The position numbers were made by a program, and so were the translations under genes. Of a DNA stretch of 38,668 nucleotides, positions 1-38,668 are shown one piece after another. Origin of the DNA: a virus (lineage: Duplodnaviria; Caudoviricetes). The notes under the pieces are model-generated. The model was not told the origin of the DNA. It ran no database searches and saw nothing but the letters and a program-made list of their open reading frames with translations. Where the stretch lies: positions 1 through 38,668 of the IMG/VR virus record IMGVR_UViG_3300010376_000075; one strand, written 5' to 3'. Every line of letters begins with the position of its first letter. Positions within the stretch are counted from its first letter, which is position 1.

Positions 1-13
1 GAGAGCGCCAGGC

Positions 14-268
14 GTGGCTGGCCACGCGCGGCAACTGATGGGCCTGACCGGCACGATCCCCTGCGAGCGGCGCTGCGAGATCCCAGACGGCGTCACGCTG
101 CACCCCGTCCCCACGCCGCGACACGCCTGGGGCGACGTGTTGGTCTGCCCCAACGAGGGGTGTGAGAGGGCGTTCCTCGTCACCCCTGCGGGCGACCGCG
201 ATACCGGCCAAGGCCCATCACCTTCAGCACCTCCACGGCCTCCGTCTGGCCTGCCCCCAGCCGCTTGA
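14..268 (+). CDS. possible small Cys-rich hypothetical protein
   Basis: ORF with CERRC and CPNEGC motifs; its 3' end overlaps the convergent minus-strand gene by ~90 bp. Confidence 0.35.
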   Translation: MAGHARQLMGLTGTIPCERRCEIPDGVTLHPVPTPRHAWGDVLVCPNEGCERAFLVTPAGDRDTGQGPSPSAPPRPPSGLPPAA

Positions 269-431
269 GCGCGTCGAAGCGCTGCCATAGCTCATCCGCG
301 TGCGTGGCCTCGCCGCACGGGTCGCCGGTGCGGTCGCACTCCTGAGCGAACGCCGTGAGCGCATCCTGGATGACCTGCGCGTCGTGGTCGTTGACGAACA
401 GCATCATGGGCTGGCGGGTGATGGCGGACAT
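180..431 (-). CDS. hypothetical protein (83 aa, MSAITRQ...)
   Basis: ATG at 431 preceded on the minus strand by CCCGACCGAAGGAG, the leader/RBS seen before several + strand genes. Confidence 0.65.
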   Translation of the reverse strand: MSAITRQPMMLFVNDHDAQVIQDALTAFAQECDRTGDPCGEATHADELWQRFDALKRLGAGQTEAVEVLKVMGLGRYRGRPQG

Positions 432-547
432 GGCGGGTCTCCTTCGGTCGGGTTCGAGGAGGTAGTCGCGCGCCGTCGCGGCTTCCTGACAACCCATCCG
501 TCAGATCCGCCGACTTTCTTACAACGGGGCGGCGATACGATCCGGCC

Positions 548-1126
548 GTGGCGGACGACGAGCACTCGATAGAGGACAAGACCGAGCGCGAGGAGCGCAA
601 GCACGGACGCAAACCGGGCATGACCGAGGCAGAGCGCGAGGAGCGCAACATGGAGCTTGTCCGCGACCGGCTACGCGGCCAGTCGTGGCCGTTCCTGGCC
701 GAGAAGTACGGCATCCGAGCCCAGCAGTGCAAGGAGGTCTACAACCGCTGGCGAGCCGAGAACCAGTCCACCTACCAGGGCCGCGATCCCATCGCCATCG
801 TCCACTCGATGCTCGACCGGCTGGAGGCCTGGGTCGAGCAGCTAGCCGAGGTCGCAGACACCACCTCGACCGACGCCGTGCAGATCGCCGCGATCAACGC
901 CCAGATGAGCGCGCTGACCCGGACGGCCGAACTCATGCAGGCCACCGGCATCCTCCCCCACGACCTGGGCACCCTCCGGCTCGAACTCGACGTGCAGAGC
1001 CTCGCCGTCAAGCTCGTGTCCGTCCTGACCGAGCAGGGAGCCTCGCCGGAGATGAAGCGCGCGATCCTCGACACCCTGAGACCCGATGCGTTGCAGCAGC
1101 CCACGCTGTCCAACGGATCGAGTTGA
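548..1126 (+). CDS. terS: probable terminase small subunit (HTH)
   Basis: HTH-like segment (RLRGQSWPFLAEKYGI) followed by helices; lies just upstream of TerL; leaderless GTG 6 nt after TACGAT (536-541). Confidence 0.65.
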   Translation: MADDEHSIEDKTEREERKHGRKPGMTEAEREERNMELVRDRLRGQSWPFLAEKYGIRAQQCKEVYNRWRAENQSTYQGRDPIAIVHSMLDRLEAWVEQLAEVADTTSTDAVQIAAINAQMSALTRTAELMQATGILPHDLGTLRLELDVQSLAVKLVSVLTEQGASPEMKRAILDTLRPDALQQPTLSNGSS

Positions 1127-1349
1127 CGGCAGCCGCTTCTGCGCCCGGCACCGCGACGAGTTCGCGGCGATGGCGGCTGAGATCGACAAGGGCAAGACCG
1201 CGCGCTTGCGCTCGCCCGGCGGCACGCGACAGCCGCGCCCGAAGCGCTGCGACGTGCCGGGCTGCCCCGAGCCACGCGTCCCGCGCGAGTCCTACTGCGC
1301 CGGGCACCTCCAGGAACTGACCCGTGGCGCTCAAGCTCGATCCGCGTGA
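1086..1349 (+). CDS. small protein with two C-x4-C...C-x2-H zinc-finger-like repeats
   Basis: CSSPRC...FCARH and CDVPGC...YCAGH; fills the gap between terS and terL. Confidence 0.55.
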   Translation: MRCSSPRCPTDRVDGSRFCARHRDEFAAMAAEIDKGKTARLRSPGGTRQPRPKRCDVPGCPEPRVPRESYCAGHLQELTRGAQARSA

Positions 1350-3078
1350 GGCCTACGGCCTGAGCCTCACGGACGCGTTCCTGGACGCGCTCCAGTCCGA
1401 TGTCGAGACCGCTGAGCAGCGGCGCACGAGCTTCCTCGACTGGGCGATGAAGGTCCCCGAGAGCCGAGGCCCGCTCAACTTCGACCGCTGGCCGTTCCAA
1501 CGCGAACTGTACGAACAAGCGTTCGATGATCGCGAGGTCGTGGTGATGAAGGCCACGCAGCTTGGGATCTCCGCCTGGCTCGTGCGCTGGGCGCTGTGCT
1601 GGGCCGACATGCACGGCGCGAAGGTGCTCTACGTCTTCCCCCGCGAGCGCCAGCTACTCGACTTCTCCGACTCCCGCGTCCGGCCGCTGATCCTCGGCCA
1701 GTACCTCCGCACGCGCGTGCCGCCGCTCTCGGTGATGAACAAGGCGCTGAAGCAGGTCGGCCTGGGGATCGTCTACTTCCGAGGCTCCGAGGCCGAGGCC
1801 GGGCTGGAGTCCATCGACGCTGACGCGCTCTGCCTCGATGAGAACGACCTGCTGGTCCAGGCCCACATCCCCATCGCGGAGCGCCGCGTCGGCGGGCAGG
1901 ACTCGCTGGGGCTGATCCGCCGGATCGGCTTCCCGACCATCTCGGACCACGGCATCCACAAGGAGTACAAGCGCTCAGACCAGCGCGAGTGGCACGTCAA
2001 GTGCGAGCGCTGCGGCGAGTGGCAGGCGATCACCTGGGCCGACAACATCGACCTGGAGCGCGGCATCCGCGTCTGCCGAGCCTGCCGCAAGGGGCCGCTC
2101 AACGTGACCGTTGGCGAATGGGTCGCGACTCACCCCGACCGGCGCGTGCGCGGCTACCACGTCACCAAGCTCATCCTCCCGAGCGAACGGATCGTGGGCG
2201 AGTTGATCCAGGCCAGCGAGGAGCAGATCGCCTACAAGCGGCAGATCTTCTTCAACCGCGACCTGGGCGTGCCGTACGAGGCCGAGGGCGCACGACTCAC
2301 GCCCGCGATGATCGCCGCAGCCCAGCGCGACTACCTGCACCTCACCGGCTACGACGGCGACAACCCGGTGATGATGGGCGTCGATGTCGCGAGCACCCGA
2401 GCCCTGAACGCCTGGGTCACAGAGCAGGTCTCCGACAGCCAAGGCCGGACGCTGTACCTGGGGCTCGTGGACTCCTTCGATGAACTCGCGAAGCTGATGA
2501 CCCGCTACCGGGTGGTCATGGCTGCCATCGACCATCTCCCCGAGGGCCGTCTCGCGCGCGCGTTCGCGGAGCACTTCCGAGGCCGCGTCTACATCGTCAA
2601 CTACGCCACCGAGACACAGAAGGACGTGCTCGCCGTGGACGACCAGCAGAGCCGCGCAAGCGTCCGGCGCACCGAGGCCATCGACGCAGCCCAGGAGCGC
2701 ATACGCGGCCAGCGCGAGTACCTCCCCCAGGATCTCCCCGAGCACTTCGTGGAGCAGATGTGCTCCAACGTCCGCTCCGTCGAGCAGAACGAAGTCGGGA
2801 GGGTCACGGTCCAGTACCGCGCCGACGGCCCCGACGACTGGATGCAGGCGCTCACCTACGCGCTCGTGGCCGCTGACTGCTACTGGATCCGCCAGCAGGT
2901 CGGCCAGGAGGAGATCACCTCGATTGACGAGATGACCGAGCTTGGCTTCCAGCGCTCGACGCTGGGCGACCCGGACACGCCCGGCGAGTACAGCCCAGGC
3001 CGCGACGACGGCAGCTACATGATCACCGAAGGCGACGACGGCTTCGGGAGCAACGGCTACGACTACGGGTACGAGTAG
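1324..3078 (+). CDS. terL: terminase large subunit, lambda gpA-like
   Basis: VVVMKATQLGIS (gpA-type Walker A), ALCLDE (Walker B), CERC...CRAC zinc ribbon, MMGVDV RNase H-like nuclease strand. Confidence 0.9.
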   Translation: MALKLDPREAYGLSLTDAFLDALQSDVETAEQRRTSFLDWAMKVPESRGPLNFDRWPFQRELYEQAFDDREVVVMKATQLGISAWLVRWALCWADMHGAKVLYVFPRERQLLDFSDSRVRPLILGQYLRTRVPPLSVMNKALKQVGLGIVYFRGSEAEAGLESIDADALCLDENDLLVQAHIPIAERRVGGQDSLGLIRRIGFPTISDHGIHKEYKRSDQREWHVKCERCGEWQAITWADNIDLERGIRVCRACRKGPLNVTVGEWVATHPDRRVRGYHVTKLILPSERIVGELIQASEEQIAYKRQIFFNRDLGVPYEAEGARLTPAMIAAAQRDYLHLTGYDGDNPVMMGVDVASTRALNAWVTEQVSDSQGRTLYLGLVDSFDELAKLMTRYRVVMAAIDHLPEGRLARAFAEHFRGRVYIVNYATETQKDVLAVDDQQSRASVRRTEAIDAAQERIRGQREYLPQDLPEHFVEQMCSNVRSVEQNEVGRVTVQYRADGPDDWMQALTYALVAADCYWIRQQVGQEEITSIDEMTELGFQRSTLGDPDTPGEYSPGRDDGSYMITEGDDGFGSNGYDYGYE

Positions 3079-3080
3079 CT

Positions 3081-3103
3081 AAGCGCACGACGTGTGCTAT
3101 CCT
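3081..3103 (+). promoter_or_regulatory. palindrome/extended -10 promoter
   Basis: AAGCGCAC-GAC-GTGTGCTA overlapping TATCCT; CCGACCGAGGAG leader downstream. Confidence 0.75.
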
Positions 3104-3132
3104 TCGTCGGGCAACCGACCGAGGAGCACACC

Positions 3133-3366
3133 ATGATCCAGCCGTTCGCCGGGACCGCTACGCGGCGGCGCGAACATCGCCAGGCGCTACGCAACGCGCT
3201 CGGCGTCTCGCGCGATCCGGCACCCACCCTCAAGCAGCTTGCGCGCGCCGTGGGACTGCTGAACAACATCGTCCAGCTTTCGACTGCCGGGGACTACACG
3301 CTCCGCGTCCAGCGCCGCGACGGCTCGCTGGTAGACGCCGTGTGGACCGAGTGGAAAGAGGGCTAG
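3133..3366 (+). CDS. hypothetical protein (77 aa)
   Basis: ATG 3133 after GAGGAG RBS. Confidence 0.7.
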   Translation: MIQPFAGTATRRREHRQALRNALGVSRDPAPTLKQLARAVGLLNNIVQLSTAGDYTLRVQRRDGSLVDAVWTEWKEG

Positions 3367-3408
3367 CTCACATCTTGTGGTGCTCACAGAGTGTGCTACT
3401 CTGTGAGC
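3364..3408 (+). promoter_or_regulatory. tandem palindrome sites, -10 TACTCT and an 11-bp inverted repeat
   Basis: TAGCTCAC-ATC-TTGTGGTG, then GTGCTCAC-AGA-GTGTGCTA; GCTCACAGAGT (3382-3392) pairs with ACTCTGTGAGC (3398-3408). Confidence 0.7.
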
Positions 3409-3436
3409 CACCTCCCCCGACCGAGGAGACTTCCCA

Positions 3437-4432
3437 ATGAGTAAGCGCAATCCCGAAGGCTGGGACACTGCCCTGGACGCGCAGACCGATCTGCTCGCGT
3501 CCTTCGGCACCCTGGAGGGACGCCAGTACCTGAACGGGTTCGTGGCGTCTCTCGGCCGCGCCGGTGTGTTCGACGCGACCACCGGCGACATCGTCATGGG
3601 CGACCCCGAGTACGCATCCCGGCTCGTTCACGCGTCCACCAACTCGCTCAGCGACTGCGACCCGATGTACGTCAGCGCCGACCTGACCGAACTGGTGGAC
3701 TACGCCGCCGATCACTCGACGTTCAAGCCGGAGCCGCTGATCGTGACCGACCTGATCACGCCGTCCGGCTTCGCGTTCTTCTCCAAGCCGCTGTACGTCA
3801 CCGACACGCGCGGCCTCCAGATGCCGTTCCGGGCGATCCAGTGGAACCCCACCGTGGACCGCACCGCGCCCGGCCCCGGCATCGACATCGCCAAGGACGG
3901 CCAGATCTACAGCGGCGTGATCGTGACGCTCTACGCGCACTACCTGGACGGCGACCCGATGGACGACCAGAACGGCACCGACTACAGCAGCCGCAAGATC
4001 GGCGGCTCGGCCCTGACCATGGAGTACGTCACCACGATGCGTTTCGCCCAGGAGTCCGAGGTGTACGAGAAGGACGCGTCGATCCGCGACATGCTCGCGC
4101 ACATCAAGGTGTTCTTCCGGCTCTGCCAGCAGACCATCGCGATGCCCCGCCGCGAGCGGGTCGCCCGGCCGACCTGGAAGCGCGCTCGCGCGACCTGGAA
4201 GGACATCAAGGAGGTGGTCGTCTTCACGCTCCGGCGCGCCAAGAACCCCCAGTACGAGGGCGAGGAGCGCGAGGTGGAGTGGTCGCACCGCTGGATGGTC
4301 CAGGGCCACTGGCGCAACCAGTGGTACCCGTCGGAGAAGGTCCACCGGCAGATCTGGATCGCGCCCCATATAAAAGGCCCGGAAGACAAGCCGATCATTT
4401 GGAAGCGCCGAGCGTTCGAGTTGATCCGATGA
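3437..4432 (+). CDS. conserved phage hypothetical protein
   Basis: 331-aa ORF with good RBS; C-terminal HRWMVQGHWRNQWYP...IWIAPHIKGP segment of a type I recognise from uncharacterised phage proteins. Confidence 0.8.
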   Translation: MSKRNPEGWDTALDAQTDLLASFGTLEGRQYLNGFVASLGRAGVFDATTGDIVMGDPEYASRLVHASTNSLSDCDPMYVSADLTELVDYAADHSTFKPEPLIVTDLITPSGFAFFSKPLYVTDTRGLQMPFRAIQWNPTVDRTAPGPGIDIAKDGQIYSGVIVTLYAHYLDGDPMDDQNGTDYSSRKIGGSALTMEYVTTMRFAQESEVYEKDASIRDMLAHIKVFFRLCQQTIAMPRRERVARPTWKRARATWKDIKEVVVFTLRRAKNPQYEGEEREVEWSHRWMVQGHWRNQWYPSEKVHRQIWIAPHIKGPEDKPIIWKRRAFELIR

Positions 4433-4818
4433 CCGGCAGCTACGTCCAGCGCTTCCCCGGCCCACTGCCCGCGAAGTCCTGCATCCGCTGCCTGCGCGGC
4501 GGCGTGGACACGTTCTTCGTCTCCTACGGCGACGGCGAGTGGGTCTCCGGTGTGCTCATGGCCATCGTCGGCCTGGACGCCGATCACGCGATGGCGACAG
4601 TCGAGGCCATGCGCGACGAGCACGGCACTGCGTGGGACGAGCGCTACCCGTCGTTCGTCCGGCTGTGCGCCCACTGTGCCACCAAGGCCAAGGTTGCGCC
4701 GACGCTCTACACGTCGGACGAGATCACCCGGCACACGACCGAGGCGATCCCCTTCGAGGGCTACAACCAGACCGACGAAGTCATGGCCGACTACGAGCGG
4801 TGGCGGAACGAACCCTAG
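4429..4818 (+). CDS. hypothetical zinc-binding protein (129 aa)
   Basis: ATGA overlap with upstream stop; CIRC...CAHC. Confidence 0.7.
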   Translation: MTGSYVQRFPGPLPAKSCIRCLRGGVDTFFVSYGDGEWVSGVLMAIVGLDADHAMATVEAMRDEHGTAWDERYPSFVRLCAHCATKAKVAPTLYTSDEITRHTTEAIPFEGYNQTDEVMADYERWRNEP

Positions 4819-4838
4819 CGCACGACGTGTGCTACAAT
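4816..4838 (+). promoter_or_regulatory. palindrome/extended -10 promoter
   Basis: TAGCGCAC-GAC-GTGTGCTA overlapping TACAAT; the TAG is the stop codon of 4429..4818. Confidence 0.8.
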
Positions 4839-4876
4839 CAGAGCACAAGCTAATCCCCCCGACCGAGGAGCTACAG

Positions 4877-5527
4877 ATGGCACGAGTGACGTATGTGAAG
4901 GCAGCCAAGGGCCGCAAGGACGGCCGTCCGCGCCGGTGCTCCGGCTGCGGCAAGGAGATCAACGCGGGCGACCCGTACAAGTGGTTCGCCAACCGGATCG
5001 GCCGGTACAGCAGCCGCAAGGACTTCTGCGCCGACTGCCGCATCCGGCCGTCGATGATGACGACCAGCCCGCACCTGTCCGCGCTGTACGCCGCGCAGGA
5101 GACCGCCGAGGACGCCCTGGGCGCAGGCGGCGACGACCTGACCCTGGCGGACATCGCCCAGATCGTCCGCGACTACGGCGAGGCCGTCCGCGAGGTCGGC
5201 ACCGGCTACGAGGAGTCCGCCGACAACATCGAGGACGGCTTCGGCCATGAGACCTACCAGTCCGAGGAGATCCGCGAGAAGGCCAGCGCCTGCGAGGACG
5301 CGGCCGACCAGGCCGACAGCGCCGCCGACGACATCGAGGGCATGGACGACCCGGACGACGACGAGTCCGAGTTCCGCGACGACTACGAGGGCGAGTGGGA
5401 CGACGAGGCCGACAAGGCCGAGGACGAGGACGAGTGGACGCAGCACGTCGAGGACAAGCGGCAGGAGCGCCGCGAGGCCGCGATGGACGCGGCCAACGAC
5501 GCGATCAGCGAGGGACCGGCGTTCTGA
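4877..5527 (+). CDS. hypothetical protein: zinc ribbon plus highly acidic C-terminus
   Basis: ATG 4877 after CCGACCGAGGAG; CSGC...CADC; D/E-rich tail. Confidence 0.8.
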   Translation: MARVTYVKAAKGRKDGRPRRCSGCGKEINAGDPYKWFANRIGRYSSRKDFCADCRIRPSMMTTSPHLSALYAAQETAEDALGAGGDDLTLADIAQIVRDYGEAVREVGTGYEESADNIEDGFGHETYQSEEIREKASACEDAADQADSAADDIEGMDDPDDDESEFRDDYEGEWDDEADKAEDEDEWTQHVEDKRQERREAAMDAANDAISEGPAF

Positions 5528-6129
5528 TGGCGGACAGCAAGCTGGCGGAGTGGGCCACGGAGGTGCTCGCTCCGCTCGACGCGTGGGCCTACCAGTGCCA
5601 CGCAGCTTCACTGAAGCTGGTGTGGGAGGGCGAGCCGCTTGGCGCGCGCCGGGTCGCGCGCGGCGGCTGCAAGGGCGTCGGCGGGCAGCACTCCTGGGTG
5701 GTCCTGGGTGACGACTGCTACGACGACCGCGCCGTGATCATCGACCCGACCCTCTGGAGCTACGACGAGAGCGTGCAGGGCGTCTGGGTCGGCACCTACC
5801 GCGACGGCCTGCACGTCCCCCACGGCAAGGGCTACATCTGGGACTGGGGTCGCCCCAACCCGGCCACCGGATCCGTGATCGAGCTAACTCCGAGTAAGCC
5901 GTTCTCGCAGGCCGCGCGCGGGTTCCTCGACCTGCTCGGCCCGCTGGACCACGAGGGCTGGCGGCTGCTTGCGCACGCGCCCGTCGAGGGGTGGCCTGCC
6001 GGGGAGATCCTGGCTGCCATCGAGAACACGCCCGGCCTGGCCGGACGCGTCCCCATCGACATCCTGGGCATGACCACCGACCTGAACCCGAAGGGCTTGT
6101 ACCTGCCGACCGAAGCGGAGGCCGCATGA
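5527..6129 (+). CDS. putative papain/transglutaminase-like (C-H-D) protein
   Basis: TGATG overlap; QCHAAS...QHSWVV...IIDPTL in triad order. Confidence 0.6.
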   Translation: MADSKLAEWATEVLAPLDAWAYQCHAASLKLVWEGEPLGARRVARGGCKGVGGQHSWVVLGDDCYDDRAVIIDPTLWSYDESVQGVWVGTYRDGLHVPHGKGYIWDWGRPNPATGSVIELTPSKPFSQAARGFLDLLGPLDHEGWRLLAHAPVEGWPAGEILAAIENTPGLAGRVPIDILGMTTDLNPKGLYLPTEAEAA

Positions 6130-6497
6130 CCGAGCCCGTCACGATCACCATCGGCCACTCCGGCTACTCAGACGTGGTCCTGGCCGAACTCGACGGCGCA
6201 GCCACGCAGCTTGGCTGCCCACGCGAGGAGGCAGCCGTCCTGCTGATCGGCGCGGGCCTTCAGGGCCTCCAGATGAACGGGACGATCAAGCGGGTCACAC
6301 CGCATGGCCGGGGCCTCGATCCCACGCCGCTCAGTGATGACGAGATCCAGTCCGGCGTGCAGGCTGGCCGTATGGCTCGCCTGGCGCTCGCGATCACCTG
6401 GCTCAAGCAGCACCACGACCCCGAGGACGAGTGCGGCTGGATCGCCAAGGGCGTCCGCAACATCCTCGAAGGCCGGGACGCGTACGACGATGAGTGA
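6126..6497 (+). CDS. hypothetical protein (123 aa)
   Basis: ATGA coupling; GGAGG RBS. Confidence 0.65.
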   Translation: MTEPVTITIGHSGYSDVVLAELDGAATQLGCPREEAAVLLIGAGLQGLQMNGTIKRVTPHGRGLDPTPLSDDEIQSGVQAGRMARLALAITWLKQHHDPEDECGWIAKGVRNILEGRDAYDDE

Positions 6498-6792
6498 CGT
6501 GCGACGACAGGCCCAAGACGAGCGGATCGACCGGCTGCACGCCAAGGCCGACGAGGCCGACGCTATGACCCAGGAGTGGCTCGCGCTGCTCGCTATCGCG
6601 ACCGAGTACATGGTCGCCGCCGAGTCGCTGATCGACGGCCTCCAGGGCAAGCTCGGCGTGGACACCCGCGCCGCTGACGCCCGCGAGCAGGCGGCGGCTG
6701 AGATCAAGCGTCGGGTGACCGCGTACGTAGCCGCGCGAGAAGCGTTCGGACGCTACGGCCGAGAGAGGCAGGCGCTGCTTGGTGGGTCTTGA
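6490..6792 (+). CDS. hypothetical helical protein (100 aa)
   Basis: ATG overlaps the upstream gene end; coding-like codon usage. Confidence 0.6.
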   Translation: MSDVRRQAQDERIDRLHAKADEADAMTQEWLALLAIATEYMVAAESLIDGLQGKLGVDTRAADAREQAAAEIKRRVTAYVAAREAFGRYGRERQALLGGS

Positions 6793-7501
6793 CGGCCTGC
6801 CGGTAGGCGTTCGGGATCAGCCGGTTGCCGTGGACGCCGATGCCGCCCTTCCCGCGCCAGGAGAGATCCTCGTAGCGCGCGTCGTCCCGGCGGCAGGAGA
6901 CCGTGAGCCGCTGGTCGGCAGCCCGGATCACCGTGAGGTGAGCCAGCGGTGTCCCGGCCTCGATCACGTGCCTGCCGTCGCCCTGGAGCCGGTACCGGCA
7001 GACCGGGTTGACCTGATGCAGGATGTCGCCGTGGTACGCGCCCGGCACCGCGATCAGCGGGGCGTCCACCGCGTACGGGACGGGGTCGAAGCGCAGCAGG
7101 TAGCCGGGCGGCGTATCGACCACCCACGCGCCGTCGAGCTTGATCGTGATGTGCGCTTCGTCGTGGTACATCGGCATCCCCGGCCGCATCGCCAGCGTGT
7201 GTCCGGCGAGCGGCGTCCCGCCCGGCGGAGTGAAGATGTCGGTCACCTGCCCGTCGTGCTCCTCGATAGCGATGTCCATCCACAGCGGCAGCACCCAGCC
7301 CATCGTGAGCGTCTCCAGCAGGCCGGGGCACCGGCGCGCTGTGCTGGTCGGGGTACCCGGCGCAGCGGGCTCGGTCATCTCCGGCGGCATGTTCCGCCAC
7401 CAGTCCGGGATCACCTTCCGCGCGGGGACAACCGGGTACGTCTCGGCCAGCCCCGGCGTGCTGGTGTAGAAGCGGATCTCGGCTGTGTCAGGTAGGCGCA
7501 T
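6704..7501 (-). CDS. hypothetical protein, DUF6065/dUTPase-like beta-clip fold suspected
   Basis: PDWW..MP...TARRCPG..E.LT.GW.LPLW.D and IEAGTPLAH motifs; leaderless ATG 6 nt after TAGGCT on the minus strand. Confidence 0.7.
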   Translation of the reverse strand: MRLPDTAEIRFYTSTPGLAETYPVVPARKVIPDWWRNMPPEMTEPAAPGTPTSTARRCPGLLETLTMGWVLPLWMDIAIEEHDGQVTDIFTPPGGTPLAGHTLAMRPGMPMYHDEAHITIKLDGAWVVDTPPGYLLRFDPVPYAVDAPLIAVPGAYHGDILHQVNPVCRYRLQGDGRHVIEAGTPLAHLTVIRAADQRLTVSCRRDDARYEDLSWRGKGGIGVHGNRLIPNAYRQAVKTHQAAPASLGRSVRTLLARLRTRSPDA

Positions 7502-7528
7502 GTCGGGAGCCTATCCGCCGCCACGCGC

Positions 7529-7551
7529 TAGCGCACGTCATGTGCTATCCT
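7529..7551 (+). promoter_or_regulatory. palindrome/extended -10 promoter in a divergent intergenic region
   Basis: TAGCGCAC-GTC-ATGTGCTA overlapping TATCCT. Confidence 0.75.
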
Positions 7552-7584
7552 TGTGGAAGCAATCCCCCTGACCGAGGAGACACC

Positions 7585-8610
7585 ATGGCAAAGCTCAGCT
7601 ACGAGACGAAGCGCTTCAGCGCCGAGTCGTTACAGACCATCGCCCAGGCCAACCGCATCCTGGAGGAGTACGAGGCGGCAGGCTACGACCTGACGCTGCG
7701 GCAGCTTTACTACCAGTTCGTCGCCCGCGACCTGATCCCGAACACGGAGCGCAGCTACAAGCGGCTCGGCTCCATCGTCAACGACGCCCGGATGGCCGGG
7801 CGCATCGACTGGGACCTGCTCGTGGACCGCACCCGCAACGTCCGCGCGATCCGGCACTGGGACGACCCGGCCGACCTGATCCGCAACACCGTCAACAGCT
7901 ACTGGCGCGACCGGTGGGCGGCGCAGAACGACTACGTGGAGGTGTGGATCGAGAAGGACGCGCTGGTCGGCGTGATCAGCGGCATCTCGAACGAGCTTGA
8001 CGTGCCCTACTTCTCATGCCGTGGCTACACCAGCCAGAGCGAGATGTGGAGCGCAGCCCAGCGCCTGCTCCAACGGGTCATCGAGGGCAAGCACGTGACG
8101 ATCATCCACCTGGGCGACCACGACCCGTCCGGGATCGACATGACCCGCGACATTGACGACCGGCTGGCCACGTTCATCGGCCACGACTACTTCCGGCACA
8201 TGGCCCAGAACGACCCGACGTGGGGCGACCGGGACAAGGACGACCGGTACGAGCAGGCTCAGGTCTGGTTCCGGGAGGCGGTCAACCGACTGACCGTCAA
8301 CCGCATCGCGCTGACCATGGAGCAGATCAACCAGTACCAGCCGCCGCCGAACCCGGCGAAGATGAGCGACAGCCGCGCGCACGGGTATGTCGAGGAGTAC
8401 GGCTACGAGTCCTGGGAGCTTGACGCGCTGCCGCCGCAGGTGCTGACTGACCTGGTCCGCGAGGCCGTTGAGGCCCTGATCGAGCAGGACGCCTGGGACG
8501 ACGAGATCGAGCGCGAGGAGGAGGGCCAGCGGCTGCTCCGCCAGGCGTCGGACAAGTGGGACGAGATTGTCGAGAGCCTCAATGGCGACGAGCCGGACGA
8601 GGATGAATAA
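7585..8610 (+). CDS. TOPRIM-domain protein of the topoisomerase VI-A/Spo11/JetD (DUF2399)-like type
   Basis: N-terminal wHTH-like TLRQLYYQFV; VEVWIEKDAL (TOPRIM Glu); GDHDPSG (DxD); WELDAL. Confidence 0.75.
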   Translation: MAKLSYETKRFSAESLQTIAQANRILEEYEAAGYDLTLRQLYYQFVARDLIPNTERSYKRLGSIVNDARMAGRIDWDLLVDRTRNVRAIRHWDDPADLIRNTVNSYWRDRWAAQNDYVEVWIEKDALVGVISGISNELDVPYFSCRGYTSQSEMWSAAQRLLQRVIEGKHVTIIHLGDHDPSGIDMTRDIDDRLATFIGHDYFRHMAQNDPTWGDRDKDDRYEQAQVWFREAVNRLTVNRIALTMEQINQYQPPPNPAKMSDSRAHGYVEEYGYESWELDALPPQVLTDLVREAVEALIEQDAWDDEIEREEEGQRLLRQASDKWDEIVESLNGDEPDEDE

Positions 8611-8629
8611 GCACACAACAGGAGACACC

Positions 8630-9001
8630 ATGAGCAAACTGGATGAACTGATCGCAGAGGAGGACCGGCTCCGCACGGAGTGGCAGATCGCGAAGGTGCG
8701 GCTGGACGAGGCCGAGCACGCCACGCTGGTCGAGCGCTTCAAGGACATGGAGCAGTTCGAGGAGGGCGACATCGTGCTCGTGCAGCGCAAGCTGTTCGGC
8801 AAGATCAAGTGGTGGCCCGCCCGGATCGTGGGCGTCCACCTGACCTACCACGAGGGCACCACCAAGGACGGCAGGCCGTGGGAGACCAAGGTCATCGCCT
8901 ACACCGTCTTCCTCAAGCAGGCCGACGGGGACTTCGGTGGCACGAGCGATAGCTACTACCACACCCAGGTCCAGGCGGTGCCGGAGGAGGCGGTGGCGTG
9001 A
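8630..9001 (+). CDS. hypothetical protein with SH3/Tudor (PWWP-like) barrel
   Basis: ATG 8630 after AGGAG; FEEGDIVLV...KWWPARIV. Confidence 0.7.
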   Translation: MSKLDELIAEEDRLRTEWQIAKVRLDEAEHATLVERFKDMEQFEEGDIVLVQRKLFGKIKWWPARIVGVHLTYHEGTTKDGRPWETKVIAYTVFLKQADGDFGGTSDSYYHTQVQAVPEEAVA

Positions 9002-9438
9002 TGGGCCAAGCCGTCAAGCGGGCCACCAAGGCCGCTGCTGACGCGCTGGTCGAGATCGACGCCGAGATCCAAGGCATCGAAGACGAGATCGCTGAGCGGC
9101 ACGAGCGCCTTCGGGCGCTCCGCCGCCAGCGCGCCGAGTGGGCCAAGCTGGCCGCACCGGCAGACCAGCCAGCGCCCGAGGTGGCGGCACTCAACAGCGC
9201 GGGTCCGGCAGCCGTCCAGGCCGTGGCCGACTACCTCTGCGAGCACGGCACCGCGTACCAGTTCGAGATCACCAAGGCGACCGGCCTGAACTCCGGCACG
9301 GTCACCCACTCGCTGCGCGTGCTCGCGCACGGGCACACCATCGCGGCCACCGGCCGCAAGCACCGCAACTCCGCCGAGTTCGAGTGGGTCGCCGGACGCA
9401 AGACCGCCAAGCTCGCCACAGCGGCGTCTAAGGCCTAG
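8998..9438 (+). CDS. coiled-coil plus winged-HTH protein
   Basis: QFEITKATGLNSGTVTHSLRVL HTH; start at GTG 8998 or ATG 9001. Confidence 0.7.
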   Translation: MMGQAVKRATKAAADALVEIDAEIQGIEDEIAERHERLRALRRQRAEWAKLAAPADQPAPEVAALNSAGPAAVQAVADYLCEHGTAYQFEITKATGLNSGTVTHSLRVLAHGHTIAATGRKHRNSAEFEWVAGRKTAKLATAASKA

Positions 9439-9454
9439 CTCACGACGTGTGCGA
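9436..9454. promoter_or_regulatory. palindrome copy with no adjacent -10
   Basis: TAGCTCAC-GAC-GTGTGCGA, beginning at the stop codon of 8998..9438. Confidence 0.65.
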
Positions 9455-9615
9455 GGGGTAGGGCAGGGTAGAGGCTCCGAGGGCCGTAGCGCGGCCCCTG
9501 GGGCCTCTCAGACCCATCTGTAGCGATCCCGCCCCCCGGACTTACGCTCCAGGGGAGATGCGCGGACTCTGTATCCGTGTGCTGGGGGTCGCGGTAGCGA
9601 CGGTAAGGTTCGCCC

Positions 9616-9981
9616 ATGGCTGGCTTCGAGCGGATCGTGATGGACGGAGAGCCGCCGTGCCCGGCTGCCGACCTGGTCTCCGAGGCCGCAGGCGGGAGCG
9701 GGTGCGTGTGCGGCATCACCCACGACCTGATGACCAGCCGACACAACCCCTCGACGTTGAAGCGATTCTGCTTCAACACGCTCGGCTATCAGACATGCCC
9801 GACGTGGCGCGCCGACCGCGATGCGTACATGGCGAGCAAGCGGATCCGGCCGCTGCTGAACAGCCAGGGCGACCTGACAGCGGGACATCCGGAGGATCAG
9901 GAGCGCGAGCGCGGGCTGGCGCTGGCGATAGATGCTCAGGAGCGGGAGGCATGGGAAACGCAACGGGAACTCGGCCCCTGA
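9616..9981 (+). CDS. hypothetical Cys-containing protein
   Basis: leaderless ATG 6 nt after TAAGGT (9604-9609). Confidence 0.65.
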   Translation: MAGFERIVMDGEPPCPAADLVSEAAGGSGCVCGITHDLMTSRHNPSTLKRFCFNTLGYQTCPTWRADRDAYMASKRIRPLLNSQGDLTAGHPEDQERERGLALAIDAQEREAWETQRELGP

Positions 9982-10154
9982 CCACGGGCCTCTACCTGAC
10001 GGACGACCTGAACCAGTTGATCTACGTGCTCGACCTGCCGAAGGAGAAGGGCGACCAGGCCGTGATCGAGGACGCGCGCACCGGCACGGTGTCCTGCGTC
10101 CCGAGGGCGAACATCCAGGGCTGGCGAGTCGTGGAGCCCGAGCATGCCTCGTGA
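9951..10154 (+). CDS. small beta-rich hypothetical protein (67 aa)
   Basis: ATG 9951 after GGGAGG; ends overlapping the portal start. Confidence 0.55.
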   Translation: MGNATGTRPLTTGLYLTDDLNQLIYVLDLPKEKGDQAVIEDARTGTVSCVPRANIQGWRVVEPEHAS

Positions 10155-12234
10155 CGGCGGGATCGTCGGCTGGCTCCAGGAGACGGTCGAGGCCCGGACC
10201 GGCAAGACCGTCATCGACCAGGACCGGCTCCAGCTACTGGAGGCCTCCGATGTCGAACGCCGGGCGATGCAGAAGGAACTCGACCTGCTCGGCTACTACG
10301 TGCTCGACCAGCTTGGCGGGCAGCCCCAGGAGGTCAAGCCGCAGGAGCGCCGCCGGATGGCCGCGCAGGCCCGCATGGTCTGGATTCAGGACCCGGTCGC
10401 CGGGGCGAACATCGACCTGTCCTGCCAGTTCATCTTCGGACGCGGCGTCCCCAAGCCGAAGGCCTCGGACACGAAGGTCCAGGAGATCATTGACGAGGCG
10501 TGGGCCGACCCGGACAACAAGGCCTGCCTGACGACGTTCGCAGCCCAGACGGCGCTCTGCACCGACCTGGTGCTCCAGAGCAACCTGTTCATCCTGTTCT
10601 TCGAGGGCGACGACGGCAAGGTCAAGCTCGGCATCCTCAACCACGATCTCGTGGAGGACGCCGTCCGCGACAGCGAGAACCGGCTCCGGGTCCTCTACTA
10701 CGTCGCTCGGCGGCGCGACTACGAGTGGGACTACCAGAACGACCGCGTCTCGATCAAGGCGGCGGCGAACCTGGAGAACGCCACGAAGTCCCGCGTCCTG
10801 TACTACCAGGCGCTCGCCGCGACCGGCGACGACGGCAAGCTCGACACCACCGACAAGCAGGCCCCGTCGGACAAGGTGGGCGACGGCCTCGTCTACCACA
10901 TCGCGATCAACCGGGGCACCGAGCAGGTGTTCGGGATCCCGGCGATGCGCCGGATCGTGAAGTGGATGGCGGCGCTGAACGACTTCATGGCTGCGCGGGT
11001 GGACATGACCCAGGCCGCAGCCGCGTTCATCATGCGCCGGACCGTCAAGGGCTCGCCACAGCAGGTCGCCGCCATCGCCGCGAAGCAACTCTCGCGCACG
11101 AGCAGCCTGGCGGCGTCGAGCCTCGACAAGGACGCGAGCGAGGTCACCCCAGGCCCGCGCCCGGCGTCGATCCTCAACGAGTCCCAAGGCGTCACGACCG
11201 AGCCGTTCACCGTCTCCACCCAGTCCGCGCAGGCGCAGCAGGACGCGCAGATGATCCGCTCCCAGATCGCGTCAGCGACGTGGCCGCAGCACTACCTGGG
11301 CGATCAGTCCAACGCGAACCTCGCGACGGCGCAGGCGCTCGAACTGCCGGTGGTCAAGAAGGTCGAGGCGTTCCAGGAGCTATTCGAGGGGCTGTTCCGA
11401 ACGTTCACAGACCGGGTCATCCAGAAGGCCGTGGATAGCGGGCGGCTGCCCACCGAGCTAACCGAGGAGGAACGGGCTGCCCTGCGCTCCAAGAAGCCGG
11501 AGGAGCAGGTCCCCGGCGGGTCGGGCATGACCCCGGACTCGCCGCCCCAGCAGGAGCCAGCGCTCGCGCAGACCGACCCGCTCCACGGCGAGGCACCTCC
11601 GCAGGCCGCGCTGGGCGAGGGCTACGAGGGGCAGACCGAGGACGAGGAGGCGACCGAGCGCGACCTGGGCTACGAGTTCGCGATGCCGTCACCGCTGAAG
11701 CGCAGCATGGCCGACCTGATCACCAGCATCGCCAACCTGGCGCGCACGTTCGACCCGAACAACACCAACCTCGAACTCAGCCGTACCCTCCTGGCTGTGG
11801 CTCTTGGACAGGGCCTCGAACTGGCGGACCCGGCTGCCGCCGTCGAGCGCATCCTGCCCGAGGGCTACGTCGATCCGATGCTCGCCGGGGCGATGGGCGG
11901 AGCCAGCCAGCCCGGCGTCCCAGGCCAGATGCCCGGCCAGCCGCCGCCGCTGATCCCCGAGGGGCCGAACCCGTTCGGTCCGGGTGGACCGCCGCCGGGC
12001 GAGGGTCCAGAGGGCGAGGGCAACGCGTACGGCTCCGCCGGATTCAGCCAGAACTTCCAGCAGAACCAGGGCCAGGTCGGCGGCGTCGGCGCAGGGATGT
12101 CAGAGGCTGCGGAGGATCCCGAGTACGCCGAGCGCATGGAGGAACTGATGCGCACCTGGGACGAGGAGCTAGGGGAGATCGTGGACGAGATGCTGGCCGT
12201 GGCCGCGTCCTCCACGAACGGACATCACGAGTAG
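10144..12234 (+). CDS. portal protein
   Basis: 696 aa; DPVAGANIDLSCQFIFGRG, VYHIAIN...FGIP, PQHYLGD.SNANLATA resemble portal motifs; Pro/Gly-rich tail; directly upstream of a MuF-like gene. Confidence 0.8.
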   Translation: MPRDGGIVGWLQETVEARTGKTVIDQDRLQLLEASDVERRAMQKELDLLGYYVLDQLGGQPQEVKPQERRRMAAQARMVWIQDPVAGANIDLSCQFIFGRGVPKPKASDTKVQEIIDEAWADPDNKACLTTFAAQTALCTDLVLQSNLFILFFEGDDGKVKLGILNHDLVEDAVRDSENRLRVLYYVARRRDYEWDYQNDRVSIKAAANLENATKSRVLYYQALAATGDDGKLDTTDKQAPSDKVGDGLVYHIAINRGTEQVFGIPAMRRIVKWMAALNDFMAARVDMTQAAAAFIMRRTVKGSPQQVAAIAAKQLSRTSSLAASSLDKDASEVTPGPRPASILNESQGVTTEPFTVSTQSAQAQQDAQMIRSQIASATWPQHYLGDQSNANLATAQALELPVVKKVEAFQELFEGLFRTFTDRVIQKAVDSGRLPTELTEEERAALRSKKPEEQVPGGSGMTPDSPPQQEPALAQTDPLHGEAPPQAALGEGYEGQTEDEEATERDLGYEFAMPSPLKRSMADLITSIANLARTFDPNNTNLELSRTLLAVALGQGLELADPAAAVERILPEGYVDPMLAGAMGGASQPGVPGQMPGQPPPLIPEGPNPFGPGGPPPGEGPEGEGNAYGSAGFSQNFQQNQGQVGGVGAGMSEAAEDPEYAERMEELMRTWDEELGEIVDEMLAVAASSTNGHHE

Positions 12235-12260
12235 CGCGGAACCGGCCTTAGGCTTCGCCT

Positions 12261-15200
12261 GTGGCCGTCGAAGATCCACAGCAGCCGCCACAGCAGCAGC
12301 CGAGCCCGACTGTCCAGCGCCTGATCACGGCTGCCGCCGCCGGGCAGGCCGCGAAGACCGCCGTCGGCGCTGCGGCTGCACCCGCCGTCGCGGTCACGCT
12401 GCCCGCCCAAGCGGCGGTGGGCACGGTCAAGGTCCCCGCCGAGTTGTTCGTCCACGGGGTCAAGTGGGCGATCATCCTGCGCATCCTCCGGCGGCTGCTG
12501 AAGCGCCAGCACGCCGATAGCGCCGACTGGCTGACCAAGCAGCTACGCAAGGAGTTCCCCAACGCCGACCCGCTCTGGATCAGCCAGGCCGTCCAGAAGG
12601 AACTGGCCTACGAGCAGGCGTTCCAGCAGAAGGCGATGAAGCGCACCGAGGCCTCGCTCCAGCAGGCGGGTACGCTCGCGACCCCCGAGGCGCAGGCCAA
12701 GCGCGTCAATGAGATCCTCGACCGCGAGAAGCACTACGCCGGGCTGCGCGAGAAGGCGATGCTCAACCGCGCGAAGGCGCACGTCGCCAACCAGGGGGTC
12801 AAGGCCGTCTCGCCCGAGGGCGCGAAGTGGGTGCTCGGCAATCGCAAGAACCACACGCTCGGCTGCCTCGCGCTCGCCGGGAAGAACTGGCCGTGGGCCG
12901 TGCTCGACACGATCCCGCCGCCGCTGCACGCGCAGTGCGGCTGCGAGCTTGTGCCGCTCAAGCCGGGCGAGACGGTGCTGCCGGTGGGCCAGGCGATGGC
13001 GATGGCGAAGGCGGCGATGGCGCTGGAGGAGGCGATCCGCCGCTCCGTCGGCCGGGCCGAGATCGACGTGATGCTGGCCGAGCGCGCCTACGAGGAGCGG
13101 CTGGAGGAGGTCAAGTGGCAGGACTGGCTGCACCCGCGCGGTCGCGGCGGGAAGTGGATCGACAAGTTCGGGCCGGGCGGGCACCTCCCTGGGCTGGAGC
13201 CGCACGAGAAGGCGGGTGAGGAGAAGAAGCCGAAGGAGCCACCCAAGCCCACCTGGATGCCCGAGCTTTCGCCTGGCAGCACCGTCGTGTCCGGCCCGCC
13301 GCCGGAGGGCGAGGCGTTCATCGGCGGCGACGTGCCGGAGCCTGCCAAGCAGGGGCCGATCCCCGACTTCAGCCACGTCGCGCTCAAGCTCCAGCTACCG
13401 CCCGCGTTCGGAGCCGATCACGTCAAGGCTAAGGGCGCAGACCAGGACTACATCGTCAAGGAGCACGGTGGCGACCGCACACGTGTGGCGAGCGAACTAC
13501 TCGCCAACGGCGTCTACCGTGAACTGGGCATCGGCGTGCCGACGATGGGCCACGTCAAGACGCACGCCGTGCCGGACTGGTCCAAACGGGCAGAGGATCT
13601 GCCCAGTGAGCCGCCGGTCGATGCCCCAAAGGGCACCCGCATCTCGGTCGGCGTCGTGCTGCGCGACCCGGACGGCCGGGTGACGCTGATCGAGCCGCGC
13701 AACCACTACGGCGGCACCATCCACGGCTTCCCGAAGGGCGGGCAGGAGCCGAACCTGACGTTGCAGCAGGGCGCGCACAAGGAGCTATGGGAGGAGAGCG
13801 GGCTGACCGGGCACATCACCGACGTGATCGGGGACTTCAAGGGCGACACCGGCGTCACTCGCTACTACCTCGGCGTCCGCACCGGCGGCGAGGCAACCCC
13901 GAGCGACGAGACCGTTGCGGTCAAGACGGTCACGCCCGACGAGGCCGCGAAGATGCTCAACAAGCAGCGCGACCAGGACGTGCTCAAGGCCGTGCTGGAG
14001 AAGCCGATCCCGGAGGGCACCTTCGAGGATCAGACGCCGCCGGAGGAGCCAGGCTCCGCGCTCGCGTTCGTGGGCACGCCGGGCAAGACCCGCAACATCA
14101 CCGAGCCGAACGAGGCGCTCAGCAAGGGCTACATGGCCGACGCGCTCGTGGCCAACCGCGACTTCCTCGGCCAGCGCGGCGGCAACGTCCGCTGGCAGGA
14201 CGACCAGACACCGATCCGGACGAACATGGCGAGCACCTTCGGCTACGGCGGCAGCAGCCAGCACGACTTCGGCAAGACGCCCGAGGAGATCTGGACGATG
14301 CGCTACCGGGGCCAGGCCGCAGGCACCATCGCGGCAGGCGAGGACCAGCTTCGCCAGCAGGCAGCCGACATCGCCCGGATCCTGACCAACGCCAAGATCG
14401 ACCAACTGACCAAGGCCGCAGGGTTCCCCGACCCGAAGGACCGCAAGCGGATCGCGGACGCGCTGAAGGCCAGAGTCGCCTGGATGAAGAAGTTCGCCAA
14501 CGGCGAGGAGAGCCTGCCGCAGCCCATGTCCGGCGGCGAGGCCCGAGCCGCGTTCGCTGACGCGCAGAACGACTTCGAGATCTACCCCGAGGAGCACCAG
14601 GCACTGGACGACTACGCAGGCAAGCTCGGCACCAGCCTCGACGGCCACCTGCGCTCCGGCAAGGACTTCACCGACGACGAGCGCAAGCTCGCCAAGACGC
14701 TCGACGGGCTGCTCGACGCCACTTCAGCGCCGGGCGACAGCTACGTCTACATCGGATCGCCGGGCGAGCCGAACAAGGGCATGGTCGGCAAGACGTTCTC
14801 GATGGCGAGCTACACCCGAGCGCACACCGACCGGGCGCAGGCGACCGGCGCAGGGCACGTCCGGCTGCTCGTGCCCGGCGGCGCGCGGGCACTGCATCTC
14901 GAAGACGCCGAGAAGGGCCAGCCCGACATGCTGCTGCCCCGCGACCAGCGCATGCAGATCACCGGCCTGCGCACCGGCCCCGACGGCAAGCCGACGCTCG
15001 AAGGGATCGTCCTGCCCTACCGACCGCCGCGCTCGCTCCCGTCTGCCTACAAGCCGCCGTCCGGGCAGACGAGCTTCAAGGGCTTCGGCAGCACCTACTC
15101 CGCCAAGCCACAGAAGCCGTCGTTCGCCAACACCAACGTGGGCGACAAGGTCAGCATCAAGGGCCAGTCGGGCAAGGTCATCAAGGAGCACCCGCCGACC

Positions 15201-18200
15201 GGCGAGATCACCGTGCGGCTCGACAACGGTGAGGAGCACCGGGTCCCGTACTCCGCGCTCGACGGGCCGCAGCCGAAGGGCGAGTTCTTCGCGAAGGGCG
15301 ACCGGGTGGACGTGAACGGCAACAAGGCGACCGTGACCGGGGACGCCGGGAAGGGCATGGCCAACGTCAAGCTCGACAACGGCAAGGGCTACACCGTCCC
15401 GTTCTCGATCCTCAAGCGGCTGGAGGAGGCCGAGGGCAAGTACGACGAGATCCTGCACCCGCGCGGCCGAGGCGGGAAGTGGGTCCGCAAGCCAGGCGGC
15501 GGGCTGGCACGCAAGGTCGAGCGCGAGCATCTCGGCACCGTCGGCGCGCCGTCGCCGCAGGTGCTGGAGTGGCACGACCCGCCGCAGCCGGTCGGGCAGA
15601 AGGGCGAGCGCAAGGGCGGTGGGCTGACCGCCATCGGCGTCACGAACACCAAGCTCGGAGACGAGGTCGAGCACGCGCTCCAGCAGGCGATGGGGTTCAA
15701 GGACGCGCACCCCGGCCGACGCCAGGGACCGTTCGACCTGGTCATGGGCGACAACGCCTACGAGGTCAAGGCCGTCTCCCGCTCCGCCACCGAGTACAAG
15801 GCCAAGCCCAAGAAGCACGAGGTCGAGGGCAAGCTCGCCTACGCGCAGGAGCACGCGCTCAAGCCGCACATCATGATCGTCGTCTACGACCCCGAGGAGA
15901 AGCACATCCACGCCTACGTCAAGGAGGGCGTCGGTGCGTACAGGCTCACGAACCCGGACTCCGGCTGGAGCTACATCGGCAAGGTCCCGCTCGACCTGGG
16001 CGACACGTGGGATCCGGCGTCCCTCCAGGAGGCGTTCTGGAAGGAGTTCCTGCACCCCCGTGGCCGGGGCGGGAAATGGATCGAGGGCGCTCCGCCGCTG
16101 AAGCGGGAGGTGAAGGTGACCGGCGGGTCTGCGTCTGCCGCGCACCCGTCCGCGCCGCCGGTCGCGGAGTCCATTGCCCGGCTCGAAGCGCTGGGGCTTG
16201 ACGTGAAGCCGCCCCTGGGCAAGCTCTCCAAGCTGTCCAACCAGGAGGTCGCAGACATCGCGGACGTGTTCGAGTCGGCGTTCAAGCAGTACCCGATCCT
16301 CCAGCACGGGCCGGGCAGGCACGTCGGCGTCGTGGAGTTCTGCTCCAACGTGAAGGTCAAGAAGCTCAAGAAGGGCGTGCTCGCGGATACCGGCGCTGGG
16401 CTGTTCGGCGGCGGCACCTCCGAGAAGGCGCTTACGCCGCGCACGCGCATCCGCATCAACGACCTGACGCCGTACCACATGAAGGCAGCCGGACCGCCGC
16501 CGCCCGGTGCGGCCACCGGCGGACAACTCTGCCCGGCGTCCCAGTCGTGGGCGGGCTGCACGTGGCACGAGCTTGGGCACGCGATGATGGAGGCCATCGA
16601 CATGGCGGGGCACCACGACCCGAAGCGGTACGTGGACTGGATGAGCCGCTACGGCGTCTCGTTCGATGACTGCAAGAACGTGTCCACGTACGCGGTGGCG
16701 TCTCGCTCGGAGGGGATCGCGGAACTGTGCGCGATGGAGAACACGCCCGGCTTCGAGCACCTGCTCACGCCCGAGATGCAGGGCAAGGTCGGGGCGATGT
16801 TCTCGGATCTCAAGAACTGGGATCCGGGAACGCCGTACGCCTACCAGAAGCCGCTGCCGGGGGCCGTCCCGCCGCCCAAGCCGCTGCCCAAGATCAAGGC
16901 GACGGCACCGAAGCCGACGCCCGGTCCCAAGCCGTCGTTCTCGATGCCGTCAGCGGGCAAGCTGAAGGAGATCGAGGCGTCGGTCAAGGCCCAGCCCGGC
17001 ACCGCCGGTCCGAAGCAACCCGTCAGCCAGATGGGCCTGATGCCCGGCGACGTGTTCGAGGGGCACACGCCCGGCATGCGCTACCTCGTCATCTCCGACC
17101 CGAGCGAGAAGTCCGGCATGCGCTACGTCCCGCTGAACCAGGGCAAGGGGGACGCGTACCGGTTCAGCAGCACCAGCAAGCGCCGCAAGGTGAACCTGCA
17201 CTTCGACCTGAGCGAGGCAGACGTGACACTCGACGTGAGTCCCGAGACGATGGCGAAGGTGGACGAGGTCGCGGCCAAGAACGTCGCGGCCGGGGACTGG
17301 GTCGAGCCGGATCCGTTCCTGGACGAGAACGATCCGAAGGAGCCGCTCGATGAGGCCATCTACACCGAGGCGCTGCACCCCCGAGGGCGCGGCGGGAAGT
17401 GGATCGGCAAGGGCGGGCGCATCAAGCGTGCGGTCGAGGCACCTGAGGCCGACAAGTCCCCGGTCGGCCGGATCGTCGGCTCGCTCGGCGGCAAGACGGG
17501 TGACGCGGGCTACCAGGCGCTCGCGTCAGGCGAGGCGCTCGACACCCAGAAGCTCAACCAGACCGATGGGAAATACACGGCTGCTCGCAAGCTCCTGCAT
17601 CAGTCGATCATCAACCACTTCTTCGAGAACGCGCAGCCCGCCGAGGGCAAGCCGAAGGCGATCTTCACCGCCGGTGGCGCGGCCTCCGGCAAGTCCGGGC
17701 TGGCCGGGCAGGCGCGCGAGGCTGCGAGCAACCTCGACATCCCCAAGGGCGCGGTCTACATCAACCCGGACGACATCAAGGAGATGATCCCCGAGTACGC
17801 CGAGTTGAAGCGGCGGGGCCGTGAGGACGTGGCAGCGGCGGCAACGCACGAGGAGTCCAGCGACCTGGCCAAGCTGATGACGGCCATCGCGATGGACGGC
17901 CACTACCCCGTCATCGTGGACGGCACCGGCGACTCGAAGGTCGGGAAGTTCGGGGACAAGCTCCGGGCCGCGCAGAAGGCCGGGTACGACGTGGAGGCAC
18001 GGTACGCCCACGTGCCCGTCTCTGAGGCCTTGACCCGCGAGAAGAAGCGGGCCGAGCGCACGGGCCGCAAGGTGGCCGAGTCGCTGCTGCGCAACCAGCA
18101 CAAGACGGTGGCGGAGAGCTACACGAAGGACGTGGTCAACGAGCCGGGCGTCCACGTCAAGGTCTACTCGACCGTCGAGCGCGGCCAGCCCAAGCTGATC

Positions 18201-18281
18201 GCGGAGAAGCCAGCAGGCGGGCAGGTCAAGGTCGTGGACCAGAAGCAGTACGACGAGCATCTCGCAAAGGCGGAGGCATGA
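12261..18281 (+). CDS. MuF-like head morphogenesis protein fused to multiple effector domains (polyvalent protein)
   Basis: MuF-like C..LAG...PPLHAQCGC; kinase-like fold split by a Nudix domain; degenerate VIP2-like ART; KOW/SH3 repeats; PD-(D/E)xK; HELGH zincin; zeta-toxin-like P-loop GGAASGKS; leaderless GTG 6 nt after TAGGCT. Confidence 0.85.
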   Translation: MAVEDPQQPPQQQPSPTVQRLITAAAAGQAAKTAVGAAAAPAVAVTLPAQAAVGTVKVPAELFVHGVKWAIILRILRRLLKRQHADSADWLTKQLRKEFPNADPLWISQAVQKELAYEQAFQQKAMKRTEASLQQAGTLATPEAQAKRVNEILDREKHYAGLREKAMLNRAKAHVANQGVKAVSPEGAKWVLGNRKNHTLGCLALAGKNWPWAVLDTIPPPLHAQCGCELVPLKPGETVLPVGQAMAMAKAAMALEEAIRRSVGRAEIDVMLAERAYEERLEEVKWQDWLHPRGRGGKWIDKFGPGGHLPGLEPHEKAGEEKKPKEPPKPTWMPELSPGSTVVSGPPPEGEAFIGGDVPEPAKQGPIPDFSHVALKLQLPPAFGADHVKAKGADQDYIVKEHGGDRTRVASELLANGVYRELGIGVPTMGHVKTHAVPDWSKRAEDLPSEPPVDAPKGTRISVGVVLRDPDGRVTLIEPRNHYGGTIHGFPKGGQEPNLTLQQGAHKELWEESGLTGHITDVIGDFKGDTGVTRYYLGVRTGGEATPSDETVAVKTVTPDEAAKMLNKQRDQDVLKAVLEKPIPEGTFEDQTPPEEPGSALAFVGTPGKTRNITEPNEALSKGYMADALVANRDFLGQRGGNVRWQDDQTPIRTNMASTFGYGGSSQHDFGKTPEEIWTMRYRGQAAGTIAAGEDQLRQQAADIARILTNAKIDQLTKAAGFPDPKDRKRIADALKARVAWMKKFANGEESLPQPMSGGEARAAFADAQNDFEIYPEEHQALDDYAGKLGTSLDGHLRSGKDFTDDERKLAKTLDGLLDATSAPGDSYVYIGSPGEPNKGMVGKTFSMASYTRAHTDRAQATGAGHVRLLVPGGARALHLEDAEKGQPDMLLPRDQRMQITGLRTGPDGKPTLEGIVLPYRPPRSLPSAYKPPSGQTSFKGFGSTYSAKPQKPSFANTNVGDKVSIKGQSGKVIKEHPPTGEITVRLDNGEEHRVPYSALDGPQPKGEFFAKGDRVDVNGNKATVTGDAGKGMANVKLDNGKGYTVPFSILKRLEEAEGKYDEILHPRGRGGKWVRKPGGGLARKVEREHLGTVGAPSPQVLEWHDPPQPVGQKGERKGGGLTAIGVTNTKLGDEVEHALQQAMGFKDAHPGRRQGPFDLVMGDNAYEVKAVSRSATEYKAKPKKHEVEGKLAYAQEHALKPHIMIVVYDPEEKHIHAYVKEGVGAYRLTNPDSGWSYIGKVPLDLGDTWDPASLQEAFWKEFLHPRGRGGKWIEGAPPLKREVKVTGGSASAAHPSAPPVAESIARLEALGLDVKPPLGKLSKLSNQEVADIADVFESAFKQYPILQHGPGRHVGVVEFCSNVKVKKLKKGVLADTGAGLFGGGTSEKALTPRTRIRINDLTPYHMKAAGPPPPGAATGGQLCPASQSWAGCTWHELGHAMMEAIDMAGHHDPKRYVDWMSRYGVSFDDCKNVSTYAVASRSEGIAELCAMENTPGFEHLLTPEMQGKVGAMFSDLKNWDPGTPYAYQKPLPGAVPPPKPLPKIKATAPKPTPGPKPSFSMPSAGKLKEIEASVKAQPGTAGPKQPVSQMGLMPGDVFEGHTPGMRYLVISDPSEKSGMRYVPLNQGKGDAYRFSSTSKRRKVNLHFDLSEADVTLDVSPETMAKVDEVAAKNVAAGDWVEPDPFLDENDPKEPLDEAIYTEALHPRGRGGKWIGKGGRIKRAVEAPEADKSPVGRIVGSLGGKTGDAGYQALASGEALDTQKLNQTDGKYTAARKLLHQSIINHFFENAQPAEGKPKAIFTAGGAASGKSGLAGQAREAASNLDIPKGAVYINPDDIKEMIPEYAELKRRGREDVAAAATHEESSDLAKLMTAIAMDGHYPVIVDGTGDSKVGKFGDKLRAAQKAGYDVEARYAHVPVSEALTREKKRAERTGRKVAESLLRNQHKTVAESYTKDVVNEPGVHVKVYSTVERGQPKLIAEKPAGGQVKVVDQKQYDEHLAKAEA

Positions 18282-18439
18282 CCGCGAACCACATCCCACC
18301 CGATAGCGCCGAGTACCTGCACGGGCCACTGCCCAAGTACGAGGACGGCACGTTCACCGTCAAGGGCAAGAAGGTGGACGCCAACAAGCTCAAGCCGCTG
18401 CACGACCCGGAGGCCAAGGAGGAGAAGGATCAGGAGTGA
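18278..18439 (+). CDS. 53-aa protein (MTANHIPPDSAEYLHGPLPKYEDG...), possible immunity/antitoxin
   Basis: Not in the ORF track; ATGA-coupled to the upstream stop and GTGA-coupled to the next start; GGAGG RBS. Confidence 0.7.
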   Translation: MTANHIPPDSAEYLHGPLPKYEDGTFTVKGKKVDANKLKPLHDPEAKEEKDQE

Positions 18440-21400
18440 GCGTCCTGATCGACAGGCGCGCCGTGCTGATCGAGGCACCGGCCCCGACGTTCGTGCTCAC
18501 CCGCGCGCCCACGGTCGCCCCGGTCGTCCCAGGACGCGCTGACGGCCCGCTGAGCGCCACGGGAGACGGACACCTGGGGGATGGGTCCACCCAGCTTGCT
18601 GCCGCCCTCCAGCGCCGCTATCCGGGCCTGAAGATCAAGGCGCTCTACAACGCCGACGGCGACCTGGAGCACGCCTGCGCCTACGATCCGAAGACCGGCC
18701 TGGCTCACGACGCGCGCGGCACGTTCCCGAGCACCGCCACGGCGTTCGACGGGTTCGGCGCGACTGGCGAGCGGGGCACCACCCGCGACGAGTCAGCGCC
18801 TGCACCAGCCGACGGCGACGACGCATGCGATGCCTACGTCACCCGGCACTGGGCACCGTTCGAGACCGGCGGCGCGCTCGACGGGCTAACGCCGGACGCT
18901 GACGCCGACTCGGTCGAACTCGATGCGCTGCTCGGCGGAGACCGCCGCCAGCCCACGTACCGGGCGCTGCCGAGCGCGCGGCTGGAGGAGGCGATCTGGA
19001 ACGACAAGCTGCACCCCCGCTGGCCCGCTGGCACGCCGCATAAGGGCGGGCAGTTCATGAAGGTCGGGGAGCGCTTCCACAAGGACGGTCACGAGTGGGA
19101 GATCACGCAGGTCGCCGGAAACAAGATCATCGCTGCTGAGGCGTCCGGCGTGGTGGACAAGGCCGAGACGCGTGTGTTCGACACCAAGAACGTCGGCCCC
19201 ACGCCCGAGGATAAGAACGTGCTGGTGGGCGCAACGCCTGCTGCGCCGAGGGCGCTCAAGAGCGGCTTCATTCCCGACTACACCAACGCGCAGAAGGCCC
19301 ACATCGCGAAGCTCCAGAAGGAAGGCAAGGAGGCCGAGCTACACACGTATCTCCACAAGATCGAGTCGGGACTCAGCTACATCAAGACGGCGAAGCCGGA
19401 TGAGAACTCCGTCGTCATCGACGCGGACCGTCACCAGGAGACACACGATCCGTCGATCAAGCCGCACCCCCTGTCGAAGCTCACGCCAGCGCAGTGGGAG
19501 CGGTTCGGCAAGGTGGACCAGCTTTATTACAACGAGGTGATGGACCGCTTCGGGGCGTGGCAGACCGCGAGTGGGGGCAAGCCACCGCCGATCAGTTCGC
19601 AGAGCAGCCAGTGGGCCGGGAGGTTGCAGGAGATCCAGGCGGGCGCGCCTTCCGACGCCGTGAGCATGCTCGCCGCCGAGGTGGGCGACCTGAAGGGCGC
19701 AACGCACGGTGACCAGATGTCCGGAGTCAAGGTCTTCGACGGGCTGCTGAAGGATCAGGCTCTCCTCACCAAGGCCCAGGCGAAGTATCAGCGGTTCCGG
19801 GAGCACGAGAGTGACGTGAACTCGCTGATCGCGTGGGATCTCTACAACCGGCTGGCTGCGCCGGACATGACCGTGATCCACAAGGCGGCAGGCGCGGAGG
19901 TCTTCAAGAAGGCCATCCAGGGCAAGGCATCCGTGCTGTCGGGCCTGTCCACGTCGTGGAAGACCGGGTCGTGGTCAGAGCCGCACTCGTTCGTGTTCGC
20001 GATGCCGGTCCGCCAGGTCGCGTTCTTCGAGACGCTGATGGGGCAGGGCTGGGGGTCGGGTAGCGGCGAGAGCGAACTGGCGAACCTGGACCGGCTCAAG
20101 GTGGGCGCGGGCGCGGGCTACTACCAAAACCACGAGATGGGGCACGGCGCATCGGGGCAGGCCGCGAAGCTGTGGAAGTGGCTCACCGGCCAACTGAACA
20201 AGGACGGGCAGGGCGGCGGGCTGGCGGCGAACCTCAAGAAGCACTTCGCGGACGACGATCCGTTCACGCTCGATCTCGGCACCGTCGATCTCAACTTCCA
20301 ACTCAAGAAGGCAGCCGGGGCGAAGACGTACTGGATCCCGCCCGACGACGTGATGCAGCACATCGAGGAGGCCGTCACCGCCAATCCGGGGCACGAGGCG
20401 TGGGAGGAGCAGAAGTCGATTGCGGACATGCCCGAGGACATGAAGCCGAAGCCGGGCATGATCGTCACGAAGGGCGGGCAGCAGGCCGGGACGCGCTACC
20501 TGGTGATCCAGAGCGATGCGGTCGGCAAGAACGAGATCCAGTACATCCCGCTGCTGACCGGCTCCAACGACTACGACGTGAACCCGACCGGCGGGGGCTA
20601 CAAGAGCACCAAGTGCAAGGTGATCTTGGGCGATGACGGCAAGCCGCTGTTCTTTCCGCTGCCGCCGCCGCCGCAGGAGCGCACGTGGTCGCACGACCTG
20701 AGTTCGCTGGCTCCGGCCGGTCCGGCGATCCCGGTCGGCACGATGAACATCGGGGACAAGATCGCGGTCAACGGCGACCACTGGAAGATCACCAAGAAGA
20801 CCAGCAGTCTGGTCACGATCCAGTCGCTGTCGGACGGCAGCGAGGGCACTGTCGATTCGCTGGGCAAGACTAAGAAGCTCGAACCGACCGGCGTGGGGCA
20901 CGTCGGTGGCACAGCTAAGTACGAGCCGAAGGCAGGCGCGGACGCGATCTTCGGCAATCAGGTCGTTCATCTGACCGAGGTCGGTGGGCCGGGCGACGAG
21001 ACGGTCAAGGGCGTCAAGCCGGACGGCTCGACGTTCACCACCGCCAAGTCCGGCATCACGCAACTGGAGCCGCTGCCGAAGCTGACGCCGCAGAAGGGCG
21101 ACACGTTCCCCTACGACGGCACGAAGATGACCGTCACCAACGTCATGAAGGACGGCACGGTCAAGGCCAAGGGACCGGCCGACTCCAACTGGCCGCACGT
21201 GATCGCGTTCGGTCACGAGGGCAGCGGCCCCGCCGCACCCACCGTCACTGACCTGTTTCGCCCTGGCGACTATCAGCCCGGCGCGAAGCAGAAGCTCCAC
21301 TCCTACACGCCCGGCGCGCTTGTCTCCGGCTCCGGCGCGAAGGTCCACCCCTACCAGGTGCTCGGCACCCAGGGCACCAAGACGTGGCTGAAGAACCTCG

Positions 21401-24400
21401 ACACCGGCGAGGTCAGCGCCGTCTCGAAGAATGTGAGCTACGCATCGCTCGGCCCCAAGATCGAGGTCCCGCCCGGACCCGAGCCGCACGTGGGACCGGT
21501 CCCGCACGAGCAGTGGAAGATGGGCGACAAGGTCGCCACCGAGGATCTCCAGATCGGGGACAAGATCAACACTGGCGGCGGCGCAGACTGGATCGTCGCG
21601 GGCGAGTCTACGCACCAGGGCGAGGTGGGCTGGCAGCTTGAGGGCGCGACGGATCCGAGCGTGGACGCCTGGATCCCGAAGAATCTGAGCGGCAAGAGCG
21701 GCAAGGACGACCTGATCACGTACCTCGGCAAGGGCGAGGCCGTCAAGCCGGTGCCGGTCTCGGTCAAGCCGAGCGAGTTGACCGACGTGGTCGAGCACGG
21801 CGGGCTGGCCGCGTTCGCATGGCCCAAGAGCGGCACCAAGCAGCACCCCAAGCTGAGCACGTTCCCCGAGGGCGCGCACGTCTACGACAAGAAGAAGCAA
21901 CTGTGGAAGGTCCAGCAGCCCGGCGAGCACCCGATTCTCACCGACGGTCAGAACCTCTACAAGGCCGACGGCAACCTGTACGTCAACACCGCCGAGCCGG
22001 GCACGTTCAAGCCGCTGGAGGACACGCCGACCGTTAGTGCTCCGCTCGGCTCCCAGCACGTGCCGAACTACGCCGCAGGCCTGAAGCTCGGCCAGCTTGA
22101 CCTGAAGACCGGCGACGAGTTCACGATGCCCAACGGGACCTACAAGATGATGCCGGGTGGCCAGGCGCTCTCACCCGACGGCAACATCGTCACACCGGGG
22201 CCGAACTGGACGCCCGACACGTACATGAAGGCCAAGCCGCCGAGTGGCGCGCCGTCAGCCGTGCTGCCACCGAACATCGGTGACAAGTCACTCGCGGAAC
22301 TGAACCCCAAGCCGGGTGACCAGTTCACCACTCACGGTCACACGTGGACCATCGACACGGTCACCTCCGCGCAGAACGTGAGCGCGCACGCCAACGATGC
22401 GGCGATCACCAAGGCGTTCCACAGCTTCGTTGTGCCGACGCACTACGAGCACGCACCGGAGCCAGAGCCGCAGCCCGCCCCGAGCGTTATCGGCAGGCCA
22501 CCGGCGGGGTTCGAGCCGATCCTCGACATGCAGGGCAACCCAGCGAAGTTCAAGGCCGATCAGATGCAGGCCAACGACATGGCGCTCAGCAAGGAGGGCC
22601 TGGTCTACCTGCACCACGACACTGTGGACGGCGACCAGTGGAAGAAGATCGGCGGCGAGAAGGTGGACATCGCTCCGACCGACGAGGTCGTGCCGCTCGG
22701 CATCGAGAAGGGATTCCCGAACCCCGACCAGATCTCAATGACCACCGACTACCAGGACATCCACGACATCCCGACCGGGCAGACGTTCTTCACCTCCGGC
22801 GACCCGTGGGTCGTGCTCGGCCACGGTGACGCTGGCACCGAGGCGATGAATCTCAAGACCGGCGTGATCCTGCCCGCACCCGCCGCGCAGTCAGGGAAGT
22901 TCGCGCTGGGCGACTACAAGCACGGCGAGCCCGCCGGGCCGGAGCCGATAGGGCCGGACTCCGCACTGAACACGATGCTCGCGGACTACGAGGCCGGGCA
23001 GCCAGGCGTCTACGGCTCGTGGTCGGTCAAGAAGACGACTGAGAACGGCACCGCCCTGTACTTCCACGACACGCCGATTGCCTGGAAGGCCTCCAACGGC
23101 GAGCACTATGTGACCACCGAGCCGCCCAGCGAGACGCCGCAGGGCATCGCGACACCAGCCGCTATGCAGGTCGTCGGCCATCTCCAGAACGAGCACCCGA
23201 GCGCGCACCCCGTTCCGGAGTCGGTGCTCGGTGCCATCCCGCTCGCGCCCGGCCAGCCCGGCGAGCACCCGGTCGCATCGGTCCACACGTCACCCACCGT
23301 CGCGCAGCCCGGCATCGCGCTGGCCACGTCGCTGAAGAAGGGCCACCAGTTCAAGATCAAGCTCGACGGCACGGGGGCCGAGTACGAGGCGCTCGAAGAC
23401 GCCAAGCCGGGCATGAAATCCATTCAGGCCAAGCACCTCAAGAGCGGCAAGGTCTACCCCTGGAAGGTGTACAGCGACGACAAGCAGGTGCTGATCACCA
23501 AGGCACCCGAGCCCGCCGCTGTCGCGCCGCCGCCGGACATCCCCGACTTCCACGGCAACGCCCAGGACAAGTCCATCGGTGAGCTAGGGCTGGGCGTCGG
23601 TGACTTCTTCAAGGACGGCGGGGTCACACACCAGATCACCGGCGAGAGCGAGAACACGGTCACCACCAAGGACCCGATCAACGGGATCACCTACGGCGGC
23701 ACCTCGAAGGAGTTCGTGCCGTCCTTCATCCCGGTCAAGGACGAGCCAGCCCCGTCGCCGTCAGCGCCGATCCCGGACAAGCAGTGGGCCACGCTGGGCG
23801 AGTTGAACGTCGGGGACAAGTACACGTTCCAGGGCATCGACCCCGGCTACGGCAACGAGGTCATCGCCAAGGACGCCAACAACATCACGATCAAGGACGA
23901 GCACACCGGCCAAGAGGAGACGCTGCCGCTCAGCACGCCGTGGACGACCCAGCCGATCCTCACCTACAAGGCACCCGCGCCCGCCGGTGGCAACGCGGCC
24001 GGGCAACTGGGCGCGCCGCCGCACATCTCCGAGATGCCGATCCAGCCGTACCTGTGGCCAAAGAGCGGCAGCAAGAAGTTCGATGAGCTTTCGACCCTCC
24101 AGCCCGGCGAGCAGTTCACCGACAAGAACGGTGTGAAGGGCACCGTCTACAAGCACAACGTCAAGCAGCTAGGCGACCCGACCGCCACCACGACCGTGCA
24201 GATGCCGGACGGCGGCATGATCGACATCCCGCAGCAGTTCGTAAACGAGAAGGGCAAGGTGCTCCCGACGCGGATCAGCAAGCTGAGCACCACCGTGCCG
24301 GTGCCCGAGCCCGCCACGCTCACGTCGGTTCACCAGGGCAACGACGCGGTCCAGGCGCTCGTGCAAGGTGACGTAGCCAGCTTCGGGGACTGGCACACCG

Positions 24401-27400
24401 AGCTAGCCGGACCCGAGGGCCACAAGTTCACGATGGTCCTCTACCACAAGCAGATGCCCGTCGCCTACAGCGACCCGGACGGCCAGGTCCACATCACCCC
24501 GTCCAAGTTCATCCCCGAGATAGACGACGTGATCCAGACGCTCAAGGCGGCGGAGCCGAACTACGTCAGCCCGGACGCCAACACGTTCTTCGAGAAGAAT
24601 CTCGCGGATCTCTCAGGGCCGAAGTCGGTGACGTGGAAGACCGCGCGCGTGGGCGACATCGTCAAGACCATCGGCGGCGACGTGCCGTTCAAGATCACGG
24701 GCCAGTCGGCCACCAACTGGGAGATCACCTCCCAGACCGACGGCTCGATGACGCACATCCCGAAGGACTCGACGCTGGCCATCGAACTGGTCGGCCACGA
24801 GTCCGTCGCCGGGCTGCCGCAGGCGGTGGCACCCGGTCACCAGGAGGCCATGGAGATCGCAGACAAGTGGATGAAGGGCCAGGGCATGACGCCCGACCAG
24901 GTCACCGAGGTCCACAACAACGTCGCGGCGTTCATCGCGGAGCACCCCGAGCAGCAGATCGGCCAGGCGTACGCCACCTCGATCCTCGACAAGACCATGA
25001 CCGGTCCGACCGTCTCCAGCCCCTACGGCTACAACGGCCTGGTAGACAACATCAACAAGGCGCAGGACGCGGCGAAGGTGGGCGAGCCGCAGGTCACGCC
25101 GTACATGGGTGACCCGGCCCCGCTGAACCCGAAGATGGTCGCGAACACGGCCGGTCTGCAACTCAACCAGCTACCGGTCGGCACCGTGTTCTCCACCCCG
25201 TCGATGGGTGACGAGAGCACCGGCGTCTACTTCACCCACAAGATCACCGCCAACGAGGACGGCAAGGTCATTGGTGACGACGGCGGACCGCTCGTAGCTG
25301 ACGCCATCCCGTCGCACGTCTGGGTCCCGCCGGACGCCGGACAGAAGGACGGCAACGGTGAGAAGCTCGCGCCGGGCGATGCGGTCGCGTGGAACGGCGC
25401 GGAGGGCTACACGTACTCCGGGCAGCATCCCGACGACGGCACCGTCGCGATCATCAAGGACGCCCAGGGCGACGACCTGTACGTCTCCCCCGAGGAACTC
25501 TCGACGCTCGGACCGCAGCCCCCTGCCGCGCCGCCGACAGCCGAGGTCGAGGACATCCCCTACGCCGACGACGCCAGCCCGCACGGCCAGGCGATCAACG
25601 CCGCCGACGACTGGCTGCTCAAGGTCGTGCCCACCGCGAAGACGGCCAACTGGATCCACGTGCGCGCCGCCGAGCAGAAGGCGACATGGCCCGGCTGGAC
25701 GTGGGGCGAGGCGTACGCGTCCGCGACCGGCGAGGCGCTGCCCGATCTCAGCACCGAGCAGAAGCAGGATCTCGCGAACTTCATCGACAAGAACCTGATC
25801 CCGGAGCCGAAGACGCCACAGGGGACCATGGTCAAGGCCAAGGATCTGCACCAGGGCGACAAGATCATCCCGCCCGAGAACTACGGCGAGACGTTCGTCG
25901 TCAACGGCCCATCCGACGACGGCCAGCACTGGTCGATCACCAACGAGGACGGCTGGATGTCCTCCACGATCCCGATGAACGACACGTACGTCGAGCACGT
26001 CGGCTACGCGTCAGCGCCGCCGGAGACCAAGGCCGCGCCCGAGATGCTCCCGCACGCCGCCGGACCGGCGACCACGATCCCGAACTACACCTCCGCCACC
26101 AACGGCGGGCTGGACCTGACGATCACCGGCGGAGCCGGAGGCACCACCGGCGCGCAGAACGCGACCGGCCCGAACGGCTCGAAGTGGCTGATCAAGGGCT
26201 ACGGCGGCAACCAGGACCGGGTCGCGACCGAGGTGCTCGCCAACGCCGTCTACCGCACCATGGGCCTGAACGCAGCCGAGGCCGGGATCATCAACACGCC
26301 GGACGGCCAGACAAAGCTCGCCTACGAGAAGGTCGGCGGCGACATCAAGCACTGGTCCGGCACCGACGAGGCCAAGATGAAGGCGCTCGGCCAGGGCATC
26401 ATGACCGACGCGCTCGTGGGCAACTGGGACTTCGCCGGGCTGGAGGACGACAACGTGCTCTGGAACGGCGACGACCCGACCCGCATCGACCAGGGCGGCA
26501 CGTTCATGTACCGCGCGCAGGGCAAGCCGAAGCCGTTCGGACCCGAGCCGGTCGAGGTCAAGTCGCTGCTCTCCGGCCAGGGCCAGGGCGTCAACGGCGT
26601 GAGCGTCTCGGCGCAGGAGATGCGCCAGCAGGCAGCCCAGATCGCCCAGACGATGACGCCGGAGAAGATCGACCAGCTTGTGGACGCCGCGCCGTTCAAG
26701 GACCAGCAGATGAAGGAGCAGATCCGCAACAACCTCAAGGCGCGCGTGGACTGGATGTACGAGTTCGCGGACGGCGCGCACGCCGACATGCTCCAGGGCG
26801 TCAAGCTCGCGCCGGACCCCAGCCCGCCGCCAACACCCAAGCCGGAGGTCAAGGAGCTACTCGACGCGACCGACTGGACCGACGAGCACAAGGACGCCTA
26901 CCACGCCGCGCAGGGCTGGCTCGCGGACCAGGGCCTGCCGTGGAACACGTCCGTGGCGATCCACAAAGACGCCATGGGCTACCACGACGACCCGGCGGGC
27001 GGTGCCTACGGCGACTGGCCGATGGCGTACACGTGGGCGGCGGGCGACAACGCTGCGGTGCAACTCGACAACCAGCACGCGCAGATCGCCGGACCCATCG
27101 AGCAGGCGCTCGGCATCACGAAGGCGCAGCCGGAGCCGTACACCGGCGTCCACTCCATCGAGTGGCAGAAGGCTGCCAACGCCGCCGACCTGTACCTCAA
27201 GGACCACGGCGTCTCGGCCAGCACCATCGGGGACATCCACAGCAGCGCCGCGAGCTACCACGACAGCGGCGAGTCGTGGACGAATGCGTACGAGCTAGCC
27301 GCGAACGACCACATCCCGCCCGGCGACACGGGCACGCCCATCGTCCAGGGCATCCGCGACCCGGTCGATCAGTCGCTCGGCATCACGAAGGTGCCCGCCG

Positions 27401-27873
27401 ATACCCCGAGCTACGCCGCCAAGTACGAGGTCGGCCACACCGTGAGCTACGCCACGAACGAGGGCACCAAGACCGGCACGATCACCAAGGACGTGAGCAT
27501 GTCCGCCACCCAGCACGCCTACGAGATGGACAACGGCGACAAGGTGGACGAGTACAGCATCGGCGGCAAGGTCGCCGCGCCGAGCACGCCGCCGGTCGCG
27601 CCGAGCAGCCCACCGGCGGTCGAGGACATGCCGATCACCCCGTACCTCTGGCCGAAGGGCGGCAAGACGAAGTTCGCCAGCCTCGGCTCCATCGGACCCG
27701 GCGGTCAGTTCACCGACAAGTCCGGCACCAAGTACATCGTCGTCTCAAACACCGGCGGGGTCACGGTCGCGCAGCCGATCATCAACGGCCAGCCCGGCGC
27801 AGCGATCACGATCCCGCAGTCGATGACGAAGAAGGGCAAGGTCCAACCCGCCTACGTCAACCAGGTCTCCTGA
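18436..27873 (+). CDS. 3145-aa giant repeat-rich protein with PI3/4-kinase/HipA-like domain, likely a virion internal/ejected protein
   Basis: LEEA...LHPR tag; many [LM]xxGDxF SH3/KOW-like repeats; kinase-like domain at ~26128-26760; strong GC3 bias throughout. Confidence 0.8.
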   Translation: MSVLIDRRAVLIEAPAPTFVLTRAPTVAPVVPGRADGPLSATGDGHLGDGSTQLAAALQRRYPGLKIKALYNADGDLEHACAYDPKTGLAHDARGTFPSTATAFDGFGATGERGTTRDESAPAPADGDDACDAYVTRHWAPFETGGALDGLTPDADADSVELDALLGGDRRQPTYRALPSARLEEAIWNDKLHPRWPAGTPHKGGQFMKVGERFHKDGHEWEITQVAGNKIIAAEASGVVDKAETRVFDTKNVGPTPEDKNVLVGATPAAPRALKSGFIPDYTNAQKAHIAKLQKEGKEAELHTYLHKIESGLSYIKTAKPDENSVVIDADRHQETHDPSIKPHPLSKLTPAQWERFGKVDQLYYNEVMDRFGAWQTASGGKPPPISSQSSQWAGRLQEIQAGAPSDAVSMLAAEVGDLKGATHGDQMSGVKVFDGLLKDQALLTKAQAKYQRFREHESDVNSLIAWDLYNRLAAPDMTVIHKAAGAEVFKKAIQGKASVLSGLSTSWKTGSWSEPHSFVFAMPVRQVAFFETLMGQGWGSGSGESELANLDRLKVGAGAGYYQNHEMGHGASGQAAKLWKWLTGQLNKDGQGGGLAANLKKHFADDDPFTLDLGTVDLNFQLKKAAGAKTYWIPPDDVMQHIEEAVTANPGHEAWEEQKSIADMPEDMKPKPGMIVTKGGQQAGTRYLVIQSDAVGKNEIQYIPLLTGSNDYDVNPTGGGYKSTKCKVILGDDGKPLFFPLPPPPQERTWSHDLSSLAPAGPAIPVGTMNIGDKIAVNGDHWKITKKTSSLVTIQSLSDGSEGTVDSLGKTKKLEPTGVGHVGGTAKYEPKAGADAIFGNQVVHLTEVGGPGDETVKGVKPDGSTFTTAKSGITQLEPLPKLTPQKGDTFPYDGTKMTVTNVMKDGTVKAKGPADSNWPHVIAFGHEGSGPAAPTVTDLFRPGDYQPGAKQKLHSYTPGALVSGSGAKVHPYQVLGTQGTKTWLKNLDTGEVSAVSKNVSYASLGPKIEVPPGPEPHVGPVPHEQWKMGDKVATEDLQIGDKINTGGGADWIVAGESTHQGEVGWQLEGATDPSVDAWIPKNLSGKSGKDDLITYLGKGEAVKPVPVSVKPSELTDVVEHGGLAAFAWPKSGTKQHPKLSTFPEGAHVYDKKKQLWKVQQPGEHPILTDGQNLYKADGNLYVNTAEPGTFKPLEDTPTVSAPLGSQHVPNYAAGLKLGQLDLKTGDEFTMPNGTYKMMPGGQALSPDGNIVTPGPNWTPDTYMKAKPPSGAPSAVLPPNIGDKSLAELNPKPGDQFTTHGHTWTIDTVTSAQNVSAHANDAAITKAFHSFVVPTHYEHAPEPEPQPAPSVIGRPPAGFEPILDMQGNPAKFKADQMQANDMALSKEGLVYLHHDTVDGDQWKKIGGEKVDIAPTDEVVPLGIEKGFPNPDQISMTTDYQDIHDIPTGQTFFTSGDPWVVLGHGDAGTEAMNLKTGVILPAPAAQSGKFALGDYKHGEPAGPEPIGPDSALNTMLADYEAGQPGVYGSWSVKKTTENGTALYFHDTPIAWKASNGEHYVTTEPPSETPQGIATPAAMQVVGHLQNEHPSAHPVPESVLGAIPLAPGQPGEHPVASVHTSPTVAQPGIALATSLKKGHQFKIKLDGTGAEYEALEDAKPGMKSIQAKHLKSGKVYPWKVYSDDKQVLITKAPEPAAVAPPPDIPDFHGNAQDKSIGELGLGVGDFFKDGGVTHQITGESENTVTTKDPINGITYGGTSKEFVPSFIPVKDEPAPSPSAPIPDKQWATLGELNVGDKYTFQGIDPGYGNEVIAKDANNITIKDEHTGQEETLPLSTPWTTQPILTYKAPAPAGGNAAGQLGAPPHISEMPIQPYLWPKSGSKKFDELSTLQPGEQFTDKNGVKGTVYKHNVKQLGDPTATTTVQMPDGGMIDIPQQFVNEKGKVLPTRISKLSTTVPVPEPATLTSVHQGNDAVQALVQGDVASFGDWHTELAGPEGHKFTMVLYHKQMPVAYSDPDGQVHITPSKFIPEIDDVIQTLKAAEPNYVSPDANTFFEKNLADLSGPKSVTWKTARVGDIVKTIGGDVPFKITGQSATNWEITSQTDGSMTHIPKDSTLAIELVGHESVAGLPQAVAPGHQEAMEIADKWMKGQGMTPDQVTEVHNNVAAFIAEHPEQQIGQAYATSILDKTMTGPTVSSPYGYNGLVDNINKAQDAAKVGEPQVTPYMGDPAPLNPKMVANTAGLQLNQLPVGTVFSTPSMGDESTGVYFTHKITANEDGKVIGDDGGPLVADAIPSHVWVPPDAGQKDGNGEKLAPGDAVAWNGAEGYTYSGQHPDDGTVAIIKDAQGDDLYVSPEELSTLGPQPPAAPPTAEVEDIPYADDASPHGQAINAADDWLLKVVPTAKTANWIHVRAAEQKATWPGWTWGEAYASATGEALPDLSTEQKQDLANFIDKNLIPEPKTPQGTMVKAKDLHQGDKIIPPENYGETFVVNGPSDDGQHWSITNEDGWMSSTIPMNDTYVEHVGYASAPPETKAAPEMLPHAAGPATTIPNYTSATNGGLDLTITGGAGGTTGAQNATGPNGSKWLIKGYGGNQDRVATEVLANAVYRTMGLNAAEAGIINTPDGQTKLAYEKVGGDIKHWSGTDEAKMKALGQGIMTDALVGNWDFAGLEDDNVLWNGDDPTRIDQGGTFMYRAQGKPKPFGPEPVEVKSLLSGQGQGVNGVSVSAQEMRQQAAQIAQTMTPEKIDQLVDAAPFKDQQMKEQIRNNLKARVDWMYEFADGAHADMLQGVKLAPDPSPPPTPKPEVKELLDATDWTDEHKDAYHAAQGWLADQGLPWNTSVAIHKDAMGYHDDPAGGAYGDWPMAYTWAAGDNAAVQLDNQHAQIAGPIEQALGITKAQPEPYTGVHSIEWQKAANAADLYLKDHGVSASTIGDIHSSAASYHDSGESWTNAYELAANDHIPPGDTGTPIVQGIRDPVDQSLGITKVPADTPSYAAKYEVGHTVSYATNEGTKTGTITKDVSMSATQHAYEMDNGDKVDEYSIGGKVAAPSTPPVAPSSPPAVEDMPITPYLWPKGGKTKFASLGSIGPGGQFTDKSGTKYIVVSNTGGVTVAQPIINGQPGAAITIPQSMTKKGKVQPAYVNQVS

Positions 27874-27893
27874 CGCACGACTAGCGCTAGGGT
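27871..27893 (+). promoter_or_regulatory. degenerate palindrome and -10 (leaderless promoter)
   Basis: TGACGCAC-GAC-TAGCGCTA overlapping TAGGGT; ATG 7 nt downstream. Confidence 0.55.
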
Positions 27894-27900
27894 TTACGGC

Positions 27901-28134
27901 ATGGCAGACGAACAGCCTTACCAGATCCCGCCCGGCTTCGAGCCGGATGCCTCGCAGGTCCCCATCTGGGCGGCGGACATCGACCGGTTCCGGGTCTGCT
28001 ACGCGGTGACCATGCTGGTCGCGCAGCGCTTCGATCAGGTGTTCTGCAAGCAGCTTTACGACAACCCGAACTTCGTCACCAACGACGTGCCGCTCGCGGA
28101 CCCCAAGCGCGAGGCGCATCCCGCCACCGAGTAG
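27901..28134 (+). CDS. hypothetical protein (77 aa)
   Basis: leaderless ATG; clean ORF. Confidence 0.7.
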   Translation: MADEQPYQIPPGFEPDASQVPIWAADIDRFRVCYAVTMLVAQRFDQVFCKQLYDNPNFVTNDVPLADPKREAHPATE

Positions 28135-28154
28135 CTCACAACCTGTGCTATCCT
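28132..28154 (+). promoter_or_regulatory. palindrome/extended -10 promoter
   Basis: TAGCTCAC-AAC-CTGTGCTA overlapping TATCCT; begins at a stop codon. Confidence 0.75.
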
Positions 28155-28195
28155 GCGTCGGGAAGAACCAATCCCGACCCAACAGGAGGATGAAG

Positions 28196-28552
28196 ATGTC
28201 CGCAATCGCGGATCAGGCAGCGCAAGTTGCCTCCATGGCCAGGGCGCTCTCCGCTGCGGCCGAAGCTCTTGCCCGCTCCGTGGCCGTGGATGGCTGGGAG
28301 CCGGAGGAGCTTGACGAAGGTCTCGGCCTCGGCATCAACGACGCCGACGGCAACGAGCTACACGTGGGCGACCGCGTCCAGGTGCTCGGCTCGGACCGCT
28401 ACGGCGACCCGTACGCCATCGTGAAGGGTCCCGGCCCCGACCTGGACGACTTCAAGGCTCGCGTCCACGTCGCGCTCGAAGACGGGCAGGACGACACCTA
28501 CACCCCGTCCGTCGGCCGGATCCACAAGGTGATGGCCGAAGCCGCCGAGTAG
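28196..28552 (+). CDS. hypothetical protein with SH3/KOW-like domain
   Basis: AGGAGG RBS; DADGNELHVGDRVQV. Confidence 0.7.
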   Translation: MSAIADQAAQVASMARALSAAAEALARSVAVDGWEPEELDEGLGLGINDADGNELHVGDRVQVLGSDRYGDPYAIVKGPGPDLDDFKARVHVALEDGQDDTYTPSVGRIHKVMAEAAE

Positions 28553-28574
28553 CACAAGACTTCCTCGGTCAGAC

Positions 28575-28617
28575 ACCGGCCCCGTGGCTCACAGCGAGCG
28601 CGGGGCCGGTTGTCGTT
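28575..28617 (+). terminator. probable intrinsic terminator hairpin
   Basis: ACCGGCCCCG (28575-28584) pairs with CGGGGCCGGT (28601-28610), followed by TGTCGTT. Confidence 0.6.
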
Positions 28618-28618
28618 C

Positions 28619-28641
28619 TAGCGCTCATCATGTGCTACCAT
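28619..28641 (+). promoter_or_regulatory. palindrome/extended -10 promoter
   Basis: TAGCGCTC-ATC-ATGTGCTA overlapping TACCAT; CCCGACCGAGGAG downstream. Confidence 0.75.
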
Positions 28642-28678
28642 GAGGGAACCAAGCACCCGACCGAGGAGCATGAACCTT

Positions 28679-29728
28679 ATGTCAGAGCAAACCATCGAGT
28701 GGTTGAACTACCACACGTTGCAGAGCAAGAAGGCCTGGCACACCAGCGCGAAGCTACAGGCGCTGATGGACAAGCCGACGGTCTACAACGGCCCGATCCC
28801 CCTCCAGGACGTAACCGAACGGCTGTTCGGCTGGGAACCCCTCCGGGGCGACGTTACGTCCACCGCAACCATCCTGACGCCGGACGGCGTCGAGACGGTG
28901 ACGCTGACGGACGAGAACCGCGTCACCATGATGCGCCCGCCGGGCGCGCTGTACCCGGACGACCCCGGAGCCATCCTGGGCGTCTTCAAGTCGGGCTACA
29001 AGGCCCACCCCTACGACGAGTGGCTGCTCAAGAACGTCGCCCACATCCTGGACGACGACCTGGGCATCTTCTCCGCCGGGCTGCTCCGCGATGCGGCGCA
29101 GGCCTGGGTGCAGGTCTCGGTCCCGGACTGGATCACCACGCCGGAGGGCGTCACGTTCAAGCCGAACCTGCTCTGCGTCACGAGCCTCGACGGCTCCCTG
29201 TCCACCACGTACAAGCGCACGATCAGTGACGCCGTCTGCGACAACACGGTCCGCGCCGCGCTCGGAGAGGCGGGCAAGGCCTACCGCGTCAAGCACAGCC
29301 GCTACAGCGATCTCAAGCTGATGGAGGCCCGCGAGACGCTCGATCTCGTCTTCACGATGGCTGAGGACTTCAAGACCGAGGTGGCCGACCTGAACGCGAT
29401 CACCGTCACCGACGAGCAGTGGAACGACTTCCTCCAGTCGCTCGTGCCGCTCAAGAAGGACGACAAGGATCTGAAGGGCAGCGCCCTGACGAAGGCCAAG
29501 AACAAGCAGGCCCAACTCGACGGCCTCTGGTACCACGACGACCGCGTCACCCCGTGGAAGAACACGGCGTGGGGCGTCCGCGCGGCGGTCAACACGTGGC
29601 AGACACACTTCGCCACGGTGCGCGGCAAGAGCCGCGACGAGCGGAACATGGAAATGGCCATCGAGGGCGACTTCGAGAAGCTCGACCAGAAGACCATGGA
29701 CCGGCTCCAGATGGTCCTGGCCGCGTAG
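28679..29728 (+). CDS. DUF932-family phage/plasmid protein
   Basis: KAWH, SAGLLRDAAQAWVQV, TSLDGS, VCDNT, KHSR, NTAWG..AVN motifs; start could be 28670. Confidence 0.85.
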   Translation: MSEQTIEWLNYHTLQSKKAWHTSAKLQALMDKPTVYNGPIPLQDVTERLFGWEPLRGDVTSTATILTPDGVETVTLTDENRVTMMRPPGALYPDDPGAILGVFKSGYKAHPYDEWLLKNVAHILDDDLGIFSAGLLRDAAQAWVQVSVPDWITTPEGVTFKPNLLCVTSLDGSLSTTYKRTISDAVCDNTVRAALGEAGKAYRVKHSRYSDLKLMEARETLDLVFTMAEDFKTEVADLNAITVTDEQWNDFLQSLVPLKKDDKDLKGSALTKAKNKQAQLDGLWYHDDRVTPWKNTAWGVRAAVNTWQTHFATVRGKSRDERNMEMAIEGDFEKLDQKTMDRLQMVLAA

Positions 29729-29753
29729 CCGTCAGCAGCGTAAGGAGGAGGCC

Positions 29754-29786
29754 AGAGCGCCCCGGTCAGCATGGCCGGGGCGCTTT
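29754..29786 (+). terminator. intrinsic terminator hairpin
   Basis: AGAGCGCCCCGGTC-AGCAT-GGCCGGGGCGCTTT. Confidence 0.7.
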
Positions 29787-29790
29787 GCGT

Positions 29791-29822
29791 TAGCGCACAT
29801 CGTGAGCCAGGTGTGCTACAAT
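29791..29822 (+). promoter_or_regulatory. palindrome plus extra half-site and -10 TACAAT
   Basis: TAGCGCAC-ATC-GTGAGCCA-G-GTGTGCTACAAT. Confidence 0.75.
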
Positions 29823-29860
29823 ACAGGCGTAAGGCAGTCCCGACCGAGAAGGAGTCCCAA

Positions 29861-30322
29861 ATGCAAGCCTCCCCCGCCAAGCTCCCCGACGACACGTGGG
29901 GCGTCCGCGTCTACGATCCCGCCCACGCCGACAAGTGGACCGGCCAGCCGGTCACCGTTAGCGCCAAGGGCGGCAAGACCTGGACGAGCGTCCTGACCGA
30001 CCTGGTCACCTTCGACGGCAAGTCCGTCGCGCTGTACCGCAAGGCCGCGAAGAACGGCAACGGCGCGTCCGCGCCGACCACCCTGCCCGGCCTGAGCGAC
30101 GAGTCGCCCGCGCCCATCGCAGGCGCAGCACCCGAGGCCATGGTCGCCAAGCACGCGCCGGTCGCCTCGGCCCCGTCCACCGGCTTGACCGACGAGCAGC
30201 TTTCCGCGCTGATCGTCCGCGCTGCGAAGATCGTGGACGACGCTGGCCTCTCGCTCACCGCGAACGCGTCCGACGCCACGCGCGCGGTCATCCTGTCCAC
30301 CCTGATCGCCCAGGAGGTGTGA
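29861..30322 (+). CDS. hypothetical protein (153 aa)
   Basis: ATG after CCCGACCGAGAAGGAG. Confidence 0.75.
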   Translation: MQASPAKLPDDTWGVRVYDPAHADKWTGQPVTVSAKGGKTWTSVLTDLVTFDGKSVALYRKAAKNGNGASAPTTLPGLSDESPAPIAGAAPEAMVAKHAPVASAPSTGLTDEQLSALIVRAAKIVDDAGLSLTANASDATRAVILSTLIAQEV

Positions 30323-30323
30323 C

Positions 30324-30752
30324 GTGTGGCTGATGACCCCGAAGGGGTTCTTCTCCGCCGTGGAGAAGCCTGAGGATCGCAAGGGGGGCACGGTCACCAT
30401 CCGTGCCCGCAACAAGCGCGACATCGACGCGCTGGTCAAGACCTACCTGCCCGACGCCAAGCCGTGGCGGCTGCGGCGCTCCGACTACGAGTGGCGCGTC
30501 CGCGTCTCGCGTGAGGATTGGGCGCAGGCCGTCGCCCGGATGGCGATGGAGATCGACTACTCGAACTTCAAGGATCGGGTCGCGCAGACGCAGGGCAAGC
30601 GGCGCGCCAACATCTACGGCCGCGTGTGGGGCGTCCTGCTCGACCTGGAGTCCAAGCGGCGCTGGGCGAAGACGGTTACCACCCAGACCGCCGACGATGG
30701 TGACGGCTTCGAGCAGCCGCCGCTGAGCACCTGGCTTGACGGAGCCGCCTGA
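30324..30752 (+). CDS. conserved hypothetical protein
   Basis: GGAGG RBS; MWLMT..GFFSAV...DYEWR...IDYSNFK. Confidence 0.75.
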   Translation: MWLMTPKGFFSAVEKPEDRKGGTVTIRARNKRDIDALVKTYLPDAKPWRLRRSDYEWRVRVSREDWAQAVARMAMEIDYSNFKDRVAQTQGKRRANIYGRVWGVLLDLESKRRWAKTVTTQTADDGDGFEQPPLSTWLDGAA

Positions 30753-30801
30753 CGCAAGTTGTGATGTAGAGGCCGGGCATCCGGCCGTTAGAGTTCGCGT
30801 C

Positions 30802-31494
30802 GTGAACGTAGACACTCTGATGGCGGCGATGCCCGGCCTCAGTCGTGCGCTCGCTTCCCAATACCTCCAGCCGATGGAGGCCGCGATGCGCGAGTTCGGA
30901 GTCACGAACCAGCCGCGAGCGCGCATGTACCTGGCGCAGGTCGGCCACGAGAGCGTGAGCCTGCGCTACTTCGAGGAGATCGCCTCCGGCGCTGCCTACG
31001 AGGGCAGACGCGACCTGGGCAACACGCAGCCCGGCGACGGCGTCCGCTTCAAGGGCCGAGGCCCGATCCAGATCACCGGCAGGCACAACTACACGCTCGC
31101 CGGGAACGCGCTCAAGCTGCCGCTGGTCTCCAACCCGCCGATGGCAGCCGACCCCAAGCACGCGTTCCGGGTCTCGACCTGGTGGTGGTGGCAGGCCGGG
31201 CTGAACCCGATCTCGGACCGCAACGACGTGCTCGGCGCGACCCGCCGGATCAACGGCGGCACCAACGGCCTGGCCGACCGGCAGAACCGCTGGAACGCCA
31301 TCGGCCGTCTCGGCGCAGCGATCCTGCCCGGCGCAGGCGCACCCCCGCCCGCGCCAGCCCGCCCCGCTGTCGCCATCGACGTGGCCAGCATGGCCGACGG
31401 CCGGTTCGAGGTGTTCCGCACCGTGGGCGACAAGGTCACGCACCGCTGGAACGCGAAGACGGGCGGCTGGTCCCCGAACTGGCAGGCTCTCTGA
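30802..31494 (+). CDS. endolysin, glycoside hydrolase family 19 (chitinase-like)
   Basis: YLAQVGHES, YEGRRDLGN..PGDG.RFKGRGPIQITGR.NY, RRINGGTNGL; leaderless GTG 7 nt after TAGAGT. Confidence 0.9.
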   Translation: MNVDTLMAAMPGLSRALASQYLQPMEAAMREFGVTNQPRARMYLAQVGHESVSLRYFEEIASGAAYEGRRDLGNTQPGDGVRFKGRGPIQITGRHNYTLAGNALKLPLVSNPPMAADPKHAFRVSTWWWWQAGLNPISDRNDVLGATRRINGGTNGLADRQNRWNAIGRLGAAILPGAGAPPPAPARPAVAIDVASMADGRFEVFRTVGDKVTHRWNAKTGGWSPNWQAL

Positions 31495-32081
31495 TGGCCC
31501 AGAACGGCCGTCTCCCGGACTCCGACCTGGCACCGATACTCCAGGGTCGCCTGGTCCGCGCGAACTCCTGCGCGGCCTCCTGGAACGCCATGAACGCCGA
31601 AGCTCGGCGGCTCGGCGTGGAGCTACGGCCGACCGGCTCGAAGTCGAGCTACCGCACGTTCGCCCAGCAACAGGAACTGTGGAATCTTTACCGCTCCGGC
31701 AAGGGCAACCTCGCGGCCACGCCCGGCACGTCCAACCACGGCTGGGGCCTGGCCGTCGATCTGGCGACCACGCAGATGCGCGCCATGGTGGACCGGATCG
31801 GCAAGCGCTACGGCTGGGCGAAGGAATGGTCCGACGCCCCGAGCGAGTGGTGGCACATCCGCTACCGCTCCGGCATCTGGTCCGGCCCCGACCCAGGCCC
31901 GACGGGATCCGGTGCAGCGCCGCCTGCCCAGCCCGCCGCACCACCACGACCGCAGGTCGCGCTCGACGTAGGCGTCATGCCGGACGGCCGCTTCGAGGTC
32001 TTCCGGATCGTAGGCGACAACATCACCAACCGCTGGAACGCCAAGACCGGCGGCTGGGCACCCAACTGGCAGAGGCTCTGA
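31494..32081 (+). CDS. endolysin, M15 (VanY-like) zinc peptidase
   Basis: SYRT..QQ, A.PGTSNHGWGLAVD, EWWH; TGATG overlap. Confidence 0.9.
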   Translation: MAQNGRLPDSDLAPILQGRLVRANSCAASWNAMNAEARRLGVELRPTGSKSSYRTFAQQQELWNLYRSGKGNLAATPGTSNHGWGLAVDLATTQMRAMVDRIGKRYGWAKEWSDAPSEWWHIRYRSGIWSGPDPGPTGSGAAPPAQPAAPPRPQVALDVGVMPDGRFEVFRIVGDNITNRWNAKTGGWAPNWQRL

Positions 32082-32091
32082 GAGGAGGCCC

Positions 32092-32394
32092 ATGTCCATC
32101 ATCGACGTAGGCACCATGAAGGACGGCCGCTTCGAGGTCTTCCGCGTCCGCAACGGCGAGATCGTCCACCGCTGGAACGCGCAGGGCGGCGGCTGGTCCC
32201 CGAAGTGGGAGTCGCTCGGCAAGCCCGGCAAGGGCGCTGTCGCCGTCCAGGTCCGCACCATGCCCGACGGCCGCTTCGAGATCTTCGCCGTGGACTCCGA
32301 CGGCGAGGTGTTCAACTGCTGGTGGAAGAAGGAAGGCGGCTGGTCTGGCTCCAAGCCAGGGCAGCGTGCGGGCTGGCAGAGCCTGGGGAAGTGA
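32092..32394 (+). CDS. stand-alone two-repeat protein (DGRFE[VI]F...W, lectin propeller-blade-like)
   Basis: two copies of the repeat found at the C-terminus of both lysins; AGGAGG RBS. Confidence 0.8.
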   Translation: MSIIDVGTMKDGRFEVFRVRNGEIVHRWNAQGGGWSPKWESLGKPGKGAVAVQVRTMPDGRFEIFAVDSDGEVFNCWWKKEGGWSGSKPGQRAGWQSLGK

Positions 32395-32849
32395 TGAAAG
32401 ACCGGCTTGGCCATGGCTCGGATGCGGTCCCGGTCGAGCCGCGATTCTTCGCCAAGGTGGACGTAGGCAACTCGCCCGCAGGCTGCTGGATGTGGACGGG
32501 CGGCGCGTCGGACGGCTACGGCACCTTCAGGATCGGCAGTCGCATGCTCAAGGCGCACGTGGTGGCCTACGAGCTATGTGTGGGGCCGATCCCGGCGGGA
32601 ACCCAGCTTGACCATCTGTGCCGCGAGACGCTCTGCGTCAATCCGCTGCACCTAGAGCCAGTCACTCGCGGCGAGAACCTACGGCGTGGACGGCGAGCCT
32701 GCGGCCATGGCCACGAGACCCACTGCCCGCAGGGTCACCGCTACAACGAGGCCAACACGTACATCCATCGCGACGGCAGCCGAGCCTGTCGCAGATGCAG
32801 GGCCGACGGAGCGCGGCGAGCCTACCGGCGGCGAAAGGAGCGCGTATGA
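32394..32849 (+). CDS. HNH endonuclease
   Basis: GCWMWTG, AHVVAY, LDHLC....CVNP.HLEPVT..EN; C-terminal THCPQGH.Y...NT...CRRC. Confidence 0.85.
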   Translation: MKDRLGHGSDAVPVEPRFFAKVDVGNSPAGCWMWTGGASDGYGTFRIGSRMLKAHVVAYELCVGPIPAGTQLDHLCRETLCVNPLHLEPVTRGENLRRGRRACGHGHETHCPQGHRYNEANTYIHRDGSRACRRCRADGARRAYRRRKERV

Positions 32850-33082
32850 AAGAGATCGCGAACCGAGTGTGGCGCGAACCTGCGGTCGCCATCGGCCTGA
32901 TCACCACCATCGCGCTCGCGGTCCTCGCGGTCGTGACCGGCACGAACTGGGACGCCAGCGTGATCGTCGGGATCGTCGCGCCGGTCGTCTCAGCGCTGGG
33001 GATCCGGACGCAGGTCACGCCCGTCACCGGCCAGCACGAGACCCCCGCGCCCGGCCCGCCGGGCAGCGAACTCGGCGGGTAG
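32846..33082 (+). CDS. probable holin (2 TM)
   Basis: 78 aa; two hydrophobic helices, REP...RTQVTPV; in the lysis module. Confidence 0.75.
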   Translation: MKEIANRVWREPAVAIGLITTIALAVLAVVTGTNWDASVIVGIVAPVVSALGIRTQVTPVTGQHETPAPGPPGSELGG

Positions 33083-33268
33083 CTCCTCGACCGGCGTCAC
33101 CATCGGCCTGCCAGGCCGAGCCCGGTAGCAGCGCTCCAGGCAGTCCTCCTCCGAGAGGACCGGCATCCGCTGCCAGCGCCGATGCTCGACCCACGCACCC
33201 CAGCCAGCGCGCACGAGCCAGTAGCCCGCGCACGCCACCAGGATCACGGCGGCGGCAGTGCCCGTCAC
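32990..33268 (-). CDS. possible small membrane protein
   Basis: GTGA-coupled to the upstream HTH gene; N-terminal TM; overlaps the holin 3' end. Confidence 0.4.
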   Translation of the reverse strand: MTGTAAAVILVACAGYWLVRAGWGAWVEHRRWQRMPVLSEEDCLERCYRARPGRPMVTPVEELPAEFAARRAGRGGLVLAGDGRDLRPDPQR

Positions 33269-33477
33269 CCATCCGAGGCTACACGCCGCCCCCGAGCGAT
33301 CTGGACCGCCTCGCTGACCGACACGGCCTTCGGGAGAGCCTCGCGCAGAGCCTCCACGTCGCGCTCCCGGTACAGCACTCCGATCCGCCGGGGATAGCCG
33401 AACTTCTCCGACCACGTGGCCAGCGTGAGCGGCCTGATCCCAAGCCGGGAAGCGGCAGTGACGGGACGGAGGAGCAC
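33265..33477 (-). CDS. MerR/excisionase-like HTH DNA-binding protein
   Basis: AASRLGIRPLTLATWSEKFGYP...LYRERDVEAL. Confidence 0.7.
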   Translation of the reverse strand: MLLRPVTAASRLGIRPLTLATWSEKFGYPRRIGVLYRERDVEALREALPKAVSVSEAVQIARGRRVASDG

Positions 33478-33708
33478 TTCCTCGCCCCATTCAACGCCAA
33501 GGCGCTCCAGAAGTTGGCGAAAGCTGGTGAAAAGTGTCCTCAGGCGGAGGGTCGAACTCTCTTGGCCTACTCACGCCGGAATCCGCTCGCCTCGCGCGCG
33601 GCGTCGGGGCGCTTTCCTGCTGTGCTCATTCTCCCCTGACGGGTCGCTGTCCCGCCCCGCTACGGGCTAGGAGGCCTGCCTGCATACCAGGGAACCCGAG
33701 GTCCGCGC

Positions 33709-33797
33709 AGCATAGCACACGACGTGAGCGAGCCGTCCCGGAAACCCGCAAATAGCGGGAAGTTCTGGTAGCACACGTCAGGCGCTCGGAGTAGGCT
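33709..33797. promoter_or_regulatory. divergent control region with two palindrome copies
   Basis: TAGCACAC-GAC-GTGAGCGA (33713-33731) gives a leftward GTGTGC-TATGCT; second copy TAGCACAC-GTC-AGGCGCTC (33769-33787); rightward TAGGCT (33792-33797) 7 nt before GTG 33805. Confidence 0.65.
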
Positions 33798-33804
33798 CTG
33801 CGCC

Positions 33805-34368
33805 GTGCCCGAACCCTGCGCATCCTGCGGCGTAGCTGACGCGCTCGAACGCCACGCACCCGACTGCTCCTACGCGCTGTCCATCGGCGCGCCCCGACTC
33901 GCTGAAGGCGAGGACCCAATCCCCGACCTGGACAACCCCAACGACGAGTCCGGGTACGACGGCCCCATAGCCGAGGAAGGCGAGGTCTCACCCAACCACC
34001 CCGCGCACCCACAGTGGCACGAGCACCCCGACGCGATGGTCCGCTCCGTCGCCGTCCGGCGCGTCATGGAGGAGCAGGGCATGCGACTCCCCGACGGCTC
34101 GCTGAACCCCGACTACCACGGCCCCACCGGCCCGCACGGCGTCCCCAGCCAAGCCACCCACGCATTCGTGGACCAGCCCGGCCGGATCGAGCGCGCCCCG
34201 TTCGCGCCCGCCCCACTGTGGATGGCCTGGGGCAAGACCAACGAGGGCAACTTCGATGTCGTCGTGTTCGAGGGCGAACTCGAAGCGCTCCGCTACGCCG
34301 TCAAGGAACGCTGGCAAGCCATGCAGATCGAGCTAGGCCGATCCCTGCGCGAGCAGGCCGGTGAATGA
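33805..34368 (+). CDS. hypothetical protein
   Basis: leaderless GTG; N-terminal CASC...H..DC. Confidence 0.7.
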   Translation: MPEPCASCGVADALERHAPDCSYALSIGAPRLAEGEDPIPDLDNPNDESGYDGPIAEEGEVSPNHPAHPQWHEHPDAMVRSVAVRRVMEEQGMRLPDGSLNPDYHGPTGPHGVPSQATHAFVDQPGRIERAPFAPAPLWMAWGKTNEGNFDVVVFEGELEALRYAVKERWQAMQIELGRSLREQAGE

Positions 34369-34736
34369 CCTACGTGAGCGACAACGACCCAATGCCCAAG
34401 CACCACCACCGCTGGCAGATGACCGCCCACCTGGACTTCTGCCACTACTACGTGAGCACGTTCGCCTGCACGGGCTGCCGAGCGACAGCGAGCAAAACCG
34501 TCGAGCGCGACCCGAACAGCTTCAGCCACTTCATGTTCGAGGAGAACTACGTCGAGATCCGCCGCGACGAGCGCGGCCGGTTCGTCACCCCACACTGGGA
34601 AGTCGTCACCTGCGAACGCTGCGAAGCGATCAAGGCAGGCGCACCACGCATGCACGACCTGGTCATCGTCGGCAAGGACGGCGAGATCGAAGTCGAGAAG
34701 CACGAGGAGATCGCCAGTGCCGGAGAAGCGGGCTGA
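34365..34736 (+). CDS. hypothetical zinc-binding protein
   Basis: ATGA coupling; CTGC...CERC. Confidence 0.7.
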   Translation: MTYVSDNDPMPKHHHRWQMTAHLDFCHYYVSTFACTGCRATASKTVERDPNSFSHFMFEENYVEIRRDERGRFVTPHWEVVTCERCEAIKAGAPRMHDLVIVGKDGEIEVEKHEEIASAGEAG

Positions 34737-35449
34737 TGGCTAAACAGCGCGTCCAGTTCGGCCACAAGGAAAGGCACCAGCAGCAGATCGACAACGGCCT
34801 GTACCTCCGACTCAGGGAACAGGCACTGACCGAAGGCCGGTCGATGACATCAATCGTGGAGCAGGCGCTCGCTGAATATCTCGCTATCCCGCTCGCCAAC
34901 CCAGACCTGCCCGAACAGCCCGTGGAGCTTTGTCCGTCTTGTGAGAAGGGGGTTTTGTGGCGACGGCGCTGCTCGGTCTGCGGCTGGCGGCGAGTCGATC
35001 CCCGAGCCAAGCTCAGCTACAGCCGCGCCGTCCGAGACGCGTTCTGGGCCTCGACCGTCGAAGGACCCGTCCCCGAGCACCGACCCGAGCTAGGGCCATG
35101 TCTGCTCTGGCAGGGCCACGTCAACAAACAGACCGGCTACGGCATGGTCGGGCTTCAGGACCGCACCTGCCTCGCGCATCGAGTCGCCTGGGAGGACGAA
35201 TACGGCGACATCCCGACTGGCCTGGAGCTTGACCACCTCTGCCGAGTCCGCCACTGCGTCCGCCCGAGCCACCTCGAACCCGTGACTCACGCAGAGAACC
35301 AGCGCCGAGCAGCCCGCACCCGACTCACGGCGACCGATGTCGAGACGATCCGGGCGTCCTCAGCCAGCAGCAGCGCGCTCGCTCGCACCTACGGCGTCAC
35401 CCAGGGACACGTCTCCAGAATCCGCCAAGGCCTGGTATGGCGAGGTTGA
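34736..35449 (+). CDS. RHH + zinc ribbon + HNH endonuclease + HTH fusion
   Basis: LYLRLREQALTEGRSMTSIVEQALAEYL; CPSC...CSVC; LDHLCRVRHCVRPSHLEPVTHAEN; SALARTYGVTQGHVSRI. Confidence 0.75.
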   Translation: MAKQRVQFGHKERHQQQIDNGLYLRLREQALTEGRSMTSIVEQALAEYLAIPLANPDLPEQPVELCPSCEKGVLWRRRCSVCGWRRVDPRAKLSYSRAVRDAFWASTVEGPVPEHRPELGPCLLWQGHVNKQTGYGMVGLQDRTCLAHRVAWEDEYGDIPTGLELDHLCRVRHCVRPSHLEPVTHAENQRRAARTRLTATDVETIRASSASSSALARTYGVTQGHVSRIRQGLVWRG

Positions 35450-35555
35450 TCTGCGCGCGCGCGGGAGAACGCACGTAGAGCCCTTCTAACGCCCCGAAAC
35501 GATGAGATGGCGTAAACCCCCACGCACCCCGCCGCAGCGGCTCCTGGAGGCCCCC

Positions 35556-35855
35556 GTGAACCCCTACGCCGACGTATACCGACTAGCTGCCCGCCGGATC
35601 CGCACAGACGGCTGGTGCCACCACGGCGGCATCACCCCAGACGGCAAGGTCTGCCTCCTCATCGCGATCTTCATGGCTAGCCGCGAACGGATGGAGGAGG
35701 ACGAGATTCGGCTGCCCGCCGAAGCCGCAGCCCGCTACGTCTCACACGGCAGCGCAGGCACCACCGCCCTGATCCACTGGAACGAGGACGAGGCACGCAC
35801 CCAAGCCGACATCCTCGAACTCCTGGACGAGCTAGCCGAGGCCAAGCTCGGATGA
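35556..35855 (+). CDS. hypothetical protein (DUF6197-like)
   Basis: GW..G...GKVCL...HWNED..RT...IL.LL; GGAGG before GTG 35556 (alternative start 35502). Confidence 0.6.
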   Translation: MNPYADVYRLAARRIRTDGWCHHGGITPDGKVCLLIAIFMASRERMEEDEIRLPAEAAARYVSHGSAGTTALIHWNEDEARTQADILELLDELAEAKLG

Positions 35856-36031
35856 TCGCCGCCGGAGTCATGGTTGCCGTCGTGATCGCCGTCGCCTGGG
35901 CTGTCCTGATCCACGCCCGGCGCACACGCCTGCCCCGCATCACCGAATGGCAGGCACGGCAGAACGCAGCGCCGCTCACGTCTGCCATCCTGAGCCGACA
36001 CATCACCGACCGAGACCGAGGAGACACATGA
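35852..36031 (+). CDS. small membrane protein (59 aa)
   Basis: Not in the ORF track; ATGA-coupled on both sides; N-terminal TM MIAAGVMVAVVIAVAWAVLI. Confidence 0.55.
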   Translation: MIAAGVMVAVVIAVAWAVLIHARRTRLPRITEWQARQNAAPLTSAILSRHITDRDRGDT

Positions 36032-36504
36032 GCGGGTTCACGATCAACGACGTGACGCTGTCCGGGAACCTCACGCGCGACCCAGAGGTCCGTACCATCC
36101 CCGCCAGCGGCACCACCGTCTGCAAGCTGCGCCTAGCCAGCAACGAGCGCTACAAGAACAACGACACCGGCGAGTGGGCCGACCGCCCCGGCTACTACGA
36201 CGTGACCGTCTGGAAGGGCCTGGGCGAATGGCTCGGCTCGAACCTCAAGAAGGGCGACGGCATCGTCGTCCACGGACGGCTCCGCTGGCGCGAATGGGAA
36301 GCCGACGACGGCTCAAAACGCCAGGGGATCGACATCGTCGCGAACGACATCGTGCCGATCACCCGTGACGGGAGAGGCGGAGGAGGTGGACGCGGCGGGT
36401 ACGAAGACTCCGACGCGGACATCCCCATCGACACCGCCGACCTGCCGCCCGTCGGAGCGCAGGACGCAGCAATAGCGGGGGACAGCGACGACATCCCGTT
36501 TTAG
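36028..36504 (+). CDS. ssb: single-stranded DNA-binding protein
   Basis: INDVTLSGNLTRDPE, V.GRLR.R.W, C-terminal DDIPF. Confidence 0.95.
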   Translation: MSGFTINDVTLSGNLTRDPEVRTIPASGTTVCKLRLASNERYKNNDTGEWADRPGYYDVTVWKGLGEWLGSNLKKGDGIVVHGRLRWREWEADDGSKRQGIDIVANDIVPITRDGRGGGGGRGGYEDSDADIPIDTADLPPVGAQDAAIAGDSDDIPF

Positions 36505-36524
36505 GCCACATCGTGTGCTAGGCT
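36502..36524 (+). promoter_or_regulatory. palindrome/extended -10, leaderless promoter
   Basis: TAGGCCAC-ATC-GTGTGCTA overlapping TAGGCT; starts at the ssb stop; ATG 6 nt later. Confidence 0.7.
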
Positions 36525-36530
36525 GCCGCG

Positions 36531-36836
36531 ATGCCGTACGCCGATCCTGCCAACAAGGCAGCGTGGGCGAAGCGCTACCACGCTGAACACAAGGATGCGG
36601 TCAACGGCTACAAGCGCGCCTGGCAGACGAGGAATCCCGAGAAGCGAGCGGCGCACGTGGCGCTCGGCAACGCGATACGAGACGGCAAGCTCAGGAAGGG
36701 ACCATGTGAGGTGGGAGGGGACTGCGAGGGGAAGGTCCAGGCCCACCACGACGACTACTCGAAGCCGCTGGAGGTCCGGTGGCTGTGCAAGCGTCACCAC
36801 GAGGCAGCCGACCAGGCGAGGAGGGCAGCGCACTGA
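36531..36836 (+). CDS. small HNH-like protein
   Basis: CEVG...AHHDDYSKPLEVRWLCKRHH. Confidence 0.8.
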   Translation: MPYADPANKAAWAKRYHAEHKDAVNGYKRAWQTRNPEKRAAHVALGNAIRDGKLRKGPCEVGGDCEGKVQAHHDDYSKPLEVRWLCKRHHEAADQARRAAH

Positions 36837-37189
36837 TGCCCGGCCGTCGGCAGCGACCGCGTACAACGCGGCGTCAGCATCACCGCTCCGAGCCTGGCAG
36901 CTTCAACCCGGACACGGTGATCTCGTGGCCGGGCAACTACCGCAAGGTCCGCAAGGGCATCACGCGCAGCACCCGCGAGCGCAGCGCACCGGGCCTGCCG
37001 CTGACCGCAGCCCAAGCCGAGGTGCTGCTGCTGCTCACCGACGAGTTACAGCGCCCCGTTGACCTGGCCCGCACGCTTGACCGCAGCGCCGCCGGAGTGA
37101 CCGCATCGCTGTACGGCCTGGCGGACCGCAAGCTCGCGGAGAAGGTCCCGTACAAGGGCTGGAAGCGAACCTCAACCAAGGAGACCTGA
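36836..37189 (+). CDS. winged-HTH (MarR-like) protein
   Basis: LTAAQAEVL...PVDLARTLDRSAAGVTASLYGLADRKLAEK. Confidence 0.7.
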   Translation: MPGRRQRPRTTRRQHHRSEPGSFNPDTVISWPGNYRKVRKGITRSTRERSAPGLPLTAAQAEVLLLLTDELQRPVDLARTLDRSAAGVTASLYGLADRKLAEKVPYKGWKRTSTKET

Positions 37190-37422
37190 TGCCACAGAAG
37201 CGGCAGGCCCCGCGCCCGGACGGCAAGCGGGACTACACCCGTCTCGACCCATACCCCGCAGCGCCCGAGGACCCGCGCCAGCGCCAGGAGTTCTTCCGGC
37301 GGCGCAACGCGCACATCGCCGGGCAGCCCGAGGAGGAGTACCTCAAGGCGCTGGAGGAGCAGGAGATCCGCATCGCGCAGCGCCCGCCTGACCCGCGACC
37401 GAAGGGACGGCAGGACCGGTGA
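37189..37422 (+). CDS. hypothetical protein
   Basis: AAGGAG RBS; TGATG coupling. Confidence 0.6.
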   Translation: MPQKRQAPRPDGKRDYTRLDPYPAAPEDPRQRQEFFRRRNAHIAGQPEEEYLKALEEQEIRIAQRPPDPRPKGRQDR

Positions 37423-37718
37423 GCAGGCTCGCACGCATGACCGGCAAGGCCGAGGGTGAGCCGACTGACCGGCTGGGCCGGATCGCCGCAGCCATGCTCC
37501 AGGCCGCTGAGGACCACCCAGAGAGCCGCGAGGGTGACCGCGCGATCCTCATGCTGGACGACGGCGAGAAGACCGGCATGGTCGCTCACGGCGGCTACAA
37601 CGAGGACGAGGGCCGCGAAGCGTTCGTGAACCTGCTCGGCCACGTCCAGGTGCTCGCTGAGGCCAACGGCATGAGCCTCGACTTCATCCCCAACGCCGGA
37701 CCGCACGGGCAAGGATGA
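37419..37718 (+). CDS. hypothetical protein
   Basis: GTGA coupling. Confidence 0.65.
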   Translation: MSRLARMTGKAEGEPTDRLGRIAAAMLQAAEDHPESREGDRAILMLDDGEKTGMVAHGGYNEDEGREAFVNLLGHVQVLAEANGMSLDFIPNAGPHGQG

Positions 37719-37912
37719 GCGACAGCACGAACTACCACGCGCAGATGCTGAAGCTCGGACGCCAGTACCTGGCCGAGAAGTGGCTGGAGAAGGCCAGCGA
37801 CAAGACGCTGCTCAAGGAACTGTCCGACTGCCGGAACAGCCCGACGCTGATGGGCGACGGCGCAGCGATCCTGATCGCCCGCGAGATCGACCGGCGCGGG
37901 GTGAAGGTCTGA
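37715..37912 (+). CDS. hypothetical protein
   Basis: ATGA coupling. Confidence 0.6.
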   Translation: MSDSTNYHAQMLKLGRQYLAEKWLEKASDKTLLKELSDCRNSPTLMGDGAAILIAREIDRRGVKV

Positions 37913-38325
37913 TGCCGTACGCCGAGAAGACCAAGGTGCCGGTCAGCCGCAGCCGCGACGAACTGGAGCGCACCCTGTCCCGCTACGGCGCTGACGCGTT
38001 CGGGTACGGCTGGGATCAGGGCAAGGCCGTCGTGAGCTTCCGAGTCGCCGGGCGCTACGTCCGGATCGCGATGGACGTGCCGATGAACGCGCAGGAGGAG
38101 CGGCAGCGCTGGCGGGCGCTGGTGCTCGTGGTCAAGGCCAAGCTCGAAGCCGTCGAGTCCGGCATCTCGACCGTGGAGCAGGAGTTCATGGCCTACGTCG
38201 TGCTGCCGGACAACCAGACGGTGGGCGACTGGCTCGGCCCGCAGATCGAGACGGCGTACACCGACGGCCTGATGCCCGGCTCGCTGCTTGCGCTGCCACC
38301 GGGAGGTGACGACGGTGCTTCGTGA
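37912..38325 (+). CDS. conserved phage hypothetical protein
   Basis: YAEKTKVPVSRSR.E...RQRWRAL..VVKAKLEAVESGI...EQEFM motif. Confidence 0.75.
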   Translation: MPYAEKTKVPVSRSRDELERTLSRYGADAFGYGWDQGKAVVSFRVAGRYVRIAMDVPMNAQEERQRWRALVLVVKAKLEAVESGISTVEQEFMAYVVLPDNQTVGDWLGPQIETAYTDGLMPGSLLALPPGGDDGAS

Positions 38326-38569
38326 GTGTGAGGCGTGCGGCGCGTTCATGTTGTTCGCCGTCACGCCGCAGGGACGCAGGCAGGTCGTGGACTACCGCCC
38401 GAGCGCCGAGGGCAACATTCTCGTGCTCCAACCGTCCGGCTGGGGCGACCTGCTCAGCATCGTCCTGTCCGGCGACGGGCTGGAGCGCGCGCGTCAGCGC
38501 CAGATGGATCTGCGCCTGGACCACCATGCGACCTGTCCCGACGCCGACCGTTTCCGCAGCCGAGTCTGA
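38315..38569 (+). CDS. small zinc-binding hypothetical protein
   Basis: GGAGG RBS; CEACG...HHATCP. Confidence 0.65.
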   Translation: MLRECEACGAFMLFAVTPQGRRQVVDYRPSAEGNILVLQPSGWGDLLSIVLSGDGLERARQRQMDLRLDHHATCPDADRFRSRV

Positions 38570-38668
38570 GCGCCTGCCGATCTGCCTCGCCTGCTTCCGG
38601 CAGGGCGTGAGCATGGACGACGAGCCACCCGCGACCTACGTGAGCGGCTGGGCGTGCGAGGACTGCGC
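38526..38668 (+). CDS. partial Cys-rich ORF running off the window
   Basis: ICLAC...ACEDC in an open frame to the window end. Confidence 0.35.
   Translation, partial: MRPVPTPTVSAAESERLPICLACFRQGVSMDDEPPATYVSGWACEDC

Follow-up and report, generated by a model that had tools for sequence, protein, structure and literature searches.

The 2006-aa protein encoded among the head genes of the window (the whole 38,668-nucleotide stretch analysed, from a soil virus of the Caudoviricetes) is probably a chain of four unrelated, swappable, tagged modules that would be loaded through a MuF-like end, cut after glutamate, docked in the head by their tags and ejected. The MuF-like end would bring the polyprotein into the prohead, where the head-maturation protease would cut it after the Glu of L-x-E-[AV], and each released module would keep the tag at its new N-terminus. 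The tag would then fasten the module to the inside of the head, at the shell, the portal or the core, until ejection with the DNA. On sequence evidence, cleavage of the chain by the head protease is very likely and a virion location of the modules highly probable. A need of the tag for a free N-terminal position is quite likely; docking on the head interior is a tentative choice among the options for its job.

The peptide HPRGRGGKW occurs four times in the chain (His at aa 291, 1066, 1265 and 1706), each time with L-x-E-[AV] 10-12 aa ahead (Table 1), and a variant, LEEA...HPRWPAGTPHKGGQF, is found in the 3145-aa neighbour, all where an earlier note had placed them. No further HPRG was found in the three forward frames. 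The DNA of the 27-nt tag cores varied at synonymous positions exclusively, as that note had claimed (22 synonymous and 0 non-synonymous changes over 6 pairs), while identity among the tag copies was 60-74% over 68 nt. Two extra L-x-E-A sites without a tag lie at the end of the MuF part (aa 255) and of module 3 (aa 1650); each with the next site, they would excise spacers of 26 and 46 aa. Several LxE[AS] sites inside cargo resemble such untagged junctions.

Table 1. Features of the window, with a slash marking predicted cuts; the last row is in the coordinates of a relative.
Feature	Position	Strand	Detail
Terminase large subunit	1324..3078	+	phrog_675, E 1e-84
Portal protein	10144..12234	+	phrog_10963, E 5e-27
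Polyprotein	12261..18281	+	2006 aa; MuF-like carrier and four tagged modules
MuF-like N-terminal carrier	12261..13031	+	ends at LEE/A (aa 255-258)
Predicted cut site and tag 1	13101..13157	+	LEE/V
Module 1	13110..15428	+	773 aa; kinase-like domain split by Nudix, ART-like part, SH3/KOW-like barrels
Nudix domain, module 1	13635-13979		aa 459-573; Pfam E 2e-14, passes cut-off
ART-like part (weak), module 1	14784-14969		PF03496, E 0.002
SH3/KOW-like barrels (weak), module 1	15120-15428
Predicted cut site and tag 2	15420..15482	+	LEE/A
Module 2	15429..16031	+	201 aa; probable PD-(D/E)xK nuclease, atlas lead only
Predicted cut site and tag 3	16023..16079	+	LQE/A
Module 3	16032..17216	+	395 aa; probable zincin metallopeptidase, ends at LSE/A
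Acidic spacer	17217..17354	+	46 aa, net charge -11, between two predicted cut sites
Predicted cut site and tag 4	17346..17402	+	LDE/A
Module 4	17355..18278	+	308 aa; zeta-toxin-like P-loop kinase
Zeta-toxin kinase domain, module 4	17631-18128		aa 1791-1956; PF06414, E 2e-24, passes cut-off
ORF between the two large genes	18278..18439	+	53 aa; possible immunity or accessory gene
3145-aa neighbour	18436..27873	+
Predicted cut site and long-loop tag variant	18982..19056	+	LEE/A
Kinase-like domain, 3145-aa neighbour	near 26263-26805
Predicted gp21/assemblin-fold prohead protease (protease domain aa 33-200), relative G003	51134-52582

The carrier matched the MuF profile weakly and below its cut-off (TIGR01641, E 0.012, 16 bits vs 39.65), and no PF04233 or other Pfam match was obtained for the MuF part; its Cys/His motif and gene position fit MuF. 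Among the domain labels given earlier, Nudix and zeta kinase were upheld at Pfam cut-offs, MuF, ART and KOW came out weak, PD-(D/E)xK and zincin are leads, and the kinase-like label of module 1 reflects motifs only. One polypeptide thus holds at least two unrelated conflict domains over cut-off (Nudix and zeta kinase). The nuclease lead had an atlas score of 0.90 (family on 33% of members), and the zincin lead one of 0.94 (ATLF 17%, M90 20%), with HELGH present. The kinase-like copy in module 1 lacks the Asp of the I-D-x-G motif, which its paralogue in the 3145-aa neighbour has. A PDB sequence search with this domain returned nothing significant, direct comparison of module 1 with a Pfam-labelled PI3/4-kinase cargo failed, and searches with the kinase profile did not extend to proteins of that sort. 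A predicted fold of module 1 (8-row alignment) was discarded at a mean pLDDT of 40 (below 30 in the tag region). Like the MuF polymorphic toxins described in the accessible parts of PMC12226406, PMC11699363 and PMC6316719, the chain is encoded immediately behind the portal gene, starts with a MuF-like part and carries variable C-terminal cargo. Those proteins are described with one variable C-terminal toxin domain and immunity genes, whereas the chain has four tagged modules and no identified immunity gene.

Cargo is swapped at the tags. A MuF-like carrier is common to all relatives, and homology stops at the first tag; 19 of 24 internal alignment ends fell in tag or cut zones, which cover 9.7% of the protein. 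One locus (L037) has exactly aa 1254-1654, the stretch around module 3, in common with the chain, module 4 sits on other carriers in L010, L020 and L042, the relatives L010 and L020 are without module 2, and homology to an independent soil contig ends at 15428. Tags mark the places at which relatives exchange cargo, as had been proposed, and the domains behind them are varied, again as proposed (ART, Nudix, GNAT, PBECR, 2H, kinase, zincin, LPD3 and LPD13, with SAM lyases, 2H phosphoesterases, tRNA-repair enzymes and ARTs among the enzymes). Homology breaks at tags, the DNA identity among copies and an upstream motif common to the copies within one chain, which duplication would also give, are consistent with a repeat that serves chiefly as a joint for recombination or was left behind when cassettes were duplicated, the peptide being a neutral linker. 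Such an origin is highly improbable, given that the copies differ at synonymous positions alone, that the same peptide occurs in genomes of 32-72% G+C, and that the scaffold also carries the upstream motif, at positions remote from any tag.

No protease or capsid gene lies within the window, which is the whole record and a fragment; both were taken from relatives with portals 68-73% identical to its own. In five complete or near-complete relatives, the protease-scaffold gene encoded 8-9 L-x-E-[AS] sites per genome (shuffle mean 0.8-1.0; 0 of 2000 shuffles reached the count), and the density of these sites was 18.3 per 1000 aa, vs 1.09 in 851 other proteins. At least five sites were present in 120 of 120 homologues (median 9 vs 0.8), and LxEA was the top unsupervised scaffold motif (32 vs 3.3). 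Ala or Ser followed L-x-E 1110 times in scaffolds and Val 35 times; the first site of the chain, LEE/V, carries this rare Val at P1'.

The predicted protease gene lies upstream of the capsid gene. Its model (pLDDT 89.5) matched T4 gp21 best (5jbl, Z 9.2, rmsd 3.4, 126 aligned, VIA-align), followed by herpesvirus proteases (VIA-align Z 6.5 to 1vzv), while Foldseek returned herpes proteases only at E above 0.04. H52, S121 and D152 were invariant in 82 protease sequences. The protease-scaffold matched no Pfam or NCBIfam profile and nothing among cultured phages, and PDB sequence searches with the protease profile and the capsid protein gave nothing significant. The T4-gp21-like protease anticipated in the earlier note was found in the family as a predicted gp21-like prohead protease, with its LxE[AS]-rich scaffold. 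The capsid protein had [LM]xE[AS] within its first 45 aa in 119 of 120 homologues, and its Pfam capsid domain begins at residue 31, directly after LEE/A. An L/I-x-E site is common to scaffold, capsid protein and cargo, the first two being those of the relatives.

The tag, with the consensus [WFY]-x-E-x-[KL]-HPR-[DG]-x-x-G-[KRQE]-[FW], had matches in 4,514 protein clusters, with up to 20 copies per chain and a spacing never below 71 aa (median 273). Tagged modules also ride on a portal, on a protease-scaffold or on no carrier. No Pfam family corresponds to the tag (100 members gave 3 chance rows); it is present, without a name, in PHROGs 30637 and 15528. A PDB search with the tag profile gave nothing significant (best row a tail protein, E 0.88), and literature searches with its motif strings returned only unrelated papers. 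Cultured phages carry it as well, in Gordonia phage GodonK gp67 and in a portal-ART fusion of Pseudomonas phage Orimi01.

The earlier note had treated L-x-E and the tag as one unit. The tag stood up as such, but L-x-E, judged from the sequences compared, is outside the tag proper and is the local protease site; in other phages A-x-D or hydrophobic-x-K stands in its place, or else a start codon. In the family, [LM]xE occurred in the 10 aa before 57 of 76 tags (background 5%). The other 19 of 76 tags, of a kind the earlier note had held to speak against its proposal, were mostly near a natural N-terminus or preceded by V/I/T-x-E. In DUF2213 phages, the same 10 aa held D before 29 of 29 tags (background 40%) and [AG]xD before 22 of 29 (background 10%), and in S78-type phages [LVITM]xK preceded 14 of 28 tags (background 11%). 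The Lys class is weak, with no unsupervised scaffold motif, significance in 3 of 11 protease ORFs and a match in 4 of 11 genomes. The pre-tag residue matched the protease type in 24 of 35 genomes (permutation mean 10.0, 0 of 20000), with class patterns set after the sequences were seen, related genomes counted as independent and 50 records hand-picked from about 110 contigs. In the broad set, two records with Glu before the tag carried a distant homologue of the family protease, compared with 0 of 13 other virus records. The Pbunavirus capsid protein, with A-M-D-S at 62-65, serves as an anchor for this reading of cut sites, since the solved E217 chain starts at residue 66 (accessible part of PMC10329688).

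As pre-tag residues in many phages match the predicted site of the phage's own head protease, modules are likely cut free in the head. Alternatively, the chain could escape the head protease, being injected or acting whole or being processed by its own zincin, and the tag could bind a conserved host factor after entry. In the accessible part of Iyer et al. 2017 (PMC5512222), zincin autoprocessing is proposed and polyvalent proteins packaged without cutting are cited. The chain has a probable zincin in module 3, and the predicted depletion of LxE[AS] inside cargo was absent (16 vs 13.6 expected in 40 non-redundant modules). However, L010 and L020 keep the cut sites without a zincin module, and the pre-tag residue tracks the head protease family, which makes an uncut chain very unlikely.

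In 16 records (9 of them at least 90% complete), tags directly follow the start codon, and 9 of the 12 such loci checked had a portal gene no more than about 6 kb away. These records had no S78, S78_2 or DUF2213 match and one weak, sub-cut-off ClpP match; missing Pfam matches are no proof of an absent protease there, because the family's own protease escapes Pfam. An SPP1-like label for these phages was dropped, as PF05133 recovered only 2 of 18 portals. The tag thus likely comes to stand at an N-terminus, either through cleavage or directly through translation. Its distance of about 0-6 residues from the predicted cut in most copies would also suit a structured prime-side element that exposes the cut site to the protease and has no later role. 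This purely assisting role is scarcely probable, as scaffold and capsid sites have no tag, the tag is unchanged across unrelated protease families, and it follows start codons where nothing is to be cut. The tag might instead be a universal stand-alone signal for head cargo, with internal copies made N-terminal by any maturation protease, a reading we put forward with reserve.

Docking on the head interior is preferred for the tag because one binding event covers both its retention on modules and the recruitment of carrier-less proteins. Once released, modules fused to a carrier would still bear the tag, whereas scaffold fragments would leave, and small carrier-less proteins starting with the tag would be recruited through the same binding. 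A complex prediction of mature capsid protein with the tag peptide scored 0.00, which is no evidence either way. Phages whose capsid proteins differ greatly all have the conserved tag, a pattern that a specific protein partner does not easily explain.

DNA is the one partner that all these phages have in common, and the modules could be cut as proposed with the tag tethering them to the packaged genome. The R-x-x-x-G-[KRQ]-[FW] end of the tag would then grip the minor groove, hold the module in the head and drag it into the cell. The tag of this family is Arg-rich, and some tags read HPRGEGGRF, resembling the GXGGRF minor-groove motif of NF-YA (accessible part of PMC11802806). The likeness is short, and NF-YA chains were absent from the PDB matches of the tag profile, even with E values as high as 10 allowed. 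A tether is unlikely, since most tags carry a net negative charge (355 of the 519 tags in the 150 best multi-tag proteins) and it leaves unexplained how carrier-less proteins enter the prohead before the DNA. A precedent for anti-defence cargo held in the head, likened by description and not by sequence, is DarA-Hdf of phage P1, which attaches to DNA and to the inside of the capsid and is no longer present once ejection has taken place (PMC12810830, available part); it uses folded domains, unlike the 14-residue repeated tag.

The chain resembles the phage-type polyvalent proteins and MuF- or portal-fused effectors described in Iyer et al. 2017 (PMC5512222) and Iyer et al. 2022 (PMC9503650), as far as these texts were accessible, in joining many unrelated conflict domains of the same cargo types beside head genes and in its variable architecture among relatives. 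Peptidase release, likened to viral polyproteins and with embedded zincins as cutters, was proposed in the former, whose accessible main text names no junction motif and does not contain 'HPR'; the junction of the chain is a head-protease-type site with a conserved, retained tag. Processing by T4 gp21, with the capsid targeting sequence of IPI-III and Alt (PMC9026906), and SPN3US gp245 (PMC10052503) offer a second comparison, within the accessible parts of both sources. The predicted protease fold and the predicted cut after Glu in L/I-x-E are the same, and a scaffold cut to many fragments and cargo trimmed in the head and ejected are here predicted from genes. In contrast, the T4 signal precedes the cut and is discarded, whereas the conserved peptide follows the predicted cut and stays; known substrates lose end propeptides, whereas the chain would yield several enzymes; and the relatives' head module is PF25209/Mu-like, not T4-like. 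By analogy, polyvalent proteins would be handled here much as T4 processes its internal proteins, but with a conserved peptide that would stay on the product.

To our knowledge, only a handful of cases, T4 among them, show how phages select, retain and eject head-carried enzymes. A short tag with a protease-matched cut site would explain polyvalent protein processing and, if modules are cut free and held by the tag, would amount to a portable loading code for phage cargo. Giant ORFs that lack annotation, thousands of them, could be divided by this rule into their separate functional units, which would lead straight to new anti-defence enzymes, and sequence would suffice to tell the specificity of head proteases not yet characterised, such as DUF2213. 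If the tag is universal, it would recruit, hold and eject any enzyme beginning with it in thousands of unrelated tailed phages; anti-defence enzymes would pass from one phage to another in the form of plug-in cassettes, and chains with as many as 20 would be processed like viral polyproteins.

Around the chain, the portal holds one LLE/A site near its N-terminus (aa 31-34), the 53-aa ORF had no Pfam match, and no RNA holders were listed. The 3145-aa neighbour begins with a 185-aa leader carrying LIE/A and LEE/A, followed by one long-loop tag, and has no LxE[AS] site beyond these two. Other polyproteins likewise combine the long-loop form of the tag with the short one.

The 2006-aa protein encoded directly after the portal gene carried four copies of the tag HPRGRGGKW, each shortly preceded by L-x-E-[AV], and its 3145-aa neighbour displayed a single copy, a long-loop variant. 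This arrangement, proposed in an earlier note on this DNA together with selection acting on the peptide, was recovered in full, with 22 synonymous and 0 non-synonymous changes between the four tag cores. Two more, untagged L-x-E-A sites ended the MuF part (aa 255) and module 3, a probable zincin (aa 1650), so that cutting at all six sites would yield pieces of 257, 26, 773, 201, 395, 46 and 308 aa. The first tagged site displayed a rare P1' residue (Val). Among the domain labels of that note, Nudix and zeta-like kinase held, being the only ones to pass Pfam cut-offs in this protein, while MuF, ART, nuclease, zincin and kinase are putative assignments from weak matches, leads or motif calls. 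Neither a capsid gene nor a protease gene was found in the window (the entire 38,668-base virus record).

Coordinates of features in the window and in other loci
Feature	Position	Remark
Terminase gene	window 1324-3078	
Portal gene	window 10144-12234	
2006-aa ORF	window 12261-18281	
Kinase-like domain, MuF chain	window 13400-14520	
Kinase-like domain, second place	window 26263-26805	
3145-aa protein	window 18436-27873	no significant Pfam or PHROG match
Conserved intergenic motif	window 3080-3102, 7528-7550, 28618-28640	upstream of three separate genes
Lysis region	window 30736-32394	GH19 endolysin, M15 peptidase
Orimi01 portal fusion	L243:2270-4381	annotated only as hypothetical
GodonK gp67	L210:11935-16374	1479-aa gene after portal
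SAM lyase and topoisomerase IB modules behind tags	L122:5041-5532, L146:7704-8117, L120:6528-7388, L130:2914-3774	unexpected head cargo
Two small basic genes	L054:13972-14807 (relative genome G003, 32972-33810)	beside tagged peptidoglycan-binding gene

The kinase-like copy of the MuF chain was interrupted by a Nudix insertion and its I-D-x-G Asp was absent in all relatives seen, which makes it a possible pseudokinase. This domain also stood behind tags in phages with the DUF2213 head protease and in GodonK gp67. The 3145-aa protein apparently comprised many small barrel-like repeats, varied between relatives and had no LxE[AS] site beyond residue 186.

Two queries gathered relatives: the portal, which found 21 loci (68-83% identity), and the tag pattern in its exact form, with 34 stretches. 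Five records (107-125 kb; terminal repeats in two) were examined whole and proved to code for a tail sheath as well as a capsid protein of the PF25209 family. Several genes per relative genome carried tags, each ahead of different cargo (CCA-adding/HD, DUF7178, GNAT, cytidylate kinase, zeta kinase, ART, peptidoglycan-binding, HicA), in line with the varied effector domains that the earlier note expected. Homology of the 2006-aa protein to relatives broke at tags. Only the MuF part was common to the window and eight relatives (alignments ending at aa 300-304); module 1 (kinase-like, Nudix, ART-like and barrel-like parts) was joined straight to module 4 (zeta-toxin-like kinase) at loci L010 and L020, module 3 was shared with L037 (aa 1254 to 1654), and L042 had module 4 on a different carrier. 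Of 24 internal alignment ends, a set that left out termini, one duplicate, truncated contigs and hits to kinase paralogues, 19 fell in tag/cut zones representing 9.7% of the protein. Non-independence of these ends and the pull of the conserved tag on alignments qualify this count. A separate soil study of 2025 yielded a contig that was collinear with the window over most of the stretch and lost homology at 15428, the final base of the Glu codon in LEE/A (slash, predicted cut), with about 790 letters versus about 720 in the window before module 3 resumed. The sequencing run from which the window may derive showed no differences from it.

The protein encoded upstream of the capsid gene in the five relatives (473-501 aa) harbored 8-9 LxE[AS] sites, against a shuffled mean of 0.8-1.0 (0 of 2000 shuffles reached the observed number in each genome), a density of 18.3 per 1000 aa, compared with 1.09 across 851 other proteins and none in the sheath. 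At least five sites were present in 120 of the 120 homologues listed. Its N-terminal domain, with LxE[AS] sites at its boundaries and invariant His, Ser and Asp, had a predicted fold (pLDDT 89.5) best matching T4 gp21 (Z 9.2), followed by herpesvirus proteases; Foldseek with this model placed herpes proteases on top, not significantly. T4 gp21 is described as cleaving after L/I-x-E, the scaffold being shredded (PMC9026906). In 119 of 120 homologues of the capsid protein, an LxE[AS]-type site fell within the first 45 aa, and the Pfam capsid domain started directly past this leader site. We infer that this family protease cuts LxE[AS] sites, and it is probably also present in the window's own phage.

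Pre-tag residues varied with protease class. Of about 110 contigs, 50 were chosen (longer ones, most start-codon cases omitted) and 48 searched, giving DUF2213 (18 strong, 2 weak), S78_2 (8) and S78 (4) matches. Within the 10 aa before the tag, the window's family had [LM]xE at 57 of 76 tags, DUF2213 phages had [AG]xD at 22 of 29 and S78-type phages had hydrophobic-x-K at 14 of 28, cross-class counts being close to background, any-D excepted. Unsupervised scaffold motifs were LxEA (32 vs 3.3) and AxDA (44 vs 13.6); none emerged from S78 group scaffolds (explicit count 32 vs 17), and the Lys class of pre-tag site was weak. Per genome, residue and protease matched in 24 of 35 cases (14/18, 4/11, 6/6) versus 10.0 by permutation, with patterns partly chosen post hoc and related genomes not independent. 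Upstream class was shared within a chain at 0.51 versus 0.39 shuffled (sd 0.01; 130 proteins with at least three tags), and single lineages displayed private motifs in multi-tag proteins (e.g., x-x-F-S, L-x-L). As predicted, both Glu-before-tag records matched by the tag-only pattern had a distant homologue of the family protease (0 of 13 others given). In the capsid protein of Pbunavirus, A-M-D-S occupies 62-65 and the solved chain begins at 66, the preceding residues being reported as cleaved or disordered (PMC10329688); these phages encode a distant relative of the DUF2213 protease, and their capsid serves as an experimental anchor for treating scaffold motifs as cut sites. Tags without upstream LxE, part of what the earlier note named as a sign against cutting, did occur (19 of 76) and count partly against it: about 10 lay near the start of a peptidoglycan-binding protein, 3 belonged to HicA and 5 followed V/I/T-x-E. 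LxE[AS] sites were not depleted inside cargo, which, like the Val of the first tagged site and the weak Lys class, weighs against the cutting model.

In Pseudomonas phage Orimi01, an A-S-D site and a tag linked the portal to an ADP-ribosyltransferase domain in one protein, with A-x-D sites in both its DUF2213 gene and capsid leader. Gordonia phage GodonK gp67 had a tag at residue 31 with L-T-A-A upstream; nearby head genes displayed L-x-A-[SG] motifs of the same kind, which may point to a class specific for Ala.

Sixteen records had the tag 1-3 residues past the start codon (ATG or GTG), in most cases together with a Shine-Dalgarno-like site, and at 9 of the 12 loci checked a portal gene was no more than about 6 kb away; cargo included LPD13 and PBECR domains. 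None of the 16 (nine at least 90% complete) matched S78, S78_2 or DUF2213, and one had a weak ClpP match below cut-off. Asp preceded the tag instead in two DUF2213-bearing records of the same search batch. The simplest rule would be that the tag must become N-terminal, via cutting where a protease exists and via translation where none was seen.

A second pattern fixing the tag alone matched at least 127 stretches in the 37 of 64 database parts covered (152 distinct tags; genomes of 32-72% G+C), with the consensus [WFY]-x-E-x-[KL]-H-P-R-[DG]-x-x-G-[KRQE]-[FW]. A profile search matched 4,514 clusters (50% identity), the top one being 7,334 aa long with 20 copies, and no Pfam family covering the tag was found. 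Two such proteins, P0121 (7,334 aa, 20 tags) and P0122 (5,313 aa, 17 tags), each came from a 409,570-base contig and had a private Phe-Ser motif upstream of tags. The literature consulted already describes polyvalent proteins, MuF fusions and Glu-specific head processing; no description of the tag or of its protease-matched junction was found there, and the external files of Iyer 2017 may list the motif.

Cleavage and packaging of the window chain are proposed from sequence. The protein would be synthesised late as a single chain and brought into the prohead by its MuF-like part, much as the portal reportedly recruits SPP1 gp7 (PMC6316719). As the head matures, the chain would be cut after Glu, and spacers and scaffold pieces would be lost; modules would be retained by the tag and ejected with DNA, with nucleotides, nucleic acids or proteins of the host as targets. 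The tag may form a small hairpin, as suggested by its fixed Arg and G-[KRQE]-[FW] ends, which flank a loop that varies in length. Its main rival role is a DNA tether, resembling the NF-YA GXGGRF loop (PMC11802806); docking on the head interior is the favoured candidate because it would suit both carrier-fused and carrier-less cargo and because the tag is mostly acidic, with P1 DarA-Hdf as a described precedent (PMC12810830).

A 30-aa helical motif beginning L-x-E-A, common to the two small basic G003 genes and the adjacent tagged gene, is possibly a second cargo tag. The intergenic motif TAGCGC...CATGTGCTA, partly palindromic and with a -10-like hexamer behind it, resembles a promoter or operator of a phage. 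Behind the lysis region, a shared C-terminal repeat occurred in 3-4 copies.
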